64,000 bases of DNA, from NCBI GenBank assembly GCA_000708835.1, contig DF237312.1, forward strand, positions 34,680 through 98,679, written 5' to 3'. Each line of letters begins with the position of its first letter. The first letter of the stretch is position 1. This document shows, piece by piece, positions 1 to 64,000 of the stretch. Both the position numbers and the translations under genes were made by a program. This DNA is from Klebsormidium nitens. Taxonomy: Eukaryota > Plantae > Klebsormidiophyceae. The notes below the pieces were generated by a model. That model was given only the letters and a program-made list of their open reading frames with translations. It made no database searches and was not told where the DNA came from.

Positions 1-3000
1 GCCGCCACGGAACCCTCCCCCACGCAGTGCCCCTCCCCCTCCCAAGGCCAAGCTTTCCCCACCTCCGCCCCCCAAGAAAAACCCACCTCCTCCAACTCGT
101 CGCCCGCCACCTCCGAAAAGCCCCGTGCCTCCCCCACCACGCTCAAAAGCAAATCCCCCCCCGCCGCGGCGGGCCCCGCCTCCACCCCCTGTGAGGCAGT
201 GCAGGTCGACCTCCGATTGCCCCACGAATAAAGGCTGCTGCACCGAAGAGTCTACGGGCAAAGTTGGTGAGTGTATCTCACAAGGGTAGTATAGATATCT
301 CAAAAGAACTTGTTGACCTAAGGTTGACAATTTATCAGATTTGACAATCTGTGCGTGTTCCATGCACAAGCTGGTTGTTTGCTAAGTGATATCGAAAGAG
401 TTGTGTGATCTCTTTCATTATTTGCTAGCTCCTTCATTCCATTCGTAACGTTTGCAAAGACATAGATGGCTGCCAGTGATCCTGGCTGCCTCTTTTTGGA
501 CACGTCGTTACGTTGGAATTCCAGTTGCATGTGCAACTCGCTGTGCTTGAAATGAAAAGCACTACTACCCTGGCTTAGATTTAAGACATTCTGAGTTAAC
601 TCAGAGGATTCGGAGATATCACCAGGCACCCATTATGCACTATCAAAGAAAGGCCTTCTTTTCGTGGTTCTCTTTCAATAACTGTTGCGTATTTACATTT
701 AGATCTTTTCTCAGAAAGAAGACTCGCTCTTCTCATTGCTATGGTTTTTTTGACCTCTCTTACTCTCCGTTGCTTCATTAGAGCTCGAATGAAGAGCATC
801 GAAGTACTTCCAAGCTTCTTCTTCTTCTCTGGCAGCGCGTCCTTCATAAACGTCTTCTATCTCCGACCCTGACAATCGTGTCCACCCCTTTCCAGGCGTT
901 TGCACAAATGTGCCAGTATTGTCAAATGGAACCCAGGTCTGCTACAGCTGCAATTATTTCAACGGGCCGACCTGCCCTCCTGAATTCGGAGTATGCTGCT
1001 CCGACGGAGAGTGCAGAGCGTCGGCCAATGAGTGCACCTGTTTCTACACCTCATCCGACTGTCCAACAGGCCATTGTTGCAACCACGACTACTTTACGAG
1101 CTCTTCAGGTGCGCGACCCAAGGTCTATGAGACGAGCAAGGAGTTTACCCGCTAGCAGCATGATGGGGCCCCCTGTTGCGTGCTCAGAGAAATGACGCGT
1201 TGAATCTGCGCAGGGATCTCTTCAAGTGGGTTATCGTTCAGCTTCGAAGTTTCAAAATCTCTAGGCCTTCAAGCTGAAGTCTCTTGTAGAAAGAGTGAGG
1301 AGTGACACACGTGGTTCAATACCTAGGGCGCAGACGCTAGCAAGGTGTGCAATGTGTCTCATGCAAAACATTGATGAGTTGCAGTTGGCTTCTAGACCGA
1401 AACTGATCAAGGTGTTTGCTCTTTCTTGTGAGAAGTTGCCCACAATTTCTATGTCTTTTCTCCGGCAGGTTTCTGTACCGATATGCCAGTCCTTTCGAAC
1501 GGCACCCAGGTTTGTTTTGACTGTCATGATTTCAACGGCCTCGTCTGCCCTGACAACAAGGCTTTCTGCTGTCCCGACGGAAAGTGCGCTGCAAACGAGA
1601 GTGCATGCACCTGCCAATCCTCAGATTCATGCCCCGCTGGGTATTGCTGTACTGGATCGAACGGTGTCGATGGTAAGCGTTGTCACGCTTGGGCTTGTTC
1701 TTGTTCTGAAGGTTTCGACTGAATACATGTGACTTGTTTTGCAAGTGAACAGGCTCTTCGAGGTTGGCCAGTGGCATGCACGTTTGAGGTGCAAGCTTTC
1801 GAGAAGGGCGTTCTGTTGGTCTTGCTAGTTGCTGCTACCACTTCGCCATTTGTACGCACCTGTTACGACACGAAAGTCCTTGCAAATGGCATACAGGTCT
1901 GCCCGCAATGCAATAACTTCAACGGTCTCAGCTGCCCGACTTCCAAACCGTTTTGCTGCCCCAACCACGCAGAATGCGGCGCGAGTGAGAGCGGTTGCAA
2001 GTGCGAAGCCTGCACCTGCGACTACCTTAGCGAATGCCCCACCGGTTTCTGCTGTACTGAAGCGAGCCCCGGCCAGACAGGTGTGTTGCGTCGTTGCCAT
2101 CCGTCTGATCAAGATGTCGTCAGGAAGGTCGGCTCCTCAGTGTAGATCTCTATGCATTGATGATGCGGCGGCTAGGACGTTTGACGGTTTCTGAAACGTT
2201 TCTCTGAACACCTTTGGTCTATACCATGGCAATCCTAGCGCCGCCTATCAGGATCTTTGAGTCCCTTACGAGGATGAAACGCCGTTGGATTCCCTTGCTA
2301 TTCTTAGAGCTTCGGTCATTTGGGACCAACTTGACGTTGGCAACCATTTCAAACGTCGAGGGCCAAGCTCCCGCTGGATTGAGACGATGCGAAAGGGTGT
2401 TGTGAGTGCGTTACCCCGTGCAGAATACCTGGAGAATCAATTTGAGATCTCGCCGATAGCTATGGGCAGCCAACTAAGTCCTGCACGCTTCCTGTCCAGA
2501 TTGCCACCTTGAAGGGACAGTACACGTCTGGCTTTTTGGATTTTTCCCAAGCTGGGGTGGTCTTTCATCTCGCAATCTTTGGCAATCTGGTTTTTAGCTC
2601 TTCTCATCTGATGATCGGACTTTCACCTTCTTGTCCCAAATCAACATGATCCAAAGACGCGTGTCCCTGCAGGGAGGTGCACGAACGCGCCCATCAACAG
2701 CAGCGGCAAGCAGGTTTGTCCAAATTGCAACTATTGGAACGGGCTGAGCTGCCCCGCTGGCAAAGGAACGTGCTGCGCAAATTCAGGGCAGTGCGTTGCA
2801 TCTCCAACCTCCTGTCCATGTGAAGGCTCCTACGATTGCCCCTCCAACACTTGTTGCAGCACCGAGTACGAGTCCGACAACTTGAATTACAAGCAGGGTG
2901 AGTATAAGCTCAATACTGTAGCCGTGAGTACAATAACGTGATGACTGAGCGTAGGCCTGAAGTGTAACCCGGATAAATCCTAAGCGTACTCCACTTTGTT

Positions 3001-6000
3001 ACCAGTGAGAGCTCCGAGTCTGACAACCTGCTGGTGGGGTGCCTCCGCTGAAGGCCTGCTTCGTTGATGATCTCGAATGGCGGAAACCTATTTCAATGGT
3101 GGCCCACTCGGGCAAAGTCAAGCCCGGGTCGAGGGTCGCGTTCTCACTTTCTGCTTCCTGTGTAATTGCTTCTTTCTTCACTCCTCCGAGATTGCAAGCT
3201 GACTCGATCTTGTGTCACACAGGTATTGAGATTTTAGATGAGCTGTCAGTGCAAGAGAGTTGTTTCTCCAACATTAACCCTCCAGGAATTGCGCAAAATG
3301 TTCGATGTCGATCGTTGTTTCCAAATGTGTTGCAAGTATTTCGTTGTACGATCCTCTTCGTGTCCGGAATTTTGAGCCGCCACCTCAGACCTGCTGCACC
3401 CTCTCACGACCCCGGGTCGACGTCATTTCTGCAACCACCACTGAATTTGATAGCCTTTCTGACCGGTGACCACTTGCAAGTTGCAAAAACTTGCAAAATT
3501 CTCATCTGATTGTAATTCGTGGCTCGTGGTTTTCAATTCTGGCTCGATCGCTTTCACACCGTTCGCAGATTGGCAACAGCGACAAGATCAGGCAAAGTGT
3601 CTGATTGAAAGCTCCTCCTTTACCACTCGTAGGTACCTGTTACAAGAGAGCAGTCCTTGCAAACGGCACACAAATCTGCCCGAACTGCAACCTCTTCAAC
3701 GGTCTCAGCTGCCCCGCTTCTAAACCAACGTGCTGCCCCGCGTCAGGAGAGTGCGCTGCAAATGAGAGCGCATGCACCTGCGAATCGTCCTATTCATGCC
3801 CCGATGGGTTCTGTTGTACTGGATCGAACGGTGTCGATGGTAAGCATTGTCATGCTTGGGCATGTTTCAAAAGATAAAGGTTCTGATTGATTACCGGTGA
3901 CTTGTTTTACGAGTGATCATACTCTCTGAGATTGGCTTGGCATGAACGTACTTTGAAATGCAAGTTTTCGAAAAGGGCTTTCTGTTGGTCTTGCGCTAGT
4001 TGCTGCTACCACTTCGCCATGTGTAGGCACCTCTTACGGCACGCCAGTCCTTGCAAATGGCACACATGTCTGCCCGCAATACAATATCTTCAACGGTCTC
4101 AGCTGCCCCGCTTTCCAACCGTTCTGCTGCCCAACCGTGCAGAATGCGCCGCTGGTGGAAGCGGTTGCAAGTGCGGACGCTGCCCCTGCCAGTACTCCAG
4201 CCAATGCCCCACCGGTTTCTGCTGTACTGAGGAGGGCTCCGGCCAAACAGGTGCGTTGTGTCGTTGGCCTCCGTCTGTCAAGGTGTCTTTAGGAAAGTCG
4301 GCTCCTCACCTGTTGATCCATAAGCATTGACGATGTGACGGCTAGGACGCAAATTGATTTTTTCTTGGACGTTTCTGTGAATACCTTCGGTCTATCATTC
4401 GGTGACCAATCCCAGCTCCGTCTTCCAGGATCTTGGAGCACGTTGTGAGGATGAACGCCGTTGGGTTTCCCCCGCCATTCTGAGTAGAGCTTCGGTCATT
4501 TTTGGACCAACTTGACATTGCTGATCGTTTCAAAACTTCGTGGGCCAAGCTTCCGTTGGATTGAGACAATCCGAAAGGGTGCTGTGAATGCGTTACCCCG
4601 TGCATAATACCTAGGGAATCAGTTTGATCGCCGATAGCTACTGGCAGCCAAGCGAAGTCTTGCACGCTTCTTGTCCAGATTGCCACCGCCACCTCGAAAG
4701 GAAAGTACTCGTCTGGCTTTTGGATTTTTCCTAAGTTGGGGTAGTCTTTCATCACTCGAATCTTTGGCAAAAATAAAAAAATGCATTCTAAAATGTGCAG
4801 TAGACTTCTACCTTCTTGTCCCAAGCCAACATTATTGAAAGACGTCTGTCCTTGCAGGGAAGTGCACGGACGCGCCCATCGACAGTGGCGGCACGCAGGT
4901 GTGTCTAGACTGCAACGATTGGGACGGGCTGAGCTGCCCGGCCGGCAAAGGAACGTGCTGCGCAACGGGGCAGTGCGTCGCATCAGGAGCCTCCTGCCCA
5001 TGCTTCGGCTCCGACAACTGCCCGGACAACACTTGCTGCAGCCGCGAGTACGAGTACGACTACGACGACTACGAGTACTACCGTCCCAAGCAGGGTGAGT
5101 ATAACCCCAAAGCTCAGCACGATAATGTGATGGGTTAGCGTAACCCTGAAGTGTAACCTTGATTCAATCCTGAGCGCATTCCACGTTGTTACCAGTGAGC
5201 GCTTCGGTTCTGACCCTCCCTGCTGGGGGGGTGCCTCCGCTTGAAGGCCTGCTAATTTGCGCGGATACCTCGAACAGGGGGAATTGTGTACTGATGCAGG
5301 CCCTAGCCGGGCAAAGTCTGGCACGAGTTGAGGTTCCCGTTTATTTCTGCTGAGTGTGTGATTGCGTCTTTTTTCACTCCTCCGAAGTTGCAAGCTGATT
5401 CCATCTCGTGTCACACACGATTCTCTAGTCAAAAACTTATGAGATGTCAGTGCGGGAAGAATTCTTTTCCAACATCATCCTCCAGGATTTGCGTTGAATA
5501 CTATGTCGATCGTCTTTTCCAAATATGCTGCAAATGTTTTCAGTACGATCCTCCTCGTGACAGAAAAGCTCGAGCCGTCACCCAGAAATGTTGCGCCCTC
5601 TGACAACCCCGGATCGACGTCATTTGAAACTCTGACATCCTGAACTTTTCAACCATCCCTCACTTTTAGGACCTTTTTGACCGGTGACCACTTGCTCTCA
5701 ATCGATTGCATTTTGTCGCTCATGATTGCATTTCTGGCTTGATCGCTTTCACACCGTTTAAAGATTGGCAAAGGCGACAAGATTCCGACAGATTGTCTGA
5801 TTGAAATTCTCCTCTTCGCCGCTCGCAGGTACCTGTTATGGCTCGCCATTCCTTGGAAACGGCACACAAATCTGCCCAGACTGCAACAATCTGAACGGTC
5901 TCAGCTGCCCTGCCGGCAAAGGAACGTGCTGCCGGACAGGGGAGTGCGTTGCGTCAGGAATTACCTGCCCATGCAGAGGCGCCTCCGATTGCCCGGTCAA

Positions 6001-9000
6001 CACTTGCTGCAGCAGCAATTCCGAGTACGATCCCGACACCGGGGATTTAAAGCGGGGTGAGTATAACCCTAAAGCTGCAGTCGCGAGTACAATAACCTGA
6101 TTGGTTGAGCGTAACCCTGAAGCATAACCCCGGAAGAATCCTAACGTACTCCATGATGTTACCGGTAAGAGCTCCGAGTCCGACAACCTGCTGGTGGGGT
6201 GCCTCCGCTGAAGGCCTGCTAAGTTGGGCGGATACCTCGAATAGGGGAGTGTTGTACTGATGCCCAGTCGGGCAAAGTCAACCACGAGTCGAAGGTCCCG
6301 TTCTCAATTTCTGCTGCTTGTGTGATTGCGTCTTTTTTCAATCCTCTGAAGTTGCAAGCTGATTCGATGTCGTGTCTCACAAACTTTTTGGATTGTTAGG
6401 TAGGCTGTCAATGCAGACGGAGCTCTTTTCAAACTTTACCCCCTTAGGAACTGCTATGAAGGATATGTCAATCCTCTTTTCCAAGTATGCGGGAAGTCTT
6501 TCGTCTACGATTCTCTAAGTTGTGTCCGGGATTCTGAGCCGCCACATCAGGCTTGCTGCACCCTCTCACAACCCCGGATCGAGGTCATTTCTTCAAGCAT
6601 CGCTCAATTTGATAGCCGTTTCGACCGGTAACCACTTCTTCTCAAATGATCGCAACTCGTGGCTCATGGTTTTCATTCCGGCTCGATCGTATTCACACCT
6701 TTCACACATTGGTAAAAGCGACAAGATCGGGCAAAGTGTCTGTTTGAAATTTTCTTCTTTCCCGCTCGTAGGTACCTGTTACAACACGCCAATCCTTGCA
6801 AACGGCACACAAATCTGTCCGGAGTGCAACCGCCTGAACGGTCTCAGCTGCCCCGCTTCTAAACCAACGTGCTGCGCGTCAGGAGACTGCGCTGCAAACG
6901 AGAGCGAATGCCCCTGCCTGTCCTCATATTCATGCCCCGATGGGTTCTGCTGTTATAGATCGAACGGTATTGATGGTAAGCAATGTGACGCTTGGGCTTT
7001 TTCTAATTGGTGAAGGTTCTAATTGATTGCCTGTGACTTGTTTTACGAGTGATCAAACTCTTAAAGATTGACTTGGCCTACACGTACTTTTGAGGGTTCA
7101 AGGTTTCGAGAAGGGCGTTCTGTGGGCCTTGCTAGTCGCCGCTACCACTTCGCCGTGTGTAGGCGCCTGTTATGACGTGACACGCCAGTCCTTGCTTATA
7201 GCACAGTGGCACACAAGTCTGCCCGCAATGCAATAACTTCAACAGCCTCAGCTGCCAGGCTCTCACACCGATCTGCTGCCCCAATCACGCAGAATGCGCT
7301 GCAAATGAGAGCGGTTGCAAGTGCAAAGTCTGCACCTGCACGTACTCCGGCCAATGCCCCATTGGTTACTGCTGTACTGAGGAGAACTCCGGCCAAACAG
7401 GTGCGTTGTGCCGTTGGCCTCCGTCTGATCAAGATGTCTTCAGGAAGGTCGGCTCACTTGTCAATCCATAAGCATTCACGATGTGGTGGCTAGGACGACG
7501 CAATTTGATGTTTCCTTGGACATTTCTCTAAATACCTTTGGTCTATCGTATGGCAATCCCAGCGCCGCCTTTCGGAACCTGGAGCACGTTGCGAGGATGA
7601 AACACCGTTGGGTTTTCCCCGCCATCATTAGTGGAGCTTCAATTCGGTTATTTCTGGACCAACTTGACGTTGCTAACCATTTCAAAATGTCGAGGGCCAA
7701 GCTTCCGCTGGATTGAGACGATCCGAAAGGGCTTTGTGAATGCGTCACCCCGTGCAAAATACCTAGAGAATCACGTTGATCGCCGATAGCTACGGGCAGC
7801 CAACCAAAGTCTTGCACGCTTCCTGTCCACCTCGAAAGGAAAGTACTCGTCTGGCTTTTTGGATTCTTTTCAAGTTGGGGTAGTCCTTCATCACTCAATC
7901 TTTGGCAACCTGGTTTTTCGCATAATTTCTAAAATACTCAATAGACTTCCACCTTCGTGTCCCCAGGCAACATGATACAAACACGCGTGTCCTTGCAGGG
8001 AAGTGCACGAACGCGCCCATCGACAGCGGCGGCACGCAGGTGTGTCCAGACTGCAACGATGATTGGAACGGGCTGAGCTGCCCGGCCAGCAAAGGAACGT
8101 GCTGCGAAACGGGGCAGTGCGTCGGATCAGAAGCCTCCTGCCTGCCATGCAGAGGCTCCTACGATTGCCCGGACAACAATTGCTGCAGCCGCGAGTATGA
8201 GTACGACTACGACACCGGGAGTTACGCGCAGGGTGAGTATAACCAAAAGCTGCAGTGTGATTACGATGGGCGAACGTAACCCTGAAGTGTGACCCCGGAT
8301 GGATCCTAAGCGTACTCCACGTTGTTACCAGTGTCAGGCTTTTAGGGTTTTTGGGTGTCAGGGGTTTTAGGGATTGAGAGCTCCGAGTCTGTAAACCTGC
8401 TGGTGGGGTGCCTCCGCGGACGACGTGCTTCGTTGCGCGGATGACCCCGAACAGGAGAACTGTCTACCGATGCCCAGCCCGGCAGAGTCGGGCGCGAGTC
8501 GAGGGTCCCCTTCTCGCTTTCTGCTCCTTGTGAGATTGCGTTTCTTTTCACTCCTCCGAGGTTGCAAGCTGATTCGATGTCGTGTCACACAAATTTATTT
8601 GATTATATTCCCTCTCAGATGAGCGGTCAGTGCGGGAGAATACTTTCTCAACATGAACCCTCCAGTAATGCTCAGAATATCGTGTCGATCGTCTTTTCCA
8701 AATTTGCTGCAAGCAATTTGTGTCCGATCCTCCTCGTGTCTGGAAATTTCGAGCCGCCACCCTAGACTTGCTGCACCCACTCACGACCTCGATTCGACGT
8801 CATTTCTTTCAACCGTCGCTCAATTTCCATAGCCTTTTTGACTGGTGACCACTTGCTCCTGATCAATCGCAATTTGTGGCTCTTGCTTTGCAATTCCGGC
8901 TGGATCGCTTTCACACCGTGCTCAGATTGGCAAAAGCGAAGTTCCGGCAAAGTGTTTGATTGAAATCCTTCTCTTTTCCGCTCGCAGGTACTTGTTACAC

Positions 9001-12000
9001 CACGCCAGTCCTTGCAAACGGCACACAAGTCTGCCCGAACTGCAACTATTGGAGCGGGGTGGACTGCCCTGCCGGAAAAGAAACGTGCTGCGCAACGGGG
9101 CAGTGCGTCGCGTTGGGAACCACCTGCCCATGTAGAGGCGCCTCCGATTGCCCGGAAAACACTTGCTGCAGCCGCGAGTACGAGTACGACTTCGGGGGTT
9201 ACAAGCAGGGTGAGTGTAACCCAAATCTGCAGTCGCGAGTACAATGACCGAATCGGGTGAGCGAAACCCTAGAGCGAACCCCGGATGAATCCTAAGCATA
9301 CTCGACGTTGTTACCAGAGAGAGTTGCAAGTCTGGCAACCTGCTGGTGGAGTACCTCCGCCGAGGGCCTGCTTCGTTGCGCGGATGACCTCCAACAAGGG
9401 AACCGTATACTGAAGGTGGCCCAGTTGGGCAAAGTCAGGCACGAGTCGAGGGTCCCGTCCTCACTTTCTGTTGCTTGTGTGATCGATTCTTTTTTCGCTC
9501 CTCCGAAGGTGCAAGCTGACTCGCTCTCGTGTCACACAGATTTTTCGAATTCTTACAGATGAGCTGTCAGCGGAAAACAATTATTTTCAACATTCGCCCT
9601 CCAAGATTTGCGCTGGATGTTGAGTCGATCGTCTTTTCCGCACATGCTGCAAGTATAGCGTTTACGATCCGCTTCGCGTCCGGAATCTTGAGTTCAGACC
9701 TGGTGCACCCTCTCACGACCCCGGATCGACGTCATTCCTTTAGCCATCGCGCAACTTGATAGCCCTTTTCACTGGTGACCACTTGCTTTCGATTGATTGC
9801 AATCTGTGGCTCGTGGTTTTGATTTTGGCTCGAGTGCTTTTACACCGTTCACAAATGGGCAAAAGCGACAAGATCGGGCGAAGTGTCTGATTGAAATCTA
9901 CTCGTTGCCGCTCATAGGTACCTGTTACAACACACCAGTCCTTGCAAACGGCACACAAATCTGCGCGGACTGCAATTTTCTGAACGGACTCAGCTGCCCC
10001 GCTTCTAAACCAACATGCTGCCCGCTCGGAGAATGCGCTGCAAACGAGAGCGCATGCACCTGCCAATCGTCGGATACATGCCCCTCCGTTGATTTATGTT
10101 GTATTGGATCGAACGGTGTCGATGGTAAGCGCTGTCACGCTTGGGCTTGTTTGAAATGATGAAGGTTTCCAAGGATCGATCGCCTGTGGCTTGTTCTGCA
10201 AGTGATCAAACTCTTCAGTTTGTCTTGGCATGCACGTACTTTTGAGGTGCAAAGTTTCTAGAAGGACGTTATGTTGGTCTTGCTAGTTGCTTCTACCACT
10301 TTACCATTCGTAGGCACCTGTTACGACACGCCAGTCCTTGCAAATGGCACACAGGTCTGCTTGCAATGCAATTACTTAGAATGGTCTCAGCTGCCTGGCT
10401 TCCAAACAGTTCTGCTGCCCCCGTCACGCAGAATGCGCCGCGAATGAGAGCGGTTGCAAATGCGGAACCTGCCCCTGCGAGAACTCCAGCCAATGCCTCT
10501 TCGGTTTCTGCTGTACCGAAGAGGACTCCGGCGAAACAGGTGCGTTGTGTCGTTGGCCTCCGTCTAATCAAGATGTCTTTAGGAGAGTCGGCTTCTCACT
10601 TGTTAATCCATAAGCATTAACGATGTGGCGGCTAGAAGGACGCGATCTGATGTTTCCTTGGACGTTTCACTAAACACCTTTGGTCAACTATGGGACTCTC
10701 AGCGCCGCCTATCAGGATCTTGGAGCAAGTTCCGAGGTTGAAACGACGTTGGGTTTACCGCACCATTCTTAGAGCTTCGGTCATTTTCGGACCAACTTGA
10801 AGTTTGCTAACCATTTGAAAACGTCGAGAGCCAAGCTTCCGCAGGATAGAGATGATGCGAAAGGGTGCCATTAATGCTTTACCCCGTTAGCGATGCACTT
10901 TGATCACCGATAGTCAACCAACCAAGTCTTGCAAGCTTCCTGTCCGACTTGCCACCCTGAAGGGACATTCCTCGTCTGGCTTTATGGATATTTTTCAGGT
11001 TGGGGTAGTCTGTCATCAATCAATCCGGTCTTTGGCTCTTCTCCTCCAATCATTAAACTTTTACCTGCTTGTCCCCAGCCAACATGATTCATCGACGCGT
11101 GTCCTTGCAGGGAGGTGCACGAACGCGCCCATCAACGGCAGCGGCATGCAGGTGTGTCCAGACTGCAATTACTGGAACGGGCTGAGCTGCCCCGCCAGCA
11201 AAGGAACGTGCTGCTTATCGGGGCAGTGCGTGGCGCCGGATTCTTGCCCATGCACCGACGGCTGGGATTGCGCGTACAACACTTGCTGCAGCCGCGAGAT
11301 TGAGTACGACAACACCGGGAATCTCAAGCAGGGTGAGTGTAACACAAAGCTGCAAAACTCCAAAACTGCAGCCGAGTGTATGATAACCTGATGGGTGAGT
11401 GTAACCCTGAAGTAAAAACCCGGATGGATTCGAAAGTACTCCACGTTGTTATGATTAAGAGCTCCGAGTCTGACAATCTGCTAGTGGGTAACCTCCGCCG
11501 AATGCCTTCTTCCTTGCGCGGATGACCTCGAATAGGGGATTGAAGGTGGCCCAGTGGGCAAAGTCAGGCACAAGTCAAGGGTCCCGTTTTCACTTTGTGC
11601 TGCTTGTGCGATTGCTTCTTTCTTTAGTCCTCCGAAGTTGCAAGCTGATTTGATCGTGTCACACTGATGTGTCTGAATCATTAGATGAGCTGTCAGTGCA
11701 AATAATCTATTTCAACATTAACCCTCCAGGAATCGCGCTGAATGTTATGTCGATCGTCGTTTTCAAATATGATGCAAGCAGCTTCGTGTACGATCCTCTT
11801 CGCCTCCGGAAAGTTTGAGCCGCCACCTCAACATTGGCTGCACACTCTCACGACCCCGGATCGAAGTCATTTCGTCGACCATCGCTCAATGTTGATAGCC
11901 TTTTTGACCGGTGACCATCTGCTCACTGTCATTGATCGCTTTTTGCGGCTCATAAATTCAATTCCGGCTCTATTGCTTTCATAAACGCAGTCCACACGTT

Positions 12001-12213
12001 GGTAAAAGCAACAAGGTTGGACAAGGTGTCAGTTGGAAATCTTCTTCTTTGCCCCTCGTAGGTACCTGTTACGACACGCCAGTCCTTGCGAACGGCACAC
12101 AAGTCTGCCCGGACTGCAACTACTTCGACTTCTACGGTGTCAGCTGCCCCGACTCTAAATCAACGTGCTGCCCGTCAGGAAGGTGCGCCGTGAGCCTTGG
12201 AGGCTGCGGGTGA
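1..12213 (+). CDS. Pro-rich (extensin-like) stalk + Cys-rich repeat protein, paralog 1 (5' end outside window; multi-exon)
   Basis: Hand-spliced exons, all joined in phase 1: <1-266 (PPP-rich, ends PPPPVRQCRSTSDCPTNKGCCTEESTGKV|G), 896-1108, 1469-1672, [1856-2080, acceptor AC; alternative in-frame AG gives 1829-2080], 2673-2897, 3633-3839, [4027-4250 frameshifted], 4858-5094, 5829-6056, 6772-6975, [7163-7400 frameshifted], 7999-8232, 8988-9209, 9918-10124, [10314-10539 frameshifted], 11111-11332, terminal 12062-12213 (ends CCPSGRCAVSLGGCG*). Intact internal exons are multiples of 3, flanked by YAG and GT, and encode 12 Cys. The architecture mirrors paralog 2. Confidence 0.8.
1856..2080 (+). 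other. E-type Cys-rich exon copy 1 (14 Cys): ORF intact but homologous acceptor is AC
   Basis: TTTGTAC|GCACC at 1849-1860, versus GTGTAG|GCACC, GTGTAG|GCGCC and TCGTAG|GCACC in the other copies. An upstream AG (1827-1828) is 27 nt away and in frame. Confidence 0.75.
4027..4250 (+). pseudogene. E-type pseudo/poison exon copy 2 (-1 frameshift, two Cys lost)
   Basis: 224 nt versus 225. One C is missing at about 4130-4132 (TGCTGCCCAAC vs TGCTGCCCCAAC). TGT>TCT and TGC>TAC substitutions remove two Cys. Splicing to the next exon meets TAG early. Confidence 0.7.
7163..7400 (+). pseudogene. E-type pseudo/poison exon copy 3 (+13 nt)
   Basis: 238 nt. GTGAC is inserted near 7177 and TTATAGCACAG replaces AAA near 7196-7206. 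The entry frame reaches a TAA stop. Confidence 0.8.
10314..10539 (+). pseudogene. E-type pseudo/poison exon copy 4 (+1 nt)
   Basis: 226 nt. One extra base at about 10378-10380 (TACTTAGAATGGT). The entry frame reaches TGA inside the exon. Confidence 0.8.
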
Positions 12214-15200
12214 AAGACGCATCCCAGTGCCCGAGGAGGAGAGTGGCTAGCTCGGTGAGCCCTGCCTTATTGCGAAAGCAGTGTTCATATCTTCAAGTTT
12301 CGCATCATCCCTGTTGCAGCAGAGAAAAAGGACAGGGGGACTCTGAGGTCCCTGTATGTTCAGCCGCAATGGTACTCAGGTTGCAAGAGATGGGGGGGGG
12401 CTTGAGAAGCGCATAAGCGGCCACCCCCGGCCCCAAGTGGACAAATCAAGGCGGCGACTTGCACTTTCCGGCTTCTAGCAATGTCATCTCAGGTCTGGAT
12501 TCTCAGGGTTCTGGGTTTACAAACGTTGACAGCGCGACTTGCGAAGTGAGGCGATTCTGCTTGATTGGAAGCGCCTTGGTTTTTGTTGACTGTTTGCTTT
12601 TGTTGTGTTGGTAATCCTTTTGTGCCGCCGACGATCCGACCAGCCTGTACCCAAATTAGCGAAAAGAGAGGCCACCGTTAACCAGGCTGGTCTAGCCTAG
12701 CTTAGTTGTTGACTTCGATCAGCCCACCAGAAGCTTATCAATGTCTGGTTTCAAAGCACCGGCTCACCGACCATGACTGTAAACGAGATTAAATTGTCAG
12801 CTTCTTTAATGGTTTGGCCGAACACCACCCGAATCACTCGCGTCAGATCAATGACCCCTTTCACGCTTATGAATTGTTCCGTTTCAAGGCCTAGCCGACT
12901 CGGTTTCAGCACCCGACGAAGATTGCCTTTTGGTCCAAGTATATCGACTTTGACAATCAAACTTCCCTGGCTAAATGAATGCCAGGACAGCTCGCCGGGG
13001 GCAAACTCCGTACCCTTCAAAACCGTAATGATCCTGGTAAGCTGCTACGTACTGACGCGGTTGCCTTTCTTCTGCAGCGAAGGGGCCCTCGGAGGACCGG
13101 CTGGATTGCTGTTAGTGAATGGCAACCGAGTCGATGTGCTTACACCTAGATTTCTACTACCATATGTCTGGGGTCCGAAACGGACCTTGGAACGTGTGTT
13201 TCTTGTGACGAACCCCAGTGGTTAGGAGCAGATGCAACTCTTTGATGCGCTTTCTTTGTTTTGTTTTGATGCATGTTACAGGTTTCTCAGCTACTATACA
13301 AGTGCATCATAGTACAATAAGGAATTTGTAATGTTGTGACTATACCGTTAGCCATTCTCCTCCTTTGGTTATTTACCAGCCAGGAGCTATTGTGAATGAG
13401 TTTGAGGACCATGCAGGAGTTAATAGTAGCATCAGGTCTGTTGGCCGGAGGTGTCGTCACTAACTTATATTACCGTGAGCTATTTCTGATTAGATTCCTT
13501 TTCTACCATTTAGTTGCTAGCATCACGTTCAATTGATTGGCAGTGGATGAGATTAGCATCACGTTGGTCGTTAGCGTTCACGAACAACATTGACGCATGA
13601 TCTTGTTTTTTTTTTTTTTTTGAAACCACTCAGTTTACCTTCATTCGAAGTATCAACACACAATGAACCGGGTGTTGATGCATGACGTGGTGCATGAGAT
13701 CGGATCATGATGCGAGATAAAAGATGTACTCTTCAAATTTATTATTGATGTGCACCGTCGTGCAGCGCGGCCGCCTGATACAGACCGAGGCCACATCATT
13801 GCATACATGCACGTATATACTTTGAGACCAAGTACTGTACTTGAATACATGGACGGACAAAGGCCGCGCGGTTCAACGATACATACATACATACTTCTTT
13901 AAAAGGCCGTAGCAGTTAAGCCATGGACCTGAAAATGCTGGACAACCTGTAATCGATGAGTCCGGGGCGTTCAGTTCGACGAGCTATAACTACTCAATCC
14001 ATACTACCTTTCTATTCCTACATGCTGTTTATATTCTGCTTTTCTTCTAGTAGATTTTACCCAATCGTTACGGCCGTGATCAACGTCTTGCAGTTAGCTA
14101 AAACCGTTATCTGCTAACAACGGGGTTTCACAACCATCTCCTCAAGATAGCCACGCAAAACGTAGCTTCGACCTGCTTAATGTTGCTATGCTTTTGATTA
14201 AGTTGACGTTGGTGTCGCACAAGTATAAATAAAAACGCCCGCCGGGCCGCCATGTTTCAATCGGATGCAAAAGCCATTTGTATAGCAACCAGACATGTAT
14301 CATGTATGGTAGTGCCAGCTCTGCAAACTTGAAAGGAAGCTAAGGAGTCTGCATTTAGTAGGCGGCTACTATAAGCTTGCCCAATACGGATCATGCGGAA
14401 GTATGATCAGCTACATATTGGGTACGGGGCAATGCGGCGGGGCGCAGAGACGGCGCCGTACACTGAGCTTGGCGCGTTGGCTTTCAATGTGGAGCCAAAT
14501 TGGGGCCGAACTGGAGGTTTCCGGTCCCGAAAAGTGGCGGACGAACGTCCGGAGCTACAGCCCGATTTGAGGCCGATTCTCAGAAGGCACTGGTTTCAAT
14601 TCTTGGGAATTGGCTTCGATTGCGGGTACCTCCCTGCGGCTACGGGGCAGAAAGAGGAGCAAAGCGGCAGGGAGGCACTGGGGCTCACTTGCGCTAGCTG
14701 AGCTGGGCAACCGCACCAGTGCGCCGTTAGTAAAGATGTATGCGGATCAAGCAGGATTCTGAGGCGCAGCCCGGTGCTAAGCGGTTCCGGGAGGGGCGAA
14801 GGGAAGCAAACTCCTTCGTTGTCGGGGATAGCTCCATTCAAGCTTCAAGTGTGTCAGTTTAAGATGTAGTGCACGAGCAATCGGAAGCTAGAGTACCAAC
14901 CAACGCGCGCAAGACAGCTACGACGTCGAAGCACTCGGATCCGCTGAAAAAAGGCCCACCGTCCAGCACAGGAAGGTGGCAGATTGGTGGCAGAGTATTC
15001 AGCATTTCTTTCAATCTTCCCGTGCATCTGTTCAGCGCAGAGGAGCCCCAGCATTAGAGCACCGGACGGATTTTGGTGACAGCAGCCAAGATTAGTAAGC
15101 CAAATATAAGCGACACGATATCTTCGAAATTTCGCTCACTAGAAGTAAAACGAGCGTGCTTCTGCTCGGCCTGCCTCTGCGCCATTCCCGTTGCCGCAGA

Positions 15201-18200
15201 CTCTCATCCTGGCCGGGCCTGCGCGTGGGGCGCCGCCAGGGCAGCGCCTCTTAAACATACTGGACCTCCATGAAGCGCCGCTTTGAAGGTCGAAATCGTT
15301 CCCGATTGCTTCATTGACTTCATCGGTTGCGTTTTTGACCTTCCGCTAAATGCGCACCGGCGATAGCCGCTGAATCCAGTCCCACGTGGGCCCTACGCAC
15401 CCCGTGGCGCCACGTGTCACCTGCTGGCTCAGCCTCTGCGGGCGCTCGAAGTACTATGCTCATGCCACTCTTGGCAAGGCTGCCCTATCAGACCCAGCTT
15501 CGAATGGGTAGGGTTTCTAACGGGTCACACATGCGAAGCGCCCGCAGTGACCCCCATTGTTTTCGCTGCCAAGCTTCACTTACATTTCAAAGTTGGAGTT
15601 GCTGATGGCATCATTCTCGTGGTTCAGATTTAAGTTTCTTCTTGTTTGCAAACGGGCGTCTTCGTGCTTCAGGGGAGGGACAGGGCAGATGACGTCGAGA
15701 GCGGTATCGCGGAAGGTCTAAAAGTTCCACCGTTGCTTCCTTGCGCGCGGGGCGCTTTAAGACCCCCGGCAGAGCTGCTTCAGCGGGCTTGTCACTCTAG
15801 TGATGAAGGCGGCTTGTCTTCCGCGCCCGTTCGCCTGTCTGCGGGATATCAGGCTTGCCCGGGCGTTTAATACCGGTGGAATCAGAACCTTTACACTCAT
15901 CAAAGCACCGCCTTGTGATGTCCAACTGGCGGCCGGGCCGGCCCCAACTTGAAGGACAAGCGACCAGAAAGACTGCAGTTGCCCGCTGTGGTGTCGCTAT
16001 TTTCTTCATGCGTTTTCACTTCGAATCTCAAGGGAGTCCGGCAGGTCGTCTGGGACCCGCGCAGGCCTCGGAACCGGAACGGCAGGAGGGCTGGGGCGCT
16101 GCAGAGCGCGGCCTAGTGCCGCGGAACTCGGCCGCGGAACGAACCGGGGCACGGGTAAGATGCAGAGGGTTAGGTTCGGGGCGAAAAAGCCCTTTGAAGT
16201 GCCCAGAATGCCTGCAGTGGGTTTCGCTGAATAGCAAACATCCACCTTCCGTACCACTTTGGAGGCAAGCTTGCGGCAGCATGCGCAGTTCCGTTTCCGT
16301 TTGTCTTATTTTCGGCTGGCAAATCGCCCATTACCTCTGTGGAAACCGCTCACTTCCCTGGCTCTATTAATTTACCCGTTCGGTCGAAGTCTGGGACGTC
16401 CGAGCCTGCTCCGCTCCTTCAGTCCGAACCGGCAGTTTTGGACCTGATCCTATGTTCCTTGTCATCCGACGTTCCAGCCCTTTTAATTGTAATCGGCTGC
16501 CAGATCTCTTCTTTAAAACGCAAAACCTTTCGAGCGCCGATTCTGTGCCTGCCGGACAACTCCTCTTCCTTCCGTTCCACGCCGAAAGCCCACAATTCTC
16601 CTTGACAGCTTTTTTTGGCCACATGGTGGCGGAGACCCCTGCATCCGTAGTTCCTGCCGCTCATGAGAGAAATCATGAAAAATCGGCCGAGCTACAGAGA
16701 AGGCGATGCACTGGACCATTCAGTCCGAAGTCTCGCTCCCGTGCACATCGCTGCCGGACCCCCGCTTGGCCAGTCCAGGGAAGAAATTTGAGACGAAATG
16801 CAGTGAAACCTCCGATTTTGTCCACGCGGGAATCGCACGTGCGTCACGAGTATTTCACCTTGCCGCAAGCGCCATAGTTCAAGTTCAGTCCCACCATCGA
16901 GTCCCAGATGGTCCTTAAGATTTACAGTACCGTGCGTTCTCGACGTCGAATCACCTGTCGTAAGTTCTGGATCCAATGCTGCTTTGCTGAGAGGTTTGAG
17001 GCTCCTGTGTTCTAAGCGCTGCTTCTATAAAGAAGCAGCTCCTAAGATCCCAACCAGAAGGTTGTAGCTCGGAAAGCTGAAGGATGTCGGAGAATAAGAA
17101 ATCCGCTTGCCTGTCGGGTGTTCATTTGGAGTTCTGTTTAATTGCTGCTTTCGCACCGAGTCCCGCGAGCTGCGACATACACGATGATGAAAGCGCGAGA
17201 ATGAAAGCGGCGAATTCGTGGCAGAGCTACGCGAGCTAGGTGGGCCACGTGTTGCTTGATCTCGCCAGGTCCCAGCGAGCTGTCTCCGTCGGTTCGGCAG
17301 ATCTTCGATACGACACAAAGCTCCGTCTGGCTTGTTCACCCTACACTCTCCTGACGTGTTCAACCATCAGTTTGCTACGTCGTTGTCCACGGACTGCAAG
17401 GAGATTGGTACGAAAAGTTGACCGACTCTGCTCTCATCGGGGTGCTTTGTCGTGAAAACTCCTTCTCCGACTGACCAATGTTTGCAGGTAATTCTTTCGA
17501 AGCTCCTCCAAAGGCTCGTTTCCAAGCCATGAATGTTCTATTGGAACGGTGCCAGCTTTTACGTGCACCTAACAAGAGCTGATACAGGGTGTAAATGAAT
17601 CTGTCGAATGCCGTCCCGTTCCATCTGCGACGGTGCCGTCCCGTTGCATCCGCTCGATCCGGCTCAGATGAAACGGGTCGATGTACAGATTCGAAGTGGA
17701 ATTGTGCAGGACCAACAGACCTGGCTGTAAAAAAGGTACGGAAAGAGACTTTGACGTGTTCGTGTGCGAAGTAGTGCAGGAGAACAATAAGTGCGTAAGG
17801 TTTTTCGACTCTGGTGGAGAAAGCCTAGCTGCAGTAGCGGCAGGGTGAAGGAATGAGCGGCTGATCAGCCCAGTCGCTTAAAACTTCCAAAGCAAGGGCT
17901 TTGAGCTCATCTTGTCCAACGCAGTAAGCAACGAATAAACCTCGAAAGTTGCATCGACGCCAGCCGTATCTGTCTTTTTGAAGATTTTGAAGCCGGACAA
18001 GTCAGAACCAAGCGAACAAGTGTCAGCCTTGTGGGCACTCCATGTCTTCAAACTCCTGGCAGATCGGCGGTTGTATTCCGCAGTGCTCGAGCATTACGTA
18101 CGGCTTCCAATGGCTACATACAGACATCCAAACCTTGCTGCCGTCTTGGTGCCGCAGGAGGGAGCTTAAGTCAAAGATTGGGCCCATCTGATCGCCCCAG

Positions 18201-20476
18201 TTGCTGTACGATCGCGACACAAAAACCTGTCAAGCCATCAGATCCTCACCGGATGCACTCTCGCAGGCGGACCGGGAACGGCGACTGGTCGGGGTGCTGA
18301 GAAGAGGCAATAGTAATGTGCTGCCGTCTTGGGGGCCTCCTTCTCTTCCCAAGAGCATCAGAGTTCTCCCTAAGCGACCTTGCTACACCATCAACTTTTC
18401 AAATTTTCTGCACAACAGCATCTTACTGATGTAGAGTCAGCATCTTACTAACTTAGAGTCGATTGACAATGTCTGACAGGGCTTCCGCGACAGCGCGGGC
18501 GCTTTGGGGGCAGTACATCGGAGAGAGCTGCGGACCCTCCATCTCCTGACTCTCGCTCTCAGTACTCTCGCTGTCAGTACCTTTCGCTCGCCACGGTCGG
18601 GCTCCTCGTATCCACCTCTTTTGCTTGCCACGTCATCGCTGCCGCCCGGGTCCTCGTTTTCGTCGATCTGGCACCTGCACGTCATCTTTCCCGCCCTCGG
18701 ACGGTCTGCAGGTGGCAGTTTGGCAGTCGAATCTGACTTTCTTTCCGGTCTGATTCATGATTGGGGTCGTTTTATTGCCAAGCCCCAGACTTGGGCTGAC
18801 TTCCTGGGCCCTTCTTTCCGAAAGCTGCGCCTTTTGCTTCGCTCTGACTCGGTCCAAACTTGCAGCTTATACGCAGTCGCTTCTCGATCCCAGCAGCTTC
18901 GACCCACTTTTAGTACCAGCAAGGTTGCTATTCTAGCACGACAAACGTTTACCGTTCCGCCCGATCCAAGCCAACAGAGGAATTGACTCTCGAAGTTTTC
19001 CAGCCGAAATGAGGGGCGGTAACTTTCTTACACAGACGCCCCACATAGAAGCAGGCCGATGATTCGCGGGCTGTTAAATCCAGCGCACCCTCGGCAGAAG
19101 CTCCTCAGCAGTCACCTACCCGCGAGTTACGTACCGCATACACTCCTGTCGCAACCGCGAGCGCAAGGTGCGCAGTGTGTAAACTTCTGCTTCTCGATGA
19201 TTTCTGCTTCCCGGGTGATCTAACGAGAATGCTGGCCTTGACCCTGCATGCTCCGTCGTTTCGCTGCAGTCCACCACCGCCAGTAAGGCCCCCCAACTGA
19301 AAGTGGCGGCCATCCAGCCATCACTTATGCAGAATGTGTCCCGAGTTGATTGCAGAGCAGAACAGTAGTACGTTTGTATGTCTGAACGGAATAGCAGGTT
19401 TTTGCCAGTACCTCTTGGGGTCAGCATGCCGTTCTGGGGTTAGCATGCCGGTCTGCACTCCACCGGTCTTCCGCACCCAGTCTTTGGCAGATCGCAATTC
19501 AAGCTCAAGGGACGTGTGAGTCCCTGCAATGTGTTTTGACTAGGCTAAGGCAATATATCAGGGCTGAAGCTACCATCCCGGTGTCATGCCGAACTCGTGG
19601 TGTCGCCCCCATGTGTCCGATCGATTGAATAGCATCTGATACCCAGTGTGCTCATGCAGGCCCGGGCAAATCAATGGCGATATCATCGATTTGCATACTC
19701 GACCATTGAACTCACGCCTTGATTCCGAGTAGATCAAGCAGCTCGCGAGTCGGGCGCGGCTTATATAGAATCAAGCGTCGGGTCATGAACCGGCACATAC
19801 ATGCGAATGCACTTCTCATGCATTTGCTGCGCACATACATAAAACTGTATTGTAGGCTAGCTTAAGAGATGATCTGCACTCATGTTGCTTCAACACTTCA
19901 CTCGTTCCATGCACATGCAGAATAATTTCTTACAGCCTGAAAAGCAACTTAAACTTACTTGCATGGCGAAACTCGGGCCGGCCCGGAGCTGCCCGGCGGG
20001 CGGCCAGATCGAGCACAGTGCAAGGGGCGACGGTCAGATGATATGTCGATCAGTGCAATCCAATTAATCACCTTATTTGCATGGCGGCCGGATCGCGAGC
20101 CTGATCGGTCGGCCACAACAGATACATGATTAAAATGATTCCAATGATAGGCATCCGACAAGGCAACCGCGTTCCAGACTCAGCTTGGGCCGTGCCCGCA
20201 GCTTACATGACCAATTTTCCTTGGAATGTAGTGTTCCAACTTTCAAAGAGCGTCGGAGTCATTTGGTTAACCTCCACCAGCGAACAAGACCGTTATCGTC
20301 ATCGCCACACGTTGTTGCTTAGGGTAGCAATATGACATGCATGCGCACTGTGGCGGCATCGAATCGCAATATAGGTATTACATGTTCTGGAAAAATGAGC
20401 ATTGAAGCATGGCCTCGCCATGGCAGATAACCTTACTAAAAGAGGGGAAAAGAAGACTGTCCAAGAAACGGGCCTC

Positions 20477-23302
20477 TCATTCCGCTTTCACAGCTTTTGG
20501 CGTTGGGGATTGTCCGCTAAGAAGCGCCCCCAGTCCTCCTGAAGTCTTCATTTGCTCCTGAACGGCCTTGATCTCTTCAGGATCTGTAAGCAAGGACCGC
20601 CGCCAAAAATCAATTAATTGTCTCGGAAAGACTTCATTCCTCCCGCTTCTCCAGAGTCTCTGACAACAGCTAGTAACGTCAGAAGCCTCCGAACGAGGAG
20701 GGTTGTAAAACGCACGTATATACAAGCATCCACATATTCATGTTTCTCCAAAACACAACCCGGCTTCAGTCGGGGTAAAAAAAGTACACTCGAAGACTCA
20801 ACATTTCTGACAACTGTAGTCAGTGCGGATACCTGAGCAGCCCCTTCACTGTTCCACAAGATGACTGCTTCACCTTTTGCAGACACCAAAGCTCGCCAAG
20901 GCGAGGATGCACCAGACCTCCCCAATCGAAAGCCCACCGCAAAAGCAGGCATAACAGAACCGCCACAATCAAGCACTGCCGTGGCCGAACGAGCAGCTCT
21001 CCAAGCAATCGACGGGTCAGAAAATTCGAAACTACAACCTGGCACGTTTTTGCTGTCAGTAAGTTGTCAGAATATCGCCCTCCTTCCTTGCAAGCACTCA
21101 CCCATGCCGGCCGTCATTGCTGGAAGGCCGTAGATTGCAAACAGGCTGAACGCCATCATGAGAACCATCGGGTTCTTAGCAAATGTCCAGACCGTAACCG
21201 GCTGCCGGATCTGTGGAAAGTGGGGACGAGAATGAGCAATAAGCAGGAATCGCTCACTTATCCTGGTTGTCGTTACTCCAAAAACGACCCTTCATTTCTG
21301 ACACAGATCGCCGCGAAAATATGATAACTTGATAGTGGAGCAGCTTTCAGCAAACCGTATGAAGGTCCGTGACACAAGAGCAACTTTCCCTCTGTCTGAT
21401 GGAGACGACAATGATCGCAGGACTATGTTCAACGAGATGGAAATGATCAGATACTTGGCGATATCTTGCCATGCGGCTCCTTGCCTGACATTGTCACATC
21501 CCAACTCTCCTTTGCTTCTTCTACCTTTCACTCTGCATCTCTTCAATCAGGCAATGCAGAGAATGAACTACCAATGAAAACCTTCGGGATCGAAAGTCAG
21601 AAGTGGCCAATCGTGATACCCAAGAACCAGAGCGTGTAAAAGGTTGCCGAGCAAGACTAATAGTACTGGTCAAACAGAAGGTTTTAAGAGTATAAGAAGA
21701 GAGATTTACCTCGTAGTAAAAGACAGGCATAACGGGGGTCAGCACCAGCGGCTGCGGAAGCACTCTCCGGTGATTCTCAGCGATACTTGCACGGACCTCT
21801 CCCCTCTTCGAACTTGCATCGATCTTCAACTGAATAGACAACGAAGATATGTTTGTCCAGAAAGTCGAATTGAGTGCCTGAGCTACTTCACCTGCTACAT
21901 TCGCCTGTTCAAGCTTTTCAGAAAAAAAACTCCTATGTTTGAGATGGGTCTGTGCATGCTTGCTGTGATGCGTCCCCGAAGCTATGTAAGCAAGGCAACA
22001 AGCGAATCAAGACTTTGATCAAAGGCTTCAGACTGTTCCCATCGATCTGCATCAGACATGCAAACTTGCGATGGCCCTGATGATAGCTTATGGTAAGATG
22101 TTGCCAATAATGTGAAAGGCACTGTGCATCTCTCGATCTTGGCAGGGACAGAGGCGCTTCCCCCAAAACAAACACAAAAGCAGATAAACGATTTGGGGAA
22201 ACTTACCGGGGCGAAGTAGTAACCGAGCGCCACCACCTCCAAGATGTGAGATCCAGAAGGGATGTCATAGCTTTTGAACAGAACAGTCAAGGAAACCTGC
22301 TCCTCATAGATGTGCTCACTCAATGATGAATCAGAAAAAGTTGCTCAACCAGTCACAACAACTCAATTCTCGAACCAGGAGAGTCCACGTAGTTGATCAA
22401 TCGAGATCTAAGCCAGCAAGACAGCATTGAGTTGGATCAACACTCGTGCGCAGGATACAATGCGAAGTAGCCGTCAATCCTCGGAAAGGCGACGTAGCGG
22501 CCCCCGTCGAGAAGTATTTTGATTGACGCTGGCTTTGTCTTCAGCACTGCAAGAAAGCTTGTCAAAAATGAGACGGGTCGGCTATGGTTTAATACAGTGG
22601 TCAAGGACCCCATGAGTGGCCTCCCGCATTTTGCGTCATGAACAGGAAGAAGAAATACGGGACAACCATTGAAGCAGCCCCACCTCATCTGCTTAGTGGT
22701 GGAGTTTGATAGTGGAAGTATGCTTACCGTCAAGCCTTATTCGTCCGTCTATGATCGATGTTTCGCCCGATTGGCTGAGGAAGTGGAAAGATAAGAGAAA
22801 ATCAGGCAACAGGATCAAAATGATATACTTTCAGCAAATCTTGGATCCTAAGTTCAACAAGCGTACCAAGTTTACTTAAGACGCCCGTAACGCATACATA
22901 GAGCAACCTTCCACAAACAGTCTTCATGAGAGTCAACCATATCATCTTCAAACGGCAACAACCAGAAGTTTGCAGCTCAACCTTTCTGAGCTTTTGCTTT
23001 GGATGCTGCATCTTCGCTCATCTAAGATATAAGAATCTTATGAGTCCTGTGCAGGAAGTTCTTACGCACCATGAACGAGCACAGGCACTACAATCTAATG
23101 CAGCTTCAGAGAAGCTGATGGGAATGTTTGAGATGGATATTCACTCTGCGACTGCCCCAATGCCCTTTGCTTGAGCACACAGTGACAAAATTACCGCACC
23201 ATGATGCAAAGCTCACCTAGCTGCAGCTGACACGCAGAGCGAGCTGAAACAGAAACAGCCCACAATGAGCAACAAACACCGGTTCCTTCCCAACAATTCC
23301 AT
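20477..23302 (-). CDS. EMC7: ER membrane protein complex subunit 7
   Basis: Seven exons: 23302-23217, 22774-22728, 22546-22459, 22270-22207, 21829-21710, 21210-21102, 20583-20477 = 621 nt, 206 aa. Signal peptide MELLGRNRCLLLIVGCFCFSSLCVSAAA, then IKILLDGGRYVAFPRIDGYFAFYDIPSGSHILEVVALGYYFAP, a TM segment KNPMVLMMAFSLFAIYGLP, and MDPEEIKAVQEQM. These match plant EMC7 motifs from memory. Confidence 0.9.
22271..22458 (-). other. U12-type (minor spliceosome) GT-AG intron in EMC7
   Basis: 5' splice site GTATCCTG. Branch site TTTCCTTGAC (22295-22286) has its branch A 16 nt from the AG end. Splicing restores TT|C = Phe in frame. Confidence 0.8.
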
Positions 23303-23933
23303 CTTGATCTCCAAGCAAAACTCCCCCCCTCACTTGTGTCCACAAGGTATCAATGTCTGGACCCAAGGTTCAACCAGCCGGAAGCCTCACTTGAAAGCTA
23401 TGAGATCTGACTTCTTGTGACAAGTGCGCGCCACAGCCAGAAGCCGTTGGAACAAGAGCGACGAGAATGTCTTCTTGGTTGACAATTATAGTGTGCTTAT
23501 TGAAACCCTTGAGTGTGAGACGATTGTATCAGTGTGAGTGCCTGTTTACACCTTTTGAAACGCATTAGGCTCGTAGCGACCTGAGTAGCCTTCCTTTTGA
23601 AAGCGCCCTTGCCCCTCCAGGGGAATGATGTCTCCGCGTTGAGTGTTCAAACTGTGTTGCACTGTCGAATGGAATGAATGCATGCGAAGAAAAATGCCTG
23701 TTGATCAGCTCAAAATGAAGGACGAACATCTAAAAGAACCCGGGAAAAGCGCAAAACATGGCGACCCTCCAGCACACCGGCAGGTGCTCCAGGACCTATA
23801 ACGGTTCGCCAGGTGAGGACTCAGAAGCGTGAGTCGGAAAGAAGCTCTCAAGAAGGTCACTCAGTTGGGTAGATCTGTCCTTCAGACTTCAAGTTCAGCC
23901 TCCAGGGCGGATCAGCAAGGAAAAAAAGCTGCC
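23303..23933. promoter_or_regulatory. Probable bidirectional promoter region EMC7/TIM13
   Basis: Divergent start codons at 23302 (-) and 23934 (+). Positional inference only; no motif identified. Confidence 0.45.
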
Positions 23934-25176
23934 ATGGATGCTTTCAGCTCACCACGGCCGTCCTCGTCTGGGGGCCCCTCAAATGAAGAAATGATGGATC
24001 AAGTGCGGACGCAGCTGGCGCACGCATACGCGGAAGAATTCTTCGCTGTAAGTAGTTTTGTGTCCAACTTTTATGCTCATCGGCGGGAGATTACGGAGCT
24101 GAAGAAGGGGTGTCAAGAAACTGTTCTTTTCTGTTGAACGGGCCTTCTGAGTAAACCTTCTTGTAAAAGTGGCATAAGTTGCCACAGTTCAATGTTTTGT
24201 CTTCTGTGATTTCAAAATTACCACCCTCTTCGCCTAATGCCTTTTGAAAATCAGGATCAGCAAACACGGTTATCTACTCGCCGCTCCAGGCTTTCAAGCC
24301 GGCAGCTAGCGGCGTCTAATTTGTGTGCAGTGCCTGGATGTCAAAGTCACCACCCCAGTCTTCTGAGAATGGTTTATGGTTCTACTTAAGTTACGATGTG
24401 GGGGTGGTGCGCACGTTGAGGTCCACCTGACCTTTCACAGCTTAAGTAACAATGATCCGCACGCAATGCTGTACCTATGCCCGAAGCTTTCAGTGACGCT
24501 CAGGTCAAGGCAAGCCTTCAAGAGGAATTCACATCAGGATATTGAAGACAAACTGCGCATCAGCAACCGTTCCTTCTGACAGGCTTGAATTGAAGCATGA
24601 AAGGTCGTGACTGAGATGCTCTTACTACAAGTACCATTCAATTCTGCCCTTGGCAACGCCAGCATCAACTCTGTTCTAGTTCCTCTTATGAACGAGTGTC
24701 AAGCGGCTCGCAGACTTCTGTCGTGTTTGTTAAGGTGCCCAAAACCCCTGAAATATATCCCAAGTGTTTCCTGGCTGGGGGAAAGTTTAGCAAGTTATAT
24801 TCGCTGACAGTGCTTGTTTCAGGCTTCTATTGATACTTCCACAAAAGTGAAGACCAATCAAACACTTGAAGTTTACTTCAAAGTGAACACCAGTGGTTAA
24901 AGGTCCACTGGAGTAACATTTGAGCACTTTTATCAGCTTTGTGCTAACTTTGCAACCGCTTGAAATTTGATGACGAGGCCAGCAAATCATAGAGGTCCTA
25001 ATTCTTTCTCTGCACAATTGCAGACGGTTCGAGACAAGTGCTTTGCCAAGTGCATCACGAAGCCTGGGAGCAGTCTGAGTGGCTCGGAAGCCAGTTGTGT
25101 ATCTCGTTGTGTGGATCGATATATAGAAGCGACCGGGGTAGTCTCCAGAGCAGTGTTGAATGCTAGTCCACGATAG
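23934..25176 (+). CDS. TIM13: Mitochondrial intermembrane-space small Tim chaperone TIM13
   Basis: Exons 23934-24047 and 25024-25176 give MDAFSSP...MMDQVRTQLAHAYAEEFFA|TVRDKCFAKCITKPGSSLSGSEASCVSRCVDRYIEATGVVSRAV. Twin CX3C motif and TIM13-like sequence. Confidence 0.95.
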
Positions 25177-26395
25177 CTCAAACCAACGGGATTGTAATAT
25201 AATGGTGCAACGGGATAACCCTGACGGGGCTTACTCGGTGTTTGGATTCAATGAGGCCAAGCGAGCGAGCAAAGTCTCCTTGTATCACTGCTTAGGGCCC
25301 AGGAAGTGTGTCAGTATATTCGCCTCACGGATCTGCTCTTTTTTGTTTGGATTTTTGGGTCTGAGAGGCTCCGGCTCCAAACGTTGAACCGCTTATTTGG
25401 CGAGGTCTTTGTGGGCCCAGCGTTGAGAGCTTTCAAGCGACATCTGGCTGCTTGCAGTACCGAAAGAGATAACGACAGAAGTTGCCAGTCGAAATCCGGA
25501 TGGATGTTGCGTAGGTTGTCAGATATGCTTTGTGAATGGTTCCTTTGATGGTTCGATTGAAGATCATGTATATGTTTAATCCGATGGCACACCTGCATGT
25601 ATCATGGCCCTCCATTCCGAGCTAGGCTCCATGCTGTGCTTTTGATGATTACATGATGCCACCGACTCAGTAGCAATTAAAACCCTTTTCAATCATTTTC
25701 TGCATTGAAATCTTATCCTAGGATAACCATGGGCTGGCAAGCTCGACTTATGTCACTGAACGTGCGCACTCTTGAGTTCAATGCTCGAGCTAGCTGCCTA
25801 TGTACTTATATGTACTTACTTTATATACTGCCTTCAGGCTTGTCATGCTGCAAGTCGAATGATCCGGCTGGTCACTGTAGTGCGACGGTCCTTTTATGCG
25901 ACTGAGGCCTGGCATGGGACCGACGTGGTCGGGCCCAATCATGCATGGTCGGAGCTATAGCCAGCCATGGAGGCGAAAGCGCTGGTTGACGGTTAATTGC
26001 ACGCATGGTGATACATGTGGCCACATCCACGCGTCTGCAAGGAAGTTTGCAAGCTAGCGCTGCAATACGTGCGAACTTCATGATGCGTGCCCGGATATGA
26101 CTGTAACGTCCGTTTGAACCCGAATGCATCCAGCATGTGTGTTTGCACTGATTAATTAATGAGGATCTAGCTCAAGAAACTGCAAGTGTGCAACAGCAAC
26201 TACAACGCAGTGAAACACTGGTGACAGCGGCATCGGTGGAACTTGGATACAACAGACTTGAGTGGATTGAAACCAGTTGTGGACAACACCTTTTGCAAGT
26301 TGCATACGAAGCTGGGCTGTACAGAGTGTTTCTCGACTGAAGATCGTCTTTCGTTCAGAATCCGAACAGGGGATGAAGGGCCTGCTTGCAGTCCC

Positions 26396-28000
26396 TCAGT
26401 CCAAGTCTTCATCGTGCCCCACGAACTCCGCCACTGAATCGAGCTCCAGCCTCACAACCTCGACGCCCTCTACTCGATGGTCGCTAAATTGCACCACCCC
26501 GATCCCCCGCTCCGAATCCCTTTCCAGCAGCCGTCCTCTCCGCCCTCTCTCCTTTCCCGTAACCACCGCCACGTTTCCCCCTCGTTTGGGAAGCGCCGTC
26601 TCAAGGCTGCTCTGGTGCACCCCCTGCAAACTCTGTCCAGTCTCGTCGACAGTGAGATCCGCTGTGGTGGGGGTCACGACATCAACAACCGTCGCCTTTT
26701 TCAGATACAGCCGCCCACTTTGCAAGCTCTTGCTCACAATCCTGACCCGGATATGCGGCACCAGCCACGGAGCGTCTTCGCCCCTTCTGTCCCCTTCTTC
26801 CACCTCCCTCCTTGACTCGTCGACTTTGCGCTTTAGCCGTATGTCATCCCCACGCCTTCCCCCCTCCCTACTTGGCCCCGCCTCGCGGCCGTTCGTGCCG
26901 TTTCTTGCCGCGCCGTTGACACGAGCATCTCCATTGGATGCTCTGCCGGCTCTGTCCGAGTTGTGCCCGTTCACACTCGCCACATCCGCCAACTCTTGTA
27001 CACGCACTTCGACGACCTCCTCGCTCCCCCTCAGCCTCACGGTCGCTCGATCCGAGCGCCCTTCCGTCTTCTTAATGCTTAAAATCTCCCCTTTCAGACC
27101 GCTATGCCTGCCAGTCACAATCTCCATCACCTTCCCCACGTGCACGCCCTTCTTTTCTCTTTCGACTAGTTGCTCATCTACCTTCCGAGAATTCCGAGGT
27201 CGGCCATCGCTCCCAGGCGCCGCGACCAGGTCCGGCTTCGGACCCCTAGTCTCCCCCGGCTTGATGTACTTCCTCTCCTTAACCTCCTGCGGTTTTGGGT
27301 TTGCGCCCAACCCCAATCGGTCAGGCCTTGGAACGTTGACGACCGGCTCTACGACCTTGCCCTTAGCATTCCGCCCGACAGCTTTCCCCTCCACCCACCC
27401 CATTCCCCGCAGCATTGCCTTGCCAAAGTCCTCGATCGGCATGCTGTCATACGCATCCTCATCCGCTTCGTCCGGGAGCTCATTCAGATCTTTCTTGAGC
27501 TGCTGCGCCTCTAGTTCCTGAGCGCTCCTGTAAGCACGGGACGAGCTTTCTGCTGGGGGCTCCAGGGCACCATTGACCTCTCTCCTAACCTCTTTCTTAA
27601 CCCTGATCTGCAGCCCATACTGCACCCCGTCCACCTTCCCCGCCGCAATCGTCTCCTCCACCTCAAACCTATCTTCTGTCTTTTGTTCAATCGCGTAGTC
27701 CCGCATCGTCTCCTGCAAGCTCCTCATCTTACTTTCTGGCCGCCACTTGTTCTCCAGCTTTGGAATAACCTTCAGTTCAGCTGAAGCCTTGCCCCCCGTG
27801 GTTTCTATGCGCCCCTCCCCCACAGCAGAAACAAACTCCCTGCTGACACCATCGCCCGCCCTTGCTGAGGGGACTGAATTGGACGGCAGTAAAGGCCGCG
27901 CTTTGCTCTGCGTAAATTTGAACCCTAGTTTGTTCACCACCGGCCCTGCTATTGCATCAGCCTCCACCGGGGCATCTGCTGCTTCTTTCTGTGCATCCAT
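26396..28000 (-). CDS. MOS2: G-patch/KOW spliceosome-associated protein (MOS2/GPKOW/Spp2-like), single exon
   Basis: 534-aa ORF with G-patch AYDSMPIEDFGKAMLRGMGWVEGKAVG...RPDRLGLGA, a KOW motif (VTGRHSGLKGEI) and C-terminal KOW pair WLVPHIRVRIVSK...LETALPKRGGNVAVVTG. Confidence 0.92.
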   Translation of the reverse strand: MDAQKEAADAPVEADAIAGPVVNKLGFKFTQSKARPLLPSNSVPSARAGDGVSREFVSAVGEGRIETTGGKASAELKVIPKLENKWRPESKMRSLQETMRDYAIEQKTEDRFEVEETIAAGKVDGVQYGLQIRVKKEVRREVNGALEPPAESSSRAYRSAQELEAQQLKKDLNELPDEADEDAYDSMPIEDFGKAMLRGMGWVEGKAVGRNAKGKVVEPVVNVPRPDRLGLGANPKPQEVKERKYIKPGETRGPKPDLVAAPGSDGRPRNSRKVDEQLVEREKKGVHVGKVMEIVTGRHSGLKGEILSIKKTEGRSDRATVRLRGSEEVVEVRVQELADVASVNGHNSDRAGRASNGDARVNGAARNGTNGREAGPSREGGRRGDDIRLKRKVDESRREVEEGDRRGEDAPWLVPHIRVRIVSKSLQSGRLYLKKATVVDVVTPTTADLTVDETGQSLQGVHQSSLETALPKRGGNVAVVTGKERGRRGRLLERDSERGIGVVQFSDHRVEGVEVVRLELDSVAEFVGHDEDLD

Positions 28001-28692
28001 GGATGCTCTCTCGACGAGAAAGATGGTGTTTAATTTGTTCAGTTGGGGACTTCTGTAGCGGCGCGTCAGAGTCCAGCTTGATCAACTGATTAGATGAAAA
28101 AGAGTCAACCGCCCCTAAGGAATGAGAACCTGGCAGCTCATTCGCCCTTCCAAAACTGCAACACCAACTTGAAGCTGAACCCGCAACTTCAAGAGTCAAG
28201 CTGTCCGTCTTGCAAGTTGCAGCCCCTTGCAGTTGCACCATGTGCAGCACTTCGATACCCAGCCTTGAACTTGAAGTTGGAACTTGAAGGCTGGAACTCT
28301 AGGAGGTTTGCTTTTTCACCGAGCTTGACCTCTGAGGAGCATCGACGGTCGGCAGTTGCTGACAATTGCAAGTGCTTACCTGCCTTCAGAACAAACGTAC
28401 TATCGACGGCCGGAAAGAGGCTTTCTTGTGCACGCTCACCACTTCGAGATGCAGAGCTCATACGGTATGCAATGTACATGTCCGCCCTTGCCAGCACAGG
28501 GCGGCTTGAATGCTGGTCATATGATCGTTCTTTGAAATTAAACATTGAAAGAATGTGGAGCAAGCTGTCCTAGTGCTCCATACTCAGGTTAGGATAAGGT
28601 TACGGCGCAACTATCTTCACAACAAGGCTACCCTGCCGCTGACATTTTTGCGGTGTTGATACTCAATTGGCGAATGCAATAGAGGTTCCCAA
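28001..28692. promoter_or_regulatory. Probable bidirectional promoter region MOS2/BOP1
   Basis: Divergent start codons at 28000 (-) and 28693 (+). Positional inference only. Confidence 0.45.
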
Positions 28693-31600
28693 ATGGCACG
28701 TCAAGGAAAGAGGAAAGCTGGTGACGTGCGAGAGCCCTCAAATGGCACCACAGACCCAGAAAGCAGCGACGAAGGGGATCTTTTAGAAGGCAACGCTTCC
28801 GATGATGAGGGGGCATTAAGTGATGGAAGCGAGGGAGGGCTGGTGGCTTCTTCTTCTGAGGATGAAGGGGCTCTCGCGAGCGAAGAGGAGGGGTCCGATC
28901 CTGAGAGCGATGGGGAGGGGGAGAGTGATGAGGAGAACGAGGATGGGGAGATTGGGGAAGCCACAGAGGAGTTGGCGCAGGCGGTGCAGGATTACTATCT
29001 GGAGCGGGACGCTCGTGAGGGGGAGGAAGCGGAGAATGGAGAGCTTGTCAGGGGCCAAGAAGAAGTGGGGGTTTCCGGCAGGGGGGAAGAGGAGGAGCGG
29101 CGGGGCGCAGGGGAGGAGCGTTTTGGGCCGCATGTGGACGAAAGCGATTCGTCTGAAGACGAGGTGGGTTTGCACCCTCTTCTATGTCGAATGTGGGAAT
29201 CAGCTGCGCACCTCCAATCTGCGTCTGGAAACTCGACCACTCCAGCCATCGCTCGGTTACAAGCCTCCAGCACAGCCCTGCAATGTGATCTCTCTAGTGG
29301 TACGGCGTTACCATACATTGACAACCATTACCACCCTGTTCTGTGCAGCGGCCCGATAGAAACACGGTGGGAAACGTGCCCCTGGAGTGGTATAAGGACG
29401 AGGAGCATATAGGTTATACGAAACATGGGAAGAAAATCATCAAGCAAAAGCGAAAGGATGAGCTGGACAAGTTCCTGAAGCAGGCAGATGACCCGAAAGC
29501 CTGGTGAGTTTTGTTCTAAGTTTGCAGGGCGCTTTTGCTTTAGCTTTCCGGCTTTGTGGTGCCTTCACCTGCAACATGGTGCGCAGCTAATACAGCATCA
29601 AATGCCAGCAAAATGAGCATTTTGAACGGTTTGGATAGTGTCCACTGTTGTGGTGGCATGCCAGCCCTGAATCTTGGTCGCTACATTCTTTGCAGCGCGG
29701 TTTTGTTGGGTGGTATGAGTGTGCTGGAAGGTGTAGCTGCAAAAGAAGGTTTTGTGAGGTCTTTTGTCTGTCAAGTTCAACGCATCAATGATGACAATTT
29801 GAATTCTCTGCAAGTTCCTTGGTATCCTCTGGGCTGCGGCGACTTTGTCGGTTGGCATTGTCTGCTTCCGAAAAGTCCTCAATCAGGTGTCATTGTAATC
29901 CCTGACAACCAGTTCAGTCGAGCGGCTTTGGCCATGTTTGCCAAAGTACAGGATGCCGAAACTGGTGAAAGCCAAGTTCCAAGGTTCCCGTCACTTTGGG
30001 GGCCAAAGTACGGGATGCCCAAATTAGTGAAGCCGAGTTCCAAGGTTCCCGTCATTTTGGGGGCCAAGGTGGTGTCAGTCAGCGTCAATGATATCTTGTG
30101 AATAGAGGCGGTTGATCGAGCACAAGTCCTCTGGTAAGCTTTCTGCATTGGCCGTTTCTATGTTTCTATTCTTTTGAAACACTGAGGCTTTCTCTGTTTT
30201 CCGCAGGCGGACACTGTACGATGAGTACAACGACGAAGACATCGTACTCTCCAAGGAGGAGATTGCCATGATCCAGCGGATACGGCAGGGCAAGATTCCG
30301 CACGCGGAAGTAAACCCGCACGAGCCGTACGTTGACTGGTTCGAATTCGAGGACAAGGGGCAGCCTCTGAGCGGGGCGCCCGAGCCCAAGCGCCGGTTCA
30401 TCCCGTCAAAGTGGGAGGCAAAGCAGGTAACAATCGCACTTAGAAGCCATCTTGCGAATTTTTGGATGTTGAATCTGGGTTTAGTCCAGAGTAAGCTGCC
30501 TCGGCTGGGAAAATGTGGGCGAACTAGCAGCAGTGATAAGATTCGAAATCCGTCCATACCCTGTAGCATATTTTAGCCATGAGATGAAGAGCAGGCCTCG
30601 TTTTTAAAGAAATTTGGCCAGACCTTTCAACCAGGCCGACGAGCAACTCATACAGGGGCGTTGCCGTTCTGGGAGTCTGGGATGCGAAACCTGAAGTTAC
30701 GAACCATAAGAGACGGAGTCTCAAAAGGGCTGGACTTTGGAGTGGCTGGACTCATTGCCAATTGATGCTGACCAAAAGTTTGCAAAGCTTCTCCAACTGA
30801 CGCGATGTTATGATATCCTGCAGGTCGTCAAGATTGTGCGGGCAATTCGGAAGGGCTGGATCTCGTTTGACAAGAAGCCGGAGGCGCCGCGTGTGTATTT
30901 GCTGTGGGAGGACGACTTTCGGACGGCGGACAAGACGGCCAACGGGCTCACGTACATTCCACCCCCAAAACCGAAGCTGCCAGGTGAGAAGGACGATTCA
31001 TGTGGTTTGTCCTTCACAGTACATTGTGGTCCGGATTCTGCTTATTTCAACTCACCGCAAAGTGGGGGAATGTTTCGAATCACGCTTGTCGGTGAATCTT
31101 CACGCGAGCAGGAAAGTGACAGTCCTGCGTCCTATTTCTGGTAGACTCTGTCATCAAAAGCACGAATGGTCTTGTTCTAAATCAAGACTCTTCTACCTTC
31201 TGAATGAAAGTGAAGGCGCCGCAAACAAAGCTGTTGCCGGCCCTGATTTGTTGGCCTCCGTTTTTTCGCCTTCGGTTTTTGCAGTGGTTTGAAGCCCGTG
31301 TCAGTTTTCACACAGCCACCGTACGCGCGCTTTGTCGCTGCTCGTTGATGCTCACCGACTGCCTTGTTTGTTTCCTCTTTCTTTCTTTTGAAGCTTTTGT
31401 GCCGCACATTTTGTCACTGTCGTGCCAGAGCTCTCCGTGCTCCTGTTCGACTCCTCCATATGTGCCAGAGCATTGACTGTCCTGCGGTGCTGACCCCGTA
31501 CAACGTCGGGGAACACAGCTGAAAGGGCAGCCGAAATTGCGTCTCATAAAGTCAATTAGTTCACTCGTGTACACCAGACTTCACTGATTGTTCATTCATT

Positions 31601-34600
31601 GACAAACTGGTGTTTTGCCAAAACCTTGTGCACTGGCCCACGATAGCAGGATCTTTGGAGGGTTTTTTACTTGATTCATATAGACACTCGTTCGTACGGT
31701 GTCCAATTGCCCCTGACAAGTCGTACTCAAACCTGCTTTCTGATCGAAGTCTCTCTGAGCCAGTTCGACACATCTCGGGCAAGCTCGTTCTGCTCTTAAT
31801 TTCCGAGTCAATCGAGGCCGATGGTAGTCTCGCTTACTGCACAAGGTTTCTATATTACAACACAACTGAGGATTCTGACTTTCCTGTCGACTTTAATATT
31901 CCTCGCATGCCCATTTGTGTTTCGAGGCCAGGATTATGGATAAGACGGGGCTAAGATTGTCCATTGGGTCTCGTACAACTGACGCCTTCATGATAAGTAT
32001 ATTCACAATTCCCGGGGGGGCGTCATAGTTTGTCAGGTAGAGCAGTTTGGCAGGTTTCGAGCATTTTCATTGGCGAGGCAATGATGAGCCCTGGGTTGCT
32101 AACAAGAACCGTAGATCTTAGACCTTCTTCAGGATCCAAGTCTTAAATCAATGTTCAAGTTTCACTTCCCGGGCTTTGCTTGGTACAGGTCACGAGGAGT
32201 CGTACAACCTGCCCCTGGAGTTTCTCCTTACTGAAAAGAACTTGAGTCATGCATCCGTACATTCATACATTTATACATTCATTCCTCAGACCCAGAGTCA
32301 GGTTCTCAGTCTCCGGCTTGTTTGGTACAGGTCACGAGGAGTCGTACAACCCGCCCCTGGAGTACCTGCCCACTGAGGAAGAGCTCAACTCGTATGATCT
32401 GATGTACGAGGAAGACCGGCCGAAGTACATCCCCCGCAAGTTCGACTCGCTGCGGCAGGTCCCGTCGTACGCGAACTTCGTCAAGGACAAGTTTGAGCGC
32501 TGCCTGGACCTGTACTTGAGCCCGCGGATACGCAAGAAACGGGTGAGCGTGGGTTCGGTGGTTGGACGATGCGAGCGGATTTTCCCAAATGTTCCCCTTA
32601 ATATTTCTGTGGCACTCGGGATGGTTTTTGGCTAGCCAGTGGCCTGCACAGGTCTCATTCCATCTGCCATCGACTCGAAGTCGCTCATCCCAAGCTCTCT
32701 GAACCCTTTCTGCAAAAGCCATCCGCCCTTCTTCACAAGAGATTGTCATCCTTTTGTGCTAAGCTTCGAACTTGGTACTCTCACAGATTACCATCGACCC
32801 CGGGTCACTGACCCTCAAGCTGCCCAACTTCAACAATCTGTCCCGCTTTGAAAGCCTACCGATCCTACATACACAAACGAACTGTCATCTCTTTGCGCAA
32901 AGACTCACGACTCGTTCTTATTTTCGCAGATCAACATCGACCCCGAGTCGCTCATCCCAAAGCTTCATGAACCCTTCCCATTATAGGCATGCGATTTTCT
33001 TTTACGCGAGAGTGTTCTGCGCTGACATCGCTTTCGTTTCTATTGCAGATCAACTTCGACCACGAGTCGCTCATCTCCAAGCCCCTAGATTAGGGACTTG
33101 CCGTCTCGTTCGCACAAGGAGAGGAAGCATTTTTCTCTTGCGTTAAGATATATTCCCTCTCATCTTGCAGATCAACATCGACCCCGAGTCGCTCATCCCC
33201 AAGCTGCCCAAGCCCAAGGACCTGCAACCCTTCCCAACCACCCTCTACCTCGAGTTCCTCGGACACGAGGGCGCCGTACGGACGCTCGCGACGGACCCGT
33301 CCGGACAGTGGCTGGCCTCAGGTATGCGTGACTTTCTTTTACAAAGAAAGCAGGACTTGCTTGTGAATTTGGAGAATCGAGGCTTTCTTGTTTTTGACAA
33401 AAGTGGCACAAGGCTTGTGACGTGCTTTTTTGGTACTCCGGAGTTGGTATTGAGCCGCAATCGCTGGAGGCTTGGGGTGAGAAAGGGGCCCGGAAGGCTT
33501 TCCGCTTTCGATACGAGAGACTGGGTAAGGGTCGGGACGATGCGAGTGGAGGCTCTGAACAACCAGTGGTAGAAACAGTGTGGAGTTTGGAGCCACAGCC
33601 TTCGAAGCCCTTCTTTGAACTGAAACTTCCTTGGTTGCGTGATGCCCAGACCATTTACCTTGCTCTTAATGTGGTTTCCTGGGGCGGACGAAAGGTAGGA
33701 AAGCCATGACGGAAGCTTGCCAGAAAGGCTGACAAGATATCCAGGCTACCTTATCAAGTCCGAGAGTACTGGTCTCGCGTCGGATGTTACCTAATGTCGT
33801 CATCGTCATCAACAGTTTCGATTGAGGTTTTATATTGCTGTTGGACAGGAACCGAACCCCGGCCTTTCTGCCTTGCAGGTTCTCGAGACGGCACTGTCCG
33901 CCTATGGGAGGTCCAAACCGGGCGGTGCCGCAAAGTCTGGTCGCTTAACACGCCGGTTAAGTTCCTCTCGTGGAACCCAAACCCGGATCGGCCGCTGCTG
34001 GCCGTTGTGTTCGGGCGGAGCGTGCTTTTGATGGGGAGCGGAACAGGCAACGAAACGCAGTCGGAAGCGGCAGCGGGGTTGGTAAAGTTACAGGAGACGG
34101 CGACAGGGGCTGCGGACGAAGGGGCGGTGGTGCGGTGGCAAAAGAGCGAGCGGGCGGAGGGCCTGGAAGTGGTTCACAAGCACGTGAGTGGGTGCAGGTT
34201 TTTGCGCGCAGCTTCTAAACTCTTAAGAGAGGTCACGATCTTTATCGACTTCGCGAATGTACCAAGCGCGCTTCGAACCTCCTGAGATGATGATGATATC
34301 GCGGAGGTAATCAAAGTGGTATAAAAGGACGCTGGTGCGAGACGTCTGCAAGGCGGCTCGTTTGTTTTTTCTGCAAGTCGACTTACTTCGAGTTACAGAC
34401 TCCGCTTCCTGAAGACTTGGCCTCGAGGATTCTTTTTCCCTTCGCACGATATGAAGGTTGACATCTTATCAAGCACGGTCTTCTTTCGCCTCTTGTTCTC
34501 ATTGCTGCCGCCACTGTGCAAGTTCGCTGACATCACTCTTTGTTCCTTTTGCAGGATGTCGCGCACGTGTCGTGGCACCACAAGGGCGACTACTTCGCGA

Positions 34601-37590
34601 GCACCTCACCCGACGCCGTCTCAACGGCCGTGCTCGTTCATCAGCTCGGGAAGCAGCAGACGCAGAACCCGTTCCGCAAGAATCACGGCCGCGTGCAGCG
34701 CGTGCTCTTTCATCCGACGCGGCCCTTCTTCTTTGTGGCGACGCAGGTGCGGATTATAATTCTTTCCGTCTTCATCTTTTGTCACTTTGACGAGAGCCCG
34801 AGAATGTAGGTCCTGCTTACAGTTCTTTTTGTTTCTCAGTCCCTTCTGTTTTGGGGCGATCTTGCTCAGTGTAGCGCGTGCTGTTCCACCCGATTGTTCT
34901 TTGGTTTGATGCTCAGCCCTCATTATATCTGGGAAAGCTTTCAGTCGTGAAGTGCCTGCGGTTCTGTTCGACGCCCCCGCTTCTTGTTGTCGCTACGGAG
35001 GTGGGCGGGTTCTTTTGAAAACTATCACGATTTGGCAGTTCTTCAGTCCGAAGTTTTTGAGGTCTCAGGGTTAGTACAACAAAAACAAGAAGGGACTTCC
35101 GCGTTCTGCTTTGAACCTGCGTGGAACGTGGTGCCACGAAGATTGGAGCGGCTGTAGGAGAAACCAGGTCTTCTGATCTCCTTACTTCAGCCGAAGAAGG
35201 CTACAATTTAAGCATTGGAATTTGCACGGATTTGCCTCAAAATCGCTAGTAATTGCTGCCTCTCAGACACAGGTTGCAAAATATGGGGCTTCTACTCCCC
35301 CTCTGGCTCCCTTACTGCGCGGCAGGAAGGACGGACGTTCATTTGTTTTGTCTGCTCTTTTCATACGTGTCTGGAATCCTCTTGAAACTCTGCTCGGAAG
35401 AAGGACACCCTGTTCGGCTCCCCTGTGCCGACCACATACACAGCGGCGAAGTGGAAGGTTATGTCGTTTGTTTTCAGGCCCGTCGGGACATTCCTATCTT
35501 ATTCGAATTGGATCGAGTTGACTGTCTTGCTGACATGTGTCCTCTTCAGCTTTCTTGGTTTCACCGCTGAACTCTTACGGACTTATTTTCGGCAGACTCT
35601 TATGCGCGTTTATAATGTCGACCTTCTTGGGAAAAAGCTTCGACAATCATGGAAGAAAGCTTCTCTTGTTACGTCTTGGTGTTTGTCTTGCTGGTCCAAG
35701 GTTTTTGATGGACATGGCTTTTTGCAGACCCACGTGCGCGTGTATAACCTGGCCAAGCAGCAGCTGGCCAAGAAATTGACGGCGGGCGTGAACCAGATCT
35801 CGTCCATGGCGATCCACTCCGGAGGTGAGGTTTTCGAAAAACTACCCTTCTGTTTTTGCCCGCGTGCGAAGTCGAGCGGACGGATCAATTAGTCCGGATC
35901 CAAGATTGCCAGTGCCGTCCTAGTTTGTATTTGGTTAAGGGAGTGACGCCGTGGAGTACGCCCATTCTAAGTACTGGCCTATTGTCCGGGAGCTGAAGCC
36001 TTCAGAAGGATACTCTCTTTCCTCCTCTGAAGTTCTGGCGATTCTCATAGAGATGAGGAGAGAGATTCTCTTTTCGGTGTCACCTACGGTGCGGCCCCTG
36101 CCGCGGTTGAATGCATTTCTCAAGATATTAGCTTCTTCCAAGATCCAAGTTTCCGAAAGTCCGAAATGAAAACTGAGAATGCTCCGGGAAAGCACCTTGT
36201 GGGCAGGTGCCTTCCTGTTTGTGCGGCTGTTGTTGCATTGGCTGCGTGTTGAGACTTAGCGCACCTCCGTCTTGCCTGCGCAGGTGACAACCTGATCATC
36301 GGGAGTTATGATAACAAGCTGACGTGGTTCGACATGGACTTGTCTACCAAGCCGTACCGGACGCTCAGGTAGGCCACAATCCGCGTTCTTGCTGTTTTTG
36401 AGTCGTAATTTGCTCCTGCATGAGTTTGGAGAAGAAGGCTGAACGTGTCGAAACGAAGCCAAAACACCCAGGGAGGTAGGAGTAGTGTGAGAAATCTGCT
36501 CTGCTGACTGAATTGTAGAACAAACGTCGGACACATATGGTTCGACGCTTGACAACTTCGATGTTAGCTGTTTGGTGGACATCCACAGATGAAAGAAAGG
36601 GCTGGGTGTTTTCAGCCGGCTTTGGGTTACGGGCTTTGATAACCAAATCAACAACCGTGGCTTTCTTGCTGGAAGGAGCTTTCGATCCGACTGCCTTACG
36701 ACCCAGCTCGCAGTAACTTTTGGGTTTGTGATCATGCAACTTTGGCGGCAGCGGAACCGTCCGCCCTTTGGTCGTGGAACTAGAATGACGGAACCAACCC
36801 GGTCAAATTGTCTCGCAAGTTTGCTTACTGACTTCGATTCGAACTCACTCGTGCAGGTACCACGACAGCTCGATCGAGGGTGTCGCATTCCACCGGTCGT
36901 ACCCGCTGTTCGCCTCGTGCTCTGACGACGGCAGCGCGCACGTGTTCCACGGCATGGTTTACTCTAACCTGCTCGAAAACCCGCTGATCGTGCCGGTCAA
37001 GATCCTGAGGGGGCACAAGGTGGTTGAGAGTGAAGGTGAAGAACCGCGCCGACGGGTATTGGTTCGTATCGTTTGTGCTGCGCCGCTTACAGACGCTTCC
37101 GACGCTTTTTGCGTCTATGCATGTGTCCGAACGCCGGTACCAATATTTGAAGCTCCATGACGCTATTGGACCGGGTCAGTGTCAAGAGCGGACGAACTCA
37201 AGAAGGTCGCTAGATAGAAAGAGTCCGGTCTGTGCGAAGGAAGGTACGGAGCGGTGCTCTTTTCAGCATGCACCTCTCCTCAAATTCACCTTCACACATC
37301 GATCAAGTCGCTCGTTCTGCTCGTACGCTGTCTCGCTTTCCTGAGGCAGCGCTCAGGAGACGACGACATGCTTCGAAGCTCGGACCATCGCCAATGTATA
37401 AGTGCATGTTGTTGCGTCTTCATCTGAAGGCCGATGGAGGAGAAAAGCTTTGGCGCAACTTCCTTGGAAGATGGGGTTATTGAGGCTTTCTTTTCTGGTC
37501 GCAGGTGTGCTCGACTGCGCTTTTCACCCCACGCAACCGTGGCTGTTCACGGCAGGCGCCGACAAGTCAATCAAGCTCTATTGCAATTAG
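28693..37590 (+). CDS. BOP1: Ribosome biogenesis protein BOP1/ERB1 (BOP1NT + WD40)
   Basis: Twelve exons with continuous frame: 28693-29163, 29349-29503, 30207-30426, 30824-30983, 32331-32542, 33171-33321, 33879-34183, 34555-34746, 35728-35824, 36284-36368, 36857-37035, 37505-37590. Motifs [95 protein letters not shown]. Confidence 0.96.
29941..30068. repeat. Two-copy 61-62 bp tandem repeat in BOP1 intron 2
   Basis: CCAAAGTACAGGATGCC...GTCACTTTGGGGG (29941-30002) is followed directly by CCAAAGTACGGGATGCC...GTCATTTTGGGGG (30003-30063). Confidence 0.9.
32660..33220 (+). repeat. Degenerate tandem copies of BOP1 exon-6 acceptor + exon start
   Basis: ATCRACCCCGAGTCGCTCATCCCAAG-like blocks at about 32667, 32787, 32930 and 33049, and at the true exon start 33171. 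The copies at 32787, 32930 and 33049 are preceded by CAG. Confidence 0.88.
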
Positions 37591-39253
37591 GTGCAGCCTG
37601 CCTGGAAGCAGACGTTCATAGAAGCGGCCTTTTCAAAAGTCGCAGCTCAAAGTTAACGGGTCGATTCACAGCATGGTCAAGCAATGTTCTTGTGGGCTCT
37701 CATTCAATGATTCACGCTTGATCGTGCAGCGATCCTGCAGAACTGCTCTAGAGTGCATGGACTCAGATGGGAAAATAGTGGGTTGCGTGTCGCGCGCCAC
37801 AATGATTGGAGTGGTTTCAAATATGGCCGATATGATCGATGTTGTGTAGGAGATTTACATGCTGCGTTCCTGAGTCCTAAAGAATCTATTATGCATCAGT
37901 CGCCCATGCAAATGATGTTATTGATGAAAGCTTGAATTCTTGACCGGTACGAATTATGATCGGACAGGGTACACTGCGCGTACGTGGCTGCCAGCGTCAC
38001 TGGCCGGCCCGGCCATGCAGCATCCAACTTACATAAAAACGTCACACTGTCAACAATGCAATTTTCACCTGGCAAGACACCCTATACTATGGTGTGTCGG
38101 TCAGTGCGCCAAGCTATGATAGCATTCTAGCTTGGCGCAGCGTGTGTATCCTGCATATGCTTTTGATTTTTAGCGCTATAGGGTGCATATATATGTTGCC
38201 GGCCGGTCACGCGACTCAGCGAGCTTCACTCCTGGTTGATTGATCGCTTGTTCGTCTCCATTCAAATGATCGTGCTTGTAAACGCGGTAGAAATTTCACA
38301 CATGTGCAACTGATTGCGCGCCGCAGCTAGCCATTCTGCATCCAGCATGTGTGCAGCTAGCGGGCCGCATCTTGACTGTGATGTGCGGCTCTTAGCGTGC
38401 ATGCTTCTACTTGCAAGTTCAAGGGGTGAACGATTGATCGCCCAAATTATAAATCATATACATCTAAGAAGCTAAAGTGCAGTTCCATGCAAGGAATGAG
38501 CATCCGTGAACGTGCCAGCGCACGTAAGTCTGATTATTTTAATGCACGATATAGGACTCAAATCTATGCAAGTCACAGCAAGTTCGAGCCGGGAATCTAC
38601 ACTGACCCACAGCTTCAGGGCCTGCATGAGCTATAAGTTTACACTGAGCCGCATGCAGGTTATCAGGCATACAATTCAGGTTGATTGCGTCCTGCCACAT
38701 TTCGAGCCGGATATCGAGCCATCTCAAAGTCTTTTGTGCTGGCAGATCGTGAAGCAATCGAGTGGAGAATAGTGCGAGAAAACACGACCTACATACAGGA
38801 TGGCTCAATCGGTCCAGAATGTGATTTGTGTGAGCTCGAGCGCGCGGTGAGGTTGTTGATTAAGGACTTTCGCTCGTTGACAGCGTCGCGAAGGGACCAC
38901 CAGCCACTGCTTTTTCATTTGCACCTTGGTCTGGCGTCGGTACTGGCATCGCTGCAAACGAAACGCATAAAGTAATTTCAACTTTTGATCGTATCTGGAG
39001 CGTCAGGTTTGGCTTGCTTGGTATGTTATTGCTGGCGCTGCCTTTCAGATTGACCCCAAGATGTTCCAAATCAGCAAGATATTGATTGCAGTCCTCAGCC
39101 GACAGCAGATTGAGCAAAGACCGCTCTGCTCGACGAACTGGAAAGAAGCACACATAATTCTTGATTGGAGTTCCATTTACAGACACCAGGAAACACTGTA
39201 CTTTGTATGAAAGTAAAAAGGTGTTCAGAGGTTCAGCCAATTGCAGCAGCATA

Positions 39254-40444
39254 TCAACACGGTGCTTCGTCAGCTAAAAAGGGCTCACGTCCAAGTGGAA
39301 AATCCGCGGCGGGCAGTAGAACCGCATCAATTCCATGCACGGCTAGGCCTCCAGGCGCTACGAACACGTTGGGTAATGAAACGCTTGCCAGAGTAGGACC
39401 CACGCCTAGTATTACCCTGTGGTCACTGGCAACTCTGATTAGGAGCGGAAGGTCCTGAAGGGTAGACTGGAGAACCCTTTCTGGCGCTGCCATGAGATCC
39501 TGCAAGGACGAAAGTTTGATCTTACTTTTGACATGATGGCCTGTGCTTTTATCCTAGAGAGGCCCTGAAAACAGAGAAAAGACCTGCTCGAATCGCCGAC
39601 CTTCCTAGCTAGGGGCATCATCTACTACAGCAACGTCCCTTTTTCCAATCAAGTGGAATAAATCCTTTGCATCCGACAGTTGGATATCATTCGCATGCAA
39701 TGCCAAGTAGGAAATAGGGAGGATTGCAGGCTACTAGTGTTCTTGCAAGGTTCCTCTTCTCAACACACTCTGATAATGCAAGATATACGAAGCTTCTTTC
39801 GAAGTTGCTTTCATCAAAAGTACAGAAGTGCAGAACGTGTCTGGTTTGGTAAAGTTACCTCAATGAAAAAGCATCCACTCAGGATGTGATACTGAAGGAG
39901 ATCGTGGAATATATCTGGTTGGCTTTGCAGGAAGGTGAATATGTCCACGGAAATGGCACTGAATGCTGCGTCAGATGGGACAAAGATTGTCTCCGGAGAG
40001 TTGTTCTGAAGTTGGTCGCGAAGCAGAGTCGTAGCCTGAGAAGAGAATGCAAGAGCGTCAGGTCTAGCAAGGCTGTTTGATTCTACGATGTTCGAAATTA
40101 GTAGCACTCTTTCGACTGTGAGGCCGTTAAATTTGATGGCCGTTCCGATGATCTTCAAGAGCTTGCATCGAAGCTCATCATACCATCCAGAAGAACAGCT
40201 GCTTCTGTCAGCAAAGCAGTCAAAGCACGTGGCGAGAAATATTATTGGTAGGTAAGCCTACCTTGACAAAGAAGAGAAAGGTCTTGTAGTTTCCAGCTAA
40301 ATCAAGAGCGGCCAAAGCGTCTTGAAACGAGTCCTCAAACGGAGGGGCCTGAGCCAGAACTGAAAATCCACTTGTGGAGCCGCAGAAGAGACAAATGAGG
40401 ATCTTCCAAATAAAGGCTGGTTTCATTGTGACCAGATTTGCCAT
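39254..40444 (-). CDS. Secreted single FAS1 (fasciclin) domain protein 1
   Basis: Exons 40444-40262, 40035-39859, 39499-39254 (201 aa). Hydrophobic leader FIWKILICLFCGSTSGFSVLA, H1 motif TIFVPSDAAF, LLQYHIL, H2 motif AVHGIDAVLLP. Confidence 0.85.
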
Positions 40445-42434
40445 CTCTTCCTTTGGTCGCTGACCAGTTGATTAGACTCTATCAGATTATGATTGTGCCC
40501 TTCCGCCGGCTTCCTGCAAGCAGTCGGTCAATTCCTGTCAGAGATCTTGCAGCTTGATGTCCCCCGATCTTTTCAAAGACGTTGCACTCTTCGGGTGATG
40601 GACAGACGGAAACGAAACCTGAACGGAACTTCCTTCAATCAGATTGTAAGGTAACAAGCGGCGGCGCCTTGCAGAATCGGAACAGGGAAACAGCTATCTC
40701 TGCATGTGAGCGCAACCTGACACACGCGTTATGTTGCATTGAAGACTGTCGCGTCGTTCATCTGACCAGCCTTCGTCTCGGTCCCGCTACACTTTAACCG
40801 TACACAGTAACATTCAGTGGCAGGCATTATAGGGAGTCAGCGATGGAACACGGCCGTCGCGTGTATTACTGTGCAATCGGGTTCAAAGTTTGACAAAACA
40901 CTTCAACCCTGTAAAAGGAGCCATGTTTCTGAGTTGCGTTAGCGGTGTCAAATTGTGTAGGATTGATCAGCTGGATCCCTTCTTCTTCCTTGACATGAGG
41001 GCAAACCTTAGGATCTGAGAGGCAAACCTTAGGAGTTGATCAGCGGAGTAAGGTCAAATTTGTCGCTACGACAATGGTCTGAAGCCCAGCAAGAAGCGAT
41101 CGATGAGGCATTCGGGTGTGCATCAGAGTCACATCCTAAATTTGAAGACCGCCAACTCTCAGAGCTTTTCCAATGTAGAAGTAGCAGAGCAAGGTAAAGC
41201 CTAGTGTTCGTGTCCAAGGAACTCAACAGACTGAATTCAGATGTCAGCGCGAGGCGTGCGTCTACTACTTAACTGGATAGCACCATCATATTTAAAATAG
41301 CAAGATCTGAACGGTTCAAATCCACATGCGCATGATGTGGGCCAGATATGGGCATCGATGTTGCTTTCGAACCACATCCATTTTCTCCGTCTTATAGAAG
41401 CGGAAGTGTGAGACGTAGCGAGACATGAGACGAAATATTTATATCTCGCGATTGATTAGTGAAGGATAGAGATTGTGCCTGGAGACTCATGGGGTTGAGG
41501 ATAGATATTGCCTGGAAACTCCTTGGCTTGCGCTGAAAGCAAGGACGAGCACATTCACACCTGTCGACAGAGGAGAGCTATTGATTAGATGTTTCGTCGA
41601 ACTAGCACCACTTGCTATTGCCACATTCCAAGGCCGATGATATGTTAGGGAGCGAAGCCGCCAAACAGATAAATTCCTCTTTCGATTTGCTTTCTACAGT
41701 TCAAGTGAGTTACATAAAATGTTGTTGTCAAACTGCTCTAGCTTTCTGTTTTATTTCGATGTAAGGCAGGCTGAACGTCTCCATCAAAGTGTGCCCCTAA
41801 AACTGGTCGCATATCTACAGCTTAATGTGTCATGAGCGCAACTACTGTAGATGCAAATCATCATTAAATTCATAACGTGAATTTCGTCCAAAAACGATCT
41901 GTGGAACACCTACAGCCTACACGGTGCGCGGTATATATATGGAGCGGAATCTATTTGAAAGCAGGTCTCTATGCGACTAAAGACCGTTTCAAGGCATGGT
42001 CATGTTGGCAGGCTTAGTCTGGTTAGCTACACCCTTAATATTAGGTGAGGGTTGCGCTCCGTTGGAGTTAGTACCGTTCAAAGAAGTTGCTGCACGCAGA
42101 AACGAAGCACAGTATCAGCTACGAAAAGGGGAAAGAAGGAACCCATTCTTTCTTCAGGGAACAAGGCTGGCAAACCAATCTGTTACACAGTCCTCTGATC
42201 TTCCAAATCAAACACGCGTTCATTGTGCAAAAGGACATGGACACCTGGCTTTCTAGCTCACCTCAACAATCTCAAAAGGATGACGTCACTTCAAGCGCAA
42301 ACTGGCCTAGCCTTTAAGTGGCATGGTGCCATCATTACGACGTGTATACATCGTGGAAAGCCGTGACAGACACTTCTCGTTGTAGTGCTTCAAGACAGTT
42401 TCTCAAGAATATACAGCTTTCGAGCAAATGGGTG

Positions 42435-44106
42435 TTAGAGGCTGGATAAACACAATTCCTTCCGTACGGCAGTCAAAATTGCCTCAGAAACGGGAAACGC
42501 CGGTCTAGCAAACTCACCGTACACAACGAATCTCTGAGGTGTGAGCACCATGCTGATCCCATGAGTGGCGAAAACTGCTGGAAGCAGAAAGATGTCGGCC
42601 TGCGTTACTTTCGCCAGGGGCCGACTCACTCCCACAAAAACGGAACCATCCGACGTGACGGTGGTGTTGATGGTCTGATTGCGGAAGACTGACGTCACCT
42701 GTCCGTTGGGGAAAGAAAGCAGTACCTGCGGAAGTGATAACGTGCCACTGGAGTCAAATGGGCAAATCGAATCGCGAGTTGAAATATCTTCAGAGCTTGT
42801 TCCGGTCAATTATCATGCAAGCAGTAGTTGCAATTGCACTGTATGATCGGGTTGCAAGCAAAGGCTCTCCCTGCTTTAGCAAGGCAATCCTTCAGGGGAC
42901 ATCAAATTTCTGAGGAGCATGACCGAAGAGATCATGAGGTTGAGTCTCCAGAATGGTAAAATAGTTGCATGGTATGGTACTCACCGCGGCAGGGAGGAAG
43001 CCCTTGACAAAATGGTAAGAGATCAGGTTTGTAAGAATATCGGGGTTCTCTTTGAGGCCCTCTACCACGTTGGGGGGGATGACGGAGAAGGCTGCGTCGG
43101 TAGGGGCGAAGAGGGTTGCAGGAGGCCTGAGCTCCGCCACAAGCGCTGTGGTGTTGACATAGTTCTGCAAGGAACGTCACGAAGCACTTTGAGCAATCTG
43201 TTTGTGACCACAATCAATGATCTGACTGGAGATGAAGCGTGGAACGCTGCCAGCGTATTCTCCTCATCTTCAGATAAAGGCAGAGTGAAAGCTGACACGG
43301 GCGTGTAGCTAGGTGTGGGGGAGTCGTGAGATCCAACTCCCAGACTTCAATCATGCCGTCGGTGATTTGCAGGACAAGAAAATGTCAAACGTCTGCTCCT
43401 TACGTGAAATAGATACTCACGTCCACGTCTGATATCTTCCAAGAGCCTTCAAAATTGGAGGATGACCTTAGCACTTAAGGGTAACTTCGTTGAGCGTGAG
43501 CATTTGTAAACCTCAAAGTCTATTGGTGACGGGGAAATTGGTGAAGCCTTATGCATCTGTTTATCTGGTAAAAAGAAAGCCTTAACAAGAAGATATGTAC
43601 CGTCAATAGATCCAACAGAATGGTGAAGTTTTTGTTGACTCGGAGCTGAGTGGTTATTGAAGCAAGCACAGCAGCGACAGGCCCAGGCAAAGTAACGTTT
43701 GCAGTCCTTGGCGTTGCTAGAGGTGCCGGAGGAGCAGCCTTGATTTGAGCCCCATGAACCCCGTCACCTCCGCCTGCAAAAGATGGTCTTTTCGTTGGAA
43801 GGGCTTTCGAACGCTGACAAGCACTCGTCCGGTTGTGGAGCAAAAGCGCTTGCAAATACCGCTCTCATCTGTATGTGACGTCTAGATTGAGAGCTCACAG
43901 GCAGGAGGACAACGAAAGTATAAAAGTATTGCAAGCAAGGCAACAGAAAAGAAAAGATCCGGTGACATACCTTGGGTCAAGAAGTTTGGGGTGGACGTGG
44001 GGAACGGCTGAGCTGAGGGTTCATCTGAGGGCTGAGCTGACGCCAGAACAAAGCTGAGGAGGAGGCCAAGGAAGATTGGTACCAAAGGGCTCTTGAAAGG
44101 AGCCAT
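42435..44106 (-). CDS. Secreted single FAS1 (fasciclin) domain protein 2 with short Pro/Ala/Thr-rich leader
   Basis: Exons 44106-43971, 43773-43601, 43164-42985, 42725-42435. Signal peptide MAPFKSPLVPIFLGLLLSFVLASA, TLFAPTDAAF, LISYHFV, ATHGISMVLTP. The 3' end is uncertain because a GTGAGT near 42517 could be another donor. Confidence 0.8.
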
Positions 44107-46492
44107 TTCGTCTTGCCGCTTAGCAGAGAGAAGAAAGCGCCAGGATGCTTGAGGGTGGGAAGGCTGTCACGAAGAGTTCTGATGCAAAAGTTTTTAAAGC
44201 TTTTTGTGTAATCCACGAGTCGGTTCCAATCGCTTTGTTACTTGGATCAGGTGCCAGCACTCTGTGGCACGTACAGTCAAAGAAAGGAGGGACCAAGGCA
44301 GAATGGCGATCCAGGCATGCACCCATTCATGTGATGCCACGAGGCATCCTTGAAACAAACCAAGGGCACTTGCAGACGTAAGAGGTAAGAAAATGACGTG
44401 TTGCTCATTTCTGGGCCACTGCTCCATGCCTCGAATAAACAGTGGTCGGTCCCTGTGGATTGCTCTTTTGCCACGTCAAAGCTGATGACAGCGCACATTT
44501 ATTTGTTTGCACTTTCTTGTTGGACGGCTCTTGCCATTTTCAGAGGGTCAAAAAAGTTCCCATCTTGCGAGAGAGCTTGCAATTTGCCCATCTTTCGAGA
44601 TCAATCTTGGACTGATTCCGTTCTTGGTGGAGAAGATCTTCAAAAGTCTTGAAACAGCATCAGAACCGTGTGTAGATGAATGGTAAGAATGACCACCTGG
44701 CTGCCTGCTCCGGCCTCGGTGAGCCAGTTTGACAATTTCAAGAGTGTCTAAAAAGAGTTCGTTCCATTCTAGGTTGGAGCTCAAGTCACTCGGCTCGAGC
44801 GCGACGTGGTACCGGTGGCGCGAGCGCGCGCACACGGACTAAATTTGAATCGAACAATCCCAGAAACTAGGTTGGTGACACAAACTTCTAGCAGACCGCA
44901 ACTCGACGTATTACAAGAAGCCAAACAAAACCGGTGGCTTCTAATTCACTCGTCGTCAGCACACACACAATCTTGGAGCAGGTTAGTTTGTCATTCGCCG
45001 GAGCAGATGTCCAATGCCCTGTTTGCAGGACGTTGGCCATCGCCAGGAGCGCCCCATCCTGAGTGATCACCTCCAAATTGTATCCGATACAGACTGGCAT
45101 TGAACTATGTATGGATTCGAAGACGTGCCACAATGTTGTGAAAGCAAAGGACAGAGGACGTTTCGTCACATGACACAGGAATTACGAAACATTTTTGTGT
45201 CAGCTTCTTTGAATCCCGTACTTTGTTTTCAAGCGGATGCTTGTAATATCTATGCTGCTTCAAACTTCGACGTAAATCACGACGAAATCCAACCTTTCGA
45301 CGAGCTGGAAGCAGCTAATGGATATTCGATGAGTAATCAACATGGTCCGAGTATCCAAAGTTCTGCGTTTTCAAGGGTCCCAGATACTTCGATTCTACAT
45401 CCTCGCATACAGACAAATGAATGATGACTCAATTGCGAATCTGATATTACAGCTAGTCATGAACACCCTTTGACGTACTAAAACGAGGTGGATGCGGCGT
45501 CGATCGAAAAAGCAAAAGAGTGCGAGATGCAAATCTTGCTGGCAAATCCCATTAACTGATCATGACATGCACTGCGATGCTGTTTCAGAGAGGGCCTCAA
45601 AGAGGCAGCCGGGCGGAGGTGGCGCTGGAAGCGAGGCCAGCAAGACCTGCCCAACAAGTACATCTGCTCTCGAAAATTTCAGGTCTACGCATTGACTCCC
45701 AGCTGCTGAAAAGAAAGTGGCTTTAAGAGAAGCAGCCCGGTTTGATGGCGACGCTCCGAAAGAAGGGAAGGATGGAGTTGTTCAAAGCCTCAGAAGACTT
45801 ACAGGAACGGCGGGAGTTGCCAACGCACTGTCTTGTCGGCCGCCCCTTTTCTTCTGGCCAAGCAGCAGCGTCTGTTGTTGAAGGCAAGGCGACCGAAGGC
45901 ACGTAAACAAGAGGCCGAGGGCGGATCGCGATCGGCGCAGGCGACAGAGGAGAGGGAAGCGAAACACGCGAGGCGAAGGGAGTTGATACTTCAAGGAGAA
46001 ATTCCCGGCTGAATGTTGAGGTACCCATCAGTTGAGACCATGGAAATGTTAAAAAATATGAAAGTCGGCCGTTCGGATGTCCAGAAGATGACGGGGGTAC
46101 ATGAAGCCGGGCGGGCTGCTGAGACGCGGGCAACAATTTTTCCAACTTGGGATTCAGAACGGCCGTCCGTAAGAAGGGGCGGAGCAGCTTCAGACGTTTC
46201 TAAGTTCGTCATCATCGAGACGAATGAAGATCAAGAGCGAGGGGAGATGGCGAAAATGGCGGATCTAATGAGCGGCTTGCGAGCGGAACCGAAAGCAAAC
46301 GGCCCCAAGCGCGATGGCTGCGCGGACGCGTCCAAAGTGTCACAGGAGGTAAAAAGTTGGCCTTCATCTGAGTTCAGTGGTAGCGGAATATCTGCCGGCT
46401 CCAAAGAGCTCTTTTGCTTGTAGAATTTCGCTGCTTATGAAGACCGCTTTTCCAAGTTTTCAACCCTTCATCTCCAATTCCGTGTTAGAAGT

Positions 46493-47116
46493 NNNNNNNN
46501 NNNNNNNNNNNNNNNNNNNNNNNNNNNNNNNNNNNNNNNNNNNNNNNNNNNNNNNNNNNNNNNNNNNNNNNNNNNNNNNNNNNNNNNNNNNNNNNNNNNN
46601 NNNNNNNNNNNNNNNNNNNNNNNNNNNNNNNNNNNNNNNNNNNNNNNNNNNNNNNNNNNNNNNNNNNNNNNNNNNNNNNNNNNNNNNNNNNNNNNNNNNN
46701 NNNNNNNNNNNNNNNNNNNNNNNNNNNNNNNNNNNNNNNNNNNNNNNNNNNNNNNNNNNNNNNNNNNNNNNNNNNNNNNNNNNNNNNNNNNNNNNNNNNN
46801 NNNNNNNNNNNNNNNNNNNNNNNNNNNNNNNNNNNNNNNNNNNNNNNNNNNNNNNNNNNNNNNNNNNNNNNNNNNNNNNNNNNNNNNNNNNNNNNNNNNN
46901 NNNNNNNNNNNNNNNNNNNNNNNNNNNNNNNNNNNNNNNNNNNNNNNNNNNNNNNNNNNNNNNNNNNNNNNNNNNNNNNNNNNNNNNNNNNNNNNNNNNN
47001 NNNNNNNNNNNNNNNNNNNNNNNNNNNNNNNNNNNNNNNNNNNNNNNNNNNNNNNNNNNNNNNNNNNNNNNNNNNNNNNNNNNNNNNNNNNNNNNNNNNN
47101 NNNNNNNNNNNNNNNN
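46493..47116. other. Assembly gap (N run)
   Basis: Run of N. Confidence 0.99.
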
Positions 47117-47125
47117 CCGCATTTT

Positions 47126-47215
47126 TGTTGGAGATAAGTACTTCAACTTATCCACCTAGGCCATCCCTGCGCAGATATGGCCTAGGTGGATAAGTTGAAG
47201 TACTTATCTCCAACA
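47126..47215. repeat. Perfect 39-bp inverted repeat (90-bp near-palindrome)
   Basis: Left arm 47126-47164 TGTTGGAGATAAGTACTTCAACTTATCCACCTAGGCCAT; right arm 47177-47215 is its exact reverse complement. The spacer contains the palindrome CTGCGCAG. Confidence 0.95.
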
Positions 47216-50200
47216 TTCCGCCGGCTCCGCCGACTCGGATTCGGCCTGCCGGACTTCTGCCTCTCAAGCTTCGAAGCGGGAGCAAACTCCCGAACCAATA
47301 ACTGGCACCCGCAGCCTGTCTGCTGGTCGCCACTTCTTGCAATCTGGGGCCAGCCTCGGTTGGATTCCACAAGGATGGGCCTGCAAAACGTGTGGGTTCC
47401 CACCACGCAGGAACAAGAGCGGGCCGGAATATCGTAACAAGAGCGAACGGAGAATTCAGTCGCTGTCATTGCTTCGGCGACAAGCCCGCTGGAACAGCTT
47501 CGCCAGGGACCCTGTCAGCCCCCCAGCACGCGCACGCGCCGCGGCATGCTCCGGAACCCTTAAACCTCCCGCGTCGCCCGCCCCCGACGTCATCGACCGT
47601 GTCCCTCCGGCCCTGAGTCCGAAGCGCCCGCTAAAGGAAAATACCAGAACCGCGGGGTTGATGTCGTCAGCAGATCCGACCTTGAAGGGTGGGTGACGCT
47701 TGGAAGCGAGAATGGCGGGGGCCACTGCACGACCGGCGCTTCGCACGTAAAGTGTAGCTCCCATAGAGGCGGGATGGGTCATGCCTTGCCATAAATGCAG
47801 AGAGCAGCCAGAGTCTTTTGCGGTGCCCAAGGAGCCTGATCAGACCGCAGGTGACACGTGGCGCCACGGGATTGGGTGGTGGGTAGGGGAAGCTGGTGCT
47901 GGAGTGGGAAGCACCAGCCGGTGCGCATTTGGGAGACGTACGTCAGCGGAAAGTCCAGCTTCCGACGAGGTACTGAAGCGAATTGAGAAAGTTTTTTGGT
48001 TCATAAGCCTTTGTAGAGTGGCGCGCGGAGTTCAACAATGTTGTTTATTGTTAGCAGTTCTTTGCAAGAACGAACAAAGGGACTCGCGGTGGAGAGTGAG
48101 GTCTCAAAGGGCCTCCATTTATCTTTCGCGACAAATCTCTCGTGACGAGAATCAGAAAAGAGGCCTCTCGCTAAGTTTCCGAGTACTGACATGCACGCGT
48201 TGTCGAAGGTACTCACGACCAGTTGTCCTGAAGAATGCATGACTGCCTTCCTGATAATCGTGTTTGCTTCATTTAGCAGGCCGACACAAACGATCGAAGC
48301 TGGACTGAAGTGACACCGCGAGAGAACAAGGCCCGCCACGCGAGCGGTCGCGGGCCAGTATAGATCAGCCCCCGTAGTTACGTAAGCTGTCTAGCATGAA
48401 GTTGCTTGATGTAGGAACAGGTTGTTATTTGTGTCGGTTGCGCAAGAACCGGCTTCGAGCTGCTGAGACGACGGAAAACGTCATCAAGAACTGGCTGCAG
48501 AAGGGGAAGAAAGTGGCGCTTTTATAGTGGCACTTTAAAGGCGCGGCCGGGCCGTCCCACACGTGTGCCAGAGCTTGAATCTTTCACAGCAACAGGAAGG
48601 TGGACGCAGCAGAAACGGGCCAATCTAAAGTGCGCTAGAGTCAAAAGGACTTTGGGAGAGCTTTGGAAAAATCTGGGAGAGCTTGTGACTTGACCCTTTC
48701 TGATTGGTCTGTTCGGCTGCTGTCAAGTACAAAGTTATACTTGCCTCAGACTTTGCGCTTAACACCTGCAAGGGAGTAATTCAGTCAAGGAAGGGGTCAC
48801 ACCTTTTCACCAAACTTACCGTGCTGAAAGAACTTGCTGCTTGGCAACGATTGCAAATACTTCGACCTCGTAGTCAGGCCTGGGAGAAACGTGATCCAAA
48901 CGGTCTTGCATCCAAAAAATATCATCGATGTGAAGCTCGACAACGACGACATCCGCTGCTCAGCTTCCAAATTGATTTGCACGGGTAGGTGCAGACTCGA
49001 ACCGTCCCTCGTCCAAGAAGATGCTCTCTATCGCAGGTGTTGCCCAGCTGCCTTCACCCCATATTCAGCACTACGCCGCACGCCCTGCGCTCTGCTCCAA
49101 TCCAACTTCGGCGCCGCGGCCGCGGTTTCCACCCCTCAAACAGACGCAAACAACGCACACGCGCGCCCCCATCCTCCCCTAAACCGTCAAAAACCCATGC
49201 GAAGTACAGCGAACACCGGCAGGCAGCATGTACCGGTTCTTTTCAAAGGGAGCGGCACTTCAGGCCCTTCCACTTCCGCACCGACATCGGAACACCCCTG
49301 GTTGGACGCTCGTTCTTGCTCTCCGTTGCTGCTAACTTAGCTCCTGGGCCAAGGAGACGGCCATACTACCGGACCGCTACCCGACGTGAGCATTTCAGAC
49401 CAAGAGGCTGGCCCTAAGTGAATTGGGGTCCAACGGAAATCTACTCGAAAGGGGCCGCGCCCCCGCTCCCAGCAGTGCGGACCGTCCTCGGACGGGCCTC
49501 CAACAGCCCCCGTTGGATATACAGTTCCTGGCGGATGTCACGTGTTGGAGGACGAGCGCACGAGCCGCAGCCACGTGGAGCGCAATACTTCTCGGACGTC
49601 GAGGGAGCGGCCGGTAGGGACCGCATCGCAGTGGAGCTGCTTTTCTGTGTTGCGGACGCCCGAGTTCCTTTAAACGCGAGGCTGTGGCGGCGGCCGCCGT
49701 TCCTTCGCCGCACCCTCCGGACGCCCCTGTATAAGACCCCGGCCTAACTCAGAAGCTCCCGAGCCTCCGGTGACCGGTGCACCGCGGGCCTGGGCATCGC
49801 CGGGCCCAAATTGGAGCCCAGCGCATGAGCCGGAGAGCTGTTTCCCATGCGAGGACAAACGGAAAAGCAACCACAGGGTCGCAAGAATTCAATGAGGGTC
49901 GACACGAGGGGTGGGAGAAGCCGCAAACGGCTCGGGCCCGGCTCGGGGTTAGGGCGGCAGACGGAAGAGGAAGCGGACCGGACGGACACTACCCCGACCG
50001 AAAGCCGACCCAGGCTGCGAACTAATTGCTGTGCCTTGACTGCACCAGGCCTACGTGCAGTAGGAGAATGGAAGCGTGCTGAAGCTGTGTGACAGTTTGA
50101 TCAGATGCCGATGATGCCCAAACAGGATGAGCAAACTCATGCCAGCTCGTGCAATATTGCTCGATCCGTTGTAAAGTATTAGTCGTATATTTGTTTAGGA

Positions 50201-52428
50201 TGAAGGAACCGTAGGCAGCACGGCAGCCTGGCAGTCTCAGACCCCTCTCAGATGCTCTTCCTACCTGCAGAATACTTGACAACATGCACGATGTCCGGTA
50301 GCTGCTGTAACATGCCATGATGCACCCACATACCACACAAGTCGGATGATGCTTTGTATCACCGCTTGGCTGGATGTAATGAATCTCACTGGCAAGTAAA
50401 TATGCGGTGACGGCTTACTGACTTAAGATATGCCATTTATCCGGAAATCACGCCAGGCCGCGCCCGAAGACCCATACAATTCGAATCCGGCTGGTTCTTG
50501 GCAATCTGAGCACCGGGCGGTTATTAGTAAGTAGCATGCACTGATGCACGATCCTCACTTGGATGATTGGACATGTGCATAATGTATCTCCGCCTTTGCC
50601 GTTACATTGATCTTACTTCACAATGAACCCCATCAATTAAAAAGCATAAGTGTTTCAGTGGCCGCGTTTTGCTGCGCGGACCTGTTGCGCCCCGCCCGGC
50701 CGGACAATTGACACCACTACAATAAACGAATTGAGGATTGAAACCGGTTCGATTTGCAGCTTAATCTGCCCCAGTGCGCATGGCCTTTGTACTCGATGCA
50801 ATCATTATGGATTTTTCCGGTTCAAACCATTCTATTCGCGTAGTACAACCTGATTAGCTGTGCGGGACCAAATGCCAGGCAAGCGCGTGCAATTAATGAT
50901 CCAAACTTAGTGCAGCAATTCTCCGTGATCGGCACCAAACATCAACGTACGCATACAATCCTACACAACTGGGAGGGGCGGCGGTCGACGATTGACGTCT
51001 TGTTCCTAGTGTTCAGATTAGAAACAAGAGAGTACGTTGAGCTGGAGAGTGATTGTTAGATAAACATACAATCGTCAAACAATGAACTAAAGATGTTGCT
51101 TCGTAAAGTCGCGTTTATCAACGTGATCCTGACGATAGTCCATGCAATAATTATGTGCTATATTACGTTAAAACCAGGCTAAAAGGTATATCGATGAGAT
51201 CTCGATTCGGGCAAACAAAGATGCCAATACGGCCCACTTCTACACAGTTTTGTCACTTGATGGATATTTCCGTAGTACTTACGTGCAAGTAGTAAGACCT
51301 AATGATAAACGAACCAGACCGGACCAAAGGGAGCGCGTAAAGGCGCCGTGTCAAGTTGCTCCATAATAATGAACAGTCGTCAGACTAAACACACGTTCTA
51401 AAGTCCGCTCGGAACTTTACATATGTGGTAGCACAATACTTGGGTCAGGGTCCACAAGTTGGAGCCGGTCCCACCATTGATCGAAGCCGTCCCAGCCAGC
51501 GGTCCAGCCACCGTCCTCCAACAGAGCCCTTTGCTGCGAAAAAAACAAAGCTTTTCAATTCAGCTGTTACTAAGTCAGCACAAGGAGTTTTTGCAAAGAA
51601 CGACCATCCGGCGAGCTGCGTCTTGGATTTCAACCCTAGAGCCAAGGCGCATATATTGGTGTCAAAGCCGTTTTGCCAGCGGCCGAAGGGCATCTTCGTT
51701 TCCGTCTCCTGATCTCCAGCCGGTCTCGCAGCAAACATGACTTCCGATTGAGATGCCAACTATCTGACGCTGACGTGCTTACGTGCACTCAACATTGTCT
51801 GGTTGTTTCGGCCGGACCGTTGAAGAAGATGACAAAACTGTGAGTTCACACTCGCATCCCATGGTCGGTTGGTAGGTTCTTGAAACCAGACCTAAATCAG
51901 CTTCTGTCGCGCAGACCTTCGAAGCCGACACCAAGCCCAGCCTAGACCAGCCTTGTAAACGGTCAGACTGGCCAAATTGTAAGCCGCACCAAAAGAAGGT
52001 TCCAAGACGATGCAAAAAAGGCAAAAGCGCTTCTTGTCAGGCAGACTCTCGCCTCAAGTTGCAAGTCGCGCTGCCAGCGTGATAAAGCCCAAAGATCGGA
52101 ATCAAAGCTTGACAGGGTCCCGCTGGAAGCCAGAAATTACCAGTCGCCGCCCTGGTTTTCCACCCGAGGCGAGGGGGCTGCCCCCTACCTTCATAAGCAG
52201 GCCCCCCAGCCCACTCATGCACGCAACACGTGTGGCGTTGCAGCAGACCAACGTTTGAAAAGGGACTGCGCACGCGCTCTTCTCCGGGCTTCATAAGTTG
52301 GCCACTGCTTTCAATCCAAAACCCGCGTATCGGCTCAAAGGTCGCAGTATTAAAAAGGCCTTCTTTCGACCACACACTTGAATCCCGCGACACGCTCTCA
52401 CCTTTGGTTGAAGCACTTGACGACGGCG

Positions 52429-55400
52429 CTAGCACGCCGCCTTGCACATTCCATCGTTGCAACACGTTCTCCGGTTGGCCGGGCAGCTGAGTCCGTTGAA
52501 GTCGTAGCAGTTGGGGCACACCTGCTTCCCGGTGCTGTCGATTGGCTTGTTCATGCACTTCCCTGCGTTTCACACAGTTGAAACCTCGGGTTAAGCAAGG
52601 CAAGTCATCAACTGTCAAAACCAATTCCGCCAAGCGACAAACTCTTGTGGTTCTGCACCACTTTACACGGTCAGATCACTCTGCGTACAACCGATTCGCC
52701 CAGTCATCTCCCAAGGTTGCATATCATTGAGTCTGTCAATATCAGAACGCCTACCCTGCACACAGAACTTGCCGCTTCGAAACGTGGGAGAATCCAAATC
52801 GCGATATGGTTCGAGCGTGTTTGGGATCTTCGGCAAGTATGTAAATGTCAGGCAATCAACCGGGACGGCATTGGGTACTGCGGCCGAAAGTCGGCAAGTT
52901 TCAGGGCTCCAGCATCTACTGGTTGGACCCACACTTTAGAACAAGGCCATTTCACTTACCAGTATTGCCGCTGTAGTCCTCAGTGCAGCAAAACCCTCTC
53001 GGGCAGTCGCCGGAACCGAGGCAACTGCAGCTGAGGTCGTCTGCCGCGCATTCTCCGTATGGGCAACACACGCTCTTGTTAGCGGGGCAGCTCGCGCCAT
53101 TGAAGTCGGTACAGTACGGGCACACTTGGGTGCCGTTGGCGAGGACGGGTGTGTCCGTGCAGACGCCTGCGTCAGCAGCTAGGCTCGTGAGTCTTTCAAG
53201 GTACATCACTCCTAGGTGAAGGTGCGCAGTCAACCGAGTGACCTTCTCGGATTCGATGTGGGCCTGGAAACGCTAGTCTAACGGCAGCCTTGGTCTTGGA
53301 TCACAATTGAAAACGTAACGCCAATCGGATCAGCTTTTGATGCTTCATAAATCGAATCATCCTGGAAAAGGGCCGGTCAGAGATAGTAAAGATTGAGAAC
53401 GGGTTCCCGGATCGTGACACTTGCGCAACCGGGCACCGGGCCATCGAATCGTACGATCCCCTTGTCCCAACACAACAACAGTCCTGGCACGTCTTCAGTG
53501 GAGGCGCTCCAATAGCACGTGGCCAAAGTGAAAGCTGTTCCGTAGCCAGTACGACTGGCGTTCATTGGGGAAGTACTTGGACTCACCTCCTTGCAGCGTC
53601 GTCTCGTACTCGTGGGTGCAGCAGTAGCTGTACGGGCAATCACCGGGGCCGCGACACGGACAGGAGGCTTCAGATGCGGCGCACTGACCCAATGGGCAGC
53701 ACGTCCCTTTGCTGGCGGGGCAGCTCAGCCCGTACCAATAATTGCAGTTCGGACACACCTGCTTGCCGCTGCTGTTGATGGGGGCGTTCGTGCATTTCCC
53801 TGCAAGGACACGCGTTCTTTTGTAGCATGTTGGCTTACGACAACAATGATGAAGTAAGGGAAGCCCAATGGGACAATCGTTGATGGAGTGACTAGACACC
53901 CACCCAAGCGGAAAAAAAGCAGACCTACATCGATTGACGACCTTCAAGGCACTAAGATAGAGAAGCTTGGGTGTGGGTGACTGGCAATCATTGTCGGTGC
54001 GATTAACAGGAAATTTGAATCTCCTCAAGCATCCGTGCCGTCGTAGCACCCATTCAAAGCTCTTCGGCAAATTGGAGAACAATCATGTTTGAGAGCGATA
54101 AAAGCTTCCAGCGTTGCATGGAATACTGAGCAAACCATTCTAACTTCAGGTCCCAACCGTTGGTAACGGCGCTGAGATCCGCGGGAGTACGCTAGAAAGT
54201 TTTCACAAAGGAAAATTCTTGCCGACCAGAGGCAACTTGGCCGCCGAGTCATTGAGTCGATGGCGCATATCAGTGAGAAAGCAATCCCCACTATCAAAGT
54301 CGAAACGGACCGGAATCAATAATCACCTGTGGTGCCGGAACCCTCTTCCGTGCAGCAGTAACCGGAGGGGCATTGGCCGGAATCCTGACATGTGCAGGCA
54401 GCGTTGCTTGCGGCGCAAAGCCCATTTGGGCAGCATGTCCTCTTGCCGGCCGGGCAGCTGCCGCCGTTCAGACTGTTACAATTCGGGCAGACCTGTGTGC
54501 CGTTTGCAAGGACCGGCGAGCTGAAACAGGAACCTGCCAGCGGCACAAGATGTCAATGAAGCCATGGCTGGTTCTCGTTGGTTCGGAAGAAGCTTTTGCC
54601 AGCTTGTTTTTGCCACACTTTTGCCAGCTACTTTGAAGAACTTCCAAGATAGAAGCAGTCATAGTGGCCGCGGAGTGTGAGAACGGGACCCTCGAGTCTT
54701 GGATTTTGCGCAACCGGACAACGACCATTATAACCCCTACTCCAACGCAAATCCCGGCATGTCATTCGTGGAGGCGGCCCTAGAGCTGGCTGACAAACTC
54801 AAACTTAGAGAGCTGTCCCTTGTGAAAAACGTGAAAGTACGTTCCGCGTTCGTCAGAATTATAAGTCGGGCTCATACTCACCTTGCACGAAATCCCCGGT
54901 GGACGTGTACTCGTACTCGCGGCTACAGCAGTAGTTGGGGGGGCAAGAATCGGATGCTTTACACGGGCACGAAGCTTCCGACGCGGCACACTGCCCCGAA
55001 TACGCGCAGCACGTTGCTTTGCTGGCGGGGCAGCTCACCGTATACCAATAGTTGCAGTCCGGACACACCTGCTTGCCACTGCTGTTGATGGGGGCGTTCG
55101 TGCATTTGCCTGCAAGGACATGTCTCTTGAGACAATGTTGGCTGGGAAATTTCAAGAGTCTAAACTGACACCTTGAAGGCAATTGATTCTAGACAGGGTT
55201 AAAATGACGATCCCTGATCGTTGGTGCAATCGAAGTGAGTTCTGCAACTTGGCGCGCGCTTTATTGCCGTCGTACACCATCTGCCGCTTTCGAAAGTCGC
55301 CGAGCTAGGACGGCGAATTGGACGACAACTTGCTTAAGAAGTATTGAAGCTTCCAGAGGATCATGGGATGCCGGGCAGACCTTTCTAGATTCGTATATTG

Positions 55401-58400
55401 CATTAGGGTTGAGTCTTAGCCGTTCAGGATAGGCACTGGGATCCACGGGGGTACAACGTTGTGTAGAAAGGAACATCCGATCCGCAGCCCGGCCGCCACG
55501 TGAACAAATCGATGGTTCGTATTACTGAACAGCCGACCAACGTTTCTCAATCAAAGTCAGCAATTTACAAAGATCACCTGTGTTGCCGGAGCTTTCTTCC
55601 GTGCAGCAGTAACCCTCCGGGCAGTCATATGAACCCTGGCAGGTGCAGCCGGCATAATTTGCGGCGCAGAGCCCGTTTGGGCAGCACGACTTCCTGTTGG
55701 CCGGGCACTTGAGGCCGTTCAAGTTATAGCAGTTCGGGCAGATTTGTGTGCCATTTGGAAGGATCGGCGAGTTGTAACAAGTACCTGCAAGCGCGTCGCT
55801 TAGAAATCAGATATCCATCAGACAAGTTGCCGGTTCTCGTCGCTTTGCTTTGTTCGTCAAAGGTATGAGGCAAAGGCAATTGTCACAAAGTTTTGGGCGG
55901 CAGAACGACAAAGAGCGAGCGGTCACAGGCGAAACAAATTTGAGTGGATTGAAACTTGGATGAAGGAACGACGTCGAGGGGTCGTTGGTTAGAGAGTGCG
56001 AGATATGGTAGCGGCTCAAGGTTCAAATTCAAAGGGATTGATTATGACGAGATTTTGAAGCGCGTCATGCATGTCCAAATACATCCGAAAAGAGAATGGC
56101 ACTAAATCTAGCTACACTACCTCCTGAAGAAACAAACATCATTCGCATCAGCATGTCCTTTGACTGCTCTAGCAGTCGAAGGGAACTTGTGTTTGAGTAA
56201 GAAGTCTACTTTTGGGAAAAGCACTTTTGCCAGCTACTTTGGAGACTTTCGAGATAGAAGCAATCTTAGAAACAGTCATAAAGGCCGTAGAGTGTGAGAA
56301 CGGGACCCTTGAGTCTCAGTTTTGCGCCACCAGACAATGGATTATAAAAGCCCCTACTCCAAATCGTAAAATTGCAACCCCGGCATGTCTTACGTGGAGG
56401 CGCTCCAATAGCTGGCCGCCAAACTTACAGAGCTGTTCCCTGCTAAAAACGTGGAGTACGTTCTGCGTTCGTCGGGATTACATTTCGGAGTTACTCACCC
56501 TGCACGAACTCGCCCTCTGGGGAATATTCGTACTGGCGGCTGCAGCAATTGTTGGGCGGGCAATATCCTTCGCCAATACATGGGCAAGAGCTTGCCGACA
56601 CAGCGCACTCCCCCGATGGGCAGCACGTCCCTTTGCTGGCAGGGCAGCTGAGCCCATTCCAATCATTGCATTGAGGACACACCTGCTTGCCACTGCTGTT
56701 GATGGGGGCGTTCGTGCACCTCCCTGCAAGGTCGCGCGGCTTTAAGAAACATGTTGGACTGGAACAATAAGAGGATGGTCACATCAGAAAGTTCAGATGA
56801 GAAACTTAGCCAGGTACGATTATGAACGTGATGAGTGACTAACCATCACCCCAAAATAGAAAGCTGACACATATCAAACATCAGCTGGAAGCCCTTGAGG
56901 TGGAAAATAGTGTCCTAGCGCCGGAAGGCCGGGCCTTGAGGAAGACTGAGCATATTAGGGCTGCGACAACCATGATCAAATCTGTAGCTCTAGACAGATG
57001 GAACCAGCAAGACGCCTAATTGACGTCTGATCATATGTGACCATTCTATCGTGAGGTTTTGTGAGAGGCATCCAAGAATTAGCAGTACGATGACGCACAA
57101 CCCTACATTTGCAAAACAAGGACGGCCTCGATCTGAACTCCAGAGTGACGATCTACAAAAAAGGTCGCGACAGTCGACGTTCAGCCCTGTTCGAGGGCGT
57201 CGGCTTTGCATTTGTAGGCCGCACCGAGATTGCCACGATAGGAATCCAAGGTGTACTAAGGAGCAAACCAATCGTTTGCGTCCTAGCCACCACCTCATCA
57301 AGTTTATGGCTGACCAGTCAGAATCCGGTCTTCATTCGGGCTTTCAGACGAAGGGCGACGAGACGACTCGCCTGTTTTGCCGGAACTTTCTTCCGTGCAG
57401 CAGTAGCCGGAGGGGCACTGGCCGGAGGTGGTGCAAGTGCAGCCAGCATTCGTTGGCGCGCACAACCCGTTTGGGCAGCACACCTTCTTGTTGGCTGGGC
57501 AACTGAGATCGTTGAAGTAGTTGCAATTCGCGCACTCCTGGGTGCCGTTGCTGAAGAAGGTCGTGCTTGAACAGTGTCCTAGACAAGGGAGTGAAAACAC
57601 GTTGATCAACCAAGCGCCGTGAGCAAGCAAGAGCTGGGACGGCAGCCCTAGAGTGCCGGCTTCCATGCGTTCGAGGTAGGCCAGCCCTGTTTGCAAACGA
57701 GAAGGGACAAGCGGATAAACTCGGACGGAAAACGAGTGCCGAAAGTGTCCTAAGCAAGGGGATCACATCCGAAACAGCGCTGTGAGCATCCAAAGAAGTA
57801 GGGAGCAGTGCTGATTCACATGCGGAGACAATACTGCTTCCAAAGCGAAGGAAAAGAGGTGAGACACAGATCGGCTCCGCTGGAAATCGAGTAGAGCAGC
57901 AAGTGGCACAACTCCAGAAAAAAGGGTCAAAAAAATCTGCCCCACAACTTACGTACGACCCTTCAATGAGACCTCGTTGGAATCCGGAAAACTGCTCACC
58001 AACGTTATCCTCGAAGAAGGCGGTGCAGCAATATTCTGGCGGGCAATCCCCAGAGTAGACACAGGCGCAGTCGCTAGCCGATGCTTTGCACTGTCCGTCG
58101 AAGCAGCAGAAACCCAATTCAGGAGGGCAGGTCGGCCCATTGAAGTCGTTGCAATAGCGGCAGACTTGGGTTCCATTGGACAGTACTGGCACATTCGTGC
58201 AGACGCCTGGATAGGTGCGGGAACAGTTCGGTGACAGAAGACCTTTGACGAGGCAAAGTTGACACGTCATTGAGGAGTCAGAGAAGCTTGGCGGTTTCTC
58301 TGGTGTCTCTTTCCGGGTGTTCGTCGGTTCAACGAACGGTAGGAGAGGTTGAGGAGACCGGAGCAATAACAAGAGTGAGCTATGATTCCTTTTGGCGAAG

Positions 58401-61351
58401 TCCAGAAAGGTGTTCACAATGCAAGTATGCTACAGCGGATTTTGGTTGGAAACAAGCAGTCAAGGGCGCCCTTTGGGAAGGCATGTCCGCATGTCGGATG
58501 CCTAGTGAAATCTGCATCAAGTCATTGTCTTGACAATGGGCCAAGGTGTTCAGGGAGTTCACTTCAAGCTCAGCTCATTGCACATGCAGCCGAAATACTG
58601 AGAGAACTAAGAGGGGTAAATCTTTATCACCATCTTCAAGGGGCCGCCGCCGACTGTTGAGAGTGGCAATGACAACTTGAACTACAAAAGCAGATGAATT
58701 ATTGTCCAACTCGGTACAACCCAGGTGATTCATCTTCGACCTTCGACCTGGATTGAAAGCACAATCACGAATTTCCCGCCGTTTTCAAAACACGTTGACC
58801 TCTGGAACTGACCCTTCCGAAGACCTCCCGGACGACCCTTGTCAAACAGGCTTACCGACTTTGCCAGTATACTCTTCGGTGCAGCAGCCTTTGTTCAACG
58901 GGCAATCACTGGTCGACCTGCACCTCCTCACAGGGGGTGGAGGTGGGGCCCGAAGCGGCGGGGGGGGATTGGGCGCGGGGAGAACCAAGGGTGGAGGATT
59001 CGCTTGGGGCATTGGTGGGGGGTTTTGAGTTGAGACTGGAGGGGGTGGCACGGCGCTCTGAGGTGGCGGGGGACGAATGGGAGGAGGCGGGATTTTCTTG
59101 GGGGGCGGAGGTGGGGAAAGCACGGCTTTGGGAGGGGGAGGGGCACCGCTTGGAGGAGGGTTGAGTGGCGGCGGCGGAATTTTGCTTTGAGGAGGCGGGT
59201 TTGCTTTGGGAGGTGGAGGTTGTGAAACCACGACTTTTGGAGGGGGAGGGGCGCCGCGGGGGGCGGGTTAACTGGAGGGGGCGANNNNNNNNNNNNNNNN
59301 NNNNAGAGGGGGGGGGTTCAGCGGTGGGGGAGGGCTTTTCGTTTGAGGAGGCGGGTTTGCTTTAAGTGGGGGAGGTGCGCCACGTGGGGGAGGATTTACC
59401 GCTGGGGGCGAATTTCTGGTTTGAGGAGGCGGATTTGCTTTGGGGGGTGGAGGTTGTGTCAATGCTGTTTTTGGAGGGGGAAGGGCCCGGCTAGGAGGAG
59501 GGTTGAGCGCCGGGGGCGGGCTTTTGATTTGTGGAGGCGGGGATGAGGAAGCCACGGGACTTTGAGGCGGGGCACCCGTGGGCGGTGGATTCTTGAGTGG
59601 CGGACTACCTTGAGTTGGGGGAGGTTGAGAGAGCGCAACTTTTGGAGGTGGGGAACCGCTCAGAGGGGGAGGATTGCGAGGAGGTGGCGGGTTCTTAAAT
59701 GAGGTTGGGGGAGGGGAAGAAGGCACGGGGCTCTGAGGGGGGGGCACTTTGGGAGGAGAAGATTGGAGGATAGATGGAGGCGGATTGCTTTGAAGGATGG
59801 AAGATATTGCAGGTGGGGGAGGGCTCTTAGACGCGGTTGGGGGAGGGGAAGAAGGCACGGGGCTCTGAGGGGGGGGCACTTTGGGCAGGGGAGATTGGAG
59901 GACAGTAGGAGGCGGATTAGCTCTAAGGGGAGGAGGATTGCCAAGTGGCGGAGGGCTCTTGGACGCGGTTGGAGAAGGGGAAGACGGCACGGGACTTTGA
60001 GGGGGGGGCACTTTGGGCGAGGGAGATTGGAGAAGTGGTGGCGGGTTGGCTTTAAGTGGTGGAGGTTGAGAGAGCGTGAGGGTGGGAGGGGGAGAGGACG
60101 AAGCAGGTCGAGGGGGGGGGATGGAGCTTGTTGTTTTTGGTGGTGGGTTGGCATTAGGGGGCGGAGATGAGGCAAGACCGAGGTTTGAAGGAGGGGGGCT
60201 ATTTGAGGGGAGAAAATTCGAAGGAGGGCTGTTGGTTTGAGAAGGGGGGGTGGGCAGATTGGCAGGTGGGGATAGGGGCACAGCCCTGGGCGGTGGGTTA
60301 CTTTGCAAAGGGGGGGAGCCGCTGGCGCTAGTAGAAAGGGAAGTGGCGCTGGTGCTAGTAGAAAGGAGAGTGGCGCTCTCAGTAGGAAGGGGAAGGGGAA
60401 TGCTGGGTAAGGGAGGAGAAGGAGAGGGACTGGATGGTGAAGGAGTTGGAGATGGGGGAGGGTTAGGCTGGGCAGATTGGAGCACAGGAGGCGGGGAGTT
60501 GGCTTGAAGAGCAGGAGGTGGGGTTTGCTCGCTTTTAGGTGGCGGGGACCTGCTTGAGGCTGTGCTCGCGGGGGGTGTCGGCTGGGGTGTTGTAGGCAGG
60601 GGTGTTGTAGGCAGGGGTGTTGTGGGCACGTTTGTAGGGGGAGGCTGCGAAGGGGAGGGAAGGCTGGTCCCCGGGGGGGGGGGATTTACGGGGAGGGTAG
60701 TCGGCTGGGGTGTTGTAGGCTGGGGTGTTGTAGGCCCATCTGTTGGGGGGGGCTGCAAAGGGGAGGGAAGGCTGGTTCCCTGGGGAGAGGGAATCACGGG
60801 GAGGGTAGTCGGCGAAGGCAATGTTGGTGGGCTTCCTGCAAAGTGGATCCAGAAAATGTTTTGGTGCACTATCAATTAGAAGGTTTTGCTGGGGGGTTTA
60901 ACGAATCTCTTCGAATAGAAACATGTGCTATCCAGTAGTGAGACTGCACCACTCAACCGGACTTGAAACTGCCCGTCAGGACTGCTCATTGGTTACACTT
61001 GACCGTTCGGGTTGGTAACACTAGTCAGGGTGTGAAAATTGAAAAACCATTATTTGTTTGCAGCAAGTTCTCTTGACGGCACTCTTAAGTCAGCCTAACC
61101 ACAAGTCATCAATCACAAGGTACTGAAAAGGGGCCTGTTCATCGAGATTGTTTGAGAGCTTGAGCTGCGCCGCATTCAGACCAGAAAGGTTTTAGATTTG
61201 AAGCCATATTATAATGAACAGCACCAGGCTCCCAAGATCTAGTATAGGATTCTTCACCTGTGGGTGGTCCTTGAGCTGCAGCAAGGTTCCGCGAGGCAGC
61301 CAGGATGTGTGCTCCTAGCACCAAGCAGAGCCACACCGAAATGGGAGCCAT
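52429..61351 (-). CDS. Secreted Pro-rich (extensin-like) stalk + Cys-rich repeat protein, paralog 2 (complete, about 1300 aa)
   Basis: Exons: 61351-61258 (signal peptide MAPISVWLCLVLGAHILAASRNLAAAQGPPT), 60835-58856 (Pro-rich, contains a 20-N gap, ends PPPPVRRCRSTSDCPLNKGCCTEEYTGKV|G), 58206-58000, 57578-57372 (GC donor), 56723-56499, 55784-55578, 55109-54882, 54533-54327, 53799-53587, 53166-52960, terminal 52562-52429 (ends TCCNDGMCKAAC*). All introns are phase 1. No TM or GPI-like tail. Confidence 0.88.
53587..57578 (-). repeat. Three tandem two-exon (F-A) units in paralog 2
   Basis: F-type exons (CCPNGLCA..N..CTC..SG.CP.GYCCTEE.SG.T) alternate with A-type exons (G.CTNAPINSSGKQVCP...EYE). 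The introns following the A exons are alignable. Confidence 0.85.
58856..60835 (-). repeat. Low-complexity Pro-rich coding repeats (PTTP[QL], SPVPSSPPP, PPPKANPPP, LNPPP)
   Basis: Seen directly in ORFs 59268-60875 and 58842-59231. Confidence 0.9.
59285..59304. other. Assembly gap (20 N) inside the Pro-rich exon
   Basis: Run of N. Confidence 0.99.
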
Positions 61352-64000
61352 TGCGAATAAGCCTATGATCACAAGGAGCAACAGTTCTGTAAGATTCTGT
61401 TTTTCAAAACCTCCAAGAAATGGACGTTACAGTTTGGATTGGCAACGAAAAGCAGGTCAACCAGGCACAGCCCTTGTCTGCTTATTGATACTTTCTGCTC
61501 AGGCAACATTACCAGAGGTGCTGTGCTTTCCGTCTTGAACGGATCTGAAAGACCGCCTGATATTTTCGTGCAAGCCGTGAAACATAGGCAACTAGTGGTA
61601 AAGGCAATACTGAAATGTAGGCATTCAAGTGGAATACAAATGGACCAGCTTTACTTCTGAAGTATCTAAGCGGAAGACCTTTAATGCAAAAGGCACAACT
61701 CTCTTAAATTGGGTTAGTCAATCTGCCGCCAGAACAAAACCTTCTCAAGCCAGTACTCCCCCTTCTCCCAAGTTTTTGATTGCAATGCAATGTCAAGATG
61801 AGGTTTCAGCATATCTGCTAGATTGTTTGAGACAGTTGGCACCAGACCAGTAGGCCTTATACAAATTGTACAAGCAGTGTGATTTGATCCCTTTGTGTCT
61901 TATCAACAAGATTGAAATCTTTCAACCTCAGCTTTTCAGTGTCAGTTGATGGGCAACTCTGCTAAACAGACTGCCATGAGCAGAAAACCATGGCCAGGTG
62001 TCACCTGTCAAACACAGCTCACCAGTTCAAGTTGGGTTGGAAGGCTTGAGCTGCTACGCCCCAGCTTCTACTGCTGGTGACTGAGGAACCCCCTGGGGAG
62101 TGAACAGCTCGAGTCTAGACGCACTCAGAATCTTGGCACCTGCAGACATGCGGCGCTGGTCAGTACTTTGATTGGCGCCCTCGTGAACATAAAGCCACAG
62201 TGCCTGCACAAGACCTGGGGAAAATGGAGAACCATTGTCGGAGCTTCTTAGGTGAGTTACCACAGGAGAAGAAACTGAACTTGAACAACTGGTCAGCAAT
62301 GTATCACTATCTGATCCTATTTGTGGCACTAAAGATAAATATCATTGTTTGGCAGAGTGGTGCTGGGTGCTATGCCATACTGAGGCTCGAGTTTTGTCTA
62401 CTGAAAAAGCGCTCAGGCCTCGCCTCGACTAGCAATTCTTTAGATGGTCCTTCAGATGTAATAGGTGGAGGTTTGAGTATACAACGGGTGTAGAACTGCC
62501 AAATGGAGTTCACGCCCCCGACGGAGGATTTGAGGTAAGAGACCCGTTCACAATCTTGAACCCATGTTGCTCATCCAATGGCATTGCGCACCTCCCATAA
62601 ATTATGAGAAGACACTGGCAACAGATCTGCCCACCGGGGTCGCAATAGAACGCCTAGAACCCCTTTGCCATAGCTAGCTGAAACGTCTAGATGCGCGCTT
62701 TGTACTAATTAGCGAACGGACCTCAGAAAGAAATTGGTCTTACCTTTCCAACCGTCAACCCGTCGCATCAGCTCAGCAATCAGTGGGTGCCCGCTTTCTC
62801 TCTTCAGGCCCCTTCGATAGATTCTGAACTCCAGGTTGATTTTTTGTCAATCCACTCGCTCAAACCACCTGCTCAGTAGCTAACGCAATGTCTCAAGCAG
62901 GTCAACAAGACACCCGCTTCCCAATGGCAAGCTTTCCAGCATCCCCATTCGGTGCCTTTCAACGCGCACACAGATGGGAAAACGCCGCCGACGCGCAATG
63001 CTAATCTCAACATGTGAACATGAGCAGCAGAGGTGGTATTCGTTACGAGAAAATTCTCTCTGCTGCTTAGTGCCCTCTCCCTATAACAGGTCTACAAGGG
63101 TTTGCTGTGCCCAGTTAAAAGCATGGGACCGATCCGATGCGCGCTTGTCCCTGCCAGTGGCTTGGGCCGGCAGACAGAACCACAGATTCGCTTGCCGATG
63201 AACAAACAGACTTGTCAGCAGCCCCGCATTTTACCCAGACTCTAGTAGCCTAGAGCTGCATGATCCGAGGAGGAACTTTGCCGAGCGGGCGGTGTACGGT
63301 CGCTTCGTTTCGCCCTTTGATGCCGTAATTTCAATTTCTGACAAGATGCTCCTGGCTCTGGAGGGCTGCAGCTCGGAACCCCTTCATCTACCGTGACAGT
63401 ACTAACTATCTACAGTACTTACTCTGGAGTCTGATCTACTGACGACGGCACACAATCGACGTGACCGCGGGACCCGCTCGACCCTGTCGGAAGCTATGAG
63501 CTTACGCGAGTGCTGACGCAGTATGTCGGCCGGAGATGTCGTGACTCGTATAATCCTGGCAATGCCAGATTCTGGACACTGGCAGCCAAAGTACCGTGAG
63601 ACGAGCGCGTGCCACGTGGCCGGCTCAAAACGTGTTTGCCAGCGACCTCTAAGCAGGCGACGTCCGTACTCCGGTGCTGACATCTGATCTGATCTGCAGT
63701 CAGATTTGCTGTACATCGATCAGTGCTCGCTAGTAGCTACTCAGTCTCTGCCAATCACAGTGACTGCTGCGCTAGTGCTGGGCATTCAAGCAAGGCTTCC
63801 GGTCGTCAAAGTTGGCCGTCCGGCGCCGGATCCGAGAATTAGGTAGTCGGCGCCGCGACCGTACAACGTACTTTTACTGCGGCACTACACTGAAGAGGAC
63901 TGTCGTCCGGTTTTGACGGGCAATTTGTGTGAGCGACCCCCACGTGGCAAGCGCCGGAGGGTCGGCGGGCGCCGACCGTCCGGAGAGTTTGTGTGACTCA

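What the first reader, a model, noticed from the sequence alone, without database searches (positions are those of the whole stretch)
199..12213. Protein repeat is offset from the exon repeat: each domain appears to be built across a splice junction
Seen in both paralogs: the Pro-rich exon ends with only the last 4 Cys of the module (C-x5-C-x5-CC; CRSTSDCPTNKGCC at about 199-242, CRSTSDCPLNKGCC in paralog 2). The terminal exon stops after exactly the first 8 Cys (paralog 1 ...CCPSGRCAVSLGGCG*, paralog 2 ...CCNDGMCKAAC*). 4 + 8 = 12, so paralog 2 has 4 + 8x12 + 8 = 108 Cys = 9 complete units. Inference: the folded unit is the 3' third of exon n plus the 5' two-thirds of exon n+1. Skipping or exon shuffling would then create new chimeric domains rather than just delete domains, which is combinatorial diversity at the junction.
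Basis: partly seen in the sequence, partly recalled or inferred. Interest (0 to 1): 0.85.

Follow-up and report, generated by a model that had tools for sequence, protein, structure and literature searches.

The report
Algal cysteine modules split across exons
Two secreted cell-wall-type genes of the green alga Klebsormidium nitens are built from repeated exons that each encode the last two-thirds of one 12-cysteine module and the first third of the next, the same offset already known from animal granulin genes, here in a module family that has no name yet.

Summary
Both paralogs (+ strand 2-12213; - strand about 60875-52429) consist of phase-1 exons that each carry 12 Cys. Each has a 4-Cys cap on the proline-rich exon and a terminal exon that stops after Cys 8. 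Paralog 2 has exactly 108 Cys.

One correction for paralog 1: spliced RNA contigs show that its four "14-Cys" exons are used only as 8-Cys mini-exons, giving 176 Cys in total.

The interpretation, that the module runs from Cys 9 of exon n to Cys 8 of exon n+1, is supported but not proven:
- In about 28 homologs from four green algae, arrays start with the 4-Cys piece right after the signal peptide.
- Arrays end at Cys 8, at a stop codon or at the start of another domain.
- In Raphidocelis copies, Cys 11 and the next Cys 2 are lost together.
- AlphaFold2 is more confident and more consistent on the offset unit (pLDDT 91 versus 86).
- Paralog 1's stop arose by a 1-nt deletion exactly at the Cys 9 codon.

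No evidence was found for exon skipping or combinatorial splicing. The arrangement mirrors the known granulin "CN exons". Granulin membership failed the tests, and no Pfam or PDB relative was found. The scan noted this stretch before; I used those notes only as leads.

The parts
2..266 (+). 3' end of the proline-rich (extensin-like) exon of paralog 1, cut by the window start. It ends with the 4-Cys piece B (CRSTSDCPTNKGCC, 200-241) plus the linker TEESTGKV and the first base of the split Gly codon.
   Evidence: Translation. Joint 266|896 in RNA contigs of 4 runs.
896..1108 (+). Internal phase 1-1 exon, 12 Cys (A = C1-C8, then B = C9-C12, then linker).
   Evidence: Joints 266|896 and 1108|1469.
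1469..1672 (+). Internal exon, 12 Cys, linker TGSNGVD.
1973..2080 (+). 8-Cys mini-exon (E-C-x6-C-K-C-x2-C-x-B). It is the 3' part of the so-called 14-Cys exon and uses an internal acceptor cacgcag|AATGCG. The part 1829-1972 behaves as intron.
   Evidence: RNA contig carrying 1972-2077 joined to 2670-2896. Matches annotated product P0001. Acceptor conserved in all four copies.
2673..2897 (+). Internal exon, 12 Cys, acidic Tyr-rich linker.
3633..3839 (+). Internal exon, 12 Cys.
4143..4250 (+). Second 8-Cys mini-exon.
   Evidence: Joint 4250|4858 with 106 letters on the shorter side..
4858..5094 (+). Internal exon, 12 Cys.
5829..6056 (+). Internal exon, 12 Cys.
6772..6975 (+). Internal exon, 12 Cys.
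   Evidence: Present in P0001.
7293..7400 (+). Third 8-Cys mini-exon. Inferred from the conserved acceptor and donor and from P0001; not covered by reads here.
7999..8232 (+). Internal exon, 12 Cys (C8-LP-C9 here).
8988..9209 (+). Internal exon, 12 Cys (D-type).
9918..10124 (+). Internal exon, 12 Cys.
10432..10539 (+). Fourth 8-Cys mini-exon (inferred as for the third).
11111..11332 (+). Internal exon, 12 Cys.
12062..12213 (+). Terminal exon of paralog 1: A only (8 Cys), then Gly and TGA.
   Evidence: The 3' end was not checked with reads. The public model P0001 differs.
12214..12262 (+). Relic of the B-coding part of a D-type exon, now behind the stop. A 1-nt deletion turned the C9 codon into TGA. 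The DCP codons are still recognisable and the CC codons are lost.
   Evidence: DNA alignment with exons 8988 and 5829.
58860..60875 (-). Long proline-rich (SPPP/NPPP) exon of paralog 2, with an assembly gap of N near 59290. It ends with B (CRSTSDCPLNKGCC) plus the linker TEEYTGKV. The exact exon ends were not confirmed.
52961..58206 (-). Eight internal 12-Cys phase-1 exons of paralog 2: 58206-58000, 57578-57372 (GC donor), 56723-56499, 55784-55578, 55109-54882, 54533-54327, 53799-53587, 53166-52960.
   Evidence: No reads laid here.
52429..52562 (-). Terminal exon of paralog 2: A only (8 Cys), with the stop directly after C8 (CKAAC*).
   Evidence: The same ending type is seen in P0002 and Mesotaenium P0008, P0009 and P0010.

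Best explanation
**What the genes are.** The window holds two paralogous genes of Klebsormidium nitens for secreted chimeric glycoproteins. Each has an extensin-like proline-rich stalk followed by a rod of cysteine-rich modules.

**The module.** It is a disulfide-closed 12-Cys unit, written here B-linker-A:
- B = C9-x5-C10-x4-C11C12
- a linker ending in a conserved Gly-x
- A = C1...C8

Consecutive modules are joined by a single residue (C8-x-C9).

**Where the introns sit.** The phase-1 introns lie inside the module, in the codon of the conserved linker Gly, not between modules. Every internal exon therefore encodes A of one module fused to B of the next. The first coding exon supplies a lone B and the last a lone A. 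The mature protein is a whole number of modules.

**How arrays grow.** They grow by tandem duplication of exon blocks (about 3.1 kb, four exons in paralog 1). This automatically keeps the module register.

**Shown versus inferred.** Shown:
- the exon structure and splicing of the first 6 kb;
- the Cys arithmetic;
- the family-wide termini.

Inferred:
- that B and the following A are cross-linked;
- the suggested disulfide pairs C11-C2, C4-C7 and perhaps C1-C3;
- secretion and a cell-wall role.
For: 1. **Termini across the family.** The profile search found only about 28 true relatives in 1.84 billion proteins, in K. nitens, Mesotaenium, Edaphochlamys and Raphidocelis.
   - The signal peptide is followed directly by B in P0004, P0008, P0013, P0014 and P0030.
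   - A proline-rich stalk is followed by B in P0001, P0002 and window paralog 2.
   - Arrays end at C8 with a stop in both window paralogs, P0002, P0008, P0009 and P0010.
   - Arrays end at C8 followed within about 5 residues by an unrelated conserved domain in P0006 (twice), P0011, P0017 and P0019.
2. **Paired losses.** In P0006 (both arrays) and P0017, a B lacking C11 (..GYAC) is followed by an A lacking C2. Cys parity is even only in the B-A register. C4 and C7 are lost together in P0006 and P0017.
3. **Linker.** In homologs the B->A linker is a fixed 9-10 residues, CC(T/S)G(N/D)xxxxGxC, with Gly >90% conserved. The A->B spacer is one residue nearly always.
4. **AlphaFold2 with matched 73-row alignments.**
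   - B-A unit: mean pLDDT 91.2, pTM 0.71, five models 88-91, 60 of 74 residues >=90, and a strand at G-x-C1-x.
   - A.B unit: mean pLDDT 85.7, pTM 0.64, five models 86, 86, 81, 54, 47, 10 of 66 residues >=90, and no strand at the start of A.
5. **Secondary truncation.** Paralog 1's terminal exon is a former full A.B exon cut by a 1-nt deletion exactly at the C9 codon, with a B relic in the 3' UTR. This is a second, independent cap at the same boundary.
6. **Intron positions elsewhere.** In Edaphochlamys P0003 introns also fall in the B->A linker (1-2 residues after CC), and none was mapped between C8 and C9.
Against: - No disulfide map or model coordinates were available. The pLDDT difference of 91 versus 86 is modest.
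- P0004 (Mesotaenium) is SP-B-(A.B)x7-Pro-rich-Peptidase_C1, so it has an orphan B. P0012 also ends with a modified lone B. If these models are right, B can stand alone. P0004 is, however, a truncated gene model.
- In K. nitens the linker varies from 8 to 25 residues, with acidic Tyr-rich inserts. That looks like a flexible spacer.
- The four mini-exon units of paralog 1 pair a B with only 4 Cys (C7, C8 and two extra), so a B there lacks C2 and its other presumed partners.
- The paired-loss cases come from one species and probably one ancestral event. Several algal gene models are visibly imperfect.
- P0017 has a B without C11 and C12 followed by a complete A.
Confidence: 0.62

Rival explanations
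1. Beads on a string. A (8 Cys, four internal disulfides) and B (4 Cys, two internal disulfides) are two separate, self-closed mini-domains that alternate. The register question is then moot. The B...A termini would only reflect the history of exon duplication from an ancestral B | A gene.
For: - Both caps have even Cys numbers.
- An orphan B occurs in P0004 and P0012.
- Linkers in K. nitens are long and variable.
- B is followed by a non-A 4-Cys piece in the mini-exon units.
- The AlphaFold2 model of A.B is still fairly confident in three of five models.
Against: - Co-loss of C11 with the next C2 leaves odd Cys counts in B and in A separately.
- Independent modules give no reason why arrays in four genera always open with B and close with A.
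- The linker length and its Gly are conserved in most homologs.
- The strand at G-x-C1 forms only when the upstream B is present.
Confidence: 0.27
2. Exon equals domain. The folded unit is the exon-encoded A.B (C1-C12), the variable tail is the inter-domain spacer, and the two caps are degenerate partial domains.
For: - Classical 1-1 symmetric exons usually match modules.
- The C12->C1 stretch is the only length-variable, low-complexity part in K. nitens.
- C8-x-C9 is too short to be a flexible hinge.
Against: - It would require a broken third of a domain at every N-terminus and a broken two-thirds at every C-terminus, conserved across four genera.
- Cys parity is odd in this register for the Raphidocelis variants.
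- AlphaFold2 confidence is lower and unstable in this register.
- The truncation of paralog 1 falls inside such a domain.
- Other domains start right after C8.
Confidence: 0.06
3. Divergent granulin. The B-A unit is a true but very divergent member of the granulin/epithelin family. It would have inherited the granulin split-exon organisation rather than reinventing it.
For: - The ends of the unit resemble granulin ends (C-x5-C-P-x4-CC ... CCP-x3-C-x6-C).
- UniRef names P0030 'Granulins domain-containing protein'.
- hhalign lays the B-A unit end to end on algal and plant granulins (58 columns), but lays the A.B unit on only 19 columns.
- P0004 links the array through a Pro-rich hinge to a papain-like protease, as plant RD21-type proteases link to granulin.
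- The exon logic is the same as N | CN | C (PMC4527844).
Against: - The hhalign probability is only 6.6%.
- The best Pfam Granulin hit is E=6.3, 7.5 bits, against a cut-off of 20.9, and there is none for P0030.
- There was no PDB sequence hit.
- There was no fold hit to any granulin structure by Foldseek or VIA-align.
- The central Cys pattern differs: four single Cys in place of two CC doublets, with much longer loops.
Confidence: 0.2

Closest known systems
Granulin/progranulin genes (N, C and CN exons; PMC4527844)
   Same: - Tandem 12-Cys modules.
[quoted passage not shown]
- Internal exons carry the C-terminal part of one module and the N-terminal part of the next.
- The first exon supplies a lone N-part and the last a lone C-part.
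- Arrays grow by exon duplication.
- Half-modules (paragranulin) can occur alone.
- The module termini look alike.
- In the green lineage granulin sits next to papain-like proteases via a Pro-rich hinge.
   Different: - The split is 4+8 Cys rather than 6+6.
- Only two CC doublets are present instead of four.
- Loops are longer and the unit is about 68 aa against about 55.
- Modules are joined by one residue instead of a spacer.
- There is no significant Pfam, PDB-sequence, profile-profile or fold match.
Chimeric hydroxyproline-rich glycoproteins of green algae and plants (extensin-like stalk plus globular Cys-rich head, such as volvocine pherophorins; from general knowledge)
   Same: - A signal peptide, seen in an upstream ORF of paralog 2.
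- A long SPPP/NPPP stalk.
- A Cys-rich non-proline part.
   Different: The head here is a long tandem array of a different, unnamed module. No pherophorin or other Pfam domain is detected.
Dickkopf N-terminal / prokineticin-colipase type small disulfide-rich domains
   Same: These are the weak nearest shapes in the ESM Atlas search (TM 0.39-0.41). Dickkopf_N also gives weak Pfam hits in 3 of 66 units (best E=0.029).
   Different: All scores are below any threshold. These domains have 10 Cys with other spacing. No homology is claimed.

Membership tests
Granulin (Pfam PF00396) | Match to the family HMM above the gathering score. | tested here: not met
   The best hit is 7.5 bits, E=6.3, for window:3635-3838, against a cut-off of 20.9. 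Of 66 B-A units none matches. P0030 gives no hit.
Granulin (Pfam PF00396) | 12-Cys motif C-C-CC-CC-CC-CC-C-C with four CC doublets. | tested here: not met
   The unit is C-C-CC-C-C-C-C-CC-C-C. The outer thirds fit and the central doublets are replaced by single Cys with x12, x2 and x6 spacings.
Granulin (Pfam PF00396) | Profile-profile similarity to bona fide granulin domains. | tested here: inconclusive
   hhalign of A4 against four algal and plant granulins (A8) gives probability 6.6%, with 58 colinear columns. In the exon register only 19 columns align. The granulin profile had only 4 rows.
Granulin (Pfam PF00396) | Stacked beta-hairpin ladder fold. | tested here: inconclusive
   The AlphaFold2 model of B-A (pLDDT 91) finds no PDB chain at Foldseek E<=0.001 and none at VIA Z>=2. 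Small disulfide-rich folds are hard to match, and the model coordinates could not be inspected.
Granulin (Pfam PF00396) | Module encoded across two exons, with internal exons spanning two modules. | tested here: met
   Exon map and RNA joints. Family termini. Precedent read in PMC4527844.
Knottin / inhibitor cystine knot (label used by earlier notes of the scan) | Six-Cys core with 1-4, 2-5, 3-6 knot connectivity. | not testable with these tools
   No coordinates or disulfide map were available. Only sub-threshold toxin-family Pfam hits were found.
Extensin-like hydroxyproline-rich glycoprotein (chimeric) | Repeated Ser-Pro(3-5) motifs in a secreted protein. | tested here: met
   A 535-aa ORF has 200 Pro and many SPPP/NPPP runs. 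An upstream ORF carries a signal-peptide-like MAPISVWLCLVLGAHILAA. Hydroxylation and glycosylation are not testable here.

The most novel reading that the evidence does not exclude
The B-A unit is a previously undescribed disulfide-closed 12-Cys fold, confined to green algae (Chlorophyta and streptophyte algae) and unrelated to granulin. It would have independently arrived at the granulin-type gene design. Because every intron cuts the module, each exon duplication, loss or skip creates a chimeric module (B of one lineage with A of another). This recombination of half-modules would then be the way the family diversifies its surface.
Probability: 0.2. Interest if true: 0.65.

Novelty: new variant of a known kind. 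Interest (0 to 1): 0.45.

Why it matters
The result gives a second, apparently independent example of the granulin-type gene design, in which repeat exons are offset from the protein module. It occurs in a small, unnamed cysteine-rich family of green algae that sits on extensin-like stalks and, in one Mesotaenium gene model, next to a papain-like protease.

It bears on how exon duplication keeps modular proteins in register. It also warns annotators that exon-based domain boundaries and "pseudo-exon" calls can be wrong here.

The family has no Pfam model and no structural relative, so a solved structure would probably add a new small disulfide-rich fold. It does not open a long-standing question, and the proposed splicing-based diversity has no support so far.

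Tried and rejected
- **Complex prediction** on the last two exon peptides of paralog 1 (11113-11331 with 12064-12210). No verdict: score 0.00, my alignments were not used, and the partner's own fold was uncertain. This counts neither for nor against.
- **Foldseek PDB, VIA-align wide PDB and the ESM Atlas shape search** with the B-A model. No usable match.
- **The protein-atlas search by features.** Nothing found.
- **Pfam** on exon peptides, on 66 B-A units and on whole homologs. Nothing significant except Peptidase_C1 in P0004.
- **PDB sequence search with the B-A profile.** One chance-level hit, 2ndi, E=0.39.
- **First automatic Cys-column table**. It was unusable and was redone with match-state columns.
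- **Exon mapping of Raphidocelis P0006 by tblastn.** It missed most of its tiny exons. It only showed that some odd Cys counts coincide with exon junctions, so they may be model errors.
- **P0006 as evidence for orphan A.** Rejected, because the model looks like two tandem genes fused.
- **P0013 and P0014 as "arrays ending in B".** Rejected, because they stop 1 residue after CC and P0013's last B repeats the previous one, so they are probably truncated.
- **Tandem Repeats Finder.** It sees nothing because the DNA period is about 3.1 kb.
- **Literature searches** for the locus tags and for Klebsormidium Cys-rich extensin chimeras. Nothing on this family.
- **Rule followed on spliced sequences.** No self-joined spliced sequence was given to any search or folding tool. 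Junction-spanning pieces were taken only by reference from database proteins (P0001, P0004 and others), and the joined-model step was left out.
Full report
**What is there**

The window is eukaryotic, about 50% GC, with introns of 300-960 nt. On the + strand from 2 to 12213 lies the 3' part of a gene whose public product is P0001. That is Klebsormidium nitens KFL_003630080 (GAQ87590.1), annotated as a hypothetical protein.

A convergent paralog lies on the - strand from about 60875 to 52429. Both start, as far as can be seen, with a very proline-rich SPPP/NPPP exon. Paralog 2 has a 535-aa ORF with 200 Pro. Upstream of it is an ORF containing MAPISVWLCLVLGAHILAA, which looks like a signal peptide.

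**The observation**

The proline-rich exon ends with CRSTSDCPTNKGCC at 200-241 (frame 2), followed by TEESTGKV and a split Gly codon. The donor is g|gtgagt at 266. Paralog 2 has CRSTSDCPLNKGCC in the same place.

Twenty-two exon peptides align with all Cys columns conserved (A1). Each full exon reads:

x-C1-x12-C2-x2-C3-x6-C4-x6-C5C6-x4-C7-x6-C8-x-C9-x5-C10-x4-C11C12, then 8-25 variable residues.

I call C1-C8 "A" and C9-C12 "B".
- All internal exons are phase 1-1 with AG|G acceptors and G|GT donors. One donor, at about 57372, is GC.
- Both terminal exons stop right after C8: CAVSLGGCG* at 12213 and CKAAC* at 52429.

**RNA check**

Logan contigs of four runs from four studies show GT..AG joints at 266|896, 1108|1469, 2080|2673, 2897|3633, 4250|4858 and 5094|5829. 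The runs' kind was only guessed as RNA, but the contigs are spliced. The exon borders of the first 6 kb are therefore real.

The contigs also correct one point. The "14-Cys" exons are entered at an internal acceptor (cacgcag|AATGCG) at 1973 and 4143. They therefore contribute only 108-nt mini-exons encoding E-C-x6-C-K-C-x2-C-x-B, with 8 Cys. This agrees with P0001. The same acceptor and donor are conserved at 7293-7400 and 10432-10539.

Paralog 1 therefore has 4 + 11x12 + 4x8 + 8 = 176 Cys.

An apparent long skip, 1671->4142, has only 23 letters on one side. It is explained by 25 identical bases at the ends of exons 1469-1672 and 3633-3839. I saw no reliable exon skipping. Some unspliced contigs exist (1643-2001 and 2870-3661).

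**Which register is the module?**

*(a) Relatives.* A profile of the exon peptides found only 32 proteins with E<=0.001 among 1.84 billion, and about 28 of them are true relatives. They come from K. nitens, Mesotaenium endlicherianum, Edaphochlamys debaryana, Raphidocelis subcapitata and a few unnamed assemblies.
- *How arrays open.* The signal peptide is followed at once by B in P0004, P0008, P0013, P0014 and P0030. A proline stalk is followed by B in the K. nitens proteins.
- *How arrays close.* Arrays close with A at C8. This is at a stop in P0002, P0008, P0009 and P0010. Elsewhere C8 is followed within about 5 residues by a conserved unknown domain of about 570 aa (GKDVAKYQAFH...). That is the case in P0006 (twice), P0011, P0017 and P0019.
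- *Conclusion.* A domain can begin at C9 and end at C8. No reliable case begins at C1 after a signal peptide.

*(b) Linker.* In most homologs the B->A stretch is a fixed 9-10 residues, CC(T/S)G(N/D)xxxxGxC. Its last Gly is >90% conserved. That Gly is the codon split by the K. nitens intron. The A->B spacer is a single residue almost everywhere.

*(c) Natural Cys losses.*
- In both arrays of P0006 and in P0017, a B lacking C11 (..GYAC) is followed by an A lacking C2. Counts are then even only in the B-A register.
- C4 and C7 vanish together in P0006 and P0017.
- One P0006 unit lacks C1 and one of C2/C3.

These losses suggest the pairs C11-C2, C4-C7 and perhaps C1-C3. That implies at least one bond from B into the following A. 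The cases are few, come from one species, and sit in imperfect gene models.

*(d) AlphaFold2 with matched 73-row alignments.*

| Unit (first row of alignment) | Mean pLDDT | pTM | Five models | Residues >=90 | Strand at G-x-C1-x |
|---|---|---|---|---|---|
| B-A (P0004:28-101) | 91.2 | 0.71 | 88-91 | 60 of 74 | present |
| A.B (P0004:50-115) | 85.7 | 0.64 | 86, 86, 81, 54, 47 | 10 of 66 | absent |

*(e) Secondary truncation.* The terminal exon of paralog 1 is a former full D-type A.B exon.
- Its DNA stays alignable to exons 8988 and 5829 beyond the stop.
- A 1-nt deletion changed the C9 codon into TGA.
- The DCP codons survive and the CC codons are gone.
- The older terminal type, C-[KR]-A-x-C-stop, is shared by paralog 2, P0002 and Mesotaenium. 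Paralog 1 therefore acquired a new cap independently, at the same C8|C9 point.
- The public model P0001 avoids this stop with an intron of about 55 nt that lands in the relic (RVASS...) and gives an odd Cys count. I think that is a prediction artefact but could not test it.

*(f) Intron positions elsewhere.* In Edaphochlamys the mapped introns also fall in the B->A linker, 1-2 residues after CC, with extra introns inside A. None was mapped at C8|C9.

**What speaks against a strict 12-Cys module**

- P0004 reads SP-B-(A.B)x7-Pro-rich hinge-Peptidase_C1. One B is therefore unpartnered. P0012 ends with a re-spaced lone B.
- K. nitens linkers are long and variable, with SREYEYDYD... inserts.
- In the four mini-exon units a B is followed by only four Cys.
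- P0017 has a B without C11 and C12 before a complete A.

B may therefore be able to close on itself. The bead model, with A and B each self-closed, remains a serious rival. I put it at about 0.27, against 0.62 for the offset module and about 0.06 for exon = domain.

**Comparison with known systems**

The gene design is that of granulin. [quoted passage not shown]

Hints of real kinship:
- The module ends look alike.
- UniRef's automatic name for P0030 is "Granulins domain-containing protein".
- P0004 links the array to a protease through a Pro-rich hinge.
- hhalign lays B-A end to end on four algal and plant granulins retrieved (domains located, alignment A8).

The tests nevertheless fail or are inconclusive:
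- hhalign probability is 6.6%.
- The best Pfam Granulin hit is E=6.3.
- There is no PDB sequence hit.
- There is no fold hit.
- The central Cys pattern is different.

I therefore describe it as working like granulin genes but do not file it as a granulin.

**Function (inferred)**

These are most likely secreted, extensin-stalked extracellular-matrix proteins carrying a stiff rod of disulfide-rich modules. A role in wall architecture or adhesion, or in binding or regulating proteases, is possible. None of this was tested.

**Verdict**

- The core interpretation is supported but unproven.
- The combinatorial-splicing extension is unsupported.
- In kind this is a new variant of a known arrangement, found in an unnamed algal module family.

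Noticed in passing
window 1829-1972, 3957-4142, about 7202-7292, about 10380-10431: The 5' parts of the four '14-Cys' exons carry lost Cys, frameshifts or lost acceptors and behave as intron. The 3' parts are expressed as 8-Cys mini-exons from a conserved internal acceptor. They are remodelled exons, not dead ones.
   Followed up: yes
window 12182-12236 and about 13123: The public gene model P0001 (GAQ87590.1) skips the in-frame stop at 12211 with an intron of about 55 nt and runs on to about 13150. This gives a 27-aa tail with one Cys. It is probably a prediction artefact.
   Followed up: partly
window about 59290 (- strand ORF 60875-59271): A run of N (an assembly gap, read as XXXXXXX) lies inside the proline-rich exon of paralog 2, so the stalk length is uncertain.
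   Followed up: no
window 61426-61142 (-): An ORF contains MAPISVWLCLVLGAHILAASRNLAAAQG. It is a likely signal-peptide exon of paralog 2, about 300 nt upstream of the proline-rich exon.
   Followed up: partly
P0006, P0011, P0017, P0019 (C-terminal about 570 aa; for example P0011:326-565): In Raphidocelis and an unnamed assembly the Cys-module arrays are followed by a conserved large domain (GKDVAKYQAFHEMF... LLCP... HDHSLP...) with no Pfam match. This is another unnamed family.
   Followed up: partly
P0004:527-684: A Mesotaenium gene model joins seven modules through a PPPPPSPPPS hinge to a papain-like Peptidase_C1 domain without an I29 propeptide. This is the reverse order of plant RD21-type protease-granulin proteins. 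The model is truncated and may be a fusion artefact.
   Followed up: partly
window 57372 (-): The second internal exon of paralog 2 has a GC donor (acag|gcgagt) instead of GT.
   Followed up: partly
P0007 (KFL_003630020) and P0001 (KFL_003630080): A third family member lies on the same 98.7-kb K. nitens contig as paralog 1, and P0002 (KFL_000020760) lies on another contig. The family is a small multigene cluster.
   Followed up: no
window 3.1-kb period: 3633/6772/9918, 4858/7999/11111, 5829/8988/12062: Paralog 1 grew by tandem duplication of a four-exon block (B-type, mini, A-type, D-type). The last copy supplies the terminal exon.
   Followed up: partly
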